Virus genome (UHGV): UHGV-0168719
Strand: one strand, 5' to 3'
Length of the DNA: 19,923 nucleotides
Origin: a virus
Shown: positions 1 through 19,923 of the stretch, piece after piece
How positions within the stretch are numbered: the first letter of the stretch is position 1
Layout: each line of letters starts with the position of its first letter
Notes under the pieces: model-generated
Database searches by the model: none
What the model was told of the DNA's origin: nothing
What the model saw: the letters and a program-made list of their open reading frames with translations, nothing else
Made by a program: the position numbers and the translations under genes

Positions 1-104
1 AAAAAAATATTATATATAGGGAGATCAAATACAACGGTTTACTTGTTATGATGCAAACATTGGTTAGTTAGTGAGATACATCGCCATCAATTGGGTAACT
101 TTAC

Positions 105-320
105 CCGTGGAAAGTTAACGCTTTCTAACATTTACCCCGCGCAACGCCCCTGCCAGCGACAAGAGTCACAGGATCAGGCGGTATGGCGTATGGGTATTCG
201 AACCCTTTGGGCGACCAAGGGTTCGTGGAGCAGGGGGCTAGTGCTGTTCAATCTCATCCTTATGAGGGCGAACCATAGTGTTGGAGCAGACATATCGTTT
301 GCACACTATGGGCATAAGGA
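105..320 (+). ncRNA. Candidate structured non-coding leader, possibly a retron msr/msd-like ncRNA; boundaries approximate
   Basis: GC-rich island inside AT-rich DNA directly upstream of the HTH-RT operon. Hairpins seen: gaaag-ttaacg-ctttc (110-125); cgaaccctt / aagggttcg 9-bp stem (199-207 with 217-225) enclosing tgg-GCGA-cca (GNRA loop); ctcat-cctt-atgag (252-265); ccatagtgt / acactatgg 9-bp stem (273-281 with 302-310). Direct repeats tggagcag (226-233 and 283-290) and gggcga(a)cca. The overlapping 91..483 track ORF starts at TTG with no RBS. No a1/a2 inverted repeats or long msd stem found. Confidence 0.3.
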
Positions 321-327
321 GCAAATC

Positions 328-483
328 ATGAAGAATGATAAATTAACCAACGAACAGCAGGCGCAGAACAAGTCAAACCTGAAAAAGTGGGCTGGTTATG
401 TTTGGAAATTAATCAAATGGGGTATTAGACTGTTTGATTTAGCCACTCGAGCACTGGACTACTTTGAAGGGGGTGATGAGTAA
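328..483 (+). CDS. Small hypothetical protein (51 aa), first ORF of the RT operon
   Basis: ATG at 328 preceded by a consensus AAGGAG (316-321) with 6-nt spacer; product MKNDKLTNEQQAQNKSNLKKWAGYVWKLIKWGIRLFDLATRALDYFEGGDE has a polar N-terminus then a W/K-rich amphipathic segment. No family recognised. Confidence 0.45.
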   Translation: MKNDKLTNEQQAQNKSNLKKWAGYVWKLIKWGIRLFDLATRALDYFEGGDE

Positions 484-519
484 TGCGTCCTCCCTAGTTT
501 CAATAGCATGGAGTTGCCT

Positions 520-840
520 ATGTTACACAGAGCCCTTCGTTTAATAAGGCAATACCATAAAGAGTCATTGGTTGATTTATCAACATCTTTAGGTATTCCA
601 AAAGAAAAAATAGTAGAACTCGAAAGTGGGGTTTGGTCGCCTACAATTGATGTTTTACAGCGTTACGCCTCCCATTTCGATATGCCGGTATCTTCTTTAG
701 TATTTTTTTCAGAATCGTTAGGTACGCAGGGGCGTTTATCTAAGCGTTTCCGTTTAAATTTAGCTGGTAAAGTATTAGATGTTATTGAGTGGGCGAATAA
801 GAAAAATGAAAAGACGAATAAAACTCAAAATTTCCACTAA
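520..840 (+). CDS. XRE-family (Cro/C1-type) helix-turn-helix protein, about 106 aa
   Basis: LRLIRQYHKESLVDLSTSLGIPKEKIVELESGVWSPTIDVLQRYASHFDMPVSSL fits the XRE HTH pattern. GGAG (510-513) sits 6 nt before ATG 520; the track's ATG 508 has no RBS. Stop TAA 838-840. Confidence 0.75.
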   Translation: MLHRALRLIRQYHKESLVDLSTSLGIPKEKIVELESGVWSPTIDVLQRYASHFDMPVSSLVFFSESLGTQGRLSKRFRLNLAGKVLDVIEWANKKNEKTNKTQNFH

Positions 841-1756
841 AAATAAATCTTACGATATAATTGATTCGCCGTTTTATAAAATGAGAAGTAAAAGGAAATT
901 GGCTTCTTTATTGGGGGTTGATGTAGGGGATTTATCAACCTTAAAAAAAGATGAAGGCAATTATTCTATTTTTGAACAGTTATCTAAAAACGGAAAGCCA
1001 CGTAAGATACAAAAACCATTAGAAAAATTAGATGTGGTGCATACTCGTATTGCAAGTCTGCTATCGCGAATTACCTTGCCAGATTATCTACATTCTGGAA
1101 AGAAGGGATGTTCTAATGTTACTAATGCTAAAATCCACCTTAATAATGAAAGGTTGATGACAACCGACATCAGGGCTTTTTTTCCATCAACTACTAGAGA
1201 AATGATATTTTCATTCTTTTTTTCTGTTATGAAGATGTCATCTGATGTTGCGGATGTATTATCGTATATATGTACTTGCTATGGGCGTTTGCCTACAGGT
1301 AGCAGGATTAGTATGCCTCTTGCATATTTTGCAAATTCAAGAATGTTCGGAGAAATACACCAACTTTGTAATAAACTACACGTAAATATGTCTGTTTATG
1401 TTGATGATCTAACTTTTTCAGGACAAAACGTTAATAGACTATTTTGTTCAGTGATTCGCAAAATAATAAATAAGCATGGTCATGTGATGCATGCGGATAA
1501 AACAAAAATTTATAGTAGAGAAAAGCCTAAGTTGGTAACAGGTGTTATTGTTTTGGGCGGTTCTTTAAAAGTCAGGAATAAGCAGCATCTTTTAATGTCT
1601 CAAGAAATTGAATATTGGAAAATGATAAAGGATGCAGCGTGTGCAAGAGAAACTCATACTGCCAAAAAGTTATTTGGACGATTGCATTCTATGGGGGTAA
1701 TTGAACAACGTTATAGATCAAAGGTGCTTACATTAAAAGCAAGTACTGCACTTTAA
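806..1756 (+). CDS. Reverse transcriptase, retron-type (about 316 aa from ATG 806; alternative starts 779 or 881)
   Basis: RT motifs in the translation: F..K.G..R.I..P...L...H.RI (fingers), NAKIHLNNERLMTTDIRAFFPS, YVDD catalytic motif (nt 1397-1408), and the retron-characteristic VTG motif KPKLVTGVIVLGG (nt 1535-1543). Size fits retron RTs rather than the larger Abi-type RTs. Start 806 gives an N-terminal length like Ec86 and overlaps the HTH gene by 35 nt in another frame; 881 gives no overlap. Confidence 0.85.
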   Translation: MKRRIKLKISTKNKSYDIIDSPFYKMRSKRKLASLLGVDVGDLSTLKKDEGNYSIFEQLSKNGKPRKIQKPLEKLDVVHTRIASLLSRITLPDYLHSGKKGCSNVTNAKIHLNNERLMTTDIRAFFPSTTREMIFSFFFSVMKMSSDVADVLSYICTCYGRLPTGSRISMPLAYFANSRMFGEIHQLCNKLHVNMSVYVDDLTFSGQNVNRLFCSVIRKIINKHGHVMHADKTKIYSREKPKLVTGVIVLGGSLKVRNKQHLLMSQEIEYWKMIKDAACARETHTAKKLFGRLHSMGVIEQRYRSKVLTLKASTAL

Positions 1757-1807
1757 TACAGGTTCCTGTAAGTGATTATATTGTTCTTAAGATACTTACT
1801 GATGTTA

Positions 1808-1838
1808 TTTCCCCGTAGCCTTAATTTCTGCGGGGAAG
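1808..1838. terminator. Possible hairpin between the convergent RT and FRG genes
   Basis: tttccccg (1808-1815) pairs with cggggaag (1831-1838) across a 15-nt loop, inside the 108-bp convergent intergenic region; the loop is large and there is no clean U-tract. Confidence 0.25.
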
Positions 1839-1864
1839 TATGGAGATATTTTGGTTATGGAATG

Positions 1865-3229
1865 CTAATTTTTTAATGTGTATTTTTCTGTGATTAGTTT
1901 CATTGTTCTTTCCAATCCTAAATATACAGTGGCATCAGTAATATTGAGCACGGCAAGTTCTTTTAAAATTTTCTTTTTGTCTCTGATGTTTATTTTTTCT
2001 GTCTTAAAGTTGTATGGTGAATTATCTGCCTGATCGTTGGATATCTCAGGAAAAACGGCGTTATTACCGAATAATAAAAAGGCACCGGATTGAGATGATA
2101 TTCTTTCATTATTTATCCTGCTTTTTACAAAAATTATCTTTTCCAAATCATCTGGATTTATTATGCTTTGAAAATATGGTTTTTCATGCTTTATGGATTC
2201 TAAGAGTTTAAGGCAAGCATGAGAGTTGTTAAAATCATTATTTCTTTCTTCGAAAGAAAGCTTGTCTTTCATGTCTTTTGATAGCATGCATAAATTAGAT
2301 ATGCAACTGACAGTGTCGGAATCGAAAAATTTAATGTTCTCTCTGTGTGTTTTAAATATTATTACTTGACCATCGATATCGTTTTTGTCGGAATTTATAC
2401 TACTGCATGCAAAATAAAGTGCAATTAATGGATTTGATGTGATGTCAAGTAAGCGAGTAGGTATGCCATAATGTTGCATTCTTACAAGTTTATCAAGCAT
2501 TGATGTATCATCAATGAATTCTGAGGGTCTTGCGCTCAATGCTTCTTTAACAAGGTTGATTTCATTATGTAGAAATTTATAGTTCCCATTTTCATATTTT
2601 CTGAAAAGAGATGGTGCAAGTTCATAAGATGAATCTGAATGACCCCTGTAAAAAATCTCCTCATCCATATCTGCTGTTATATGGAGAACTTTTTCAATAA
2701 ATTCTTGTAAACTATTTACGGTTAATAATGTGCTATCTTCGTCTGGGAGAGGCGCTGGACTGCTATCCACTTGTGCATTTTGGTTAATACCAAATGTCTT
2801 AAGGATATCATCTATATTTTTGTCTTTTATGGCCCAGTGTGTTCTTTTAAGGCCATAAGTTCCGAGTTCTAAACTGCTTTCAACACTTTTGGCGTCTGAT
2901 ATTTTGATTTCATTGTGTGTATGGGTGATTGCAAATTGGAAGTTGATTTCTTTTCCCTTAATGTGAATATTTGAAATTCTTCCAATTCGTATGTCGACAT
3001 AATAAGGTTTTGCTCCCTCTATTTGATAAGCTTCACTCATGAATATTGTTGGGAGTTTTTCAAGATAAGATAGTACATTGCTGCTTAATGGGGATAGTTT
3101 TTTGCGAATACCATCGGAGGTGTTTTCAAACATTCGTGATAAAAGAAATGAGAATTCTCCATTATTTTGGCTGAATGGTTTCCAGTGGTCGTAGTGGTCG
3201 GGAAAACCACCCATAATTAAATTAATCAT
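1865..3229 (-). CDS. FRG-domain protein (454 aa) with an unassigned ~190-aa N-terminal region
   Basis: Central region carries the FRG-domain signature: EEIFYRGHSDSSYELAPSLFRK ... LVRMQHYGIPTRLLDITSNPLIALYFAC ... ERISSQSGAFLLFG (roughly nt 2070-2655). AT-rich gene convergent with the RT operon; ATG at 3229. Confidence 0.8.
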   Translation of the reverse strand: MINLIMGGFPDHYDHWKPFSQNNGEFSFLLSRMFENTSDGIRKKLSPLSSNVLSYLEKLPTIFMSEAYQIEGAKPYYVDIRIGRISNIHIKGKEINFQFAITHTHNEIKISDAKSVESSLELGTYGLKRTHWAIKDKNIDDILKTFGINQNAQVDSSPAPLPDEDSTLLTVNSLQEFIEKVLHITADMDEEIFYRGHSDSSYELAPSLFRKYENGNYKFLHNEINLVKEALSARPSEFIDDTSMLDKLVRMQHYGIPTRLLDITSNPLIALYFACSSINSDKNDIDGQVIIFKTHRENIKFFDSDTVSCISNLCMLSKDMKDKLSFEERNNDFNNSHACLKLLESIKHEKPYFQSIINPDDLEKIIFVKSRINNERISSQSGAFLLFGNNAVFPEISNDQADNSPYNFKTEKINIRDKKKILKELAVLNITDATVYLGLERTMKLITEKYTLKN

Positions 3230-3512
3230 AATTACCTGTTCATCTGATGTAGGTGTAGGAATGCTTGTTGTTTGTTATGGTAATGTTAACGCTTGTTGGT
3301 GGCAACTACTATTACTACTTGCTGTTAGAGCTAAGACATTTTTTGATTGCTTGTAATGATAGCGAGCCTTTAACTAACTGGGATTTTGAAAAAATAAATG
3401 AATTGTCAATTTCCTGAGATTTTTATTACTGCATTCATTAAGTGCATTTTTTTGCGTGTGTTAGTTGCCATGCTTTTCCATGTTTGTTACCAGTGTTGAT
3501 GCGGTTACTGTG

Positions 3513-3534
3513 TTTTAATGCAATTGCATTAAAA
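3513..3534. repeat. Perfect 22-bp palindrome ttttaatgcaa/ttgcattaaaa, 19 bp left of cos
   Basis: Exact dyad read directly from the sequence; function unknown (packaging-site element, protein-binding site or hairpin). Confidence 0.5.
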
Positions 3535-3553
3535 GCGCCCTATGAAGCGGGCG

Positions 3554-3572
3554 GGCGAGGCGGGGAAAGCAC
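3554..3572. other. cos cohesive-end site (P2-type 19-nt sequence ggcgaggcggggaaagcac)
   Basis: Matches the P2 cohesive-end sequence as I remember it, and the flanking sequence up to the end of Q also resembles the left end of the P2 genome. From memory, not a database check. Confidence 0.6.
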
Positions 3573-3712
3573 TGCGCGCTGGCGGTGGTGCGGATTTTAT
3601 TTTTTCAGCGTCTGAGCGCGTCGTGAAGGCGTTTACTTGGCCTGCTAGGGCGTTGGTGTGTCTGCGGGGTGTTTTGTGCGGTGGTGAGCGTGTGAGGGCG
3701 TGATGACGGGGT

Positions 3713-3736
3713 GTAAAAAAGCCGCCCGCAGGCGGC
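3713..3736 (-). terminator. Rho-independent terminator downstream of Q (end of the P-Q operon)
   Basis: On the minus strand: gccgcc-tgcg-ggcggc hairpin followed by TTTTTT, beginning 6 nt after the Q stop codon (3742-3744). Confidence 0.65.
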
Positions 3737-3741
3737 GATGT

Positions 3742-4776
3742 TCAGCCGTTGTCAGTGTCCAGTGAGTAGTTTTTAAAGCGGATGACCTCCTGGCCGAGCC
3801 AGCCGTTTATTTCCCGAATCCTGTCCTGTAACGGGATTAGCTCATTGCGGACAAAGACCTTTGCCACTTTCTCAATATCACCCAGTGACCCGACGTTCTC
3901 CGGCTTGCCACCCATCAACTGAAAGGGGATGCGGTGTGCGTCCAGCAGGTCAGCGGCGCTGGCTTTTTTGATATTAAAAAAATCGTCCTTCGTCGCCACT
4001 TCACTGAGGGGGATAATTTTAATGCCGTCGGCTTTCCCCTGCGGGGCATAGAGAAACAGGTTTTTAAAGTTGTTGCGGCCTTTCGACTTCACCATGTTTT
4101 CGCGAAGCATTTCGATATCGTTGCGATCCTGCACGGCATCGGTGACGTACATGATGTATCCGGCATGTGCGCCATTTTCGTAATACTTGCGGCGGAACAG
4201 CGTGGCCGACTCATTCAGCCAGGCAGAGTTAAGGGCGCTGAGATATTCCGGCAGGCCGTACAGCTCCTGATTAATATCAGGCTCCAGCAGGTGAAACACG
4301 GAGCCGGGCGCGAAGGCTGTCGGCTCGTTGAAGGACGGCACCCACCAGTAAACATCCTCCTCCACGCCACGACGGGTATATTTTGCCGGTGAGGTTTCCA
4401 GTCTGATGACCTTACCGGTGGTGCTGTAACGCTTTTCCAGAAACGCATTACCGAACACCAGAAAATCCAGCACAAAGCGGCTGAAATCCTGTTGTGAAAG
4501 CCACGGATGCGGGATAAATGTCGAGGCCAGAATATTACGTTTGACGTAAATCGGTGAGCTGTGATGCACGGCAGCACGCAGGCTTTTTGCCAGACCGGTA
4601 AAGCTGACCGGCGGCTCATACCATCTGCCGTTACTGATGCACTCGACGTAATCCAGAATGTCACGGCGGTCGAGTACCGGCACCGGCTCACCAAAGGTGA
4701 ATGCCTCCATTTTCGGGGCGCTGGCGGTCATTTTTTTTGCCGCAGGTTGCGGTGTTTTCCCTTTTTTCTTGCTCAT
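3742..4776 (-). CDS. Q: Portal protein
   Basis: 344-aa translation (MSKKKGKTPQPAAKKMTASAPKMEAFTFGEPVPVLDRRDILDYVECISNGRWYEPP...) matches the P2 Q protein as remembered; the start ATG overlaps the P stop as ATGA. Confidence 0.95.
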   Translation of the reverse strand: MSKKKGKTPQPAAKKMTASAPKMEAFTFGEPVPVLDRRDILDYVECISNGRWYEPPVSFTGLAKSLRAAVHHSSPIYVKRNILASTFIPHPWLSQQDFSRFVLDFLVFGNAFLEKRYSTTGKVIRLETSPAKYTRRGVEEDVYWWVPSFNEPTAFAPGSVFHLLEPDINQELYGLPEYLSALNSAWLNESATLFRRKYYENGAHAGYIMYVTDAVQDRNDIEMLRENMVKSKGRNNFKNLFLYAPQGKADGIKIIPLSEVATKDDFFNIKKASAADLLDAHRIPFQLMGGKPENVGSLGDIEKVAKVFVRNELIPLQDRIREINGWLGQEVIRFKNYSLDTDNG

Positions 4777-6548
4777 CAGTAAAACTCCAGAATGGTGGAT
4801 GTCAGCGGGGTGCTGATACCGGCGGTGAGTGGCTCATTTAACAGGGCGTGCATGGTCGCCCAGGCGAGGTCGGCGTGGCTGGCTTCCTCGCTGCGGCTGG
4901 CCTCATAGGTGGCGCTGCGTCCGCTGCTGGTCATGGTCTTGCGGATAGCCATAAACGAGCTGGTGATGTCGGTGGCGCTGACGTCATATTCCAGACAGCC
5001 ACGGCGGATAACGTCTTTTGCCTTGAGCACCATTGCGGTTTTCATTTCCGGTGTGTAGCGGATATCGCGCGCGGCGGGATAGAACGAGCGCACGAGCTGG
5101 AACACGCCGACACCGAGGCCGGTGGCATCAATACCGATGTATTCGACGTTGTATTTTTCGGTGAGTTTGCGGATGGATTCAGCCTGAGTGGCAAAGTCCA
5201 TGCCTTTCCACTGGTGACGCTCAAGTATTCTGAATTTGCCACCGGCCACCACCGGCGGTGCCAGCACCACGCATCCGGCACTGTCGCCACGGTGTGACGG
5301 GTCGTAACCAATCCAGACCGGGCGTGAGCCGAACGGATTGGCGGCAAACGGCGCATAGTCTTCCCATTCTTCCAGCGTGTCGACCATGCAGCGTTGCAAC
5401 TCCTCGAACGGGAACACCGACGCCTTGTCGTCAACAAATTCACACATGAACAGGTTTTTAAAATCGTCGGCGCTGTTTTCGCGTTTGAGTTGCTCAATGT
5501 CGAACAGCGTGCAGCCGCCTTTCAGGGCGTCCTCAATGGTGACAATCTGCCGCCACTGGCCGTCCGCACAGAGAAGCCCGCTGGCAAGGGCGTTATGACT
5601 GACGTCGATTTCCACACGTTCGGCGGCGCTGGCACGTCCCCGGTTGAACAGTTCACCTGACCAGAACGGGTAGGCGTCGTGCGCCAGCGTGGACGGGGTG
5701 GAGAAATAGGTCGAGCGCAGGTGACTCTGTGAGGCCATACCTGATGCCACCTTACGCAGTACCTGAAAATTCGGGATCCAGAAAATCTCGTCGACGTACA
5801 GGTCGCCGTTATGGCTCTGCGCGGTGTTGGAGTTGGTGCCGAGAAAAATCAGTTTTGAGCCGTTATTGCCCAGGACAATCGGGTCACCGGTCAGGTCAAC
5901 GTCAACCAGCCGGGCAAAGGCGATGATGTATTCGCGGAACACATACGCCTGCGTTTTACTGGCCGACAGAAAAATCTGGTTATGACCGGTTTTCAGGGCG
6001 CGCAGCAGCGCCTCGCGGGAAAAATAAAACGTTGCGCCAATCTGGCGGGATTTCAGGATATCGCGGATGCGGTGCTCAAGCCCGGCGCGATACCAGTGCA
6101 ACTGATAGTCGAAAGACTGCTCAAAGAAAATCTGCTCCAGCTTTTCGATGGCCTCGTCACTGAAAAAATTCTTTTTCGGTTTGCGACGCCCGCCTTTGTT
6201 GCGGTTAGCGACGTTCGGATTAAGGTCTGCCTCGTTGCCGGTCTGACTGTAGCGGTTTACCCGTGCCAGTCGTTCAATCTGGCGTCCGAGCAGGTCAATT
6301 TCCTTGAAGTCACCACCGGTTTTCTGCGGTTTGATAATGAGCTGGGTCAGTCGCGCTTCCAGACTCATTTCGACACGGCTGATGGGGGCAACGCTGTCCC
6401 AGCCGTCGCGCTGTTTCCAGCTCTGCACCGTCGGGCGTTTCATCTGCAACATGGCGGCAATCTGCGGCACGGAAAACCCCTGCCAGTACAGCAGCGCCGC
6501 CTGACGACGCGGGTCGTGTAAAAGAGTGGTGTCTGTGGTGATGGTCAT
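4776..6548 (-). CDS. P: Terminase large (ATPase) subunit, 590 aa
   Basis: Translation from MTITTDTTLLHDPRRQAALLYWQGFSVPQIAAMLQ matches P2 P; start set at the ATG at 6546-6548 rather than the longer track ORF start at 6578. Confidence 0.93.
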   Translation of the reverse strand: MTITTDTTLLHDPRRQAALLYWQGFSVPQIAAMLQMKRPTVQSWKQRDGWDSVAPISRVEMSLEARLTQLIIKPQKTGGDFKEIDLLGRQIERLARVNRYSQTGNEADLNPNVANRNKGGRRKPKKNFFSDEAIEKLEQIFFEQSFDYQLHWYRAGLEHRIRDILKSRQIGATFYFSREALLRALKTGHNQIFLSASKTQAYVFREYIIAFARLVDVDLTGDPIVLGNNGSKLIFLGTNSNTAQSHNGDLYVDEIFWIPNFQVLRKVASGMASQSHLRSTYFSTPSTLAHDAYPFWSGELFNRGRASAAERVEIDVSHNALASGLLCADGQWRQIVTIEDALKGGCTLFDIEQLKRENSADDFKNLFMCEFVDDKASVFPFEELQRCMVDTLEEWEDYAPFAANPFGSRPVWIGYDPSHRGDSAGCVVLAPPVVAGGKFRILERHQWKGMDFATQAESIRKLTEKYNVEYIGIDATGLGVGVFQLVRSFYPAARDIRYTPEMKTAMVLKAKDVIRRGCLEYDVSATDITSSFMAIRKTMTSSGRSATYEASRSEEASHADLAWATMHALLNEPLTAGISTPLTSTILEFY

Positions 6549-6721
6549 GAATACCTCGCCGTGATGAATACACGGCAAGGCTACTGAGTCGCGCCCTGCG
6601 ATTCGCTAAGGTGCTGTTGTGTCAGTGATAAGCCATCCGGGACTGATGGCGGAGGATGCGCATCGTCGGGAAACTGATGCCGACATGTGACTCCTCTAAT
6701 CACTATTCAGGACTCCTGACA
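6549..6721. promoter_or_regulatory. Divergent late-promoter region between P and O
   Basis: Positional: 173-bp intergenic region between divergent late operons, as in P2. No perfect TGT-N12-ACA dyad was found here, so precise elements are not assigned. Confidence 0.4.
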
Positions 6722-7576
6722 ATGGCAAAAAAAGTCTCAAAATTCTTTCGTATCGGCGTTGAGGGTGACACCTGTGACGGGCGTGTCATCAGTGCGCAGG
6801 ATATTCAGGAAATGGCCGAAACCTTTGACCCGCGTGTCTATGGTTGCCGTATTAACCTGGAACATCTGCGCGGCATCCTGCCTGACGGTATTTTTAAACG
6901 TTATGGTGATGTGGCCGAACTGAAGGCCGAAAAGATTGACGATGATTCGGCGCTGAAAGGCAAATGGGCGCTGTTTGCGAAAATCACCCCGACCGATGAC
7001 CTTATCGCGATGAACAAGGCCGCGCAGAAGGTCTATACCTCAATGGAAATTCAGCCGAACTTTGCCAACACCGGCAAATGTTATCTGGTGGGGCTGGCCG
7101 TCACCGATGACCCGGCAAGCCTCGGCACGGAATACCTGGAATTCTGCCGCACGGCAAAACACAACCCTCTGAACCGCTTCAAATTAAGCCCTGAAAACCT
7201 GATTTCAGTGGCAACGCCTGTTGAGCTGGAATTTGAAGACCTGCCTGAAACCGTGTTCACCGCCCTGACTGAAAAGGTGAAATCCATTTTTGGCCGCAAA
7301 CAGGCCAGCGATGACGCCCGTCTGAATGATGTGCATGAAGCGGTGACCGCTGTTGCTGAACATGTGCAGGAAAAACTGAGCGCCACTGAGCAGCGCCTCG
7401 CAGAGATGGAAACCGCCTTTTCCGCACTTAAGCAGGATGTAGCTGACAGGGCGGATGAAACCAGCCAGGCATTCACCCGCCTGAAAAACAGCCTCGACCA
7501 CACCGAAAGTCTGACCCAGCAGCGCCGCAGCAAGGCCACCGGCGGTGGCGGTGATGCCCTGATGACGAACTGCTGA
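6722..7576 (+). CDS. O: Capsid scaffolding protein, 284 aa
   Basis: Translation from MAKKVSKFFRIGVEGDTCDGRVISAQDIQEMAETFDPRVYG matches P2 O; length exactly 284 aa from ATG 6722 (the track ORF starts upstream at 6656). Confidence 0.92.
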   Translation: MAKKVSKFFRIGVEGDTCDGRVISAQDIQEMAETFDPRVYGCRINLEHLRGILPDGIFKRYGDVAELKAEKIDDDSALKGKWALFAKITPTDDLIAMNKAAQKVYTSMEIQPNFANTGKCYLVGLAVTDDPASLGTEYLEFCRTAKHNPLNRFKLSPENLISVATPVELEFEDLPETVFTALTEKVKSIFGRKQASDDARLNDVHEAVTAVAEHVQEKLSATEQRLAEMETAFSALKQDVADRADETSQAFTRLKNSLDHTESLTQQRRSKATGGGGDALMTNC

Positions 7577-7634
7577 CCGTCGTCAGTCAGTCCGGGAAAA
7601 CCTTCACGATTAACCCTTAATTTCAGGAAAAACT

Positions 7635-8708
7635 ATGCGCCAGGAAACCCGCTTTAAATTTAATGCCTACCTGTCCCGTGTTGCCGAACTGAACGGCATC
7701 GACGCCGGTGATGTGTCGAAAAAATTCACCGTTGAACCGTCGGTCACCCAGACCCTGATGAACACCATGCAGGAGTCCTCTGACTTTCTGACCCGCATCA
7801 ACATTGTGCCGGTCAGCGAAATGAAAGGGGAAAAAATTGGTATCGGTGTCACCGGCTCCATCGCCAGCACCACCGACACCGCCGGTGGCACCGAGCGTCA
7901 GCCGAAGGACTTCTCGAAGCTGGCGTCAAACAAGTATGAATGCGACCAGATTAACTTCGATTTTTATATCCGCTACAAAACGCTTGACCTGTGGGCGCGT
8001 TATCAGGATTTCCAGCTCCGTGTCCGTAACGCCATTATCAAACGCCAGTCCCTTGATTTAATCATGGCCGGTTTTAACGGCGTGAGGCGTGCCGAAACCT
8101 CTGACCGCAGCAGTAACCAGATGCTGCAGGATGTGGCGGTCGGCTGGCTGCAGAAATACCGCAATGAAGCCCCGGCGCGCGTGATGAGCAAGGTTACTGA
8201 CGAGGAAGGTCACACGACCTCTGAGGTCATCCGCGTGGGTAAGGGCGGTGATTATGCCAGCCTCGATGCACTGGTGATGGATGCGACCAACAACCTGATT
8301 GAGCCGTGGTATCAGGAAGACCCTGACCTTGTGGTGATTGTGGGGCGTCAGCTACTGGCGGACAAGTATTTCCCCATCGTCAACAAGGAGCAGGACAACA
8401 GCGAAATGCTGGCCGCTGACGTCATCATCAGCCAGAAACGCATCGGTAACCTGCCGGCGGTACGCGTCCCGTACTTCCCGGCGGATGCGATGCTCATCAC
8501 GAAGCTGGAAAACCTGTCCATCTACTACATGGATGACAGCCATCGCCGCGTGATTGTGGAAAACCCGAAACTCGACCGCGTGGAGAACTACGAGTCAATG
8601 AACATTGATTACGTAGTGGAAGACTACGCCGCCGGTTGTCTGGTGGAAAAAATTAAGGTCGGTGACTTCTCCACACCGGCTAAAGTGACCGCAGAGCCGG
8701 GAGCGTAA
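7635..8708 (+). CDS. N: Major capsid protein, 357 aa
   Basis: MRQETRFKFNAYLSRVAELNGIDAGDVSKKF... matches P2 N in sequence and length. Confidence 0.95.
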   Translation: MRQETRFKFNAYLSRVAELNGIDAGDVSKKFTVEPSVTQTLMNTMQESSDFLTRINIVPVSEMKGEKIGIGVTGSIASTTDTAGGTERQPKDFSKLASNKYECDQINFDFYIRYKTLDLWARYQDFQLRVRNAIIKRQSLDLIMAGFNGVRRAETSDRSSNQMLQDVAVGWLQKYRNEAPARVMSKVTDEEGHTTSEVIRVGKGGDYASLDALVMDATNNLIEPWYQEDPDLVVIVGRQLLADKYFPIVNKEQDNSEMLAADVIISQKRIGNLPAVRVPYFPADAMLITKLENLSIYYMDDSHRRVIVENPKLDRVENYESMNIDYVVEDYAAGCLVEKIKVGDFSTPAKVTAEPGA

Positions 8709-8711
8709 CCG

Positions 8712-9455
8712 ATGACGAGTCCCGCACAGCGCCACATGATGCGGGTCTCGGCAGCGATGACCGCGCAGCGGGACGCCGCCCCGCTGCGACATGCAACTGT
8801 CTATGAGCAGATGCTGGTCAAGCTGGCCGCAGACCAGCGCACACTGAAAGCGATTTATTCAAAAGAGCTGAAGGCCGCGAAAAAACGCGAACTGCTGCCG
8901 TTCTGGTTGCCGTGGGTGAACGGCGTGCTGGAGCAGGGCAAAGGCGCACAGGATGACATTCTGATGACGGTCATGCTGTGGCGTCTGGATACCGGCGATA
9001 TTGCTGGTGCGCTGGAGATTGCCCGTTATGCCCTGAAGTACGGTCTGACCATGCCGGGTAAACACCGCCGCACCCCGCCGTACATGTTCACCGAGGAGGT
9101 GGCGCTCGCGGCCATGCGCGCTCACGCTGCCGGTGAATCCGTGGATATCCGCCTGCTGACGGAGACCCTTGAACTGACCGCCACTGCTGACATGCCTGAT
9201 GAAGTGCGCGCAAAGCTGCACAAAATCACCGGTCTGTTTCTGCGTGACGGTGGTGATGCCGCCGGTGCGCTGGCTCACCTGCAACGTGCGACACAGCTCG
9301 ACTGTCAGGCAGGCGTCAAAAAAGAGATTGAACGACTGGAGCGGGAGCTGAAACCGAAGCCGGAGCCGCAGCCCAAAGCAGCCACCCGCGCCCCGCGTAA
9401 GACCCGGAGTGCGACACCGGCAAAACGTGGACGCCCGAAAAAGAAAGCCAGTTAA
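8712..9455 (+). CDS. M: Terminase small (endonuclease) subunit, 247 aa
   Basis: Position and length match P2 M; basic C-terminal tail (KPKPEPQPKAATRAPRKTRSATPAKRGRPKKKAS). Confidence 0.9.
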   Translation: MTSPAQRHMMRVSAAMTAQRDAAPLRHATVYEQMLVKLAADQRTLKAIYSKELKAAKKRELLPFWLPWVNGVLEQGKGAQDDILMTVMLWRLDTGDIAGALEIARYALKYGLTMPGKHRRTPPYMFTEEVALAAMRAHAAGESVDIRLLTETLELTATADMPDEVRAKLHKITGLFLRDGGDAAGALAHLQRATQLDCQAGVKKEIERLERELKPKPEPQPKAATRAPRKTRSATPAKRGRPKKKAS

Positions 9456-9554
9456 CAACCGAATGCGCCCCGCGCCAGGGCGGCACGCCGGTCAGTGAGG
9501 GTGAATCACCTGACACTGTACCGGCGTCCACCGCCCGACTTTTCAGAGGTAGTC

Positions 9555-10064
9555 ATGATGACGCTGATTATTCCGCGAAAGGAGGCTCCCGTATCCTGTG
9601 AGGGTACGGTGGTCATCCCGCAACCGGCAGGCGACGAGCCGGTGATTAAAAACACGTTCTTTTTTCCCGATATCGACCCGAAGCGCGTCCGGGAACGTAT
9701 GCGCCTTGAGCAGACCGTCGCCCCGGCCCGTCTGCGTGAGGCCATCAAGTCAGGCATGGCGGAGACGAATGCGGAGCTGTACGAGTACCGCGAACAGAAA
9801 ATTGCTGCCGGTTTTACGCGTCTGGCGGACGTCCCGGCGGACGACATCGACGGTGAAAGCATCAAAGTTTTTTACTACGAGCGCGCCGTGTGTGCGATGG
9901 CGACCGCATCGCTTTATGAGCGTTATCGCGGCGTGGATGCCAGTGCGAAAGGCGACAAGAAGGCCGACAGCATTGACAGCACCATTGATGAGCTGTGGCG
10001 GGATATGCGCTGGGCAGTGGCGCGCATCCAGGACAAGCCGCGCTGTATCGTGAGTCAAATCTGA
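9555..10064 (+). CDS. L: Head completion/stabilisation protein, 169 aa
   Basis: MMTLIIPRKEAPVS... matches P2 L; GAGG RBS 5 nt before ATG 9555; the track ORF begins at an upstream GTG. Confidence 0.9.
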   Translation: MMTLIIPRKEAPVSCEGTVVIPQPAGDEPVIKNTFFFPDIDPKRVRERMRLEQTVAPARLREAIKSGMAETNAELYEYREQKIAAGFTRLADVPADDIDGESIKVFYYERAVCAMATASLYERYRGVDASAKGDKKADSIDSTIDELWRDMRWAVARIQDKPRCIVSQI

Positions 10065-10267
10065 TGAAGACCTTTGCGCTACAGGGCGACACGCTCGACG
10101 CCATCTGTGTCCGGTATTACGGGCGCACTGAGGGCGTGGTTGAGACCGTGCTCGCCGCAAATCCGGGAATGGCTGAACTGGGTGCGGTGCTGCCGCACGG
10201 CACCGCCGTCGAACTGCCCGACGTTCAGACCGCGCCCGTGGCTGAAACTGTCAATCTGTGGGAGTAA
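10064..10267 (+). CDS. X: Tail protein X, 67 aa
   Basis: MKTFALQGDTLDAICVRYYGRTEGVVETVLAANPG... matches P2 X; ATG overlaps the L stop as ATGA. Confidence 0.88.
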   Translation: MKTFALQGDTLDAICVRYYGRTEGVVETVLAANPGMAELGAVLPHGTAVELPDVQTAPVAETVNLWE

Positions 10268-10270
10268 CGC

Positions 10271-10552
10271 ATGACAGCAGAAGAAAAAAGCGTCCTGTCG
10301 CTTTTCATGATTGGGGTGCTGATTGTTGTCGGCAAGGTGCTTGCCGGTGGTGAACCCATCACCCCGCGTCTGTTTATCGGGCGCATGTTGCTCGGTGGTT
10401 TTGTCTCGATGGTTGCGGGTGTTGTTCTGGTGCAGTTTCCTGACCTGTCACTGCCTGCGGTGTGCGGCATCGGCTCCATGCTGGGTATCGCCGGTTATCA
10501 GGTGATTGAGATTGCCATTCAGCGCCGCTTTAAGGGCAGGGGGAAACCGTAA
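10271..10552 (+). CDS. Y: Holin, 93 aa
   Basis: Position and length match P2 Y; hydrophobic segments (LSLFMIGVLIVVGKVLAGG; LGGFVSMVAGVVLV). Confidence 0.85.
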   Translation: MTAEEKSVLSLFMIGVLIVVGKVLAGGEPITPRLFIGRMLLGGFVSMVAGVVLVQFPDLSLPAVCGIGSMLGIAGYQVIEIAIQRRFKGRGKP

Positions 10553-11049
10553 TGCCGGTAATTAACACGCATCAGAATATCGCCGCCTTTCTCGACATGC
10601 TGGCCGTGTCCGAAGGGACGGCAAATCATCCGCTGACGAAAAACCGGGGCTATGACGTGATAGTCACCGGACTGGACGGGAAGCCGGAAATCTTCACCGA
10701 CTACAGCGACCACCCGTTCGCGCATGGCCGACCGGCGAAGGTGTTTAACCGTCGCGGTGAAAAATCCACGGCCTCCGGTCGCTATCAGCAGCTTTACCTG
10801 TTCTGGCCGCATTACCGCAAACAGCTTGCCCTGCCGGATTTCAGTCCGTTGTCACAGGACAGGCTCGCCATTCAGTTGATCCGCGAACGCGGTGCACTGG
10901 ATGACATCCGGGCGGGACGCATTGAGCGCGCCATTTCACGCTGTCGCAATATCTGGGCGTCCCTGCCGGGTGCCGGTTATGGTCAGCGTGAGCATTCACT
11001 GGAAAAACTGGTCACCGTCTGGCGTACCGCTGGCGGCGTACCGGCTTAA
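10552..11049 (+). CDS. K: Endolysin, 165 aa
   Basis: Position and length match P2 K; TAATG overlap with Y. Confidence 0.9.
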   Translation: MPVINTHQNIAAFLDMLAVSEGTANHPLTKNRGYDVIVTGLDGKPEIFTDYSDHPFAHGRPAKVFNRRGEKSTASGRYQQLYLFWPHYRKQLALPDFSPLSQDRLAIQLIRERGALDDIRAGRIERAISRCRNIWASLPGAGYGQREHSLEKLVTVWRTAGGVPA

Positions 11050-11063
11050 ACGGAGTAAACACC

Positions 11064-11486
11064 ATGAAGAAATTATCCCTTTCACTGATGCTGAACGTGT
11101 CGCTGGCGCTGATGCTGGCACTGTCCCTGATTTACCCGCAGAGCGTGGCCGTCAGTTTTGTCGCCACCTGGGCGATTCTGGCGACGGTTATCTGTGTGGT
11201 TGCCGGTGGTGTCGGCGTGTATGCCACTGAGTATGTACTGGAGCGCTACGGGCGGGAGCTGCCGCCGGAATCGCTGGCCGTGAAGATTGTCACGTCGCTG
11301 TTTTTGCAGCCGGTGCCGTGGCGCAGACGGGCGGCGGCTCTGGTGGTGGTGGCGACGTTTATCGCGCTGGTCGCTGCCGGGTGGATTTTTACCGCGCTGA
11401 TTTATCTTGTGGCGTCGGTGTTCTTCCGGCTGATACGTAAAGCCTGCCGTCAGCGTTTTGAGGGGCGGGAACCATGTCAAAGCTGA
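11064..11486 (+). CDS. lysA: Lysis regulatory membrane protein LysA
   Basis: 140-aa hydrophobic protein in the P2 lysA position; GGAG RBS before ATG 11064. Confidence 0.8.
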   Translation: MKKLSLSLMLNVSLALMLALSLIYPQSVAVSFVATWAILATVICVVAGGVGVYATEYVLERYGRELPPESLAVKIVTSLFLQPVPWRRRAAALVVVATFIALVAAGWIFTALIYLVASVFFRLIRKACRQRFEGREPCQS

Positions 11487-11899
11487 TGATTGTGCTGGTC
11501 GTGTTGTTATCGCTGGCGGTGGCGGGGCTGTTTCTGGCGAAGCATGAAAACGCCAGCCTGCGCGCCTCGCTGGACAGGGCGAACAACGTCGCCAGCGGGC
11601 AGCAGACGACCATCACCATGCTGAAAAATCAGCTTCATGTTGCCCTCACCAGAGCAGACAAAAACGAGCTGGCGCAGGTGGCACTGCGTCAGGAACTGGA
11701 GAACGCCGCGAAGCGTGAAGCACAGCGCGAGAAAACCATCACGAGGTTACTCAATGAAAACGAAGATTTTCGCCGCTGGTACGGCGCTGACTTGCCTGAT
11801 GCTGTGCGCCGGTTGCACCAGCGTCCGGCCTGCACCGACGCCAGTGATTGTCCACAACGCCTGCCCGAAAGTGAGCCTTTGCCCGATGCCGGGCAGTGA
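11474..11899 (+). CDS. lysB: LysB (Rz-like inner-membrane spanin), 141 aa
   Basis: N-terminal transmembrane helix (LMIVLVVLLSLAVAGLFLA) followed by a coiled-coil-like region; position and length match P2 LysB. Confidence 0.8.
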   Translation: MSKLMIVLVVLLSLAVAGLFLAKHENASLRASLDRANNVASGQQTTITMLKNQLHVALTRADKNELAQVALRQELENAAKREAQREKTITRLLNENEDFRRWYGADLPDAVRRLHQRPACTDASDCPQRLPESEPLPDAGQ

Positions 11900-12044
11900 C
11901 CCGCAGACGAACGGCGATTTAAGTGCCGATATCCGGCAGCTTGAAAACGCGCTGGCACGCTGTGCCAGCCAGGTAAAAATGATTAAACACTGTCAGGACG
12001 AAAACGATGCTCAAACCCGACAGCCTGCGCAGGGCGCTGACTGA
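11754..12044 (+). CDS. lysC: LysC (Rz1-like outer-membrane lipoprotein spanin), 96 aa, embedded in another frame within lysB
   Basis: MKTKIFAAGTALTCLMLCAGC has a lipoprotein signal with lipobox LCAG-C; GAGG RBS 7 nt before ATG 11754; starts inside lysB and ends inside R, as in P2. Confidence 0.7.
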   Translation: MKTKIFAAGTALTCLMLCAGCTSVRPAPTPVIVHNACPKVSLCPMPGSDPQTNGDLSADIRQLENALARCASQVKMIKHCQDENDAQTRQPAQGAD

Positions 12045-12474
12045 TGCCGTCACGGTGCTGAAAACTAACCCCGATATGCTGCGGATATTCGTTGATAACG
12101 GGAGTATTGCCTCCACACTGGCGACGTCGCTGTCATTCGAAAAGCGTTACACGCTCAATGTCATTGTGACCGACTTTACCGGTGATTTTGACCTGCTCAT
12201 CGTGCCGGTGCTGGCGTGGCTGCGGGAAAATCAGCCCGACATCATGACCACCGACGAAGGCCAGAAAAAGGGCTTCACGTTTTATGCGGACATCAACAAT
12301 GACAGCAGCTTTGATATCAGCATCAGCCTGATGCTGACCGAGCGAACGCTGGTCAGTGAGGTGGACGGCGCACTGCATGTGAAGAATATCCCGGAACCTC
12401 CGCCGCCGGAGCCGGTCACCCGCCCGGTGGAGCTTTATATCAATGGCGAACTGGTGAGCAAGTGGGATGAATGA
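12007..12474 (+). CDS. R: Tail completion protein R, 155 aa
   Basis: Position and length match P2 R. Confidence 0.9.
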   Translation: MLKPDSLRRALTDAVTVLKTNPDMLRIFVDNGSIASTLATSLSFEKRYTLNVIVTDFTGDFDLLIVPVLAWLRENQPDIMTTDEGQKKGFTFYADINNDSSFDISISLMLTERTLVSEVDGALHVKNIPEPPPPEPVTRPVELYINGELVSKWDE

Positions 12475-12919
12475 GTTTAAGCGTTTTGAAGACCGGCTGA
12501 CCGGACTTATTGAATCGCTGTCACCGTCAGGGCGTCGACGACTGAGTGCCGAACTGGCGAAACGTCTGCGTCAGAGTCAGCAGCGTCGGGTGATGGCACA
12601 GAAAGCCCCGGACGGCACACCCTACGCACCACGCCAGCAGCAGAGCGCCAGAAAAAAGACCGGTCGCGTTAAGCGAAAAATGTTTGCGAAACTTATCACC
12701 AGTCGTTTTTTGCATATCCGCGCCAGCCCGGAACAGGCATCAATGGAGTTTTACGGCGGGAAGTCACCGAAAATCGCCAGCGTGCATCAGTTCGGTCTGT
12801 CGGAAGAAAACCGGAAAGACGGTAAGAAAATTGATTATCCGGCGCGTCCTCTGCTCGGCTTTACCGGTGAGGATGTGCAGATGATTGAAGAGATTATCCT
12901 GGCTCACCTCGACCGTTAG
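12467..12919 (+). CDS. S: Tail completion protein S, 150 aa
   Basis: Position and length match P2 S; last gene of the O operon. Confidence 0.9.
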   Translation: MNEFKRFEDRLTGLIESLSPSGRRRLSAELAKRLRQSQQRRVMAQKAPDGTPYAPRQQQSARKKTGRVKRKMFAKLITSRFLHIRASPEQASMEFYGGKSPKIASVHQFGLSEENRKDGKKIDYPARPLLGFTGEDVQMIEEIILAHLDR

Positions 12920-13076
12920 TTGTGCCATTTCTTGCGCCTTATTGATGAAATATCGCCATTATCCTCTTGCGGCATCCTTTTTATATTTCAACTAAATGAA
13001 CTTTAATTGTAACTTGAAAATGTGCAGTGGATGAGAGTTATAAGGACTCATCGAAGGTAGTCGCTTTATCATATAA

Positions 13077-13099
13077 GGCCACGATAAAATATCGTGGCC
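13077..13099 (-). terminator. Hairpin terminator candidate downstream of the minus-strand cargo gene
   Basis: ggccacgat-aaaat-atcgtggcc (9-bp stem, 5-nt loop), 34 nt beyond the stop at 13133-13135 and followed on the minus strand by AU-rich sequence. Confidence 0.4.
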
Positions 13100-13132
13100 A
13101 AGGTGTCTTATGTTTGTGAGCTAATTAGATTG

Positions 13133-13876
13133 TTATCTGGTCAAATAAGTGAGGGTACTCTCTTCAGGTATTAGTTGGATATCTCCACCCCAGACGTCCA
13201 TTATGTTTTTTCTTGCTTCCCAATATTCTGGATATGTGTTTTGATGAGCATTGTAGATACAAGCTAAAAGCCAGTGCTGGTATTTAAGAGTTGTGTATTG
13301 GTATTCCTCTATTATCGGCAAGATGAATAAATTTTTTTGTTCTGTTGACTTCAGGTATTCTTTTGATTTACCAGAAAGCCGGTCATTCTCCAGTATGGTT
13401 TCAATCTTAAATGCAAATCCGTGTATGTTTATTTTTTTCTGGAGGTGCATAAATGATGATATTAATGGGGAGATCATTTTTTGATGGGTTAGGATGTTTC
13501 TTAAATCTTCCATTAATTTTATGATTGGATTTTTTAAAAATTCTTCATTGATGATTTCTCTGGATTTATTGGTAATATCATCAATATTTAATACATTGAT
13601 TTTATGTAGATTACGCGTTGAATCTCTAAATGATAATGCTGAGGAGATATAGTTGAGAAAATGTCTTGATATATTTATGTGCTGTTTTTTTAATTCATTT
13701 CTATTAAGTGAGTAGTGGAATACAATTTCAGGAGAGTTGAATTTGCTTAATTCACTTTGAATCACCTCATAATTGGCAATGTGTATATGTCCAAGTAAAT
13801 TGGTGTCGGAAATTTTTAAATATTCTTTATGGGCGATGGTGTCTTTTTGTTTTTCCCAGATTTGATATTTATCCAT
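13133..13876 (-). CDS. Hypothetical protein (247 aa) in an AT-rich insertion between S and V
   Basis: Minus-strand ORF with AAGGAG 7 nt upstream of the ATG at 13876 (track ORF extends to 13975 with no RBS). No family recognised; contains an Rx4H motif (LRNILTHQK). P2 has a nonessential orf30 in this position; relatedness was not assessed. Confidence 0.7.
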   Translation of the reverse strand: MDKYQIWEKQKDTIAHKEYLKISDTNLLGHIHIANYEVIQSELSKFNSPEIVFHYSLNRNELKKQHINISRHFLNYISSALSFRDSTRNLHKINVLNIDDITNKSREIINEEFLKNPIIKLMEDLRNILTHQKMISPLISSFMHLQKKINIHGFAFKIETILENDRLSGKSKEYLKSTEQKNLFILPIIEEYQYTTLKYQHWLLACIYNAHQNTYPEYWEARKNIMDVWGGDIQLIPEESTLTYLTR

Positions 13877-13895
13877 GCTTCGGCTCCTTCTTGGT

Positions 13896-13913
13896 TGTGC
13901 CGAAAATGATACA
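13896..13913 (+). promoter_or_regulatory. TGT-N12-ACA dyad (Ogr-type late activator site) of the V-operon promoter
   Basis: Exact TGTgccgaaaatgatACA centred about 55 bp upstream of the V ATG (13960); the P2 late-promoter element is TGT-N12-ACA as I recall it. Confidence 0.5.
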
Positions 13914-13959
13914 ACGGGTTGCAATAGTTTTTCGAGCATATGTTCCCCATTATTGTCAT

Positions 13960-14595
13960 ATGAGCACATTATCAAGTATTCAGGAACTCGCGCGCGTACT
14001 GCGCAACATGATTCGCACCGGCATTATCGTCGAAACCGACCTTAACGCCGGTCGCTGCCGTGTGCAGACCGGCGGCATGTGTACCGACTGGCTTCAGTGG
14101 CTGACCCATCGCGCCGGACGTTCGCGCACATGGTGGGCACCTTCCGTGGGGGAGCAGGTGCTGATTCTGGCCGTGGGCGGTGAACTCGACACGGCGTTCG
14201 TTCTGCCGGGGATTTATTCCGGTGATAACCCCGCGCCGTCTGCGTCGGAGGATGCCCTGCATATCCGTTTCCCTGACGGGGCGGTGATTGAGTATGAACC
14301 CGAAACCAGTGCACTCACGGCAAGCGGAATTAAAACGGCCAGCGTGATGGCTTCTGATTCTGTTACTGCCACGGTGCCGGTGGTCACGGTGAAAGCATCA
14401 ACCCGCGTCACCCTGGACACACCGGAAGTGGTCTGCACCAACAAACTGACTACCGGCACGCTGGAAGTGCAGAAGGGCGGGACGATGCGCGGCAACATCG
14501 CGCATACCGGCGGTGAACTCTCATCAAACGGTAAGGTACTGCATACCCATAAACACCCCGGCGACAGCGGCGGCACAACAGGGGGACCTCTATGA
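13960..14595 (+). CDS. V: Baseplate spike/assembly protein V, 211 aa
   Basis: MSTLSSIQELARVLRNMIRTGIIVETDLNAGRCRVQTGGMCTDWLQW... matches P2 V; start at ATG 13960 (track ORF begins at an upstream TTG). Confidence 0.95.
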   Translation: MSTLSSIQELARVLRNMIRTGIIVETDLNAGRCRVQTGGMCTDWLQWLTHRAGRSRTWWAPSVGEQVLILAVGGELDTAFVLPGIYSGDNPAPSASEDALHIRFPDGAVIEYEPETSALTASGIKTASVMASDSVTATVPVVTVKASTRVTLDTPEVVCTNKLTTGTLEVQKGGTMRGNIAHTGGELSSNGKVLHTHKHPGDSGGTTGGPL

Positions 14596-14939
14596 CTGCG
14601 CGTTATCTCGGAATGAATCGCAGTGATGGCCTGACTGTCACTGACCTTGAGCATATCAGCCAGAGTATCGGCGATATCCTGCGCACACCGGTCGGCTCAC
14701 GGGTGATGCGTCGTGATTACGGCTCGTTGCTGGCGTCAATGATTGACCAGCCGCAGACCCCGGCGCTTGAGTTGCAGATTAAGGTCGCCAGTTACATGGC
14801 GGTGCTGAAATGGGAACCCCGCGTCACCCTGTCATCCGTCACCACGGCGCGCAGTTTTGACGGGCGAATGACGGTCACGTTAACCGGCCAGCACAACGAC
14901 ACCGGCCAGCCACTTTCGTTAACCATCCCTGTGAGTTGA
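14592..14939 (+). CDS. W: Baseplate protein W, 115 aa
   Basis: Position and length match P2 W; 4-nt overlap with V. Confidence 0.9.
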   Translation: MTARYLGMNRSDGLTVTDLEHISQSIGDILRTPVGSRVMRRDYGSLLASMIDQPQTPALELQIKVASYMAVLKWEPRVTLSSVTTARSFDGRMTVTLTGQHNDTGQPLSLTIPVS

Positions 14940-14943
14940 AACC

Positions 14944-15852
14944 ATGCCGATTATCGACCTGAACCAGCTACCCGCACCGGATGTGGTCGAGGAGCTGGAC
15001 TTTGAAACCATTCTCGCTGAACGCAAGGCGACACTGATTTCCCTTTACCCGGAAGACCAGCAGGAGGCGGTCGCCCGTACCCTGACGCTGGAATCCGAGC
15101 CTCTCGTCAAACTGCTGGAGGAAAATGCTTATCGTGAGCTTATCTGGCGTCAGCGTGTGAATGAGGCCGCACGGGCGGTGATGCTGGCCTGTGCCGCCGG
15201 TAATGACCTTGATGTGATTGGTGCCAATTACAACACCACGCGCCTGATTATCACCCCGGCAGATGATTCGACCCTCCCGCCGACACCGGCAGTGATGGAA
15301 TCTGACACGGATTATCGTCTGCGTATTCAGCAGGCGTTTGAAGGTTTAAGCGTCGCCGGGTCGGTGGGGGCCTATCAGTATCATGGTCGCAGTGCTGACG
15401 GGCGTGTCGCGGATATCTCTGTTACCAGTCCGTCTCCGGCCTGCGTCACCATCTCCGTGCTGTCACGTGAAAATAACGGTGTGGCATCCGAAGACCTGCT
15501 GGCTGTGGTGCGTAACGCCCTTAATGGCGAGGACGTCAGGCCGGTGGCTGACCGTGTGACCGTGCAGTCTGCCGCCATTGTTGAATACCAGATAAACGCC
15601 ACGCTGTATCTTTACCCTGGTCCAGAAAGCGAACCCATCCGCGCTGCTGCCGTGAAAAAACTGGAAGCGTACATCACGGCACAGCACCGGCTGGGGCGCG
15701 ACATCCGTCTGTCTGCCATTTATGCCGCTTTGCATGTGGAAGGCGTGCAGCGTGTCGAACTGGCTGCACCGCTGGCCGACATCGTGCTTAACAATACGCA
15801 GGCGTCTTTCTGCACCGAATACCGCGTCGTGACCGGAGGCTCGGATGAGTGA
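14944..15852 (+). CDS. J: Baseplate protein J, 302 aa
   Basis: Position and length match P2 J. Confidence 0.9.
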   Translation: MPIIDLNQLPAPDVVEELDFETILAERKATLISLYPEDQQEAVARTLTLESEPLVKLLEENAYRELIWRQRVNEAARAVMLACAAGNDLDVIGANYNTTRLIITPADDSTLPPTPAVMESDTDYRLRIQQAFEGLSVAGSVGAYQYHGRSADGRVADISVTSPSPACVTISVLSRENNGVASEDLLAVVRNALNGEDVRPVADRVTVQSAAIVEYQINATLYLYPGPESEPIRAAAVKKLEAYITAQHRLGRDIRLSAIYAALHVEGVQRVELAAPLADIVLNNTQASFCTEYRVVTGGSDE

Positions 15853-16456
15853 TTCGCGCCTGCTGCCAACCGGCTCATCGCCGCTTGAAGTTGCCGCCGC
15901 AAAAGCCTGTGCGGAAATTGAAAAAACGCCGGTCAGGATTCGTGAACTGTGGAACCCGGATACCTGTCCGGCAAATCTGCTGCCGTGGCTGGCGTGGTCA
16001 TTTTCGGTTGACCGCTGGGATGATAAGTGGCCGGAAGCGACAAAACGCGCTGTTATCCGCGATGCGTATTTCATTCACTGCCATAAGGGCACTATAGGCG
16101 CAATCCGGCGTGTGGTGGAGCCGCTCGGCTATCTGATTGAGGTGAGGGAGTGGTGGCAACTCAACGAGGAGCCGGGGACGTTCCGCATCGTTGTTGGTGT
16201 GCTTGAGCAGGGTATTACCGAGGAAATGTATCAGGAGCTGGAGCGCCTCGTTGCTGATGCAAAACCGGCAAGCCGCCATCTGACGGGACTGGCTATCAGC
16301 TTAAGTACAACCGGCAACATTTTTGCCGGTGCGGGATGCTATCACGGTGACGCCCTGACGGTTTATCCCTACACCCCGGAGGCCATTATTGTCGGAGGGG
16401 ATTATTTCCCGGCCTCGGCCATTCATTTAATTGATAACCTGAGAGTAAACGCATGA
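15845..16456 (+). CDS. I: Baseplate protein I
   Basis: [30 protein letters not shown]... matches the P2 I N-terminus; 203 aa here, a little longer than I recall for P2 I. Confidence 0.88.
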
Positions 16457-17613
16457 CAGTGAAATACTACGCCATTCTGACTAATCAGGGCGCAGCACGC
16501 CTGGCTAACGCGACGATGCTCGGCAGTAAGCTGAATCTGACGCAAATGGCCGTTGGTGATGCGAATGGTGTCTTGCCGACACCAGACCCGGCACAGACAA
16601 AACTGATTAATCAGAAACGCATTGCACCGCTGAATCTTCTGAGTGTTGACCCGAACAACCAGAGCCAGATTATTGCGGAGCAAATCATCCCTGAGAACGA
16701 GGGCGGATTCTGGATCCGTGAGATTGGGCTTTATGATGATGAAGGCGTACTCATTGCGGTGGCGAACTGCCCGGAAACGTACAAACCGCAGTTGCAGGAA
16801 GGAAGTGGTCGTACCCAGACTATCCGCATGATTCTGGTTGTCACGAATACCGAAGCTATTACGCTGAAAATCGACCCGTCGGTGGTATTGGCGACCCGTA
16901 AATACGTGGATGATGAAGTCCTGGAATTAAGGCTGTATGTGGATGACCAGATGAGAAAACACATTGCCGCACAGGACCCTCATACCCAGTATGCACAGAA
17001 ACATAATCCGACATTTACCGGAGAACCAAAAGCGCCGACGCCTGCCGCAGGAAATAACACCACGCGGATTGCGACCACTGCGTTTGTACAGGCCGCTATT
17101 ACCGCTCTGATTAACGGTGCGCCAGCCACACTGGACACACTGAAAGAAATTGCCGCGGCCATTAACAATGACCCGAAATTCAGCACCACCATTAACAATG
17201 CGCTGTCAGGTAAGCAGCCACTGGATGAGACGCTGACTCATTTGAGTGGAAAGGATGTTGCCGGTCTTCTCGCATACCTTGGTTTGGGAGAAGCGGCGAA
17301 AAGGAATGTGGGGACTGGGGCGAATCAGATACCTGATATGTCATCATATGCATCAGGTTCAGGCTGGCGAAAAATGCCAGATGGTTCAATTGAACAGTGG
17401 GGAGGAATTCGTTTTCCTGGTGAACACGAGCCTGTATCCGCCAATGTTTCATTCCCAATTCCATTTACACAGACACCGGACATTATAATTGTGTTCGATG
17501 GTGGTTTCGGGGGCGGGAATATGTGGGGGGCGACCAACTGGAGCACTACCGGCTTCATAGCTCACTGCAATTATGGTCTTGAAGGTGGTGCGTTTTTCGC
17601 TAAGGGCTGGTAA
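16453..17613 (+). CDS. H: Tail fibre protein H in its current orientation: constant N-terminal part plus short variable C-terminus
   Basis: N-terminus resembles P2 H (MAVGD..G.LP.PD, GGFW.RE.GLYDD.G.LIAVAN, GSGR.QT.RM...). The reading frame runs through the left crossover site (17267-17292, encoding LAYLGLGE) into a 107-aa C-terminus unrelated to the P2 H tail. Confidence 0.9.
17267..17292. other. Left crossover site of the invertible segment (26 bp, gix/cix-like)
   Basis: ttctcgcataccttggtttgggagaa matches the reverse complement of the right site at 21 of 26 positions, including 14 consecutive identical bases (ttggtttgggagaa). Confidence 0.7.
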
Positions 17614-18056
17614 TGATGAAATATCTGTACGTAAACAACCTGGCATATCCTTACGAACTTCAGTCTCTTTATGTTGAAAAAGGTGAATGGCCTGAAGAAA
17701 AAGGTGTTGATATAGACGAAGTAATTTTCAGGGAATATTTCTATGATACACCACCAGAAGGAAAATACAGATGTGTCGGAGAGGATGGACTGCCTGCATG
17801 GGCAGATATTCCTCCACCAACACGTGAAGAACAAATTGCATCAGCCGAAACTAAAAAGCAGCAATTGATTAACCAGGCCAACGAATACATCAACAGTAAA
17901 CAATGGCCAGGTAAAGCATCAATTGGTCGTCTGAAAGGTGAGGAACTGGCGCAATATAATTTGTGGCTGGATTATCTGGACGCACTGGAGCTGGTCGATA
18001 CTTCCAGTGCACCAGATATTGAATGGCCTACTCCTCCGGCAGTTCAGGCCAGATGA
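17613..18056 (+). CDS. Tail fibre assembly protein for the current orientation, 147 aa
   Basis: Position directly after H with TAATG coupling and AAGGG RBS; C-terminus LVDTSSAPDIEWPTPP parallels the C-terminus of the opposing tfa (DTSTAPDVIWPELPEE). Confidence 0.85.
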   Translation: MMKYLYVNNLAYPYELQSLYVEKGEWPEEKGVDIDEVIFREYFYDTPPEGKYRCVGEDGLPAWADIPPPTREEQIASAETKKQQLINQANEYINSKQWPGKASIGRLKGEELAQYNLWLDYLDALELVDTSSAPDIEWPTPPAVQAR

Positions 18057-18630
18057 CATCCGGCGCGGTGCTGGTATCTGTTGCCGTCACCGCGTCAATG
18101 TAATCCAGCACGGCGTTAAGTCGGGTTGTTTCTGCCTGCGTCAACTTCCGTCCGGCCTGTAATTTCAGCTGAATCAGACTAATGGAAGCCATTGCTGCAT
18201 TAATCAGTGACTGGCGCTGTGCTTCTGCCGCGTCTAGTGCGGCGCTATGCTGTGCCTCGGTATCCGTCACCCATTTCTCACCATCCCATTTATCGTATGG
18301 CGTTAATGGGGCGATAGTGGTTGTATTTTCAGGGTAATCACCCGGAACTGTGATTTCTTTGGTATCTCCCGTTTCGGTACTATAGACAACTTCACCGCGA
18401 TGGTCTGGCACATATTCCCATGAATTTAAATCTACAGAGCGACAGATTGCATAACCAGCTTTATGTGTACCTGGTGCATCCAGACAGGAACATGCCGGGA
18501 TACCGACGCCGACAGCGAGATATTCAGTTGATGTAGAAATATATTCCCGCGTTTCGCCATCATAGTTATGTACGATGATTTCCCCATCATTTAAAGCGTA
18601 ACCGTCTTTTCCCAAAATAGCCTGTTCCAT
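18028..18630 (-). CDS. Alternative tail fibre assembly protein for the inverted orientation, 200 aa
   Basis: Minus-strand ORF directly downstream of the alternative H cassette; C-terminus resembles the other tfa; its 3' end overlaps the plus-strand tfa by 29 bp. Confidence 0.85.
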   Translation of the reverse strand: MEQAILGKDGYALNDGEIIVHNYDGETREYISTSTEYLAVGVGIPACSCLDAPGTHKAGYAICRSVDLNSWEYVPDHRGEVVYSTETGDTKEITVPGDYPENTTTIAPLTPYDKWDGEKWVTDTEAQHSAALDAAEAQRQSLINAAMASISLIQLKLQAGRKLTQAETTRLNAVLDYIDAVTATDTSTAPDVIWPELPEE

Positions 18631-19142
18631 TTATGCAGCCCTCACAATGTAGTTAAATGCAATGTTTCGCGGGCTACCATCACCGGCGCCGGAACTGACA
18701 TGATTGGTTCTATCCATTCGTTTACTGTCATTTGTTGTTCCACTCCCATCCTTCCACGAATACAATATCCCGCCATCGCCAATGCTCAACTGCACCGCAA
18801 ATACGGATGATGTACCTAATTCACCAACATCTCTAGCCATGAGTGGGTTCCCTGTCCATCCATGCATTTCATGGTTATGTTCAAGGATAGATGCTGCCTG
18901 ACTTGAAAGCAGCAGTCTCGCGGAATCAACACCTCGCCCATCATCCCACCCGCGAATAAACTCACCGCGCAAATCCGGTAATTTTAACTTTGGGTAAGCC
19001 TTTGCCAGTTTTGGGTACTCTTCGGCAGAAAAAGGTGCACCGTTGCATTTCAGCCAGCCTGTTGGTGGTGTGGCTGAAGGCCACGGAACAGGCACACCAA
19101 CGGGTAACGCTGAGCCTTCTCCCAAACCAACGTTTATGAAAA
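18631..19142 (-). CDS. Alternative tail-fibre C-terminal cassette (H'), promoterless, expressed only after inversion
   Basis: Translation from the crossover site (GLGEGSALPVGVPVPWPSATPPTGW ... NIAFNYIVRAA) resembles the P2 H C-terminus; in frame with the GLGE codons of the site. The track ORF runs to 19170 but that extension lies outside the segment. Confidence 0.8.
19117..19142. other. Right crossover site of the invertible segment (26 bp)
   Basis: ttctcccaaaccaacgtttatgaaaa, inverted relative to the left site, about 50 bp upstream of the invertase gene. Confidence 0.7.
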
Positions 19143-19197
19143 TGCAGAGATAACGGGCAACTGGCATCATCTCCGGTTTTTATTCAGGGGGATGCTC

Positions 19198-19791
19198 ATG
19201 CTTATTGGCTATGTGCGCGTGTCAACAAATGACCAGAACACGGAATTGCAGCGTAACGCGCTGGAGTGTGCAGGATGTGAGCTGATTTTTGAGGATAAAA
19301 TCAGCGGCACGAAGTCCGACCGACCGGGACTGAAAAAACTGCTCAGAACATTATCAGCAGGTGACACTCTGGTGGTCTGGAAGCTGGACAGGCTGGGGCG
19401 TAGTATGCGGCATCTGGTCATTCTGGTTGAGGAACTGCGCGAACGCGGCGTTAATTTTCGCAGCCTGACGGATGCCATTGATACCAGCACGCCGATGGGA
19501 CGTTTTTTCTTTCATGTGATGGGTGCCCTGGCTGAAATGGAACGAGAACTCATTGTCGAGCGGACTCGCGCCGGACTGGAAGCGGCCAGAGCTAAAGGTC
19601 GTATTGGTGGCAGACGTCCGAAACTCACCGCGAGTGAGTGGGAGCAGGCCGGGCGGTTGTTGGCTGCAGGGGAATCACGTCAACGCGTGGCACTGATTTT
19701 TGATATTGGCCTGTCCACGCTCTATAAAAAATTCCCCGCCTCCGTGACAAAAAATAAATTGTGTCATCCCTTAGCCAACCGGGACAAATAG
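19198..19791 (+). CDS. Serine DNA invertase (Hin/Gin/Pin/Cin family)
   Basis: MLIGYVRVSTNDQNTELQRNAL with catalytic Ser, ...LVVWKLDRLGRSMRHL..., C-terminal HTH region GRLLAAGESRQRVALIFDIGLSTLYKKFPAS; start taken at ATG 19198 after GGGGGA (the track's ATG 19192 is also possible). Confidence 0.9.
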   Translation: MLIGYVRVSTNDQNTELQRNALECAGCELIFEDKISGTKSDRPGLKKLLRTLSAGDTLVVWKLDRLGRSMRHLVILVEELRERGVNFRSLTDAIDTSTPMGRFFFHVMGALAEMERELIVERTRAGLEAARAKGRIGGRRPKLTASEWEQAGRLLAAGESRQRVALIFDIGLSTLYKKFPASVTKNKLCHPLANRDK

Positions 19792-19850
19792 CCTGACATC
19801 TCCGGCACAACTGAAAATATCACTCACCCATTAACCACGGAGTTAAACGG

Positions 19851-19923
19851 ATGAGTGACTATCATCACGGCGTGCAGGTGCTGGAGATTAACGACGGCAC
19901 CCGCGTCATTTCCACCGTATCCA
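19851..19923 (+). CDS. FI: Tail sheath protein, 5' end only (runs off the window)
   Basis: MSDYHHGVQVLEINDGTRVISTVS matches the P2 FI N-terminus; GGAG RBS upstream. Confidence 0.85.
   Translation, partial: MSDYHHGVQVLEINDGTRVISTVS

Follow-up and report, generated by a model that had tools for sequence, protein, structure and literature searches.

The window, a 19,923-nt stretch of the virus genome UHGV-0168719, carries at positions 57-1756 what is very probably a complete 'Large' Type VI retron with a switch like that of Retron-Vpa2, present as cargo in the hotspot of a P2-like prophage beside an FRG-domain gene that is independent of it (Table 1). Its RNA combines a template arm (SL-C plus SL-D) with a riboregulator in which the ribosome-binding site of a 51-aa open reading frame is hidden; inverted repeats enclose this frame, and overlapping genes for a helix-turn-helix (HTH) protein and a reverse transcriptase (RT) come next. 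The locus is of a known kind, and the hallmarks of Type VI retrons have been published.

Table 1. Features of the retron, the FRG gene and the right border of the hotspot in the window.
Feature	Position	Strand	Basis or remark
Conserved block 5' of structured RNA	57-92	+	Near-invariant in 7 related loci, non-P2 contexts included
SL-A, 5-bp hairpin GGGUA/UACCC	93-106	+	Compensatory changes in 2 pairs, 7 loci
SL-B, hairpin GGAAAGU/GCUUUCU	109-126	+	7-locus consensus fold
SL-C, long 60-nt stem-loop, variable tip	135-194	+	Basal pairs conserved; compensatory change at pair 148/180
SL-D, 9-bp hairpin, loop UGGGCGACC	199-225	+	Folded in 19 of 19 loci tested, stem sequences differing
Direct repeat copy 1, GGGCGAC, SL-D loop	209-215	+	Invariant motif, 17-locus alignment
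Inverted repeat, 5' arm	226-237	+	12 pairs with 490-502 in consensus fold; only A-U/G-U variation
UGCUGUUC helix arm	242-249	+	Pairs with GAACAGCA at 352-359, inside SP coding sequence
Riboregulator	257-320	+	Outer stem 257-264/313-320, inner hairpin 273-311
Direct repeat copy 2, GGGCGAA, riboregulator internal loop	266-272	+	GGCGA core invariant, 17 loci
SP, 51 aa, predicted toxin/effector	328-483	+	Shine-Dalgarno sequence AAGGAG at 316-321
Inverted repeat, 3' arm, CUCCCU-A-GUUUCA	490-502	+	Just 3' of SP stop codon
Cro/C1-type HTH protein, 106 aa	520-840	+	PADLOC HTH_VI 7.2e-30
Retron RT, 316 aa, YVDD and VTG	806-1756	+	PADLOC RT_VI 1.1e-105; RVT_1
FRG-domain protein, 454 aa, PDC-S15	1865-3229	-	PDC-S15 7.3e-98; Pfam FRG 2e-21
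P2 cos cohesive-end 19-mer	3554-3572	+	Exact match, 0.01 chance matches expected
P2 portal gene gpQ, hotspot right border	3742-4776	-	Phage_portal Pfam match and RefSeq annotation

Genomic setting

The AT-rich insertion of the original prediction is evident as a composition step, with an island of ~33% GC against ~55% in the phage genes and a right end near position 3450. Its assignment to the tin/old slot of a P2-like prophage, with cos directly to the right of the cargo, was likewise borne out: the left neighbour is the P2 replication endonuclease gene gpA (seen in an E. coli genome identical across window positions 1-3700), and to the right lie gpQ and an exact match to the 19-mer of the P2 cos site. 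The open reading frames were all found where they had been placed, save for the start of the HTH gene; the spacer between the convergent RT and FRG genes is 108 nt as claimed (1757-1864), and the Pfam searches proposed as a check matched the RVT_1, HTH_3 and FRG domains. According to a survey of P2 hotspots, the gpA-gpQ interval is where P2 has old and tin, and 1,650 gene arrangements, retrons included, were counted at this locus (Rousset et al. 2022, PMC9122126). Six P2-slot arrangements with the present retron family were found, mosaic in gene content.

Retron genes and classification

The HTH gene begins at ATG 520, a start shared by its homologs and preceded by GGAG at 510-513, and not at position 508 as first given. 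The suspected RT start at ATG 806 was upheld by the homologs, all of which are 316 aa long, and because this start fits all of them the 35-nt overlap of the HTH and RT genes (806-840) is real. The YVDD and VTG motifs noted earlier are present in the translation (SVYVDDLTFSG and PKLVTGVIV), and are invariant or nearly so in 27 RT homologs. The RT scored 351 bits with the RT_VI model vs 152 bits (5e-45) with that of the next type, and the other matches listed were retron RTs. An HTH gene lies directly 5' of the RT gene, or overlaps it, in 53 of 80 species-level loci from genome contigs. Membership of the HTH-associated retron class, which Mestre et al. reportedly named Type VI in 2020, had been suggested, and RT_VI, HTH_VI, VTG and gene order all agree with it.

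The RT is 54% and the HTH protein 50% identical (Arg7 included) to those of Retron-Vpa2, as represented by a locus that has the exact published Vpa2 small protein (SP). A published tree gives RT relatives with 81% and 62% identity the label 'Large' Type VI, as it does Retron-Vpa2, and contains the relatives WP_000746343.1 and WP_001461245.1 in this clade; the clade placement of the window RT follows from these labels and the HMM scores. In E. coli the retron family is represented by at least four alleles, with DNA identities of 100%, ~84%, ~78% and ~67%.

Type VI retrons are anti-phage systems defined by SP and a hybrid RNA (bioRxiv 10.1101/2025.10.22.683967; 10.64898/2026.04.27.721009), the structured RNA bearing both the reverse-transcription template and the small toxin gene. 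The window has an RT of the Type VI branch of retron RT clade 3, the YxDD and VTG motifs, the HTH gene, the SP ORF and the hybrid RNA features. The small ORF and leader, considered at first to lie outside described systems, are thus the SP toxin and hybrid RNA of this type, and the proposed check for joint conservation gave a positive answer for leader and small ORF, which recur with HTH and RT across related loci, but not for the FRG gene.

Leader RNA

The transcript region of ~440 nt (~88-516) has the fold and the conserved motifs of the published hybrid RNA. The leader is more stable than shuffled sequence (z = -4.85), compensatory changes affect 19 of the 120 pairs in the consensus fold of seven loci, and the Vpa2 fold contains its elements in the same order as the window leader. 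A covariance model (R1, spanning 196-335) built from the window's locus group matched 25 loci, each time immediately 5' of the SP start, and found the Vpa2 leader with 66.8 bits (E 4e-14). In the R1 alignment 97% of cells are paired vs 28-52% in slid controls, with changes on both sides in all 32 modelled pairs (for SL-D, both-side changes in 9 of 9 pairs and 99.5% of cells paired; for the riboregulator, covariation in 23 of 23 modelled pairs), counts that are inflated by the fitting of the alignment to the model.

The conserved block 5' of the structured RNA is likely a promoter/operator with the transcript 5' end, for which a promoter scan of the block gave no convincing sigma-70 hexamers; bases 88-92 may pair weakly with 512-516. 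The Vpa2 fold has an equivalent of SL-A in the matching position, and SL-B, whose closing pair varies between U-G, U-A and C-G in the seven loci, is also found in Vpa2. SL-C, the 60-nt stem-loop, supplies the long msd stem that had been reported as lacking; its apex differs between loci in both sequence and length (one locus has 17 nt more), and it occupies the position of the long stem-loop of Vpa2, to which a 63-nt RT-dependent DNA signal maps (bioRxiv 10.1101/2025.10.22.683967). We infer that SL-C is the main part of the reverse-transcription template (msd) and SL-D its 3' end, so that in the msDNA SL-D would become the 5' stem-loop.

Apart from the two GGGCGA motifs, no column of the 17-locus alignment is invariant, and where both copies are present (17 of 34 loci) they are spaced 56-60 nt apart; Vpa2 has GGACGAA at the position of copy 1. 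They match the 'conserved 7-nt direct repeats' reported for Type VI hyRNA. Copy 2 lies in the riboregulator, in whose outer stem an anti-Shine-Dalgarno sequence is predicted to pair with the SP ribosome-binding site; when 19 loci were folded separately, this element with its paired Shine-Dalgarno sequence was predicted in 18, among them Vpa2.

Repeats of the a1/a2 kind had also been thought missing, but a 12/13-nt inverted repeat (226-237/490-502) brackets the small ORF. A CYCCCUNGUUUC motif occurs 6-8 nt past the SP stop in 15 of 34 loci, the pairing recurs in the Vpa2 fold, and the Vpa2 paper compares its long-range inverted repeat to the a1/a2 region (bioRxiv 10.1101/2025.10.22.683967). The helix 242-249/352-359 is invariant and has an equivalent in the Vpa2 fold. 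Both long-range helices are predicted from folding energy and analogy only, and are without covariation support because they are invariant or nearly so.

Small protein

The 51-aa ORF with a good ribosome-binding site was confirmed. Its product is 55-96% identical to the SPs of six related loci, and its pairwise similarity to the Vpa2 SP is marginal (E 0.012). The SP ORF is of 47-65 aa in most loci (maximum 80 aa) with a polar, basic and Trp-rich profile throughout, almost every locus with an HTH gene has it ahead of that gene, and its C-terminus is often GGD or GGE, like that of the Vpa2 SP. RT-dependent msDNA and SP toxicity have been demonstrated for Vpa2 and Sen3 only (bioRxiv 10.1101/2025.10.22.683967; 10.64898/2026.04.27.721009), by analogy with which the window SP is predicted to be the toxin/effector of the system.

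Proposed mechanism

The mechanism of Vpa2 and the defence of Retron-Eco12 against lambda-vir have been published (bioRxiv 10.1101/2025.10.22.683967), and the following steps are modelled on Vpa2. At rest, RT, HTH protein and RNA would form a complex, with little DNA made and SP untranslated. On infection, the action of phage recombination proteins or a drop in RecBCD activity would cause msDNA to accumulate from a template at ~135-225, and the loop of the msDNA 5' hairpin (the complement of GGGCGAC) could then pair with the riboregulator GGGCGAA and free the ribosome-binding site. The hydrophobic SP would halt the cell, and the infection would be aborted.

FRG-domain gene

The FRG gene had been regarded as outside any described system; it matches PDC-S15, a candidate single-gene system of PADLOC (FRG domain, PF08867), a name found in two papers, as an annotation in each. 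E. coli, Enterobacter and Klebsiella have lone full-length homologs, no RT accompanies homologs of 45-66% identity, and the family has >3,387 members across Proteobacteria. The predicted folds are a modified-base-reader-like N-domain (PUA-like) and an ADP-ribosyltransferase-like FRG domain, hence the protein probably combines a nucleic-acid or modified-base reader with an NAD-using, ADP-ribosyltransferase-like effector. The gene is an independent single-gene defence candidate in the hotspot of the retron, with a mechanism not common to the two.

Alternative explanations

That the RT is of the Abi/DRT or group II intron type, with an incidental leader structure, would fit an RVT_1 score barely over the threshold (32.2 vs 29.6 bits) and the absence of a curated retron msr family from the Rfam matches up to E 10 (Rfam may not include Type VI), but we give it next to no credence and rejected it: the RT_VI score and the retron RTs among the other matches listed, the VTG motif, the 17 bits scored by the NCBIfam model Drt3a, and the membership of the leader in the RNA family of the characterised Vpa2 RNA all contradict it. 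A Type VI retron that works like Sen3, with constitutive SP and DNA, the HTH protein as protein antitoxin, loss of RecBCD freeing the toxin and the RNA not acting as a switch, is a more serious candidate, though still an unlikely one. This mode is published for Sen3 (bioRxiv 10.64898/2026.04.27.721009), whose constitutive DNA and SP under post-translational control mean that the Vpa2 mechanism need not hold type-wide; in Vpa2, too, HTH mutation is toxic and the HTH protein binds RT, and among the partners it is the HTH protein that is best conserved, by its identity to that of Vpa2 and its presence in 53 of 80 loci. Sen3, however, belongs to the cl2075 lineage with a 79-aa SP, whereas the RT relatives of the window are 'Large' and group with Vpa2; the window retains the riboregulator that sequesters the Shine-Dalgarno sequence and both repeat motifs, and no msDNA was detectable at rest for Vpa2 or for Retron-Eco12, a Type VI retron of E. 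coli.

Within the preferred reading of a Vpa2-like retron with an unrelated neighbour, the remaining question is whether the FRG protein is a fourth component or second effector of the retron, its N-domain sensing, for example, msDNA; we consider this improbable. This FRG allele is present in 60 of 60 E. coli genomes that have the window's retron allele, and a P2-like prophage of Kosakonia has the pair again in diverged form (RT 78%, FRG 64% identical), which is not predicted for a purely accidental neighbour. Another retron variant is adjoined by a paralog in which this N-domain is fused to TIR, and E. coli C5 has a shorter FRG gene at a distance of 3 kb from the retron, but there it adjoins Drt8 in a dense defence island. 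Against a partnership, the two genes converge and are therefore not co-transcribed, 79 of 80 species-level Type VI loci are without an FRG gene within 6 kb (one weak FRG match was found), and cloned Vpa2 and Sen3 operons work without FRG. In the P2 slot, FRG is present in two of the six arrangements with the retron and missing from four; same-slot retron variants (RT 78-82%) have a 144-aa or 266-aa gene instead, and of 100 E. coli genomes in which the retron family is present, 40 have no FRG gene. The nearest further relatives of the FRG protein (63-66%) stand without a retron, one occupying the P2 slot as well, and the size of the family points the same way. Co-occurrence with Type VI retrons does not extend beyond the common P2 hotspot, and since FRG is rare beside such retrons and its homologs stand alone elsewhere, the gene proposed as retron partner is a neighbour and not a demonstrated partner. 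A looser coupling in the P2 slot, as a two-layer system in which the PUA-like N-domain senses retron ssDNA or a shared phage cue, appears just as doubtful.

Significance

A false lead is removed, as the small ORF, the odd leader and the missing classical a1/a2 are Type VI hallmarks that were published in 2025-2026. For a system so far studied mainly with the Vibrio operon, the locus provides a natural allele from E. coli within its native P2 prophage, and with the RNA elements mapped to the base the proposed msDNA-to-riboregulator switch (209-215, 266-272) is testable in the native host. The FRG neighbour yields a hypothesis for an unvalidated candidate family, namely a modified-base-reader-like domain with an ADP-ribosyltransferase-like or TIR effector.

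Comparison with known systems

The cargo of the P2 old/tin hotspot (Rousset et al. 2022, PMC9122126) has the same gpA-cos-gpQ position as that of the window; FRG is unmentioned in the text of this survey. Anti-phage defence has been reported for Vpa2, Sen3 and Eco12 (bioRxiv 10.1101/2025.10.22.683967; 10.64898/2026.04.27.721009). Retron-Sen3 (Salmonella, cl2075; Garcia-Rodriguez et al., bioRxiv 10.64898/2026.04.27.721009) shares with the window the order SP-HTH-RT with HTH overlapping RT, a short hairpin immediately 5' of the main structured RNA, an SP ribosome-binding site in a stem and a long-range repeat flanking the SP ORF, but its RT falls in another subclade and its SP, 79 aa long and extended at the N-terminus, in another cluster, and its constitutive DNA and SP with post-translational control are its own feature. 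Retron-Eco12, a Vpa2-related E. coli Type VI retron that defends against lambda-vir and has no detectable resting msDNA (bioRxiv 10.1101/2025.10.22.683967), was compared by description only, by which the window retron may be Eco12 or a 62-82% relative.

Retron-Vpa2 of Vibrio parahaemolyticus (Zhang et al., bioRxiv 10.1101/2025.10.22.683967) has the order structured RNA, SP, HTH and RT of the window and, besides the RT and HTH identities and RNA element order given above, a pair of conserved repeats in loops (near -120 and -62 relative to the start of SP), a Shine-Dalgarno sequence buried in a stem, inverted repeats round the SP ORF and an SP of ~50 aa ending in GGD. The two differ in the repeat motif (GGGCGA in the window vs GGACGAA in Vpa2), in their barely alignable SPs, and in the carrier, which is a P2-like prophage hotspot in E. 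coli for the window vs a chromosomal site by hipA and rpoD for Vpa2.

Prophage setting and gene content

The window derives from a P2-like E. coli prophage. Sixty complete E. coli genomes match bases 1–3700 at 99–100% identity, and in one of these the left neighbour is the P2 replication endonuclease gene; the 19-mer of P2 cos is matched exactly at 3554–3572. The island between the endonuclease and the cos/portal genes is AT-rich (~33% GC) and occupies the tin/old defence slot, as originally predicted, i.e. the gpA–gpQ hotspot in which P2 carries old and tin (PMC9122126).

The predicted genes are all present: a 51-aa ORF (328–483) behind AAGGAG, encoding a small protein (SP), an HTH gene, a reverse transcriptase (RT) gene with the YVDD and VTG motifs, and a 454-aa FRG gene convergent with the RT gene across a 108-nt spacer. 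The HTH and RT genes overlap by 35 nt, because homologs fix their starts at ATG 520 and ATG 806, respectively.

In the version of the prophage in strain NMBU-W13E19, gpO (capsid scaffold) is split by the IS21-family element ISEc12 (NZ_CP043406.1, 9055–12543); the window stems from another carrier, since its gpO region is an uninterrupted 306-aa ORF (6656–7576).

Classification of the retron

The operon belongs to a characterised lineage of Type VI retrons and occupies a prophage hotspot that is already known. With PADLOC models, the RT was assigned to RT_VI at 1.1e-105 (next type, 5e-45) and the HTH protein to HTH_VI at 7e-30, and two E. coli relatives have RTs (81% and 62% identical to the window RT) that are marked as 'Large' Type VI lineage in a published tree; these matches and placements bear out the reading of the operon as a retron. 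Type VI retrons are described in two preprints (Vpa2 preprint, bioRxiv 10.1101/2025.10.22.683967; Sen3 preprint, bioRxiv 10.64898/2026.04.27.721009). A Cro/C1-type HTH protein is encoded by ~78% of 158 Type VI entries, its gene usually preceding the RT gene or overlapping it; ~27% of the HTH-bearing entries also encode an SP from a recognised cluster, which represents the canonical SP-HTH-RT order. [quoted passage not shown] The small ORF and leader of the window are hybrid-RNA features of these published retrons, and the view that the system cannot be placed is not supported.

Structure of the hybrid RNA

The leader and the small ORF together are a hybrid RNA. Bases 60–520 fold well beyond shuffled sequence (z = -4.85), and the consensus fold of seven related loci comprises 120 pairs, with compensatory changes in 19.

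Positions of RNA elements and accompanying genes in the window or in related loci (L-numbers)
Feature	Position	Strand	Locus	Remark
Two short hairpins	93–106; 109–126		window	consensus fold of seven loci
60-nt stem-loop, variable tip	135–194		window	consensus fold of seven loci
9-bp hairpin (SL-D)	199–225		window	consensus fold of seven loci; loop UGGGCGACC
Long-range repeat	226–237 with 490–502		window	consensus fold of seven loci; brackets small ORF
Long-range helix	242–249 with 352–359		window	consensus fold of seven loci; to codons within small ORF
Riboregulator outer stem	257–264/313–320		window	consensus fold of seven loci; pairs with ribosome-binding site
Third arm			window	consensus fold of seven loci; within SP coding sequence
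Direct repeat GGGCGAC	209–215		window	template-side loop
Direct repeat GGGCGAA	266–272		window	riboregulator loop
Portal gene	3742–4776		window	right of island; terminase gene also to right
~144-aa gene	5322–5759	-	L002	
~144-aa gene	4487–4921	+	L100	
~144-aa gene			L003, L109–L117	

When 19 loci were folded individually, the SL-D hairpin was obtained in 19/19, with the GGGCGA motif in its loop or at the loop edge, and 18 of these folds placed the ribosome-binding site within the outer stem. A covariance model of 196–335 matched 25 loci, Vpa2 among them (E 4e-14), and every match lay directly before the SP start; in the model alignment 97% of cells pair, versus 28–52% with slid partners, and 32/32 pairs show changes on both sides, counts that lean towards the model because the alignment was fitted to it. 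Both long-range helices never vary, and their support comes from energy and analogy. MAFFT with RNAalifold on 17 divergent leaders did not recover the structure, owing to misalignment; the per-sequence folds and the covariance-model alignment were used instead. An Rfam scan of 1–4000 at E up to 10 returned just four chance-level matches, all within the FRG gene.

Two conserved 7-nt direct repeats are reported for Type VI hybrid RNA, one in the template loop and one in the riboregulator loop (Vpa2 preprint). No columns other than the two GGGCGA motifs of the window are invariant across an alignment of 17 loci, and the spacing of the motifs is kept in 17/34 loci, i.e. those with both copies; the Vpa2 repeat differs, with GGACGAA in both places. 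An 8-nt direct repeat, TGGAGCAG, has one copy at 226–233, where the long-range repeat arm begins, and another in the riboregulator inner hairpin (282–289); it resembled the published repeat and was rejected in favour of GGGCGA, as its second copy is missing in three related loci (L005, L007, L019); this copy is confined to four aligned E. coli P2-hotspot alleles (window, L002, L003, L004). A third GGGCGA (791–797, 15 nt before the RT start) is not regarded as an RNA signal, since it occurs in just 5/14 loci and coincides with Trp-Ala codons of the HTH gene; it is shared with Vpa2, L007, L010 and L039, and the closest E. coli alleles lack it. Perfect inverted repeats join the template stem (11 nt, 143–153 with 726–736) and the SL-D loop (9 nt, 210–218 with 633–641) to partners inside the HTH coding sequence; the chance expectation for 11-mer inverted repeats is ~0.1 per 900 nt.

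Upstream of the first hairpin, the block 57–92 is near-invariant and shared even with non-P2 copies; it may be a promoter or an HTH operator. A sigma-70 scan gave no convincing hexamers and no site upstream of the RNA, with counts not above those in shuffled sequence.

The FRG gene

The FRG protein matches the PADLOC single-gene candidate PDC-S15 (7e-98). According to the literature, FRG falls within the ADP-ribosyltransferase superfamily and is predicted to act as an NADase effector; no match to the protein was obtained in PDB by sequence, and leads came from fold comparison only. Among the invariant residues of its FRG domain are some in the FYRGH block (residues 193–197). Its N-domain recurs in a 301-aa protein encoded next to a different variant of the retron (L113, 2125–3030, +; E 6e-15 to the window FRG protein), fused to a CAP12/Pycsar-type TIR domain (PF10137, 1.8e-37), an arrangement that suggests a common front domain with exchanged effectors.

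Several findings speak against a partnership of the FRG gene with the retron: the retron family is present in 100 E. coli genomes and the FRG gene only in the 60 with the identical cassette, leaving 40 without it, and one of 80 species-level Type VI loci gave an FRG match, a weak one. In E. coli alleles at ~84%, 78% and 67% DNA identity, the retron is followed by a 145-aa, 266-aa or 465-aa gene instead. More than 3,387 proteins belong to the FRG family, and lone full-length homologs (45–66% identity) lie in a lambdoid prophage, another mobile island, an Enterobacter chromosome, the tail-fibre hotspot of Klebsiella P2-like prophages, and the same gpA–gpQ slot, adjoining DinI. This slot is mosaic, with retron and FRG; retron, FRG and 144-aa gene; retron and 144-aa gene (with or without an 89-aa ORF); retron and 266-aa gene; or retron with 143-aa and 301-aa genes. 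The sole observation that points the other way, towards a partnership, is from Kosakonia, where an FRG gene (64% identical) is again convergent with a retron (RT 78% identical); the RT–FRG spacers of Kosakonia and the window do not align, so that one and two origins of the pairing are indistinguishable. Functional coupling of retron and FRG gene is considered very improbable, and the FRG gene is an independent candidate defence gene adjoining a Type VI retron. A three-way link with the 465-aa gene was excluded, the 465-aa genes beside the Klebsiella FRG gene and the E. coli C5 retron being unrelated.

Most P2-slot variants have the ~144-aa gene (85–93% identical across loci) after the retron, and Kosakonia has it after the FRG gene; the window lacks this gene, for which neither Pfam nor PADLOC gave a match. 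E. coli C5 carries a 67% identical retron copy in a non-P2 defence island near yeiP (L006; NZ_CP010122.1, 2218500–2232000), together with a 465-aa unknown gene, a recombinase, a 274-aa PDC-S15 FRG gene convergent with a Drt8 reverse transcriptase, and a PDC-M01B HNH endonuclease adjoining an annotated AAA ATPase.

Comparison with Retron-Vpa2 and Retron-Sen3

By analogy with Vpa2, we infer a switch for the window allele in which RT, HTH protein and RNA would form a resting complex; upon infection, DNA copied from ~135–225 would accumulate, the loop at its 5' end, complementary to GGGCGA, would open the riboregulator, and the hydrophobic 51-aa protein would then be translated and stop the cell. 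The alternative is the mode published for the Type VI Retron-Sen3 (Sen3 preprint), with constitutive DNA and SP, the HTH protein as protein antitoxin, and RecBCD surveillance; however, Sen3 is from another lineage and has a 79-aa SP, and the conserved riboregulator of the window favours the Vpa2 mode.

The window RT (WP_023148839.1), HTH protein (WP_016239054.1) and SP (WP_001754918.1) are absent from the supplements of both preprints, as is the sequence of Retron-Eco12, an E. coli Type VI retron that defends against lambda-vir (Vpa2 preprint). The Vpa2 locus (L088), which encodes the exact published Vpa2 SP, shares 54% identity with the window in the RT and 50% in the HTH protein, with Arg7 of the HTH protein in common; mutation of Arg7 is toxic in Vpa2 (Vpa2 preprint). 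The Vpa2 hybrid RNA has three arms and is closed by a1/a2-like repeats (Vpa2 preprint); the folds of the Vpa2 and window RNAs have one series of elements in common, and this series fits the published three arms and closing repeats. The retron is of an already known kind, and the novelty of its locus is low.

What the first reader, a model, noticed from the sequence alone, without database searches (positions are those of the whole stretch)
105..320. GC-rich, multi-hairpin leader upstream of the RT operon that does not look like a canonical msr-msd
This stretch is a GC-rich island in AT-rich DNA with at least four hairpins (two with perfect 9-bp stems, one closing a GCGA tetraloop) and short direct repeats (tggagcag twice; gggcga(a)cca twice). 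It sits where a retron ncRNA should be, yet I found no flanking a1/a2 inverted repeats of 10 nt or more and no long msd-type stem. It could be a divergent retron ncRNA or a different regulatory RNA.
Basis: seen in the sequence. Interest (0 to 1): 0.6.

Follow-up and report, generated by a model that had tools for sequence, protein, structure and literature searches.

The report
Type VI retron hybrid RNA leader
The GC-rich hairpin cluster is the non-coding front part of the "hybrid RNA" of a Type VI retron carried by a P2-like E. coli prophage: an RNA that serves as reverse-transcription template and also keeps a small toxin gene untranslated, a kind of anti-phage system first described in 2025-2026 preprints.

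Summary
Window 105-320 is a GC island (0.52-0.58 against 0.24-0.37 in the flanks). It folds better than all shuffles (z -3.8) and has two perfect 9-bp hairpins (0.015 expected).

It is not an orphan leader. PADLOC calls the downstream genes HTH_VI and RT_VI, and a conserved 51-aa ORF (328-483) lies between the leader and them. That is the SP-HTH-RT layout of a Type VI retron, here in the gpA-portal cargo slot of a P2-like prophage.

Across 24 non-redundant homologues the RNA is structure-conserved: 93% of cells paired, 35 pairs with changes on both sides, 0/500 shuffles. One homologue matches the published descriptors of Retron-Vpa2.

The upstream ORF from TTG 91 is not coding. In-frame stops lie 9-93 nt upstream of the ATG in 13 of 24 homologues.

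The element is larger than reported, about 59-505. It has two small 5' hairpins, a variable 64-nt msd-type stem-loop (133-196), a hairpin carrying GGGCGAC, and a helix that hides the SP ribosome-binding site next to a second GGGCGAA. Long-range helices reach into and beyond the SP coding sequence.

This matches the published Vpa2 hybrid-RNA architecture. Verdict: an uncharacterised member of a recently described kind.

The parts
44..52 (+). Putative extended -10 promoter TGTTATGAT, which would put the transcript start at about 59. No -35 element was found.
   Evidence: T47, A48 and T52 are invariant or nearly so in alignment A3, and conservation among distant homologues begins here. The consensus scan found no -35/-10 pair. 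This part is inferred.
59..505 (+). Predicted extent of the hybrid RNA (hyRNA): non-coding part, SP coding sequence and conserved 3' tail.
   Evidence: Conservation and covariation span this interval. The fold of 59-512 has z=-5.27. The Vpa2 hyRNA is about 470 nt. Transcript ends were not measured.
60..69 (+). Helix a, at the 5' terminus of the RNA. It pairs with a' (341-350, SP codons 5-8).
   Evidence: Inverted repeat I3. Each lineage has its own complementary pair. Cognate duplexes average -9.4 against -4.6 kcal/mol for non-cognate ones, 0/20000 permutations.
73..77 (+). Helix b (GAGAU). It pairs with b' (251-255, AUCUC).
   Evidence: 100% paired in 24 sequences. A-U changes to G-C in 8 sequences (helix 1).
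92..107 (+). Hairpin P1.
   Evidence: 98.5% paired, 4 of 6 pairs with changes on both sides (helix 2). An invariant U-G pair marks the + strand.
109..126 (+). Hairpin P2.
   Evidence: 98.2% paired, 3 pairs with changes on both sides, invariant G-U pair (helix 3).
133..196 (+). Variable stem-loop, the candidate msd (reverse-transcription template). Its base, ACCC...GGGU, is conserved.
   Evidence: The sequence cannot be aligned and its length varies (57-117 nt), yet it is a single hairpin in all 24 homologues. It corresponds to the 'long stem loop' covered by the 63-nt Vpa2 msDNA.
199..225 (+). Hairpin P4, with direct repeat 1 (GGGCGAC, 209-215) in its loop. Predicted to template the 5' stem-loop of the msDNA.
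   Evidence: Perfect 9-bp stem. Compensatory changes in L006, L004 and the Vibrio sequences. The loop motif is conserved. Vpa2 has a 23-nt 5' extension carrying the 7-nt repeat.
232..237 (+). Helix c (AGGGGG). It pairs with c' (490-495), just after the SP stop codon; this is the a2-like strand.
   Evidence: G236/U491 covaries (AU 12, GC 6, GU 6) and the core is 100% paired. RNAalifold predicts it independently.
242..249 (+). Helix d (UGCUGUUC). It pairs with d' (352-359, SP codons 9-11).
   Evidence: 100% paired in 24 sequences and 3 pairs with changes on both sides, including compensated synonymous changes.
251..255 (+). Helix b' (AUCUC), the partner of 73-77.
   Evidence: helix 1.
257..264 (+). 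5' strand of the helix that sequesters the ribosome-binding site (UCCUUAUG). It pairs with 313-320.
   Evidence: Inverted repeat I7. Invariant in the enteric sequences and covaries in Vibrio (UCCUUAUA/UAUAAGGA). 88% and 67% paired despite alignment noise (helices 7-8).
266..272 (+). Direct repeat 2 (GGGCGAA), in the riboregulator loop.
   Evidence: Conserved in all homologues, and it changes in concert with repeat 1 in L129, L123/L124 and L109. Corresponds to the 7-nt repeats of Zhang et al..
273..311 (+). Hairpin P6 (273-281/303-311, with inner helix 286-291/297-302).
   Evidence: The most strongly covarying helices: 7 of 9 and 6 of 6 pairs with changes on both sides (helices 9-10).
313..321 (+). 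3' strand of the sequestering helix (CAUAAGGA, 313-320). It overlaps the SP ribosome-binding site AAGGAG (316-321).
328..483 (+). SP, a 51-aa small protein and the predicted toxic effector. Its codons 5-11 are part of helices a' and d'.
   Evidence: An ORF of 47-55 aa is conserved in all 24 homologues. phrog_15287 3e-39. The homologue in L129 matches the published Vpa2 SP descriptors: 55 aa, K15, I39, F43, F45.
487..503 (+). Conserved non-coding 3' tail: e' (487-489, pairs with 360-362), c' (490-495), then AGUUUCAA. G497 is a candidate priming G.
   Evidence: C492-C493 and G497-C501 are invariant in 24 sequences, including Shewanella; C494 and U495 nearly so. The role of G497 is inference only.
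520..840 (+). HTH protein (Cro/C1 type).
   Evidence: PADLOC HTH_VI 7.2e-30. The start at ATG 520 follows RefSeq homologues. The N-terminus MLHRALR matches the Vpa2-like MIHRALR, with R7.
806..1756 (+). Retron reverse transcriptase (316 aa). It overlaps the HTH gene by 35 nt.
   Evidence: PADLOC RT_VI 1.1e-105. Pfam RVT_1. 54-57% identical to Vibrio parahaemolyticus RTs.

Best explanation
Window 105-320 is the core of the non-coding 5' part of a Type VI retron hybrid RNA (hyRNA). The retron is cargo in a P2-like prophage of E. coli.

One transcript, about 59 to 505, contains in order:
1. Two small hairpins (P1, P2).
2. A variable msd-type stem-loop (133-196) plus a conserved hairpin (199-225) whose loop carries GGGCGAC. 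Together these are the template the RT copies into single-stranded DNA.
3. A hub (232-255) whose three short strands pair with the 5' end, with SP codons 9-11 and with the tail after the SP stop codon.
4. A riboregulator (257-320) that base-pairs the SP ribosome-binding site and exposes a second GGGCGAA in a loop.
5. The SP toxin coding sequence.

[quoted passage not shown] Phage recombination or anti-RecBCD proteins let the msDNA accumulate. Its 5' end is the complement of repeat 1, so it can anneal to repeat 2, open the riboregulator and allow SP translation. SP then arrests the infected cell.

Shown here: the gene content, the conserved and covarying RNA architecture, homology to a locus matching the published descriptors of Retron-Vpa2, and the non-coding nature of the leader.

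Inferred from Vpa2: transcript ends, msDNA production, triggers and toxicity.
For: - Gene content: PADLOC RT_VI 1.1e-105 and HTH_VI 7.2e-30. A conserved 47-55 aa SP ORF lies directly upstream in all 24 homologues.
- Link to Vpa2: locus L129 fits the published Retron-Vpa2 descriptors. Its SP is 55 aa with K15, I39, F43 and F45, and its HTH has R7. Its upstream RNA matches a profile built without it (nhmmer 5.8e-20).
- Structure test on A3: 64 pairs, 93.3% paired, 35 pairs with changes on both sides, 0/500 shuffles reach this. Sliding the partners gives 38-50% paired.
- RNAalifold independently recovers P1, P2, P4, P6 and a junction of helices c/c', d/d' and e/e'. This is the 'three arms from a central node' of Zhang et al..
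- The variable segment is a single hairpin in every homologue.
- The ribosome-binding site lies in helix 257-264/313-320.
- The two GGGCGA repeats sit in the msd-hairpin loop and the riboregulator loop, as described for the 7-nt repeats of Type VI retrons. They change in concert in three lineages.
- Covariance model R1 finds the element on the + strand roughly 460-680 nt upstream of the RT match in 15 loci that were not used to build it.
- Invariant G-U pairs place the structure on the + strand.
- The cargo position, between gpA and the portal gene of P2-like prophages, is a known defence hotspot.
Against: - No expression, msDNA or toxicity data exist for this locus. Everything mechanistic is transferred from Vpa2, whose RT is only about 54% identical.
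- Retron-Sen3, another Type VI retron, works differently: constitutive ssDNA and post-translational control. Mechanism therefore varies within the type.
- Helices a/a' and b/b' cross helices c/c', d/d' and e/e', so a single nested structure does not explain all the covariation.
- The consensus scan found no promoter.
- I identified L129 as Vpa2 from published descriptors (length and residue positions), not from a sequence or accession match. WP_069548583.1 was not seen.
Confidence: 0.8

Rival explanations
1. It is the same Type VI RNA but works like Retron-Sen3. ssDNA is made constitutively, SP is translated constitutively and neutralised by HTH protein, and RecBCD inhibition triggers the system after translation. 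The RNA would then be mainly a template and scaffold, not a translational switch.
For: Sen3 shares the SP-HTH-RT layout and has a structured ncRNA running into the SP coding sequence. HTH is conserved here. Mechanism is known to differ between Type VI lineages.
Against: The window's SP is 51 aa, like the 55-aa Vpa2 SP and unlike the 75-79 aa cl2075/Sen3 SPs. The RNA aligns with the Vpa2-like locus. The sequestering helix and both repeats, the elements of the Vpa2 translational model, are conserved and co-evolve. The E. coli Type VI retron tested by Zhang et al. (Eco12) gave no detectable msDNA, like Vpa2.
Confidence: 0.15
2. It is a canonical msr-msd retron ncRNA confined to the intergenic region. 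It would be closed by a1/a2 repeats, with a branching G just after a1, and it would make abundant msDNA that acts as an antitoxin.
For: It sits upstream of a retron RT. It has small msr-like hairpins followed by an msd-like stem-loop. GAGAU 73-77 pairs with AUCUC 251-255 with covariation and could be read as a short a1/a2.
Against: No Rfam family matches at E<=1. No inverted repeat of 10 nt or more closes the intergenic element. The covarying closing helices pair with segments inside and after the SP coding sequence. Type VI retrons tested as RT plus ncRNA alone gave no msDNA.
Confidence: 0.04
3. The region is the N-terminal part of a longer protein that starts at TTG 91 (130 aa). The hairpins would then be incidental.
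For: An open frame 91-483 exists in the window. PHROG 5826 is a 97-aa profile whose last 51 positions match the SP, so some phage annotations have called an extended ORF.
Against: In 13 of 24 homologues an in-frame stop lies 9-93 nt upstream of the SP ATG, and the open stretch ranges from 9 to 276 nt. Indels in the leader are not multiples of three. Variation preserves base pairs. A good AAGGAG site precedes ATG 328. Pfam and PADLOC find nothing in the extension.
Confidence: 0.01
4. The conserved GGGCGA repeats and hairpins are DNA operators for the HTH repressor. The region would be a promoter/operator, not a functional RNA.
For: The HTH is a Cro/C1-type DNA-binding fold. The two repeats are conserved in sequence. 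The system probably needs autoregulation.
Against: G-U pairs are invariant and strand-specific. Helices covary while their sequence changes, and the long-range helices extend into the coding sequence. These patterns are expected for RNA, not for operators. The repeats lie about 150-210 nt downstream of the likely promoter. In Vpa2, HTH co-purifies with the hyRNA and RT.
Confidence: 0.03

Closest known systems
Retron-Vpa2 hybrid RNA (Zhang et al., bioRxiv 10.1101/2025.10.22.683967)
   Same: SP-HTH-RT operon. One structured RNA of about 450-470 nt holds the msr-msd-like part plus the SP coding sequence. Three arms meet at a central junction, and the 3' end anneals back onto the first arm. The ribosome-binding site is sequestered. 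Short direct repeats sit in the msd-hairpin loop and the riboregulator loop. The RNAs can be aligned.
   Different: RT about 54% identical. SP is 51 aa against 55 aa. The repeat is GGGCGA(C/A) against GGACGAA. The host is E. coli and the carrier a P2-like prophage. Nothing has been tested experimentally here.
Retron-Eco12 (E. coli Type VI retron in the same preprint)
   Same: An E. coli Type VI retron with an SP related to the Vpa2 SP. It defends against lambda-vir and gives no detectable msDNA.
   Different: Its sequence is not in the text or supplements held, so I could not test identity with this window. E. coli carries at least four diverged variants of this retron.
Retron-Sen3 / cl2075 ncRNA (Garcia-Rodriguez et al., bioRxiv 10.64898/2026.04.27.721009)
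   Same: Type VI. A structured ncRNA within about 280 nt of the SP start, with a variable internal stem-loop, a sequestered ribosome-binding site, and a long-range pairing between the ncRNA and a segment after the SP stop codon.
   Different: Sen3 has a 79-aa SP of another cluster, a roughly 166-nt SL3, constitutive ssDNA of 112/145 nt, and post-translational control.
Canonical retron msr-msd (for example Ec86; general knowledge)
   Same: An RNA next to a retron RT. Small hairpins are followed by a longer, sequence-variable template stem-loop. A short helix lies next to the template end.
   Different: There is no long a1/a2 around an intergenic ncRNA and no Rfam match. The strand that pairs next to the template end lies downstream of the template, after an embedded toxin ORF. 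The msDNA is expected to activate the toxin, not neutralise it.
RT of P2-like coliphages in the variable gpA-cos locus (Odegrip et al. 2006, J Bacteriol 188:1643; title seen in the reference list of PMC9122126)
   Same: A reverse transcriptase gene in the same hypervariable cargo slot of P2-like coliphages.
   Different: The paper is not held, so I could not test whether it is the same RT family. That it blocks phage T5 is from my own memory.

Membership tests
Type VI retron (Mestre et al. 2020) | RT of the Type VI clade | tested here: met
   PADLOC RT_VI 1.1e-105, full-length. The next best profile, RT_III-A, scores 5e-45.
Type VI retron (Mestre et al. 2020) | Cro/C1-type HTH protein (91-110 aa) upstream of, or overlapping, the RT gene | tested here: met
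   PADLOC HTH_VI 7.2e-30. The gene at 520-840 (106 aa) overlaps the RT start at 806 by 35 nt.
Type VI retron (Mestre et al. 2020) | Small accessory protein (SP) upstream of the HTH gene | tested here: met
   51-aa ORF at 328-483 with an AAGGAG site. Conserved at 47-55 aa in 24 homologues. It does not belong to the 75-79 aa clusters.
Type VI hybrid RNA, Vpa2 type (Zhang et al. 2025) | Sequence homology of the upstream RNA to the Vpa2 hyRNA | tested here: met
   L129 carries an SP and HTH that fit the published Vpa2 descriptors. It matches a nucleotide profile built only from close relatives of the window (5.8e-20). I did not verify L129 as Vpa2 by accession.
Type VI hybrid RNA, Vpa2 type (Zhang et al. 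2025) | Conserved structure that joins the non-coding part to the SP coding sequence and to the 3' tail (three arms, central node) | tested here: met
   Helices c/c', d/d' and e/e' form a three-way junction in RNAalifold. 100% paired with covariation.
Type VI hybrid RNA, Vpa2 type (Zhang et al. 2025) | SP ribosome-binding site sequestered in a stem | tested here: met
   257-264 pairs with 313-320, which overlaps AAGGAG 316-321.
Type VI hybrid RNA, Vpa2 type (Zhang et al. 2025) | Conserved short direct repeats, one in an msd loop and one in the riboregulator loop | tested here: met
   GGGCGAC at 209-215 in the P4 loop and GGGCGAA at 266-272. Both are conserved and change in concert.
Type VI hybrid RNA, Vpa2 type (Zhang et al. 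2025) | An abundant single transcript; trigger-dependent msDNA; msDNA-dependent SP translation | not testable with these tools
   Needs RNA-seq, ssDNA gels or sequencing, and reporter assays.
Canonical retron msr-msd ncRNA | a1/a2 inverted repeats (usually 7 nt or more, often over 10) closing an intergenic ncRNA | tested here: not met
   No such pair within 59-327. The only candidate is the 5-bp pair 73-77/251-255. The 10-bp repeat 60-69/341-350 has one arm in the SP coding sequence.
Canonical retron msr-msd ncRNA | Match to a described RNA family | tested here: not met
   No Rfam 15 family matches at E<=1 over window 1-4000.
Canonical retron msr-msd ncRNA | Branching G with a 2'-5' RNA-DNA link | not testable with these tools
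   Candidates are G497 and G83, both invariant. Neither preprint text names a priming G.
cl2075 / Sen3-type Type VI retron | SP of cluster 2075 (75-79 aa) | tested here: not met
   The SP is 51 aa, against 79 aa for Sen3.
Protein-coding sequence (ORF 91-483) | Reading frame kept open in homologues, with codon-like variation | tested here: not met
   In-frame stops 9-93 nt upstream of the ATG in 13 of 24 homologues, and indels that are not multiples of three.

The most novel reading that the evidence does not exclude
The covariation supports two sets of helices that cross each other. One set is 5'-terminus/SP codons 5-8 (60-69/341-350) plus 73-77/251-255. The other is the three-way junction 232-237/490-495, 242-249/352-359 and 360-362/487-489.

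The hyRNA core would then be either a pseudoknot or a two-state switch. In one state the extreme 5' end of the transcript clamps the start of the toxin ORF.

In addition, the invariant tail CCCUAGUUUC lies directly after the strand that pairs next to the template end. This suggests that the priming G (G497) lies downstream of the toxin ORF. Type VI would then be a circularly permuted retron, with the effector gene sitting inside the msd-to-msr loop.

The text of neither preprint mentions a pseudoknot or a priming G. Their figures are not held, so part of this may already be drawn there.
Probability: 0.3. Interest if true: 0.5.

Novelty: new member of a known kind. Interest (0 to 1): 0.3.

Why it matters
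Type VI retrons invert the usual retron logic: the reverse-transcribed DNA switches a toxin on, not off. Only two members have been studied in depth (Vpa2 and Sen3), and they behave differently.

This locus is a common variant. It occurs at 99% identity or more in 60 of 5,426 complete E. coli genomes, and diverged variants occur in 40 more. It rides in the defence hotspot of P2-like prophages and lives in the standard laboratory host.

The comparative map made here gives exact positions for the template, the two repeats, the sequestering helix and five long-range helices. That makes compensatory mutagenesis straightforward. For genome annotation, it shows that the long ORF through this leader should not be called a gene.

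Tried and rejected
- Rfam scan of 1-4000 at E<=1: no hit.
- Sigma-70 consensus scan: no promoter in 1-330. A hit in L001 lies upstream of the window start. I rely instead on a conserved extended -10, which is inference.
- Coding reading of ORF 91-483: rejected.
- TGGAGCAG direct repeat as a functional element: rejected, because the second copy is not conserved.
- GCGA tetraloop as a conserved feature: rejected.
- Verifying that a V. parahaemolyticus RT cluster contains the Vpa2 accession WP_069548583.1: not seen among the listed accessions. The identification rests on published SP and HTH residue descriptors.
- Retrieving the Eco12 sequence from supplements: not present.
- Reading Odegrip et al. 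2006: not held.
- A column-based covariation scan missed helix a/a' because MAFFT misaligns the 5' end. It was recovered with register-free duplex energies.
- One whole-element covariance model was not attempted because of the size limit. Only 195-330 was modelled.

Full report
**Observation.** Window 105-320 is a GC island. Its 100-nt windows give GC 0.52-0.58, against 0.24-0.37 in the AT-rich cargo region that follows. It contains two perfect 9-bp inverted repeats, 199-207/217-225 and 273-281/303-311, and the exact 8-mer TGGAGCAG twice. GGGCGA(A)CCA occurs at 209-217 and 266-275. Dinucleotide shuffles of the region give 0.015 perfect 9-bp hairpins on average, P(>=2)=0.0015. The region folds at -84.7 kcal/mol, z=-3.8, 0/200 shuffles as good.

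**Context.** The window matches Peduovirus P22H1 at 100%. Sixty complete E. coli genomes match at 99% or more, and forty more carry variants at 75-85%. In annotated relatives the locus lies between the P2 replication endonuclease gene (gpA) and the portal gene. This is the variable cargo slot of P2-like phages, described as a defence hotspot.

Downstream of the leader lie three genes:
- a 51-aa ORF (328-483) with an AAGGAG ribosome-binding site;
- an HTH gene (520-840), PADLOC HTH_VI 7.2e-30;
- an RT gene (806-1756), PADLOC RT_VI 1.1e-105.

This is the SP-HTH-RT layout of Type VI retrons.

**Literature.** Type VI retrons were long thought to lack an msr-msd RNA. Zhang et al. (bioRxiv 2025) showed for Retron-Vpa2 that a roughly 470-nt hybrid RNA contains an msr-msd-like part plus the SP toxin coding sequence. 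It folds into three arms around a central node and hides the SP ribosome-binding site. It carries 7-nt direct repeats in an msd loop and in a riboregulator loop. msDNA (63 nt, or 86 nt with a 5' stem-loop) accumulates only on triggering and is needed for SP translation. Garcia-Rodriguez et al. (bioRxiv 2026) described a related ncRNA for Retron-Sen3, whose regulation is different.

**Homologues.** I collected loci from E. coli genomes, phage records, GTDB genomes, IMG/VR and assemblies. A nucleotide profile built from close relatives detects the upstream region in 37 loci, reaching Vibrio, Xenorhabdus and Shewanella. Twenty-four non-redundant sequences form alignment A3. One of them, L129 (Vibrio parahaemolyticus and relatives), encodes a 55-aa SP with K15, I39, F43 and F45, and an HTH with R7. 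These are the residues and length published for Vpa2. I did not confirm the match by accession.

**Coding test.** The ORF from TTG 91 shares the SP frame. In 13 of 24 homologues an in-frame stop lies only 9-93 nt upstream of the SP ATG, and the leader has indels that are not multiples of three. The SP itself is conserved at 47-55 aa. The leader is therefore non-coding. PHROG 5826 shows that some annotations have nevertheless called an extended ORF.

**Structure.** I counted a nine-helix structure on A3 (scored as ten, because alignment gaps split the RBS helix). It gives 93.3% of cells paired and 35 of 64 pairs with changes on both sides. No shuffle in 500 reaches the observed values, and sliding the partners gives 38-50% paired. 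In window coordinates:
- **Local helices:** P1 92-97/102-107; P2 109-115/120-126; P4 199-207/217-225; the ribosome-binding-site helix 257-264/313-320; P6 273-281/303-311 with 286-291/297-302.
- **Template stem-loop:** between P2 and P4 the sequence cannot be aligned and its length varies, but every homologue folds it into one hairpin of 57-117 nt on a conserved base. This is the behaviour expected of an msd stem. In the window it is 133-196.
- **Long-range helices:** 73-77/251-255 (A-U changes to G-C in 8 sequences); 242-249/352-359, inside SP codons 9-11, 100% paired and with compensated synonymous changes; 232-237/490-495, just after the SP stop codon.
- **Independent prediction:** RNAalifold recovers these helices and adds 360-362/487-489, giving a three-way junction.
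- **5' end:** residues 60-69 are complementary to SP codons 5-8 (341-350) in every lineage, with lineage-specific sequences. Cognate duplexes are far more stable than non-cognate ones, 0/20000 permutations.
- **Strand:** invariant G-U pairs show that the structure belongs to the + strand RNA.

**Repeats.** GGGCGAC sits in the P4 loop and GGGCGAA in the riboregulator loop. Both are conserved. They change together in L129 (GGACGAA in both), in L123/L124 (GGCGA in both) and in L109 (GAGGCGA in both). This fits the proposal that the cDNA of repeat 1 anneals to repeat 2. The second TGGAGCAG copy is not conserved and is probably chance.

**Breadth.** A covariance model of 195-330 finds the element in 15 loci that were not used to build it. 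The hits are always on the + strand, roughly 460-680 nt upstream of the RT match, in loci whose RTs are down to about 43% identical.

**Interpretation.** The finding is the core of the non-coding part of a Vpa2-type Type VI hybrid RNA. From a conserved extended -10 (TGTTATGAT, 44-52; inferred) the transcript would start near 59 and end near 505.

I predict the template as about 132-231. In L129 the equivalent segment is about 82-88 nt, which fits the 86-nt Vpa2 msDNA. Strand 232-237 lies next to the template end and pairs with 490-495. The tail after it, AGUUUCAA, contains G497-C501, which is invariant. G497 is therefore a candidate priming G, by inference only.

The mechanism is transferred from Vpa2: repressed reverse transcription and translation, trigger-induced msDNA, and opening of the riboregulator. 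A Sen3-like mode is the main rival.

**Open points.** Helices a and b cross helices c, d and e, so the core is either a pseudoknot or a switch. The priming G is unknown. Identity with Retron-Eco12 could not be tested.

**Verdict.** A real, well-supported structured RNA of a recently described kind. Its boundaries and two of its negative statements need correction. Interest is moderate to low.

Noticed in passing
window 1865-3229 (- strand): A 454-aa FRG-domain protein (Pfam FRG 2.4e-21; PADLOC candidate system PDC-S15 7e-98; phrog_4962 1e-200). It looks like a second, separate candidate defence gene in the same P2 cargo slot. Other prophages with the same retron carry different genes here.
   Followed up: partly
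L004 (E. coli C5), L125, L126 (Dickeya): The same SP-HTH-RT retron with its RNA also occurs outside P2 prophages. In L004 and L125 it lies next to DUF4236 and YkgJ-like genes, and in L126 next to glycosyltransferase and TatD genes. The module therefore moves independently of the phage.
   Followed up: partly
window 91-483: PHROG 5826 is a 97-aa profile whose last 51 positions match the SP. Some phage annotations therefore extend this ORF through the non-coding RNA, which looks like an annotation artefact.
   Followed up: partly
window 220-226 and 268-274: The 3' arm of hairpin P4 (GGUUCGU) can also pair with GCGAACC next to repeat 2, because that region repeats the P4 5' arm CGAACC. This is a possible RNA-level alternative pairing, in addition to the cDNA-repeat model.
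   Followed up: no
window 496-503: The tail after the SP stop codon reads AGUUUCAA. G497-C501 is invariant in all 24 homologues, from E. coli to Shewanella, although it is non-coding. RNAalifold pairs GUUUC with GAGAU 73-77, without two-sided covariation.
   Followed up: partly
window 3500-3750: A GC-rich stretch (0.56-0.62) lies between the FRG gene and the portal gene. It is probably the P2 cos / late-promoter region.
   Followed up: no
window 806-840: The HTH and RT genes overlap by 35 nt. The RT starts at ATG 806 (316 aa, as in RefSeq homologues), not at ATG 779 as in the mechanical ORF list.
   Followed up: yes
window 3742-6578 (- strand) and onward: P2-type late genes follow: a portal-like gene of 344 aa, a terminase-like gene of 600 aa, then capsid, lysis and tail genes on the + strand. 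The window is most of a P2-like prophage.
   Followed up: no

Follow-up and report, generated by a model that had tools for sequence, protein, structure and literature searches.

Results

A conserved reading frame of 51 codons upstream of an HTH gene

The stretch of the viral genome UHGV-0168719 that we analyzed (19,923 nt, hereafter the window) contains a short open reading frame (ORF) that is preceded by a Shine-Dalgarno (SD) sequence and located between a structured leader and the gene for an HTH protein. We asked whether this ORF is a gene and, if so, to which system its product belongs. The two features concerned are:

328–483, + strand: SP gene, encoding a 51-aa small protein (SP), the predicted toxic effector of a retron
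316–321, + strand: SP Shine-Dalgarno AAGGAG; AAGGAG or AAGGAA in 12/12 loci, paired in the MFE and the consensus structures

A sequence-only reading of the locus had pointed to an AAGGAG with a 6-nt spacer before ATG 328, and the signals are present as described: the AAGGAG at 316–321 is followed by the spacer CAAATC (322–327), the ATG at 328 and a TAA at 481–483. T315 lengthens the SD to TAAGGAG, so that 7 nt match the 3′ end of the 16S rRNA. The predicted product is MKNDKLTNEQQAQNKSNLKKWAGYVWKLIKWGIRLFDLATRALDYFEGGDE. The motif AAGGAG-N4–9-ATG occurs twice in the window against 0.79 occurrences expected, and 40 of 200 shuffled sequences also reached two. Its frequency is thus within chance, and we dropped the SD and ATG as stand-alone proof of an SP gene. 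We judge the ORF to be real because it is conserved.

Related loci were gathered by exact-protein look-ups, by BLAST searches of E. coli and phage sequences, and by scanning metagenomic and viral contigs with profiles. A contig scan with the RT protein alone returned one Flavobacterium locus, which was irrelevant. The ORF was open in 12 of 12 distinct Enterobacterales loci, with SD, start and stop all kept, and no other frame was free of stops in all 12. No interrupting stop or frameshift was seen in any of these loci; the SP gene of Kosakonia carries a 9-nt deletion, which is in frame. When the observed substitutions were placed at random, the probability of the frame staying open was 0.03 for the most divergent locus and 0.09–0.22 for intermediate loci. 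Locus L012, which differs from the window SP gene at 57 of 153 nt, retains an open frame (P ∼0.03). With frame, SD, start and stop conserved throughout, we regard the ORF as a genuine small-protein gene of the retron.

The median dN/dS of SP is 0.35. An excess of synonymous changes was found in the comparison with L012 (P = 0.0004) and was not significant among close relatives (P = 0.04–0.53). Codon-position periodicity is weak (26/22/35 variable sites), as RNA structure also limits the sequence. Indeed, dS is 0.2–0.7 in SP vs. more than 1.5 in RT, which indicates constraint on SP at the RNA level. As dN/dS is weak among close relatives and synonymous sites are under this constraint, we did not use it as a decisive coding test. 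Instead, the coding call relied on frame conservation, whole-codon indels, distant homologs and synteny.

SP homologs were found in Klebsiella, Enterobacter, Citrobacter, Serratia and Kosakonia, and a profile search yielded 13 clusters of SP relatives of 47–54 aa, two of which had been called as longer ORFs. The distant relatives have ∼40% aa identity to SP, and in them the frame is open and changes in length are always whole codons. Two of them were checked; both are followed by HTH and RT genes and are found outside P2 contexts. Relatives with RTs 35–58% identical to that of the window have an equivalent small ORF in the same place. Across the homologs of 47–54 aa the N- and C-terminal motifs remain in frame, and a polar N-terminus, a basic linker, an amphipathic helix and an acidic C-terminus persist where the nucleotide sequence of SP does not. 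Among near-identical retrons the SP helix shows 7–8 non-synonymous changes vs. no synonymous ones; phage inhibitors locked in an arms race with SP would be one, speculative, explanation of this fast amino-acid turnover.

The ORF had been taken to be unannotated, which does not hold for public records. In RefSeq E. coli genomes exactly this ORF is the hypothetical protein WP_001754918.1, and in PHROGs it matches the 51-aa family phrog_15287 (E 3e-39), whose function is given there as unknown. The phage record NC_049386.1 annotates SP over-long, as a protein of 130 aa starting at TTG 91. We rejected this longer ORF as the true gene, since the extension is not conserved (0–92 extra aa depending on the locus); in E. 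coli C5, an in-frame stop 42 nt upstream of SP also argues against it. No SP model was found in Pfam, NCBIfam or PADLOC 2023.

The ORF occupies the SP position of a Type VI retron

Two genes follow the SP gene:

520–840, + strand: HTH gene, 106 aa, Type VI retron Cro/C1-type; PADLOC HTH_VI 6.3e-30, full length
806–1756, + strand: retron reverse transcriptase (RT) gene, 316 aa, YVDD motif; Pfam RVT_1, PADLOC RT_VI

Type VI retrons, whose RTs belong to retron clade 3 in the classification of Mestre et al. (2020), are defined by the order ncRNA-SP-HTH-RT, with an HTH protein that is of the Cro/C1 type, has a length of 91–110 aa and is encoded immediately upstream of the RT gene or overlapping it. 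The operon in the window has the order ncRNA-SP-HTH-RT, and PADLOC calls it a Type VI retron. SP ends 36 nt before the HTH gene, the conserved start of which is ATG 520 with GGAG at 510–513, and the RT gene overlaps the HTH gene by 35 nt. The HTH protein has weak matches to Pfam HTH_3 and HTH_31. For the RT the assignment is clear: RT_VI matches at 1.1e-105 (351 bits, profile positions 1–278 of 279), and the next-best PADLOC model, RT_III-A, reaches 152 bits, with RT_II-A also among the next-best. Thus, an RT, a small HTH gene overlapping that of the RT and an SP gene between ncRNA and HTH are all found here, and the SP-HTH-RT synteny holds in every related locus examined.

In the published tree, the RTs of the E. 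coli relatives WP_000746343.1 and WP_001461245.1 fall in the ‘Large’ Type VI clade, the leaves of which include RTs from E. coli C5 and from the O157 locus with 84% identity. The same clade holds Retron-Vpa2, and the related RTs are not labelled 2075.

The sequence-only reading had not recognized the ORF as part of known retron architectures and proposed a new accessory. However, small auxiliary proteins of Type VI retrons have already been listed (Mestre et al., 2020; PMC7736814), and SP was shown to be a toxic effector in Retron-Vpa2 (bioRxiv 10.1101/2025.10.22.683967) and in Retron-Sen3 (bioRxiv 10.64898/2026.04.27.721009). SP is therefore an already known Type VI component and not a new accessory. 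We are highly confident that ORF 328–483 is the SP gene of a Type VI retron.

SP belongs to the protein family of the Vpa2 toxin

A polar N-terminus and an amphipathic helix-like segment had been noticed in the product, and both were borne out by calculation. Residues 1–20 are strongly polar (mean Kyte-Doolittle ∼−2.1), and residues 20–44 have a helical hydrophobic moment of 0.6–0.8. The AlphaFold2 model is a single long helix over residues 3–47 (pLDDT 77.6, rising to 87–89 over residues 21–40), one face of which carries W26, I29, W31, I33, L35, F36 and L38. A C-terminal helix with a hydrophobic core, which is needed for the toxicity of the Vpa2 SP, is thus predicted for the window SP as well. 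We found no transmembrane segment in SP: no more than 6 residues in a row are free of D, E, K and R, and the highest 11-residue mean hydropathy is 0.91. It therefore lacks the hydrophobic transmembrane helix of ∼18–20 residues seen in Hok- and TisB-like toxins, and the suggestion that the peptide is membrane-active is left without support.

To compare SP with the Vpa2 toxin, we pieced the Vpa2 sequence together from Table S3 in the supplement to the Sen3 preprint. Pairwise BLASTP of the two proteins gave an E of 0.012. Alignment of an 11-sequence SP profile to the Vpa2 SP with hhalign gave 89% probability (E 2.4e-6) over 48 of 51 columns, end to end. Both proteins have an N-terminal [DE]QQ motif and a C-terminal F[DE]GGD directly before the stop. 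Based on these alignments, the window SP belongs to the same protein family as the Vpa2 SP. SPs of the cl2075 group are 75–79 aa long with an N-terminal extension of ∼25 residues; the window SP has 51 aa, and no cl2075-like sequence was seen among its homologs.

SP is encoded within a conserved RNA fold

The sequence-only reading had allowed that the ncRNA might overlap the ORF. This is what we found, as the SP coding sequence sits within a conserved RNA fold. Its main parts are:

71–526 (approximate), + strand: structured transcript (hybrid RNA: msr-msd, then SP coding sequence), with ends inferred from the outermost conserved helices
92–225, + strand: first arm, msr-msd-like, with hairpins 92–107, 108–127, 135–194 and 199–225
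226–237, + strand: 5′ strand of a long-range helix, UGGAGCAGGGGG, pairing with 490–502 and closing the arms that hold the SD and the SP coding sequence
490–502, + strand: 3′ strand of this helix, CUCCCUAGUUUCA, with its first base 7 nt beyond the stop codon of SP

The MFE of 60–520 is −163.7 kcal/mol (z = −4.85 vs. shuffles). RNAalifold predicted 126 pairs from the 12 loci; 98.1% of cells are paired in this consensus fold vs. 40–46% in slid controls, and 24 pairs are compensatory vs. 1–3 in the controls. The loci L020 and L022, which had no part in deriving the fold, keep 78% and 75% of the pairs vs. 39–47% when slid, with 19 and 12 compensatory pairs, respectively. The fold predicts an RNA of ∼450 nt with three arms (92–225, 242–359 and 360–489). 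Within the first arm, the center of hairpin 135–194 varies in length and sequence, with insertions of 20–24 nt in the Klebsiella, Enterobacter, Citrobacter and Serratia loci and of 11 nt in Kosakonia, and its base pairs covary. By analogy with the 63+23-nt msDNA of Vpa2, hairpins 135–194 and 199–225 are likely the template for reverse transcription.

All 12 pairs of the long-range helix 226–237/490–502 hold in 12/12 loci, 10 of them without any change and 2 with changes on one side only. Its non-coding 3′ strand is nearly invariant even where SP is only ∼40% identical, and it corresponds to IR2 and an a1/a2-like repeat of published Type VI RNAs. Helices H9, H10 and H11 do not vary within the 12 close loci, so that their covariation comes from a few distant ones. 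For the HTH gene, SD and AUG (508–526) are predicted to pair with 71–87; this pairing is supported among close relatives only and is not kept in the distant L020 and L022. A scan of the + strand upstream of the RNA found no sigma-70-like promoter. An Rfam search of 1–2000 (E up to 1) returned no family, which is uninformative because Type VI ncRNAs are not in Rfam.

The SP start region is itself enclosed in this structure, in which we note four short elements:

257–264, + strand: anti-Shine-Dalgarno UCCUUAUG, pairing with 313–320 (CAUAAGGA); 8/8 pairs invariant in 12 loci
325–339, + strand: start-codon hairpin AUCAU-GAAGA-AUGAU, holding A328 and U329; consensus helices H14/H15
209–215, + strand: direct repeat copy 1, GGGCGAC, in the loop of hairpin 199–225; 12/12 loci
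266–272, + strand: direct repeat copy 2, GGGCGAA, two nt 3′ of the anti-SD; 11/12 loci

The SD:anti-SD helix has 2 compensatory changes in the distant L020, and in ∼15 of 19 diverse Type VI loci a partner of the SD is predicted 45–76 nt 5′ of the ATG, with differing sequences. In the predicted ensemble of the window the helix is only ∼48% populated, the alternative being a local hairpin CUCAU/AUGAG at 252–266. Pairing of the SD exceeds 90% in the loci from Klebsiella, Enterobacter, Citrobacter, Serratia and Kosakonia. A328 and U329 have a pairing probability of 0.97–0.99 in the window.

Type VI hybrid RNAs carry conserved direct repeats, one in the msd loop and one in the riboregulator. GGGCGA is present in exactly two copies in 60–520. 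At copy 2 Kosakonia has CGGCGA, and in L022 the repeat degenerates to GCGA. By analogy with the Vpa2 model we propose that GGGCGAA at 266–272 may be the docking site for the msDNA loop. GGGTATT, at 192 and 420, was considered as a second repeat and rejected: it is less conserved, and one copy lies within the coding sequence instead of in the arm that sequesters the SD. As modelled, the occluded SD, the coding sequence used as structure and the closing helix match the hybrid RNA published for this type.

The retron is cargo of P2-like phages

In the P2-like phage that carries it, the retron sits at the gpA-gpQ cargo hotspot, a known defense hotspot in which retrons are included, and 60–1760 of the window is 100% identical to the matching stretch of Peduovirus P2_2H1. 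The family is present in 100 of 5,426 complete E. coli genomes, O157:H7 among them, where it forms at least three diverged lineages (84%, 79% and ∼75% nt identity), and also in Klebsiella, Enterobacter, Citrobacter, Serratia and Kosakonia. Scans of metagenomes and viromes gave, beyond this Enterobacterales group, Type VI RTs that are 35–48% identical to that of the window.

Taken together, we conclude that ORF 328–483 very probably encodes the SP, the toxic effector, of a Type VI retron that is carried as gpA-gpQ cargo of a P2-like prophage. From its homologs we infer that SP would be translated and toxic in the window locus, and that msDNA would be made and defense conferred there.

Discussion

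Comparison with known retrons

Retron-Vpa2 from Vibrio parahaemolyticus, a member of the ‘Large’ clade, has the same order of msr-msd, SP, HTH and RT. Its SP has 55 aa vs. 51 aa in the window, and the two have the [DE]QQ motif, a basic linker, an aromatic-rich helix and F[DE]GGD in common. The Vpa2 RNA is likewise three-armed; its stems hold the SD and AUG, and an inverted repeat closes it downstream of the SP stop. As compared by description, the short direct repeat of Vpa2, in the loop of an msd hairpin and beside the stem that sequesters the SD, has a candidate counterpart in the window RNA. The window retron differs in being carried on a P2-like phage of Enterobacterales and in that the predicted occlusion of its SD is only partial (∼48%). 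Set beside it by description, Retron-Eco12 is a Vpa2-related Type VI retron of E. coli, in which msDNA was not detected at baseline and which protected against lambda-vir (bioRxiv 10.1101/2025.10.22.683967). Anti-phage defense is known for Vpa2, Eco12 and Sen3.

Retron-Sen3 from Salmonella enterica (cl2075) also has the order SP-HTH-RT, with an SP toxin that the HTH protein counteracts. As in the window, the ribosome-binding site of SP is sequestered in the ncRNA, covariation is found within the SP coding sequence, the SP gene sits between the arms of a long-range inverted repeat, the 3′ one of which comes just past the stop codon, and the ribosome-binding site of HTH is predicted to pair near the 5′ end. 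In contrast, its SP has 79 aa with an N-terminal extension of ∼25 residues and negligible identity to Vpa2-type SPs, and its RT is in a different subclade from those of the window’s relatives.

Canonical retrons such as Eco1/Ec86, Sen2/St85 and Eco6/Ec48 have in common with Type VI the RT, a structured ncRNA template, an effector and defense by abortive infection. In them the msDNA is abundant and acts as antitoxin, and the effector gene is separate from the ncRNA, whereas Type VI retrons carry the effector ORF within the RNA and, in the case of Vpa2, use the msDNA as activator. Type I toxin-antitoxin systems such as hok/sok and tisB/istR also encode small toxins from mRNAs whose fold hides the ribosome-binding site, and they use mRNA processing and an antisense RNA repressor. 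The likeness to the Type VI model is that the SD is occluded by long-range mRNA structure and that the RNA has to be remodelled for translation. Unlike in type I loci, the activator in the Type VI model is a reverse-transcribed ssDNA, and the window SP is without a transmembrane helix and shares its operon with the RT and HTH genes of a retron.

Control of SP synthesis

Based on Vpa2 and Sen3, the retron of the window may work as follows. In uninfected cells SP would be kept harmless by the RNA-occluded ribosome-binding site together with the HTH protein, which represses or neutralizes SP in the homologs. Upon infection, phage recombination functions or inhibition of RecBCD would lead to a build-up of reverse-transcribed msDNA, templated by roughly 135–225. 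The loop of its 5′ hairpin, GTCGCCC (the complement of 209–215), would dock on GGGCGAA at 266–272 and free the SD, upon which SP would be translated and growth arrested, as in abortive infection. That such a Vpa2-like translational switch is the main control of SP in the window locus seems to us somewhat probable.

A less probable course, which we still take seriously, is the one described for Sen3. There, ssDNA and SP are made constitutively and control is post-translational (bioRxiv 10.64898/2026.04.27.721009). Applied to the window, SP would be made all the time from its strong SD, the HTH protein would be a protein antitoxin from which inhibition of RecBCD releases SP, and the RNA fold would serve reverse transcription and assembly of the complex rather than gate translation. 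That this kind of control has been shown for a Type VI retron speaks for it, as does the toxicity of HTH inactivation in Vpa2 and Sen3 alike; so do the 7-nt match of the SD to the 16S 3′ end and the prediction that the SD is unpaired about half of the time in the window. What points the other way is the position of the relatives’ RTs in the ‘Large’ clade with Vpa2 instead of Sen3’s cl2075, the alignment of the 51-aa SP with the 55-aa Vpa2 SP without the extension of the 79-aa cl2075 proteins, and the conservation across the clade of the SD:anti-SD helix and the adjoining direct repeat. The Vpa2-like and Sen3-like models are not mutually exclusive.

The P2-borne hybrid RNA could also be a switch with two outputs, in which reverse transcription and processing of the msd arm would unmask SP and change HTH synthesis, thereby setting the ratio of toxin to antitoxin. 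In the predicted structures, 71–87 could close the whole fold and mask the HTH SD and AUG (508–526), and the anti-SD at 257–264 could flip between the SD of SP and its own hairpin at 252–266. If true, this would combine the mechanisms of Vpa2 and Sen3; at present we regard it as a speculation with little prospect of being right.

How SP acts, and whether it acts as a protein

As for the mode of killing, SP might insert its helix into the inner membrane in the manner of the type I toxins Hok, TisB and Ldr. Its small size and W/K-rich amphipathic helix (moment 0.6–0.8) are in keeping with this, and so is the dependence of Vpa2 SP toxicity on the hydrophobicity of the C-terminal helix, the N-terminus promoting self-association. 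Given that no segment of SP has transmembrane length (uncharged runs of at most 6 aa, maximum mean hydropathy 0.9), that its C-terminus is acidic, and that the literature assigns no mechanism to SP toxicity while modelling of Sen3 favors protein-protein contacts with HTH, we find this mode unlikely.

It is very improbable that 328–483 is conserved as retron RNA only, its open frame a by-product: the RNA constraint is clear (low dS, covarying helices within the ORF), close relatives show no significant synonymous excess and the SD and ATG are within chance, but the frame is open in all loci including L012, indels in distant relatives are of whole codons, the physico-chemical pattern of SP outlasts its nucleotide sequence, and the homologous SPs of Vpa2 and Sen3 are translated and toxic, with stop or frameshift mutations abolishing toxicity or defense. 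Just as hard to credit is a leader peptide without function of its own, whose translation merely tunes HTH-RT through RNA remodelling: the SP stop 36 nt before the HTH start and the predicted pairing of the HTH SD/AUG with the RNA 5′ end, which would let transit over SP alter HTH translation, would fit, but the peptide features are kept across distant lineages, the family has an experimentally toxic member, and the 71–87/508–526 pairing is lost in L020 and L022.

Implications

The preferred reading, a Type VI SP toxin encoded within its own hybrid RNA, allows ORF 328–483 to be annotated as the SP toxin (effector) gene of a Type VI retron. The 1.7 kb around it would then be a complete phage-borne system, with defense assigned by analogy, and contain no mystery accessory. 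It also exposes an annotation gap: SP has no model in PADLOC 2023, Pfam or NCBIfam, is hypothetical in RefSeq and has 130 aa in one phage record. The biological novelty is small, in that the hybrid-RNA architecture of Vpa2 and Sen3 is confirmed in silico for a widespread family of P2-like prophage retrons. This family would be a convenient native E. coli model for the unlocking of SP by msDNA and for the way in which SP kills.

The small-protein ORF and its product

The 51-aa small protein (SP) is encoded at 328–483 on the plus strand, with TAAGGAG at 315–321, the spacer CAAATC at 322–327, ATG at 328 and TAA at 481–483, which confirms the coordinates, the Shine-Dalgarno (SD) sequence and the 6-nt spacer of a sequence-only reading. 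As that reading described, the product, MKNDKLTNEQQAQNKSNLKKWAGYVWKLIKWGIRLFDLATRALDYFEGGDE, combines a highly polar N-terminus (residues 1–20, mean hydropathy about −2.1) with a strongly amphipathic segment (residues 20–44, hydrophobic moment 0.6–0.8). AlphaFold2 predicts a single long helix over residues 3–47 (mean pLDDT 77.6).

The ORF had been taken to be unannotated. In RefSeq the very same ORF carries the label hypothetical protein WP_001754918.1, it matches a 51-aa PHROGs family (phrog_15287, E 3e-39), and public records contain annotated copies that are nearly identical. A 130-aa version, annotated from TTG 91 (window 91–483; NC_049386.1 29205–29597, a RefSeq phage record), was rejected as an annotation artefact. 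This CDS spans the entire retron ncRNA and enters SP. The upstream extension of SP varies from 0 to 92 aa by locus, with an in-frame stop 42 nt upstream in Escherichia coli C5.

The retron operon and its phage setting

The genes of the region are as follows.

328–483, +, SP gene, 51 aa
520–840, +, HTH gene, 106 aa; PADLOC HTH_VI, 6.3e-30, full length
806–1756, +, reverse transcriptase (RT), 316 aa, overlapping the HTH gene; PADLOC RT_VI, 1.1e-105, full length
1865–3229, −, FRG-domain gene, 454 aa; Pfam PF08867, 2.4e-21; PADLOC PDC-S15, 7e-98; phrog_4962

RT_VI scored 351 bits for the RT, against 152 bits for the second-best PADLOC model. Judged by these profile matches, the operon is a Type VI retron. 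The defining features of such retrons are an RT of clade 3 and an HTH protein of the Cro/C1 type, and some contain small auxiliary proteins of 75–79 aa (Mestre et al., 2020, PMC7736814); the operon order has been described as ncRNA, SP, HTH, RT (Zhang et al., bioRxiv 10.1101/2025.10.22.683967). The ORF is thus a known component of a catalogued defence system and not the new accessory it had been suggested it might be: the observation was correct, the novelty was not.

Otherwise the window consists of P2-like phage DNA (portal, terminase, scaffold, capsid, tail fibres, invertase), and Peduovirus P2_2H1 matches the retron region at 100% identity. All related prophages have the retron flanked by gpA, the replication endonuclease, and gpQ, the portal; this cos-adjacent site is a defence hotspot of P2-like phages, with retrons among its reported cargo. 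The FRG-domain gene is directly 3′ of the retron and convergent with it, and PDC-S15 is a candidate defence family. The same gene follows the retron in Kosakonia; unrelated small genes are found there in other prophages. It probably represents a second and independent piece of hotspot cargo. Between it and the portal gene are ∼500 nt without genes (∼3230–3741), which probably hold the phage cos site, especially near 3548, as the linear P2_2H1 record ends at the equivalent of that position. In strain WP7-S17-ESBL-01 an ISEc12 element (IS21 family) is inserted in this interval. A diverged copy of the same Type VI retron in E. coli C5 (NZ_CP010122.1 2219256–2220685; SP 55% and RT 62% identical) sits outside any P2 prophage, near yeiP, with a hypothetical gene of 465 aa after it, so the retron module is mobile independently of the phage.

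A 247-aa gene with an AAGGAG SD of its own lies at 13136–13876 (−), on the opposite strand within the P2 late (tail/baseplate) region. It gave no Pfam or PADLOC match, is a full-length member of phrog_12680 (function not assigned in PHROGs) and looks like another cargo (moron) gene. At 19192–19791 a 199-aa serine invertase (Resolvase + HTH_7) adjoins tail-fibre assembly and tail-collar genes that are encoded on the strand opposite to the main tail-fibre gene (16453–17613). This arrangement, within 18028–19791, suggests an invertible tail-fibre host-range segment like the Gin/Cin systems.

Conservation and coding signal of SP

The SD–ATG motif alone is unremarkable (2 in the window against 0.79 expected; equalled in 40 of 200 shuffles), so the status of the ORF as a gene must rest on related loci. 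Of 5,426 complete E. coli genomes, 100 gave megablast matches to the retron locus, which fall into at least four lineages (≥99, ∼84, ∼79 and ∼75% identity), and a protein search found 51-aa homologues of 65–98% identity in Klebsiella/Raoultella, Enterobacter, Citrobacter, Serratia and Kosakonia. Conservation and dN/dS across related loci had been named as checks in the sequence-only reading. On the first, the ORF is intact in 12 of 12 distinct loci with SD, ATG and stop codon all kept, the Kosakonia copy carrying a 9-nt in-frame deletion, and the SP frame alone among the six is stop-free in all 12. With the observed substitutions placed randomly, the probability of the frame staying open is 0.03 for the most divergent locus, E. 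coli C5 (57 differences in 153 nt), and 0.09–0.22 for intermediate loci.

On the second, median dN/dS (Nei-Gojobori) is 0.35 for SP; the HTH gene has 0.14 and the RT 0.07. The synonymous excess reaches significance in just one comparison, that with the most divergent locus (P = 0.0004), and not among close relatives (P = 0.04–0.53). Codon-position periodicity in SP is weak. The coding signal from dN/dS is thus weaker than expected, because the coding sequence doubles as RNA structure.

SP differs from the 84%-identical DSM 101139 lineage by 7–8 non-synonymous and 0 synonymous changes, among them W21R, V25A, K27E, I29F, A39V, F46L and D50G, a contrast not significant alone (∼0.13, simple binomial). 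Overall, dN of SP is 0.15–0.2, above that of the HTH and RT genes. The excess could mean that selection diversifies the helix, or simply that the RNA constrains synonymous sites.

Searching 1.8 billion representative proteins with a profile yielded 13 SP clusters, mostly of 47–54 aa; in two the called ORF is longer. Common to them are an invariant QQ, a basic linker, residues W26 and R34, and an [FL][ED]G motif at the C-terminus. In two clusters that were looked up, SP lies upstream of genes for a 102–103-aa HTH protein and a 317-aa RT, in unrelated genomic contexts. RT-profile scans of metagenome and viral contigs gave 68 loci; even at RT identities of only 35–48%, a small ORF occupies the position of SP and has the same layout of polar N-terminus, K/R-rich linker, W/I/L/F-rich helix and acidic end. 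We regard it as very probable that the ORF at 328–483 is the SP gene of a Type VI retron.

A conserved RNA fold contains the SP gene

The region 60–520 folds at −163.7 kcal/mol (z = −4.85 against shuffles). The alignment of the 12 loci gave a consensus fold of 126 pairs, in which 98.1% of cells are paired, compared with 40–46% when the partners were slid, and 24 pairs show compensatory double changes, compared with 1–3 in the slid controls. As the consensus derives from this same alignment, it was tested on two held-out distant loci, L020 and L022, which keep 78 and 75% of the pairs (slid, 39–47%) with 19 and 12 compensatory changes, respectively. The elements of the fold, all on the plus strand, are:

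92–225, +, arm 1: two small hairpins, a long hairpin (135–194) and a hairpin at 199–225
242–359, +, arm 2: closed by UGCUGUUC (242–249) pairing with GAACAGCA (352–359, SP codons 9–11)
257–264 with 313–320, +, helix inside arm 2 that buries the SD: UCCUUAUG, the anti-SD, pairing with CAUAAGGA
325–339, +, start-codon hairpin inside arm 2, holding the A and U of the start codon
360–489, +, arm 3: the remaining SP coding sequence, self-folded, with covarying pairs within the ORF
226–237 with 490–502, +, long-range helix just 3′ of the SP stop, closing arms 2 and 3: UGGAGCAGGGGG pairing with CUCCCUAGUUUCA

The centre of hairpin 135–194 varies in length and sequence, and hairpin 199–225, with the loop GGGCGAC, is perfectly conserved. 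The segment downstream of the SP stop is almost invariant even at ∼40% SP identity. The coding sequence thus lies within a conserved, covarying fold, in accordance with the earlier suggestion that the ncRNA might overlap the ORF. This dual use explains the low dS of SP (0.2–0.7, against >1.5 for the RT in the same loci) and the nucleotide-level conservation of the N-terminal EQQAQ and C-terminal FEGGDE. That the region acts as RNA only and is never translated is highly improbable; this reading would share the covariation and low dS, and a frame kept open in all 12 loci speaks against it.

A mini-ORF of 4 codons at 483–499 (ATG CGT CCT CCC TAG) overlaps the SP stop (TAATG) and is kept with the same stop in the distant loci (ATGTGCTCTCCCTAG in L020 and L022). 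Since the stretch forms consensus helices H16 and H9, its conservation is probably structural. Its CCUCC is itself anti-SD-like. The 5′ end of the RNA (71–87) is predicted to pair with 508–526, which includes the SD (GGAG 510–513) and start (ATG 520) of the HTH gene. This pairing shows a few compensatory changes in the 12 close loci and is broken in L020 and L022; a near-5′-end pairing of the ribosome-binding site of the HTH gene is likewise predicted for Sen3 (García-Rodríguez et al., bioRxiv 10.64898/2026.04.27.721009).

The 12 close loci do not vary in the SD:anti-SD helix and so are uninformative about it; in L020 the helix carries two compensatory changes. In a partition-function survey, the dominant SD partner lies 45–76 nt upstream of the ATG in ∼15 of 19 diverse Type VI loci, with partner sequences that differ from lineage to lineage. 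The SD is predicted to be >90% paired in the Klebsiella, Enterobacter, Citrobacter, Serratia and Kosakonia loci. In the predicted ensemble of the window itself the helix is only ∼48% populated, and a local hairpin of the anti-SD region (CUCAU/AUGAG, 252–266) competes with it. The RNA has exactly two copies of GGGCGA, one within the loop of hairpin 199–225 and one two nt 3′ of the anti-SD.

Comparison with Vpa2 and Sen3, and possible control of SP

In the Type VI retron Vpa2, the msr-msd and the SP coding sequence form an abundant 'hybrid RNA' of ∼470 nt with three arms, in which stems hold the SP RBS and AUG and an a1/a2-like repeat closes the fold (Zhang et al.). Vpa2 SP is toxic alone and requires its hydrophobic C-terminal helix; mutation of the HTH gene or deletion of the non-coding part leads to toxicity. 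No msDNA is detected at baseline; it builds up with lambda Red or in an HTH mutant, is necessary for SP translation and, in trans, sufficient to induce it. On the authors' proposal, msDNA hybridises through a conserved direct repeat of 7 nt, which has a copy in an msd loop and another in the riboregulator, and frees the RBS (Zhang et al.). The cl2075 clade has a related architecture, with a sequestered RBS, IR1-IR2 flanking SP and covariation inside the SP CDS (García-Rodríguez et al.).

Two E. coli relatives of our locus have RTs, WP_000746343.1 (84%-identical O157 locus) and WP_001461245.1 (strain C5), that group with Vpa2 in the 'Large' clade of the tree of García-Rodríguez et al. The SP-family profile aligns end to end with Vpa2 SP (hhalign 89%, E 2.4e-6), whose sequence we reconstructed from a supplementary table, with K15, I39, F43 and F45 at their published positions. 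Each has a [DE]QQ motif and a terminal F[DE]GGD. That the ORF is a leader peptide only, as its place ahead of the HTH gene might suggest, is highly improbable, like the RNA-only reading. The GGGCGA in the hairpin loop and beside the anti-SD is a candidate for a direct repeat like that of Vpa2. Vpa2 msDNA comprises a long stem-loop of 63 nt and a further 23 nt of 5′ stem-loop; hairpins 135–194 (60 nt) and 199–225 (27 nt) would, by analogy, fit these lengths.

The analysis itself establishes the SP gene, the family and operon to which it belongs, and its place within a conserved fold predicted to pair the SD. By homology, SP would be a toxic effector that the RNA fold and the HTH protein keep silent or harmless. 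Phage recombination or anti-RecBCD functions would allow msDNA to accumulate, its loop would dock beside the anti-SD and release the SD, and SP would then be made and stop growth. We lean slightly towards such translational derepression as the main control of SP here, on the analogy with Vpa2. Post-translational control is a possible, rather doubtful alternative that may coexist with it: in Retron-Sen3, ssDNA and SP are constitutive, the HTH protein acts post-translationally as an antitoxin and the system is triggered by RecBCD inhibition (García-Rodríguez et al.). Killing by SP as a membrane-active peptide, suggested from its sequence, is unlikely and not supported, as SP contains no hydrophobic segment of transmembrane length.

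Protection against lambda has already been demonstrated for Retron-Eco12, an E. coli Type VI retron with which this element may or may not be identical. The locus described here would offer a convenient native E. coli/P2 model for the unlocking of translation by msDNA and for killing by SP.

Follow-up and report, generated by a model that had tools for sequence, protein, structure and literature searches.

The gene analysed here, which encodes an FRG-domain protein, belongs to a family that is already catalogued, as the PADLOC candidate PDC-S15 and as PHROG 4962. These and Pfam PF08867 are direct sequence memberships with no difference at the family level, but all three entries name the family without giving it a function, and in none is the N-terminal domain annotated. 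The FRG domain is common in defence islands and prophage hotspots, yet experimentally untouched. In the searchable literature we found no functional study for PDC-S15, PDC-S35, FRG in combination with EVE or PUA-like in combination with TIR, and no experiment, phage resistance included, on any FRG protein. The first-pass annotation of this DNA had stated that FRG has no established molecular function. This holds for experiments, but the Aravind group has made a prediction, which puts Frg in the ADP-ribosyltransferase (ART) superfamily, beside RES, as a probable NADase effector (PMC9503650).

The setting of the gene is better described. Type VI retrons (Retron-Vpa2, Retron-Eco12 and Retron-Sen3) are defined by an operon of structured RNA, SP, HTH and RT and defend when cloned alone. 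SP is the toxin in Retron-Vpa2 and Retron-Sen3, and the msDNA of type VI retrons increases on infection. The gpA-gpQ hotspot of P2-like prophages was described by Rousset et al. 2022; several defence systems have been validated there, more than one is often present, and the arrangements in their Table S5A include 'hypothetical + FRG + RVT_1' (PMC9122126).

Our window, by which we mean the whole stretch of DNA analysed (19,923 nucleotides), is a P2-like prophage. The FRG gene lies between its cos side and its gpA side and so in the gpA-gpQ hotspot, and the earlier remark that it sits in a known anti-phage slot was correct. The features are as follows.

328-483: retron SP ORF, 51 aa, conserved (phrog_15287 at 3e-39)
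779-1756, plus strand: RT gene (RT_VI at 1e-105)
1757..3517: swappable cassette, the FRG gene with its flanks, inside the P2 gpA-gpQ hotspot (blastn breakpoints)
1865..3229, minus strand: complete CDS of the FRG-domain protein, 454 aa (ORF list and translation), with the stop codon at 1865-1867 and the ATG start at 3227-3229
1868..2725, minus strand: FRG-type effector module, aa 169-454, with the Pfam FRG core at aa 191-281 (nt 2387-2659)
2726..2788, minus strand: inter-domain linker, aa 148-168, variable, proline-rich and low-confidence
2789..3229, minus strand: N-terminal domain, aa 1-147, predicted PUA-like (EVE/YTH/ASCH-type) fold, putative sensor
3230..3517, minus strand: AT-rich 5′ non-coding region of the cassette, absent from the retron-variant prophages
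3742-4776: portal
4776-6578: terminase

The RT module has every component of a type VI retron: structured RNA, SP, HTH (HTH_VI match at 7e-30) and RT are all found at 60-1756 without the FRG gene, which is thus no component of the operon, and the presence of the 51-aa SP ORF means that the retron does not lack an effector of its own. The two units are immediate neighbours in a shared hotspot, and both are, or in the case of FRG would be, prophage-borne defence cargo. The RT and FRG genes are convergent, as first reported, with a gap of 108 bp between them, and are therefore not co-transcribed.

A comparison by blastn of the window with prophages that carry related retrons shows that the FRG gene belongs to a separately swappable cassette. 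Homology stops at the RT stop codon (1756) and restarts at 3516-3519 with an identity of 93-96%, and it is these breaks, at 1756 and 3518, that define the unit. In the same interval the related prophages have an unrelated ORF of 145 aa or 266 aa instead of FRG. PADLOC and Pfam scans of the hotspot genes that replace or accompany FRG (145, 266, 198, 243 and 465 aa) gave no match. Peduovirus P2_2H1 encodes a protein that is 100% identical to ours, and there the FRG gene is the last gene before cos. This is the position of P2 old/tin, cos-proximal between gpA and gpQ, and the presumed role is also the same, namely to keep competing phages out of the lysogen. Old is an ATPase-Toprim nuclease, and old/tin has no sequence or domain relationship to FRG. 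The P2 copy of FRG is a clean single-gene test case, with a defined 1.76-kb cassette and a natural carrier phage in P2_2H1, and prophages that differ only in the FRG cassette are a natural comparison set.

The gene itself is far beyond chance, given an ORF of 1365 nt in DNA of 33% GC, 3502 homologues at E<=1e-5 and a PHROG 4962 match over the full length of the protein (E=1.4e-200). Full-length relatives, at 41-67% identity, occur across the Proteobacteria. The start agrees with an alignment of the homologues, which open with MFNLIMGG. The FRG-domain signature had been called clear, and it is. PF08867 matches aa 191-281 at E=2.4e-21 and 76.9 bits, where the gathering cut-off is 25 bits, and covers profile positions 2-92 of 94; the three motifs quoted at the time are located at 193-197 (FYRGH), 252-262 (QHYGIPTRLLD) and 383-388 (AFLLFG). 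Moreover, 14 PADLOC PDC-S15 models match the protein, the best of them at E=7.3e-98 over about aa 168-452. Roughly 190 N-terminal residues had been left unassigned, which is accurate for Pfam, but the PDC-S15 models reach aa 168 and this leaves only aa 1-167.

The first 147 of these residues are predicted to form a PUA-like beta-barrel, a fold class that resembles known readers of modified DNA or RNA bases. We assign the fold class only and no membership of the EVE, YTH or ASCH families, because no sequence-profile match was found: the EVE (PF01878), YTH (PF04146) and ASCH (PF04266) profiles matched none of 28 members at E<=10. The domain likewise has no Pfam match in searches with the whole protein at E<=0.1 or with 28 members at E<=10, no NCBIfam match and 0 matches in PDB profile searches at E<=10, while PHROGs returned only the family's own entry. 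That said, the module is widespread. Absent from Pfam, it is found in 841 representative clusters at E<=1e-3, and among the top 148 profile hits it lies N-terminal of an effector domain in 125 proteins (of at least 150 aa). The domains behind it in these 125 proteins are CAP12/Pycsar-type TIR (23), FRG (17), Abi_C (6), TIR_2 (6), TIR (4), protein kinase (4), SEFIR (2), PNP_UDP (1) and Schlafen AlbA_2 (1); fusions with EAD2 and CD-NTase also occur. The TIR-fused versions are PADLOC PDC-S35, and with tblastn a TIR member matches the N-terminus of the FRG protein at 29.6% identity (E=5e-10). The N-domain thus places the candidates PDC-S15 and PDC-S35, together with a number of further architectures, in a single sensor family, and the FRG N-terminus gains a concrete identity, a predicted reader-type module common to TIR, HEPN and kinase effectors. 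The PD-T4-6 profile is matched by four of the N-domain-kinase proteins, a match that the kinase domain alone may explain.

The conserved signature of the domain consists of sR-x-lE-x-T (R32, E35, T37), lPtlF-x-x-E (P60, E66) and RTHWAvKD (R129, H131, W132, K135). R32, E35, T37, E66, R129, H131 and W132 are kept in 96-98% of members in all architectures, and such conservation of polar and aromatic residues across architectures fits a ligand pocket better than a scaffold. The linker that follows is gappy and variable in the alignment, has no predicted secondary structure, and its pLDDT falls to about 61-71.

The C-terminal module is well conserved. The invariant residues are R195-G196-H197 (in 64 homologues), Q252-H253, G255, P257-T258-R259-L260-L261-D262, N266-P267, N374, R376, S379-Q380, G382 and F384. 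By inspection only, their order is compatible with an R-S-(Q/E) triad: R195 lies on a strand, the next strand is followed by T264-S265-N266, and Q380 precedes the strand at 383-387. None of the solved ARTs matched the module convincingly, and even at E<=10 the PDB returned no sequence match. The original claim that Frg is an ART is reportedly that of Burroughs et al. 2015. Since membership of the ART superfamily is the only existing prediction for FRG, NAD+ consumption or ADP-ribosylation is most likely the chemistry of the module. The domains that replace FRG behind the N-domain are diverse in their own chemistries, so domain swapping does not fix the activity of FRG.

We infer a defence role for the gene from its PDC-S15 membership and its location in the P2 hotspot. 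Our preferred reading, to which we give a probability of roughly 55%, is that it is independent prophage cargo, a sensor and an effector of the abortive-infection type in one chain. The PUA-like barrel would recognise a ligand associated with infection, for which a nucleic acid or nucleotide feature of the phage, such as a modified base, is the most plausible candidate. Once bound, the ligand would act through the flexible linker to release or activate the FRG module at the C-terminus, and this module would provide a toxic or enzymatic output. The type VI retron would then be a second, unrelated and self-sufficient system that shares the gpA-gpQ hotspot. This sensor-plus-effector logic is shared with the compact or single-protein abortive effectors that deplete NAD+, such as the TIR and SIR2 defence proteins and the RES-domain ART toxins. 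TIR effectors are also the commonest fusion of the N-domain, with 35 Pfam TIR-type matches, SEFIR included, among the 125 proteins.

We hold a more far-reaching version of this proposal tentatively and think it somewhat unlikely. It would make the N-domain an undescribed and widespread PUA-like sensor for a phage-specific nucleic-acid feature (e.g. a hypermodified base), which directs no nuclease and switches on interchangeable suicide effectors (FRG, TIR, HEPN, kinase or nucleosidase). FRG would then act on NAD+ as a new enzyme, and the P2 gene would encode a 'modification-triggered abortive infection' protein. If the sensor does read modified phage nucleic acid, modification-dependent immunity would be extended from DNA cleavage to abortive responses of the NAD+ type; if it does not, the FRG gene remains a catalogued candidate among others in a known hotspot.

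The gene could also be a prophage moron with no part in defence, used in lysogenic conversion, as an addiction-type toxin or in counter-defence, where it would remove or read the signalling nucleotides of the host. We consider this unlikely. The family entered PADLOC as a candidate derived from defence islands, its members sit in various prophage hotspots and in mobile islands, and it is found in the chromosomes of many Proteobacteria and not in phages alone. In addition, the N-domain has hallmark effectors of immunity as fusion partners, namely TIR, HEPN Abi_C, SEFIR, Schlafen, EAD2 and CD-NTase.

Less likely again is a modification-dependent restriction enzyme of the type IV kind, in which a PUA-like reader of modified phage DNA guides an unrecognised FRG nuclease that cuts this DNA directly, and the host is spared. 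The type IV enzymes with PUA-like readers (EVE/YTH/ASCH-nuclease fusions, McrB-NTD, VcaM4I and PD-T4-3) are the comparison set for the N-domain, although that domain has no detectable sequence relationship to the EVE, YTH and ASCH readers. The difference lies in the output, which is a DNA endonuclease in the type IV enzymes and FRG here, with TIR, HEPN or kinase domains in the relatives. Searches of Pfam, PADLOC, NCBIfam and PDB gave no match of the FRG protein to a nuclease family, and by inspection no canonical PD-(D/E)xK, HNH or GIY-YIG motif is present among the invariant columns. The domains that replace FRG are for the most part TIR, HEPN and kinase domains, effectors that act on the host or abort infection and are not DNA endonucleases, and the literature assignment of Frg to the ART superfamily also argues against a nuclease.

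It is highly improbable that the FRG protein serves the RT module as an effector or accessory, in which case the retron would sense infection and its msDNA or RNA would activate FRG, perhaps through the N-domain. What speaks for a partnership is that the two genes are adjacent and convergent, that 60 complete E. coli genomes and phage P2_2H1 have inherited the RT and FRG blocks together at an identity of at least 99%, that one arrangement in Table S5A combines them, and that a fold which serves nucleic-acid reading would suit a retron whose msDNA rises on infection. However, this co-inheritance is that of a single near-clonal cassette, with no repeated independent association: the RT-FRG junction occurs only in one cassette of at least 99% identity (60/5426 genomes). 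Retron variants of 60-90% nucleotide identity are found in 40 E. coli genomes, and in the four variant loci that we examined the retron occupies the same slot with genes other than FRG behind it; those variants of 78-84% identity that occupy this slot have unrelated genes where FRG would be. A recombination boundary falls exactly between the RT and FRG genes, and type VI retrons have a toxin of their own and work when cloned alone.

The converse comparison gave the same answer. Full-length homologues of the FRG protein (41-67% identity) occur in Tritos and PhiR11_1, which are lambdoid phages, in a different P2 gpA-gpQ arrangement, at a Klebsiella P2-like tail hotspot and on an integrase/transposase island, in no case with an RT. 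No RT accompanies FRG in any of the 80 species-level loci or in four contexts in phages or prophages; within 8 kb of FRG there is an RT, HTH or SP in 0/80 of these loci, and within 5 kb no neighbour family occurs in more than 6/80. The first-pass annotation had proposed this check of co-occurrence with RT and HTH genes, and the unrelated neighbours of the homologues count against a partnership. Of the two roles it had offered, the 'effector partner of the RT module' fails, as the retron is complete with its own SP toxin, its variants lack FRG and no locus has an RT, whereas the stand-alone gene is strongly supported by the varied contexts. The FRG gene is a single-gene unit, independent of the retron. 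Retron partnership was rejected on four tests (retron variants, FRG contexts, the 80 species-level loci and the homology breakpoints), and the idea can be removed from consideration.

A few smaller observations concern the non-coding parts of the cassette and the wider family. Upstream of the FRG gene there is a sigma-70-like promoter match, TTGCCA-17-TACCAT at 3305-3277, which is a consensus match only; total matches in the promoter scan of this region were not above the shuffled expectation. Between the convergent RT and FRG genes the terminator scan found no canonical terminator, and Rfam at gathering thresholds gave nothing in the window. A hairpin of 8 bp, without a T tract, can be seen by eye between the two genes at 1811-1835. 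Finally, in one FRG sub-lineage a 267-aa gene ends 14 bp upstream of FRG, at five loci, and given this gene some members of the family may have partners.

The FRG gene is a real reading frame (1865-3229, minus strand, ATG start, 454 aa), and the FRG-domain signature proposed for it by the first-pass annotation is confirmed by Pfam at aa 191-281 (E=2.4e-21), with the quoted motifs at aa 193-197, 252-262 and 383-388. The protein is PDC-S15 of PADLOC-DB, a phage-defence candidate (best profile E=7e-98, aa 168-452), and is covered at full length by the PHROGs family phrog_4962, whose function is not annotated. The arrangement 'hypothetical + FRG + RVT_1' is listed in Table S5A of Rousset et al. 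2022 (PMC9122126). This is a known sequence, a catalogued candidate in a known hotspot. Added here are the identity of its N-terminus and a large, unnamed family of front modules, predicted to be PUA-like, that is common to TIR, HEPN and kinase effectors.

When 64 full-length homologues are aligned (43-67% identity; Enterobacterales, Aeromonas, Rhizobiales and others), two conserved blocks stand out, with a variable, proline-rich linker between them. The AlphaFold2 model built from this alignment (pLDDT 83, pTM 0.80) has a compact domain at aa 1-147 (the N-domain) and, beyond a linker of low confidence (148-168), a larger alpha/beta module (169-454; the FRG module). The N-terminal residues had been called unassignable, and for sequence profiles this still holds: no Pfam family matched any of 28 N-domain members, even at E<=10. 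The model does supply a fold, which is highly likely to be a PUA-like barrel. The structural matches of the N-domain are listed below, with the match score last.

THYN1 bound to 5mC DNA, EVE, 7.1
Mmi1, YTH, 7.1
2ar1, EVE, 7.1
Rpa0253, EVE, 6.8
PH1033, EVE, 6.7
YTHDC2, YTH, 6.3
VcaM4I, modification-dependent nuclease, 6.1
Zymomonas ASCH, ASCH, 5.6
Lon N-domain, protein-binding, 5.0
McrB N-terminal domains, modified-DNA readers, 4.7-4.8
PD-T4-3, 5hmC-specific nuclease, 4.7

The top matches stay the same with the full-length model, and the best PDB match in Foldseek is a YTH domain (E=0.079). The superpositions take in about 105-115 of 150 residues at ~3 A. With a sequence identity of only 5-12%, and with Pfam silent, the comparison gives the fold class and not membership of the EVE, YTH or ASCH families.

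The N-domain is far from private to FRG proteins. At E<=1e-3 its profile, searched against 1.84 billion representatives, matches 841 proteins, and at E<=1e-10 it still matches 176. In 125 of the top-ranked proteins, the accompanying Pfam domains are CAP12/Pycsar-type TIR (23), FRG (17), Abi_C (HEPN) (6), TIR_2 (6), TIR (4), protein kinase (4), SEFIR (2) and, once each, PNP_UDP phosphorylase, Schlafen AlbA_2, DncV-like nucleotidyltransferase, EAD2, AbiJ_NTD3 and FGE-sulfatase. The N-domain-TIR proteins are the PADLOC candidate PDC-S35, and some N-domain-kinase proteins match the PD-T4-6 profile. The N-domain begins at residue 1 in most proteins, and the lengths of the C-terminal tails fall into groups that correspond to TIR, FRG or kinase modules. 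In multi-domain examples it precedes the effector, usually immediately; architectures include NTase-Ndom-FRG, AbiJ_NTD3-Ndom-TIR, EAD2-Ndom-kinase-FGE and Ndom-kinase. R32, E35, T37, P60, E66, R129, H131 and W132 are kept in 96-98% of members across all architectures, within the signature sR-x-lE-x-T ... lPtlF-x-x-E ... RTHWAvKD, and even in plain tblastn a TIR member matches the N-terminus of the FRG protein (29.6% identity, E=5e-10). A conserved module in front and interchangeable back modules of the suicide type form the pattern known from abortive-infection sensor or regulatory domains. We found no description of this family in Pfam or the searchable literature, and it may be named elsewhere.

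In one metagenomic representative, P0187 (760 aa), a single polypeptide combines a DncV-like nucleotidyltransferase (52-136) with the N-domain (313-444) and FRG (501-590). The combination is a hint that, in that architecture at least, the N-domain may bind a nucleotide signal.

The FRG module is without a close solved relative: a sequence-profile search of the PDB gave no match at E<=10, and Foldseek gave none at E<=1e-3. Our search of the literature turned up no experimental work on any FRG protein, and the only functional statement is computational, from the Aravind group, who place Frg with RES in the ADP-ribosyltransferase (ART) superfamily and suggest NADase activity (PMC9503650). Foldseek does list the RES toxin NatT, weakly (E=0.87, 261 columns), and its matches are faint echoes of NAD+-binding and ART-like proteins, compatible with that assignment without confirming it. 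By inspection of the alignment and model, R195 ends strand 190-197, T264-S265-N266 follow strand 260-264 and S379-Q380 precede strand 383-387, an order of invariant residues that appears compatible with an R-S-(Q/E)-type ART core. An NADase or ART activity is a tentative assignment, at somewhat less than even odds.

We propose that sensor and effector are joined in this one protein chain, which the prophage would carry to exclude competing phages; for a defence role we put the probability at roughly 0.7. The PUA-like module would bind an infection-specific ligand, most plausibly a nucleic acid or nucleotide feature of the phage, such as a modified base, since these are the usual clients of the fold. 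By analogy, a nucleic acid or modified base is the favoured candidate, though as a specific claim it is slightly more doubtful than the NAD+ chemistry. Binding would relieve inhibition of the FRG module, or assemble it, and the active module would then harm cell or phage, with NAD+ chemistry the most likely route. Single-protein sensor-effector defence is of a kind already known, and the value of this gene is as a clean, cheap experimental test case, not as a demonstrated new mechanism.

One rival is a non-defence moron, which is less likely in view of the PADLOC candidacy and of the immune effectors that share its N-domain. Another is a type IV-like nuclease; no nuclease family matches the FRG module in Pfam, PADLOC or PDB searches. 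The sensor-effector reading is the one we prefer.

The RT operon that adjoins the gene is a complete type VI retron:

~60-330, plus strand, strongly structured RNA running into the SP ORF (fold z-score -7.0)
328-483, plus strand, SP, a 51-aa small-protein ORF (phrog_15287, 3e-39)
508-840, plus strand, HTH_VI (PADLOC, 7e-30)
779-1756, plus strand, RT_VI (PADLOC, 1.1e-105)

The RNA has no Rfam match. RefSeq also annotates the 51-aa ORF in related prophages, and the RNA and SP region is 94% conserved among retron variants only 78-84% identical overall; a 130-aa TTG ORF at 91-483 is probably spurious save for its last 51 codons. Published type VI operons have the order structured RNA-SP-HTH-RT, with SP as the toxin, and defend when cloned alone (Retron-Vpa2 and Retron-Eco12, bioRxiv 10.1101/2025.10.22.683967); Retron-Sen3 is a further type VI operon with an SP toxin and defence when cloned alone (bioRxiv 10.64898/2026.04.27.721009). 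With its own SP, the RT module is not short of an effector.

The two genes are convergent, as described earlier, with a gap of 108 bp. This gap holds an 8-bp hairpin at 1811-1835 (CCCCGTAG / CTGCGGGG, one G-U pair); neither strand carries a T tract, and a terminator scan made no call there.

Exactly 60 of 5426 complete E. coli genomes contain the FRG gene at >=99% identity, and the counts for the retron and for the RT-FRG junction at that identity are the same; together they form one near-clonal cassette. Retron variants of 60-90% nucleotide identity occur in another 40 genomes, and all four variant loci examined occupy the same slot, followed by a 145-aa minus-strand ORF or a 266-aa ORF, never FRG. 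Homology with these prophages breaks off where the RT ORF stops (1756) and restarts at 3516-3519, which makes 1757-3517 a discrete, replaceable cassette. Full-length FRG homologues occur in other contexts, none of those described with an RT:

Lambdoid phage Tritos, between replication genes and Q, next to hokD
PhiR11_1, after the side tail fibre
P2 gpA-gpQ loci L014-L016, ~8770-11070 (P0049, 48% identical), with unrelated 198-aa and 243-aa ORFs and an ASCH/DUF3850 protein
Klebsiella P2-like prophages L009-L012, 5432-6829 (P0007, 58% identity), between gpU and the tail fibre, a different hotspot
Strain ECONIH5 (P0029), in an integrase/transposase island, with a retron variant elsewhere in the chromosome

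The annotation had offered two roles for the gene, effector partner of the RT module or stand-alone gene, and had looked to co-occurrence with RT and HTH genes. At 80 loci from 80 species, tblastn found no RT, HTH or SP within 8 kb of FRG (0/80), and when all flanking ORFs within 5 kb were clustered the commonest family was present at no more than six. The partner role is not borne out; FRG is a unit of a single gene, very probably independent of the retron. Facultative coupling to the retron would suit the shared cassette of the 60 genomes and is unlikely given variant retrons that lack FRG and homologues that lack an RT.

Some of these loci have features of their own. ASCH is itself a PUA-like domain, and its presence beside the homologue at L014-L016, where the 198-aa and 243-aa ORFs are unclassifiable, may be coincidence or a functional theme. 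A 439-465-aa ORF without Pfam or PADLOC match lies directly upstream of the Klebsiella homologue. In one enterobacterial branch of the family (~56% identity; L008 at 7184-9383, L017 and three more loci), FRG is preceded by a co-oriented 267-aa gene, faintly matched by TPR, whose end lies 14 bp upstream of it. This gene is followed by conserved ORFs of 146-148 aa and 268 aa (4-5 loci); some family members may therefore have partners.

By gene content the window is a P2-like prophage:

1-3517, low-GC island (33-38% GC)
3742-4776, minus strand, portal gene
4776-6578, minus strand, terminase gene

Capsid, lysis, tail and tail-fibre genes follow, at ~57% GC. Positions 1-3527 match the right end of Peduovirus P2_2H1 (LR595870) at 100% identity. 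The virion DNA of this phage ends at about position 3548, which places the left part next to cos, between gpA and gpQ. Rousset et al. 2022 (PMC9122126) showed that anti-phage systems concentrate in this interval, a hotspot in which more than one is often present.

A second low-GC island (13133-13975, minus strand, ~34% GC) lies amid structural (tail-region) genes; it holds a 280-aa orphan ORF without Pfam or PADLOC match, and may be another moron or defence slot. At the far end are:

18028-18630, tail-fibre assembly gene, beside the tail-fibre fragment
18631-19170, tail-fibre C-terminal fragment (Collar), oppositely oriented, adjoining the invertase
19192-19791, Cin/Gin-type serine invertase (Resolvase + HTH_7)

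The fragment and assembly gene (18028-19170) duplicate a forward-strand pair at 16453-18056, and 18028-19791 looks like an invertible host-range switch.

What the first reader, a model, noticed from the sequence alone, without database searches (positions are those of the whole stretch)
12920..13959. Second AT-rich insertion between S and V carrying a reverse-oriented 247-aa gene with an Rx4H motif
A single minus-strand gene with a strong RBS and a downstream hairpin sits between the O and V late operons, a known variable position (P2 orf30 slot). I do not recognise the protein. It contains one Rx4H motif (LRNILTHQK), the minimal signature of HEPN-type RNases found in abortive-infection and toxin proteins, but a single short motif is weak evidence.
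Basis: partly seen in the sequence, partly recalled or inferred. Interest (0 to 1): 0.6.

Follow-up and report, generated by a model that had tools for sequence, protein, structure and literature searches.

The report
Solo RNxxxH gene in P2 S–V slot
A P2-like E. coli prophage carries, in a swappable slot between two tail genes, one foreign gene from a widespread uncharacterised protein family whose only invariant residues include a HEPN-RNase-type R-N-x3-H motif, which makes it a credible but unproven anti-phage candidate.

Summary
An AT-rich cassette (window 12930-13958, about 31% GC against about 57% in the flanks) fills the gap between gpS and gpV of a P2-like prophage. It carries one minus-strand gene (13133-13876, 247 aa) with an AAGGAG RBS and a 10-bp hairpin downstream. 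Most sampled E. coli P2-like prophages have this slot empty. Others carry unrelated cargo, including P2 orf30.

The gene is real (dN/dS about 0.16). It is unrelated to Orf30 and matches nothing in Pfam, NCBIfam or PADLOC. A profile search found 321 relatives in bacteria and archaea. A confident AlphaFold model (pLDDT 96) puts the motif at the end of a helix, where HEPN domains have it.

No fold search or profile comparison linked the family to a known HEPN. Distant relatives are stand-alone genes, and some lie beside TIR/NACHT, toxin-antitoxin, reverse-transcriptase or integrase genes.

Best reading (about 0.45): a latent solo HEPN-like RNase that gives prophage-encoded abortive infection, like HepS. 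This would be a new family of a known kind. No activity or phenotype has been shown.

The parts
12930..13958 (.). Variable AT-rich cassette filling the gpS-gpV intergenic slot. It replaces the 69-nt spacer of empty-slot prophages.
   Evidence: blastn against the empty-slot locus L008 and against P2, R18C, L009, L010 and L011: homology stops at 12919-12929 and resumes at 13959/13960 (14002 for L009). GC profile.
13133..13876 (-). CDS of 247 aa (29.5 kDa, pI 7.8), a member of an uncharacterised RNxxxH family (PHROG 12680).
   Evidence: ORF. dN/dS 0.16 against the 76% allele. Full-length PHROG hit. 321 relatives found. AF2 pLDDT 95.9.
13484..13501 (-). Codons for R126-N127-I-L-T-H131, the family's invariant R-N-x3-H motif and the putative catalytic site.
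   Evidence: R and H are invariant in 113 of 113, N in 94 of 113 (otherwise Q or D; H in some relatives outside the alignment). The motif lies at the C-terminal end of helix 117-132.
13884..13889 (-). Shine-Dalgarno sequence AAGGAG, 7 nt upstream of the ATG.
   Evidence: Read directly from the sequence.
13906..13935 (-). Candidate sigma-70 promoter (TCGAAA-18-TATCAT) for the cargo gene. It overlaps the PV region and is unverified.
   Evidence: Consensus scan. The number of such sites is not above the shuffle expectation.
13077..13099 (.). 10-bp GC-rich hairpin (GGCCACGAT...ATCGTGGCC) between the convergent O operon and the cargo gene. It is a likely transcript end or stabiliser.
   Evidence: RNA fold -16.8 kcal/mol, z = -4.7. 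Not a canonical intrinsic terminator.
13896..13913 (+). TGT-N12-ACA box, the pattern I recall for Ogr-type activator sites, centred 55 nt upstream of the gpV ATG. It sits inside the cassette, 7 nt from the cargo gene's RBS.
   Evidence: Pattern search; sole occurrence in the window. Same geometry as the annotated activator site of P2 PV.
12467..12919 (+). gpS (virion morphogenesis / tail completion), the conserved left flank.
   Evidence: ORF. Annotation of near-identical records.
13960..14595 (+). gpV (baseplate assembly / spike), the conserved right flank.
   Evidence: ORF. Annotation of near-identical records.

Best explanation
The cassette is a horizontally acquired accessory gene ('moron') in a little-studied variable slot of P2-like phages, between the gpS stop and the gpV start. 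It encodes a stand-alone, HEPN-like, metal-independent endoribonuclease.

Inferred mechanism: the protein is made in the lysogen from its own promoter, which diverges from the late promoter PV. It stays catalytically latent, since no antitoxin partner exists. A cue from an infecting phage activates it. R126, N127 and H131, probably paired across a homodimer interface as in other HEPN enzymes, then cleave RNA (tRNA, mRNA or rRNA). This aborts the infection and protects the lysogenic population.

Shown here:
- The gene is real and under purifying selection.
- It sits in a swappable slot.
- The family is large, stand-alone, and taxonomically patchy across bacteria and archaea.
- The R-N-x3-H motif is invariant and ends a helix.

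Inferred only: HEPN homology, RNase chemistry, dimerisation, latency and trigger, and the defence phenotype.
For: Slot and acquisition:
- The cassette is 31.5% GC against about 57% in the flanks.
- 1628 of 5426 complete E. coli genomes hold this S-V region. Most sampled loci are empty (1155-bp span) and many carry the orf30 type. 21 genomes carry this gene, 18 of them with at least 80% of the query covered.
- The cargoes differ and are mutually unrelated.
- All 14 IMG/VR phage contigs, and a diverged P2-like phage with a 58% allele, hold the gene in the same slot and the same opposite orientation.

Gene reality:
- dN/dS is 0.16.
- It stays intact in a prophage whose gpV is a pseudogene.

Motif and structure:
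- The profile search gave 321 relatives, nearly all with RN[YF]xxH at the same position.
- The invariant columns are N75, R126 and H131 only.
- The residue after R is polar, as in the HEPN definition, and the motif ends a helix, as HEPN helix 3 does.
- A helical insert precedes that helix and a beta-hairpin follows it, as described for Csx1.
- A conserved polar stripe runs along the preceding long helix: E68, R71, N75, D85, R88.
- hhalign against HepT puts RNILTH on RNKIVH.

Context:
- There is no partner ORF, repeat array or Rfam RNA in the cassette.
- No neighbour is conserved across 15 genomes.
- Relatives lie next to TIR/NACHT genes, PemK-RHH plus DUF4238, MNT-HepT, a reverse transcriptase, an integrase or a serine recombinase in 6 of 10 contexts examined.
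- Long (~700 aa) forms fuse the domain to a conserved ~440-aa extension, an architecture that would fit an effector joined to a sensor (my inference).

Precedent: HepS of Gifsy-1 is a solo prophage HEPN abortive-infection protein (PMC13043305).
Against: - No homology to any known HEPN family could be shown. Pfam, NCBIfam and PADLOC gave nothing for the protein, for 113 relatives or for the family consensus.
- PDB sequence-profile searches found nothing.
- hhalign against HepT gave P = 0.07 and probability below 1%.
- My assignment of HEPN helices rests on the model's secondary structure only. I could not inspect coordinates, so I could not verify that N75 and R88 lie near R126 and H131, or that a dimer forms.
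- The defence context of relatives is anecdotal: 4 of 10 contexts were uninformative and there is no statistical control.
- A promoter for the gene is not established.
- No experiment bears on it.
Confidence: 0.45

Rival explanations
1. The family has a new fold that is not homologous to HEPN. The invariant N75, R126 and H131 form a different active or binding site, for example a phosphoesterase, a nucleotide- or second-messenger-binding sensor, or a DNA-acting enzyme. The R-N-x3-H resemblance is convergent.
For: - No structural or profile link to any HEPN family was found, despite a model with pLDDT 96.
- The protein is twice the size of a minimal HEPN domain, with 30-residue helices and a three-stranded beta element.
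- Further conserved residues (N35, Y192, W202, H211) are not part of the HEPN signature.
Against: - The motif matches the HEPN signature in three independent respects: spacing, a polar residue after R, and position at a helix C-terminus before a loop.
- HEPN families are notoriously undetectable from one another. The 2013 survey warns that alignments outside the conserved motifs are uncertain (PMC3710099).
Confidence: 0.2
2. The gene serves the phage itself rather than defending the host. It could be an RNase or RNA-binding factor that tunes late-gene or host transcripts, takes part in the interplay with P4-type satellites, or acts in lysogenic conversion.
For: - Its start lies 7 nt from the Ogr-type box of PV, so its expression is probably coupled to late-promoter activity.
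- It sits inside the morphogenesis gene block.
- Other cargoes of the slot, such as the membrane protein Orf30, have no known defence role.
Against: - Most sampled related prophages lack any cargo here, so it is dispensable for the phage.
- The family occurs as stand-alone genes in non-phage contexts across bacteria and archaea.
- It remains intact in a prophage with a broken gpV.
Confidence: 0.15
3. It is the toxin of an addiction or toxin-antitoxin module. Its antitoxin would be an unrecognised small RNA or peptide in the 200-nt untranslated part of the cassette, or an antisense transcript from PV, and the module would stabilise the prophage.
For: - HEPN toxins commonly belong to toxin-antitoxin pairs such as HepT-MNT and RnlA-RnlB (PMC3710099).
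- About 200 nt of non-coding AT-rich DNA (12930-13132) and a convergent O-operon read-through could supply antisense RNA.
Against: - There are no repeats, no Rfam hit and no conserved small ORF.
- No neighbour is conserved in 15 distant loci or in the contigs examined.
- Solo HEPN proteins without an inhibitor exist (HepS).
Confidence: 0.1
4. It is a chance ORF or a decaying remnant in AT-rich junk DNA.
For: AT-rich DNA yields long ORFs easily. Curated libraries give no annotation.
Against: - dN/dS is 0.16 over dS of about 0.8.
- Full-length homologues exist at 58-98% identity in the same slot.
- There are 321 remote relatives.
- The AF2 model has pLDDT 96.
Confidence: 0.01

Closest known systems
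HepS (STM14_3211) of Salmonella prophage Gifsy-1, a solo HEPN abortive-infection protein (PMC13043305)
   Same: - Both are single prophage-encoded genes in an accessory slot, with no partner or inhibitor gene.
- Both have an Rx4H motif.
- HepS is the model for the proposed mechanism: a latent oligomer activated by a phage structural protein, which then acts as an anticodon nuclease.
   Different: - No sequence or fold match to any PDB chain was found. I did not verify that the HepS structure is in that PDB copy.
- The phage type differs (P2-like myovirus against lambdoid siphovirus), as does the genomic slot.
- Nothing is known of a trigger or target here.
HepT / HEPN toxin of HEPN-MNT toxin-antitoxin modules (Pfam PF01934)
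   Same: - The local pattern is the same: F..P...h..hRNxhxH at the end of a helix.
- hhalign aligns RNILTH with HepT RNKIVH in register.
   Different: - The alignment is not significant (P = 0.07).
- HepT is about 110 aa, has an adjacent MNT antitoxin and an Rx4HxY motif.
- This protein is 247 aa, stands alone, and has Q132 where HepT has D and M134 where HepT has Y.
Lactococcal abortive-infection HEPN proteins (AbiV, AbiD/D1/F, AbiU2) and Cas13 HEPN motifs
   Same: - Single-protein abortive-infection effectors have RNxxxH-type motifs.
- The family consensus RNYxLH resembles the RNYxxH motif that I recall for Cas13 HEPN domains.
- Three relatives gave weak PADLOC hits to Cas13Nterm (E = 0.003).
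   Different: - No Pfam or PADLOC model of these families matches.
- I could not confirm that the weak Cas13 hits cover the motif.
P2 Orf30 (NP_046770), the classical occupant of the same slot
   Same: Same position (between the gpS stop and the gpV start), same minus-strand orientation, non-essential, and similar size at 261 aa.
   Different: It is unrelated in sequence (hhalign probability 0.15%). To my reading of its sequence, Orf30 has hydrophobic stretches that could span a membrane and lacks the RNxxxH motif.

Membership tests
HEPN superfamily (Anantharaman et al. 2013, PMC3710099) | A conserved Rx4-6H motif with a polar residue (N, D or H) directly after the R. | tested here: met
   R126 and H131 are invariant in 113 of 113 relatives. 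Position 127 is N in 94, otherwise Q or D (H in some relatives outside the alignment).
HEPN superfamily (Anantharaman et al. 2013, PMC3710099) | The motif lies at the C-terminal end of core helix 3 and the start of the loop to helix 4, with an insert between helices 2 and 3. | tested here: met
   In the AF2 model (pLDDT 95.9), helix 117-132 ends with R126...H131 and a loop follows. Helix 99-113 is inserted after the long helix 59-90. A beta-hairpin follows the motif, as in Csx1. The helix assignment is mine, from secondary structure only.
HEPN superfamily (Anantharaman et al. 2013, PMC3710099) | A four-helix up-down bundle that superposes on solved HEPN domains. | tested here: inconclusive
HEPN superfamily (Anantharaman et al. 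2013, PMC3710099) | Significant profile similarity to an established HEPN family. | tested here: not met
   There was no Pfam HEPN hit for the protein, for 113 relatives or for the family consensus. hhalign against a 58-sequence HepT alignment gave P = 0.07 and probability 0.8%. HHpred against full profile libraries could not be run.
HEPN superfamily (Anantharaman et al. 2013, PMC3710099) | A conserved acidic residue in helix 2 (Ex3[KR]) close to the motif. | tested here: inconclusive
   Helix 59-90 carries conserved E68-x2-R71, the invariant N75 and D85-x2-R88. The spacing differs from Ex3[KR], and spatial proximity could not be checked.
HEPN superfamily (Anantharaman et al. 2013, PMC3710099) | Metal-independent endoRNase activity, usually from a composite site at a dimer interface. 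| not testable with these tools
   This needs biochemistry or a multimer model.
Prophage-encoded anti-phage cargo of P2-like hotspots (Rousset 2022 PMC9122126; Moura de Sousa 2026 PMC13586616) | It lies in a variable locus between conserved core genes, with alternative unrelated cargoes and empty states. | tested here: met
   The slot is empty in most sampled loci. Other states are the orf30 type, a 347-aa gene, the R18C ORF16 type, or this gene. This S-V slot is not one of the published main hotspots (gpA-gpQ, Z/fun, int side).
Prophage-encoded anti-phage cargo of P2-like hotspots (Rousset 2022 PMC9122126; Moura de Sousa 2026 PMC13586616) | Relatives are enriched next to known defence genes or on mobile elements. 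| tested here: inconclusive
   6 of 10 distant contexts show neighbours such as TIR/NACHT, PemK plus DUF4238, MNT-HepT, a reverse transcriptase, an integrase or a recombinase. 4 of 10 are uninformative. There is no background control.
Prophage-encoded anti-phage cargo of P2-like hotspots (Rousset 2022 PMC9122126; Moura de Sousa 2026 PMC13586616) | It matches a known defence-system model. | tested here: not met
   PADLOC-DB v2 gave 0 hits for the protein and only scattered weak hits for relatives.
Prophage-encoded anti-phage cargo of P2-like hotspots (Rousset 2022 PMC9122126; Moura de Sousa 2026 PMC13586616) | It confers phage resistance when expressed. | not testable with these tools
   This requires plaque or infection assays.
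P2 Orf30 family | Sequence homology to NP_046770. | tested here: not met
   hhalign of A2 against Orf30 gave probability 0.15%. tblastn of the protein against 50,697 phage records gave no match.
Type II HEPN toxin-antitoxin module | An adjacent conserved antitoxin gene (MNT or other). | tested here: not met
   No other credible ORF lies in the cassette. No neighbour is conserved in 15 genome loci.

The most novel reading that the evidence does not exclude
The RNxxxH family is a structurally new, self-contained sensor-effector immune protein found across bacteria and archaea. It would either be unrelated to HEPN or be a deeply divergent HEPN with a new architecture. The gpS-gpV gap of P2-like phages would then be a previously unexploited defence hotspot whose other cargoes (Orf30, the 347-aa gene, the R18C ORF16 type) are also undescribed immunity genes.
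Probability: 0.2. Interest if true: 0.7.

Novelty: new member of a known kind. Interest (0 to 1): 0.55.

Why it matters
Two things would follow if this is confirmed.

First, it would add a new, phylogenetically broad family, currently invisible to Pfam, NCBIfam and PADLOC, to the list of single-gene RNase immune effectors. The family has 321 detected members in bacteria and archaea. It includes ~700-aa forms that may carry a fused sensor domain. The E. coli/P2 system is easy to work with experimentally.

Second, it would flag the gpS-gpV slot, known since P2 orf30 but ignored by the hotspot surveys, as another place to look for defence genes. At least four unrelated, uncharacterised cargoes already sit there.

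The gene's start also lies almost against the Ogr-dependent late promoter PV. This gives a testable link between expression of the cargo gene and the phage's own lytic programme, and so bears on how the prophage avoids harming itself.

Tried and rejected
- Direct library look-ups of the protein found nothing: Pfam, PADLOC, NCBIfam. PHROGs gave only family 12680, of unknown function.
- The first AF2 run, with 5 close homologues, was unusable (pLDDT 49). A 113-sequence alignment fixed this.
- PDB sequence searches with two profiles and with the core consensus found nothing relevant.
- Scanning all 113 relatives, the family consensus and its sub-regions against Pfam, NCBIfam and PADLOC found no HEPN or other consistent family. 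The Cas13Nterm hints (3 members, E = 0.003) could not be followed up.
- Repeating the 5.8-billion-protein search at E <= 10 added no borderline hits.
- hhalign against P2 Orf30, R18C ORF16 and a single HepT sequence showed no relation. hhalign against a purpose-built HepT alignment gave the right register but was not significant.
I replaced it with a degenerate DNA pattern for FVQDLRNYxLH, which found 15 loci.
- I looked for a second HEPN motif in the C-terminal extension of the long forms. The [RKH]HxxE[HP] site is not conserved as Rx4H, so I rejected it.
- I looked for an antitoxin: small ORFs, repeats and Rfam families all gave nothing.
- I had recalled 'TO region' as the name of this slot. 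The literature shows it refers to the tin-old locus instead, so I dropped the idea.
- R18C's 741-bp ORF in the same slot looked as if it might be the 246-aa allele. It is an unrelated plus-strand gene.

Full report
**1. What is in the sequence**

The window is the late-gene half of a P2-like prophage of E. coli. It is 99.4% identical over the S-V region to a prophage in strain O18 and has P2 gene order.

- gpS lies at 12467-12919 (+) and gpV at 13960-14595 (+).
- Between them is one substantial ORF, on the minus strand at 13133-13876. It encodes 247 aa from the ATG at 13876.
- AAGGAG at 13884-13889 lies 7 nt upstream of the ATG.
- A 10-bp hairpin (GGCCACGAT/ATCGTGGCC, 13077-13099) lies 34 nt past the stop codon. 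It folds at -16.8 kcal/mol, z = -4.7, and none of 200 shuffles folds as well. It lacks a U-tract, so the terminator scan did not call it.
- GC falls to 0.28-0.37 across the region against 0.54-0.62 on both sides. The gene itself is 31.5% GC.

**2. It is a cassette in a swappable slot**

The S-to-V segment matches 1628 of 5426 complete E. coli genomes.

- In an evenly spaced sample of those hits, most loci span 1155 bp. The slot is empty there: a 69-nt spacer with a strong hairpin runs straight into gpV.
- Many loci span 2029 bp, the P2 orf30 state.
- Rarer states carry a 347-aa minus-strand gene or the plus-strand ORF16 type of phage R18C (PMC6823313).
- The present gene is found in 21 genomes: 18 with at least 80% of the query covered, five of them being an allele of about 80% DNA identity.
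- Across all variants, homology stops at the gpS stop codon (12919-12929) and resumes at the gpV start (13959/13960; 14002 for L009).

Inside the cassette is a TGT-N12-ACA box at 13896-13913, centred 55 nt upstream of the gpV ATG. This is the same geometry as the annotated activator (Ogr) site of P2 PV. It lies only 7 nt from the cargo gene's RBS, so the cargo promoter must overlap PV. The one consensus candidate, at 13906-13935 on the minus strand, is no better than chance.

Published surveys name other P2 hotspots: gpA-gpQ (old/tin), Z/fun, the int side, and 'within the tail genes downstream of GpL'. They do not describe the S-V slot specifically.

**3. The gene is real and conserved**

- Close homologues at 98%, 76%, 58% and 57% identity are full length.
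- The 58% allele sits in the same slot and orientation in a more divergent P2-like phage. So do all 14 IMG/VR contigs that carry the gene.
- Between the window allele and the 76% allele, dS is 0.84 and dN is 0.13, giving dN/dS of 0.16. The flanking genes are about 96% identical over the same comparison.
- In strain 504838 the gene is intact although gpV has an internal stop.
- P2 Orf30 and R18C ORF16 are unrelated to it, and tblastn against 50,697 phage records finds nothing.

**4. What the protein is**

Curated libraries are silent. Pfam and PADLOC gave 0 hits, NCBIfam gave only noise, and PHROGs gave family 12680 of unknown function. No paper in the searchable library mentions its accessions.

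A profile of the five close homologues, searched against 1.84 billion representative proteins, found 321 relatives at E <= 1e-3. Most are about 240 aa. A subset of about 700 aa has the domain at the N-terminus.

- Nearly every relative has RN[YF]xxH at the same position.
- In a 113-sequence alignment (mean identity about 20%) only N75, R126 and H131 are invariant. N35, R88, Y192 and W202 are conserved in at least 90%.
- A lone Rx4H occurs by chance in 36% of shuffles of this protein. Its absolute conservation is what gives it weight.

With the deep alignment, AlphaFold2 gives pLDDT 95.9 and pTM 0.91. The model has these elements:
- long helices at 14-44, 59-90 and 185-214;
- an inserted helix at 99-113;
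- a shorter helix at 117-132 that ends in R126...H131;
- a beta-hairpin at 138-157.

[quoted passage not shown] It also notes a beta-hairpin right after the motif in Csx1. The motif, its polar neighbour, its helix-end position and the insert are all met here. Helix 59-90 carries a conserved polar stripe (E68, R71, N75, D85, R88).

**5. What could not be shown**

- None of the 113 relatives, nor the family consensus, hits any Pfam HEPN family.
- PDB sequence-profile searches are empty.
- I built a 58-sequence HepT (PF01934) alignment from metagenomic loci. hhalign puts RNILTH on HepT's RNKIVH, with the preceding F..P...h pattern also aligned, but with P = 0.07 and probability 0.8%.

HEPN membership is therefore plausible but not established. 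I could not inspect model coordinates, so the bundle geometry and any dimer site are untested.

**6. Context of relatives**

A degenerate DNA pattern for FVQDLRNYxLH hit 15 genome contigs, and all 15 encode family members. They come from Alpha-, Beta- and Gammaproteobacteria, Firmicutes, Chloroflexi, Nitrospirae, Acidobacteria, Bacteroidota, Methanothrix and a Woesearchaeote. No neighbouring protein is shared between these loci, so the gene stands alone.

Ten distant contexts had Pfam-annotated neighbours. Six were suggestive:
- a reverse-transcriptase gene pair;
- PemK-RHH, DUF5677 and DUF4238;
- a TIR / NACHT / TIR cluster;
- MNT-HepT;
- a large serine recombinase;
- a phage integrase.

The other four were uninformative. 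This suggests a defence or mobile-element association but has no control.

The ~700-aa forms share a conserved ~440-aa C-terminal extension with no Pfam match and no second conserved Rx4H. This layout would fit an effector joined to a sensor. Within the cassette there is no second ORF, repeat array or Rfam RNA that could serve as an antitoxin.

**7. Most likely function**

The best-supported reading is a horizontally acquired accessory gene encoding a stand-alone HEPN-like RNase that works as a prophage abortive-infection effector. It would be latent in the lysogen, activated by an infecting phage, and would cleave RNA through R126, N127 and H131.

The closest functional precedent is HepS of Gifsy-1. 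HepS is a solo prophage HEPN protein with no inhibitor. It forms an inactive tetramer, is triggered by tail-tip proteins, and cleaves tRNA anticodon loops (PMC13043305).

I put about 0.45 on the whole statement. I put somewhat more on 'R/H-dependent nuclease' and on 'defence cargo' taken separately. The rivals are:
- a non-HEPN new fold with a different R/H-dependent activity (0.2);
- a phage-serving RNA factor coupled to PV (0.15);
- a toxin with a hidden antitoxin (0.1);
- a spurious ORF (refuted).

**8. Novelty and verdict**

The kind of system, a single-gene HEPN-type prophage defence, is known. The family is uncharacterised and absent from Pfam, NCBIfam and PADLOC, and this P2 slot has not been mined. 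I rate it a new member of a known kind, with interest 0.55.

There is about a 0.2 chance that it is more unusual: a new fold or architecture, and a new defence hotspot. The decisive steps are HHpred and pairwise superposition on HEPN structures, a multimer model, and plaque assays with R126A and H131A mutants.

Noticed in passing
window 400-3500: The first AT-rich island (GC about 0.33) is the classical gpA-gpQ (old/tin) hotspot. It carries a weak-HTH ORF (508-840, +), an overlapping 325-aa reverse transcriptase (779-1756, +; RVT_1 E = 1e-7) and a 454-aa FRG-domain protein on the minus strand (1865-3229; PF08867 E = 2e-21). No retron or other Rfam RNA was found in the window. The near-identical prophage in strain CH4804 has HTH + RT but no FRG-domain gene is annotated there.
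   Followed up: partly
L035 4904-7051 and L037 613-2754 (Bradyrhizobium); proteins P0029, P0030, P0078, P0084, P0085, P0091, P0120, P0147, P0152: Long forms of the family (~700 aa) fuse the N-terminal RNxxxH domain to a conserved ~440-aa C-terminal extension. The extension has no Pfam match and no Walker A motif. It may be a sensor or regulatory module.
   Followed up: partly
window 13896-13913, relative to 13874-13889: The TGT-N12-ACA activator box of the late promoter PV lies inside the cassette, only 7 nt from the cargo gene's RBS. The cargo promoter and PV must therefore overlap divergently. This suggests that cargo expression changes when Ogr fires the late genes.
   Followed up: no
L016 13052-13687 (E. 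coli 504838): In a prophage carrying the 76% allele, gpV is annotated as a pseudogene (internal stop) while the cargo gene is intact. This fits selection on the cargo that is independent of phage viability.
   Followed up: no
L009 656-1699; L011 571-1311 and L007 881-1621; L006 940-1725: Other occupants of the same S-V slot are also uncharacterised. They are a 347-aa minus-strand hypothetical protein, the 246-aa plus-strand R18C ORF16 type (weak sub-threshold HNH and Endonuclease_1 hints), and P2 Orf30, whose sequence has hydrophobic stretches that look membrane-spanning to my reading.
   Followed up: partly
window 17600-19800: A lower-GC stretch holds oppositely oriented ORFs (18028-18630 and 18631-19170 on the minus strand; 19192-19791 on the plus strand). 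The closely related record annotates this part of the prophage as inverted tail-fibre-assembly genes, a gp53-like domain protein and a recombinase (invertase). I did not verify this by alignment.
   Followed up: no
L008 555-640 compared with window 12915-12995: The empty-slot spacer has a strong O-operon terminator hairpin (GCCGCCGG...CCGGCGGC, -21.9 kcal/mol). The window keeps only its 3' half (GCGGCATCCTT followed by a T-run) and does not fold significantly (z = -0.26). The O operon may therefore read into the cassette, antisense to the cargo gene, until it reaches the 13077-13099 hairpin.
   Followed up: partly

Follow-up and report, generated by a model that had tools for sequence, protein, structure and literature searches.

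An invertible tail-fibre segment of the Pin/Gin/Cin type in a P2-like Escherichia coli prophage

We analysed a 19,923-nucleotide stretch of viral DNA (the window) and conclude, with high confidence, that it contains a site-specific inversion switch of the Pin/Gin/Cin type in the tail-fibre region of a P2-like (Peduovirus) E. coli prophage. Two 26-bp crossover sites enclose two alternative C-termini for the fibre protein H, each in frame and each with its own chaperone gene. An intact invertase gene with an enhancer-like signature lies beside the right site, and both orientations of the segment occur at 100% identity in public assemblies. A reading of the DNA made without database searches (the sequence-only reading) had proposed a complete, programmed inversion switch that swaps the C-terminus of H, and the sites, the reading frames, the invertase and the two orientations bear this out. 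The range that it assigned to the switch, 17267-19142, runs exactly from site to site but leaves the invertase outside.

Crossover sites and the fibre forms they join

The fibre gene, the two sites and the genes between them are as follows.

16453-17613, plus strand: tail-fibre gene H in its present form, 386 aa, with a Phage_tail_fib N-terminus and Gp53-like_C
16453..17280, plus strand: constant part of H, aa 1-276 (PF12571 Phage_tail_fib, E=2e-62), outside the invertible segment
17267-17292, plus strand: left crossover site, 26 bp, TTCTCGCATACCTTGGTTTGGGAGAA = TTCTCGCATACC-TT-GGTTTGGGAGAA, within the H coding sequence
17281..17613, plus strand: variable C-terminus A, 110 aa, GLGEAAKRN...AKGW (PF21882 Gp53-like_C; phrog_1396 tail fiber), now joined to H
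17613..18056, plus strand: tail-fibre assembly chaperone A (tfa), 147 aa (PF02413 Caudo_TAP, E=1e-33), in the same orientation as C-terminus A
18028..18630, minus strand: tail-fibre assembly chaperone B (tfa), 200 aa (PF02413 Caudo_TAP, E=1e-31), now silent
18631..19128, minus strand: variable C-terminus B, 165 aa, GLGEGSALPV...IVRAA (PF07484 Collar; phrog_523 tail collar fiber), now not joined to H
19117-19142, plus strand: right crossover site, 26 bp, TTCTCCCAAACCAACGTTTATGAAAA = TTCTCCCAAACC-AA-CGTTTATGAAAA

An inverted-repeat search of positions 16400-19923 returned the left and right sites as the longest inverted repeat (I1). The claim that these are inverted 26-bp sites identical at 21 positions held up in this search and on alignment. 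When the sites are read in one orientation, all five mismatches fall in the outer 12-bp half-sites, and there is no difference in the core TT or the inner 12 bp. Because the core is TT on one site and AA on the other, the two cores are the same when read in the same sense. Inverted, imperfectly dyad-symmetric sites of 26 bp with a shared asymmetric 2-bp core are those of the Hin, Gin, Cin and Pin systems. The half-sites of both sites match the family consensus TTCTCCTAAACC at 9-11 of 12 positions; those of the left site match the Gin/Cin/Pin consensus at 9/12 and 11/12.

Alignment to known crossover sites, which had been suggested as a check, succeeded for gix, cix and pix. The right site is identical at 26/26 positions to the e14 site adjoining pinE (4606-4631 of the e14 locus, L002), and the left site agrees with the left P-segment site of e14 at 23/26. 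The repeat that has been shown experimentally to bound the e14 P inversion, CCTTCTCCCAAACCAA, consists of the inner arm of the right site and its flank (PMC12529663). The left site is unchanged in the pro483, NCTC9040, GPEC and O157 prophages. Shuffled sequence gave 0 chance matches to the right site at ≤3 mismatches. No third crossover site was found in the window with ≤8 mismatches allowed, and we therefore ruled out, for the window, a shufflon of three or more sites such as that of one EPEC prophage.

The frame of H runs through the left site as ...LLAYL|GLGEAAKRN, and that of the minus strand runs through the right site as ...NV|GLGEGSALPV, with GLGE encoded in the fibre frame at each. The constant part of H ends with Leu276, and the crossover core TT lies within the codon of this residue, ctt. 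With the left site inside H and the frame (…AYL|GLGE…) preserved at both sites, the constant 276-aa shaft of H can be joined to either C-terminus. Flipping the segment in silico at the core produced an unbroken 441-aa H ORF in place of the present 386-aa H, in agreement with the proposal that the shared GLGE allows an in-frame swap. A constant fibre N-terminus outside the segment, with two opposed in-frame C-termini inside it, is the arrangement of Mu G, P1 C and e14 P.

Each C-terminus is followed by its own Caudo_TAP chaperone gene, one per orientation, and the same pairing of C-terminus and chaperone is seen in e14, pro483 and the GPEC and O157 relatives. Chaperone A is 60% identical to e14 TfaP over the C-terminal 98 aa, and chaperone B is 87% identical to e14 TfaE. 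The 3' ends of the two chaperone genes overlap by 29 nt, exactly like those of tfaP and tfaE in e14 (L002 3518-3546). The one intrinsic-terminator candidate after chaperone A, at 18060-18074, is weak, with a poor T tract, and we make no claim for it.

The constant part of H is 42% identical to residues 27-256 of P2 H and 99% identical to residues 1-276 of H of phage pro483. This P2 H-type N-terminus and shaft lies in a P2-type I-H-G / FI context, with Tail_P2_I upstream of H and FI and the P_F region, near-identical to P2, downstream. Resemblance to P2 H is confined to the N-terminal 276 aa. BLASTP against the full 669-aa P2 H returned no significant match for C-terminus A (best E=2.1) or C-terminus B (best E=1.3); against P2 G, chaperone A had no match and chaperone B gave E=0.025. 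Neither cassette, by BLASTP, has a receptor-binding C-terminus and chaperone homologous to P2 H and P2 G. The present orientation had been described as the one with the short, non-P2-like C-terminus, which is consistent with the lengths of the two forms (386 versus 441 aa) and with the lack of a P2 H match. The silent C-terminus had been described as P2-like, and the results with full-length P2 H and G lead us to reject that description. The silent cassette is e14 StfE/TfaE-like, judging from its identity to StfE (52% for C-terminus B) and to TfaE.

Orientations of the segment and the adjacent invertase

Public assemblies contain a 3,471-bp region of this locus at 100% identity in both orientations. 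Four loci (L015-L018) are identical to the flipped window over 3471/3471 or 3427/3427 positions, and five (L019-L023) are identical to the window as is; the two orientations of the exact sequence were drawn from different samples and independent assemblies. As exact proteins, the 441-aa H predicted by the in silico flip is present on 12 contigs in a cluster look-up and 23 in an index look-up, and the as-is 386-aa H on 6 and 14, respectively. Two pairs of related strains, GPEC1209/1210 and O157:H7 BB24-1/2-6-2, show no difference over 9.5-9.7 kb other than that the DNA bounded by these two sites is exactly reverse-complemented. At ≥80% coverage, 16 complete E. coli genomes match the as-is query and 24 match the flipped query. 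The DNA between the sites thus occurs in both orientations, as in other invertase systems. The sequence-only reading was to be abandoned if only one orientation was ever observed, or if the invertase was inactive or truncated; the first is answered by the assemblies, which hold the exact sequence in both states. We conclude that the switch does flip.

The invertase and a candidate enhancer within its gene lie immediately to the right of the segment.

19198-19791 (alternative start 19192), plus strand: serine DNA invertase, 197 aa (Resolvase, E=3e-52, and HTH_7), with Ser9 in the motif YVRVSTNDQ
19220..19282, plus strand: candidate recombinational enhancer, with Fis-consensus 15-mers TGTCAACAAATGACC (19220-19234) and GTGCAGGATGTGAGC (19268-19282)

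The invertase is 88% identical to e14 PinE, 81% to Cin and 80% to Mu Gin. Against the Gin structure 3uj3, residues 1-182 align at E=2e-94 and the YVRVSTNDQ motif is conserved; the protein has the N-terminal catalytic domain, the serine at position 9/10 and the C-terminal helix-turn-helix of a small serine recombinase. The residues that contact Fis and the enhancer, reported to be specific to invertases that depend on them, are, in Hin, a basic patch on helix B (K47, K/R48 and K/R51) and Q151, R154 and L155 in helix 1 of the DNA-binding domain (PMC3798978). Their counterparts in the present protein are K46, K47 and R50 and positions within the stretch EWEQAGRLL, which does not differ from Gin (the alignment was made to Gin, and the Hin residue numbers were mapped via a one-residue offset from Gin numbering). 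The invertase is identical across loci of either orientation, and the exact protein is found on at least 1000 contigs. As far as can be told from its sequence, the enzyme is full length and retains the catalytic motif, which argues against an inactive or truncated invertase. A consensus scan found no sigma-70 promoter for the gene near 19140-19230. At 19161-19169 lies a block, TGGCATCAT, that is also conserved in e14 and Mu.

A Fis-dependent enhancer towards the 5' end of the invertase gene had also been put forward as something to look for. We scanned for it with a degenerate Fis consensus, and a signature is present at gene nt 23-85, although the pattern is unspecific (1.3 matches expected per window, and one unrelated match at 15458). 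The centres of the two 15-mers are 48 bp apart, and 97.5 bp separate the proximal one from the right crossover point. The pattern at nt 23-85 is common to this gene, pinE, gin and cin, and the pair of sites falls inside the annotated enhancer span of P1 (cin nt 19-90). Over the enhancer span, nucleotide identity is above that of the rest of the gene in every gene pair; the excess at nt 19-90 may come partly from the highly conserved N-terminal protein sequence. We considered synonymous-site conservation as independent proof of constraint at the DNA level and did not adopt it, since there was a trend towards extra conservation over the span that was not significant (5/19 versus 15/97, p=0.2). 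From the position and spacing of the 15-mers, this element is a candidate enhancer, and inversion may depend on Fis.

These features suggest the following mechanism. Dimers of the invertase would bind the two 26-bp sites, and an invertasome would assemble with the help of host Fis occupying the candidate enhancer near the start of the enzyme's own gene. Both sites would be cut at the central TT/AA dinucleotide, and rotation and religation would invert the intervening 1,850 bp. In systems of this family the reaction requires Fis and negative supercoiling. The shaft of H would then carry one or the other of two unrelated, putatively receptor-binding C-termini, Gp53-like (110 aa) or Collar-type (165 aa). 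Either orientation would place the matching chaperone gene directly 3' of H in the late V-W-J-I-H operon, and the opposite pair, pointing away from H, is predicted from the sequence not to be expressed as fibre. With two forms of H according to orientation, a lysogen population would release two types of virion that differ in adsorption specificity, which could serve as bet-hedging on host range. The rate of switching and a change of host range with orientation are inferred.

The invertase encoded in cis, and not some other Pin-type enzyme of the host, presumably carries out the flipping. Gin, Cin, Pin and Hin can substitute for each other, and a resident member of the family (PinE of e14, PinQ, PinR or Gin of a Mu prophage) might therefore do most of the flipping in trans, with the adjacent enzyme dispensable or weak. 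The identity of the right site to an e14 site is in keeping with this, as is the report that PinQ, encoded by the Qin prophage, is more active on the e14 segment than the adjacent PinE (PMC12529663). We nevertheless regard inversion mainly in trans as unlikely, because the neighbouring invertase is of full length and has every catalytic and Fis-contact motif, is the same in loci of both orientations and is conserved on so many contigs (at least 1000). Inversion in trans would, moreover, alter which enzyme acts and not the identity of the element.

The minus-strand reading frame

A further open reading frame enters the segment from the right.

19143..19170, minus strand: minus-strand leader, ATG at 19170/19167, outside the segment; homologue of the e14 stfE start; predicted ORF

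The leader ORF (18631-19170, minus strand, with the Collar domain) runs through the right site into whichever C-terminus faces the leader. The product that gene callers derive from it is 124 aa in flipped loci and 179 aa in as-is loci. The switch might thus also, or even mainly, serve the host, if the ORF gave rise to a free, orientation-dependent receptor-binding fragment that blocked adsorption of other phages. This reading draws on the homology of the leader to the start of e14 stfE, on its continuity through the right site and on the annotated 124-aa or 179-aa product. It also has a precedent: inversion of e14 P yields StfE2, a chimera that blocks T2 adsorption (Kirigo et al. 2025, PMC12529663). 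However, a consensus scan found no minus-strand promoter near 19170-19230, and the Shine-Dalgarno-like GGAG is too close to the start codons, abutting the first ATG and lying 3 nt from the second. The e14 precedent, moreover, concerns a defective prophage, whereas the present prophage is apparently intact, with full sets of head and tail genes, so that a function in the fibre is enough to explain the switch. We therefore think it improbable that the switch serves the host in this way, and a phase-variable defence device in the lysogen, with the minus-strand ORF as a free phage-excluding fragment in addition to the host-range switch, seems slightly less probable still. If true, it would extend the 2025 report on e14 StfE2 to intact P2-like prophages.

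The sites have a perfect inverted repeat of 16 bp in common, but it is highly improbable that the orientations in the databases reflect rare RecA-dependent or illegitimate recombination at short inverted repeats, or assembly error, since 16 bp falls short of what efficient RecA recombination generally requires and is much too little to mislead assemblers, each state is found in many independent assemblies with zero other differences, and the repeats are invertase-family 26-bp sites with an invertase and an enhancer signature alongside. Inversion by the Pin-type invertase, with the fibre as its target, is the reading that we retain. The same prophage encodes a type VI retron and a candidate PDC-S15 defence gene; an Rfam scan of the window gave 0 matches.

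Comparison with known inversion systems

Tail-fibre inversion switches of this kind have been known since the 1980s. The P segment and PinE of e14, a defective lambdoid prophage of E. coli K-12, were reportedly described by Plasterk and van de Putte in 1985. The switch analysed here is an unexceptional Gin/Cin/Pin system set in a P2-type backbone, a combination already documented experimentally for P2-like prophages (PMC4272514). Its exact sequence can already be found in public databases in either orientation, and biologically the locus brings nothing new. The cassette is widespread and common to e14-like and P2-like elements, of which this is one more copy, and the locus shows clearly how a P2 backbone has acquired a Pin module between H and the P_F promoter. 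For annotation, the minus-strand 179-aa "phage tail protein" is the alternative end of H and not a separate gene, and the orientation in any assembly is a snapshot of a mixed population. Prediction of host range for the prophage must take in both forms of the fibre.

The likeness to e14 extends from the sites (right 26/26, left 23/26), the invertase (88%) and the TfaE-like chaperone (87%) to the gene order (fibre N-terminus, crossover, C-terminus and tfa converging on tfa and C-terminus, crossover, invertase), including the same 29-nt convergent tfa overlap. However, e14 is a decayed lambdoid element, whereas here the switch follows gpI and precedes the FI sheath gene within a complete tail operon of the P2 myovirus type. 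The constant part of the fibre has an N-terminus of the P2 H type, and StfP and TfaP differ from the expressed C-terminus and the 5' half of the accompanying tfa. The tail of the invertase is longer by 13 aa and extends into the P_F promoter region of P2.

With the Mu G segment and Gin and the P1 C segment and Cin, the element shares mechanism, layout and half-site consensus, an invertase that is 80-81% identical and an enhancer signature at the same position in the gene, nt 23-85. The segment is shorter, at 1.85 kb versus about 3 kb in Mu and 4.2 kb in P1, and its C-termini are unrelated to S and S'. The core dinucleotide is TC/GA in Mu and TT/AA here, and the P1 invertase flanks the opposite end of its segment.

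Sequencing and PCR have demonstrated inversion in e14 and in two P2-like EPEC prophages (Goldberg et al. 2014, PMC4272514), and the P2-like prophages of EPEC E2348/69 had mixed orientations within clonal cultures (PMC4272514). These prophages and pro483 (KR073661) resemble the present element in having a P2-type backbone with the invertase between the fibre genes and FI; the EPEC prophages are likened to it by kind and not by aligned sequence. One EPEC prophage has three sites and four variants, in contrast to the two sites and two variants here. The crossover sites of pro483 are the same and its invertase is 96% identical, whereas its cassettes have other contents, with C-termini that are 48-55% identical. 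P2 itself shares the N-terminal fibre domain and shaft (42% identical) and the flanking P2-type I and FI genes, but has one fixed C-terminus with its chaperone and fun(Z) where the invertase stands here. All that P2 H retains is a fossil crossover site, a gix-like 26-mer (23/26 to Mu gix) at the equivalent place in the gene.

The fibre module in its P2-like prophage

The window is a P2-like prophage, in which the portal and terminase genes are followed by head, lysis and tail genes, baseplate genes V-W-J-I, the fibre gene H and, last, the beginning of sheath gene FI. The features discussed here are as follows.

508-840, plus strand: HTH_VI of a type VI retron (E=7e-30)
779-1756, plus strand: RT_VI of a type VI retron (E=1e-105)
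1865-3229, minus strand: FRG-domain protein, candidate defence family PDC-S15 (E=7e-98)
3742-6578, minus strand: portal and terminase genes
16453-17613: gene H; constant part, aa 1-276, with a Phage_tail_fib domain
End of H: current C-terminus, 110 aa, with a Gp53-like_C domain
Directly after this C-terminus: chaperone A, 147 aa, Caudo_TAP
Opposite strand: chaperone B, 200 aa, Caudo_TAP
Opposite strand: alternative H C-terminus, 165 aa, with a Collar domain
Starting 55 bp past the right crossover site: serine recombinase (invertase), 197 aa, Resolvase and HTH_7 domains

The chaperone genes are convergent, and their 3′ ends share 29 nt. In the corresponding stretch of P2 lie the H C-terminus, G, a terminator and fun(Z), whereas the window has a switch module with an invertase; in both, FI comes after the region of the late promoter P_F. 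P2 backbone homology picks up again at ~19760, and the last invertase codons therefore fall in the P_F activator-site region. Because this 3′ end of the ORF (19760-19791) runs into sequence homologous to the activator-site area of P_F, the invertase tail is 13 aa longer than that of PinE. The same stretch marks the right-hand point at which the switch module was grafted into the P2 backbone.

The retron pair (508-1756, plus strand) adjoins the FRG-domain gene, and the two occupy the known P2 cargo hotspot immediately left of the portal gene; Rfam found no retron msr/msd RNA in the window. An orphan ORF (13133-13975, minus strand; 247-280 aa) sits in the P2 orf30 slot, with tail gene S on one side and baseplate gene V on the other. 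It had no Pfam or PADLOC match, its sole match being phrog_12680, a family without assigned function.

Crossover sites, invertase and proposed mechanism

The longest inverted repeat within 16400-19923 pairs 17267-17293 with 19116-19142. The left 26-mer is TTCTCGCATACC-TT-GGTTTGGGAGAA; the right one, read from the opposite strand, is TTTTCATAAACG-TT-GGTTTGGGAGAA. Of the 26 positions 21 agree; those that differ are all in the outer half-sites, the 2-bp core and inner half-sites being identical. No further copy was found in the window with up to 8 mismatches allowed. The H frame reads GLGE across the left site, and a minus-strand ORF (18631-19170) crosses the right site as ...NV-GLGE-GSALPV. Exchange at the core in silico replaced the present 386-aa H with an unbroken 441-aa H. 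The repeat search and the in silico inversion thus bore out the sequence-only reading, which had described two inverted sites permitting an in-frame swap.

The invertase shares 88% identity with PinE, 81% with Cin and 80% with Gin. It is intact rather than truncated: residues 1-182 align to the crystal structure of Gin, and the motif of catalytic Ser9 is kept. Residues specific to Fis/enhancer-dependent invertases are a basic helix-B patch and Hin Q151/R154/L155 (McLean et al., PMC3798978). In the window protein these correspond to K46, K47 and R50 and to a stretch, EWEQAGRLL, that Gin has unchanged.

The Cin enhancer is annotated at cin nt 19-90 in the P1 record, and the 5′ ends of the window gene, pinE, gin and cin form a gap-free alignment. 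A degenerate Fis consensus of the older literature is (G/T)NNYRNN(A/T)NNYRNN(C/A); our enhancer pattern combined two copies of it at a centre-to-centre distance of 48 bp. The four genes and all fetched relatives carry a match at gene nt 23-85. In the window the match spans 19220-19282, and 97.5 bp separate its proximal centre from the right crossover point. Alone the pattern is unspecific (1.3 matches expected per window; one unrelated match at 15458), and a test for excess synonymous conservation over the enhancer span was not significant. The enhancer that was to be looked for in the 5′ part of the gene is therefore a candidate, supported by positional homology but not proven.

The mechanism, from the enzyme chemistry onward, is carried over from the homologous systems Hin and Gin. 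Invertase dimers at both sites would join a Fis-bound enhancer in an invertasome; cutting at the TT/AA core, subunit rotation and religation would then invert 1,850 bp. Since the inner half-sites are identical, both sites would be regenerated and the reaction would be reversible. Late-operon transcription would read H joined to the facing C-terminus and then the cognate chaperone, so that one lysogen could yield two virion types. A promoter scan detected no promoter within the invertible segment. Other Pin-type enzymes could plausibly flip the segment in trans, but this would leave the nature of the element unchanged.

The block TGGCATCAT (19161-19169) lies after the right site and ahead of the invertase start. 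It is kept in e14 and Mu (TGGCATGAT) and contains, on the minus strand, the leader-ORF start codons; possible roles are a promoter element for the invertase or a start codon. A report on e14 StfE2 (PMC12529663) suggests, by analogy, that the minus-strand ORF starting outside the segment at 19170 might have a defence role, but the scan found no promoter for it and its ribosome-binding site is poorly spaced.

Both orientations in public assemblies

The region in its present orientation and an in silico inverted version were each used to search complete E. coli genomes. At coverage of at least 80%, 16 matched the present orientation and 24 the flipped one. Among related strains, the pairs GPEC1210/GPEC1209 and O157:H7 BB24-1/2-6-2 differ over 9.5-9.7 kb only by an inverted block, an exact reverse complement bounded by sites identical to those of the window. 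The 441-aa and 386-aa H proteins are each present exactly in public collections. Four fetched loci (L015-L018) equal the flipped window at every compared base (3471 in three, 3427 in the fourth), and five (L019-L023) are identical to its present orientation across 3372-3471 bases; the window allele, with the same invertase, therefore exists in both states in separate assemblies. Homologous recombination or assembly error is a very unlikely source of the two orientations, the repeats being short and the assemblies many and independent. Mixed orientation within one clonal population has been found by sequencing and PCR for e14 and two P2-like EPEC prophages (PMC4272514), and e14 inversion at the same repeats by qPCR (PMC12529663). 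We concluded that this P2-type prophage carries a complete and evidently active Pin-type inversion switch for its tail fibre.

For one orientation of the O157:H7 BB24-1 locus (L010, 3001-4422), RefSeq calls H a pseudogene and lists a gp53-like gene separately. The 473-aa H frame is intact, and the call is an annotation artefact of the switch state. In two other assemblies (L013 and L014, 1-4500), the same tail-fibre module, in the flipped state, has gpA, a reverse transcriptase and a truncated V as neighbours, and no head genes intervene; these look like a deleted prophage that retains tail genes.

Comparison with known switches

The order in e14 of E. coli K-12, stfP (ycfK), tfaP, opposite-strand tfaE and stfE, and pinE, is that of the window, as is the 29-nt tfa overlap. 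The e14 site adjoining pinE matches the right site at 26/26 positions, and the other e14 site matches the left at 23/26. A sequence search placed the Mu gix sites precisely at the G-segment ends given in the annotation; P1 cix sites were taken from the record annotation. Against the half-site consensus common to both (TTCTCCTAAACC), the window sites match at 9-11 of 12 positions, and they align with known invertase sites.

The expressed C-terminus is short and non-P2-like, as had been proposed; the accompanying view that the silent one is P2-like was rejected. Against the full 669-aa P2 H, the match is limited to the constant part (42% identity), and the best E-values for the two C-termini were only 1.3 and 2.1; neither resembles P2 H. 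The silent chaperone matched P2 G at E=0.025 only. The silent cassette is e14-like (52% identity to StfE, 87% to TfaE).

P2 H carries a fossil crossover site, TTATCGAATATCTCGGTTTACAGGAA (L007, the P2 locus, 1858-1883; P2 coordinates 13857-13882), 23/26 to Mu gix and encoding ..IEYLGLQE.. at the position in H that corresponds to the left site; P2 lacks the invertase, whereas the window has one. The H shaft (window ~17180-17200; compare locus L001, 1501-2883) contains a 74-aa (222-bp) unit matching the b1/b2 repeats of P1 S. One copy is present in the window and the GPEC prophage and two in the NCTC9040 and O157:H7 prophages, so fibre length varies with repeat copy number.

Switches of this kind have been known since the 1980s and demonstrated in P2-like prophages, and one is already annotated in phage pro483. 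The exact sequence is already public.
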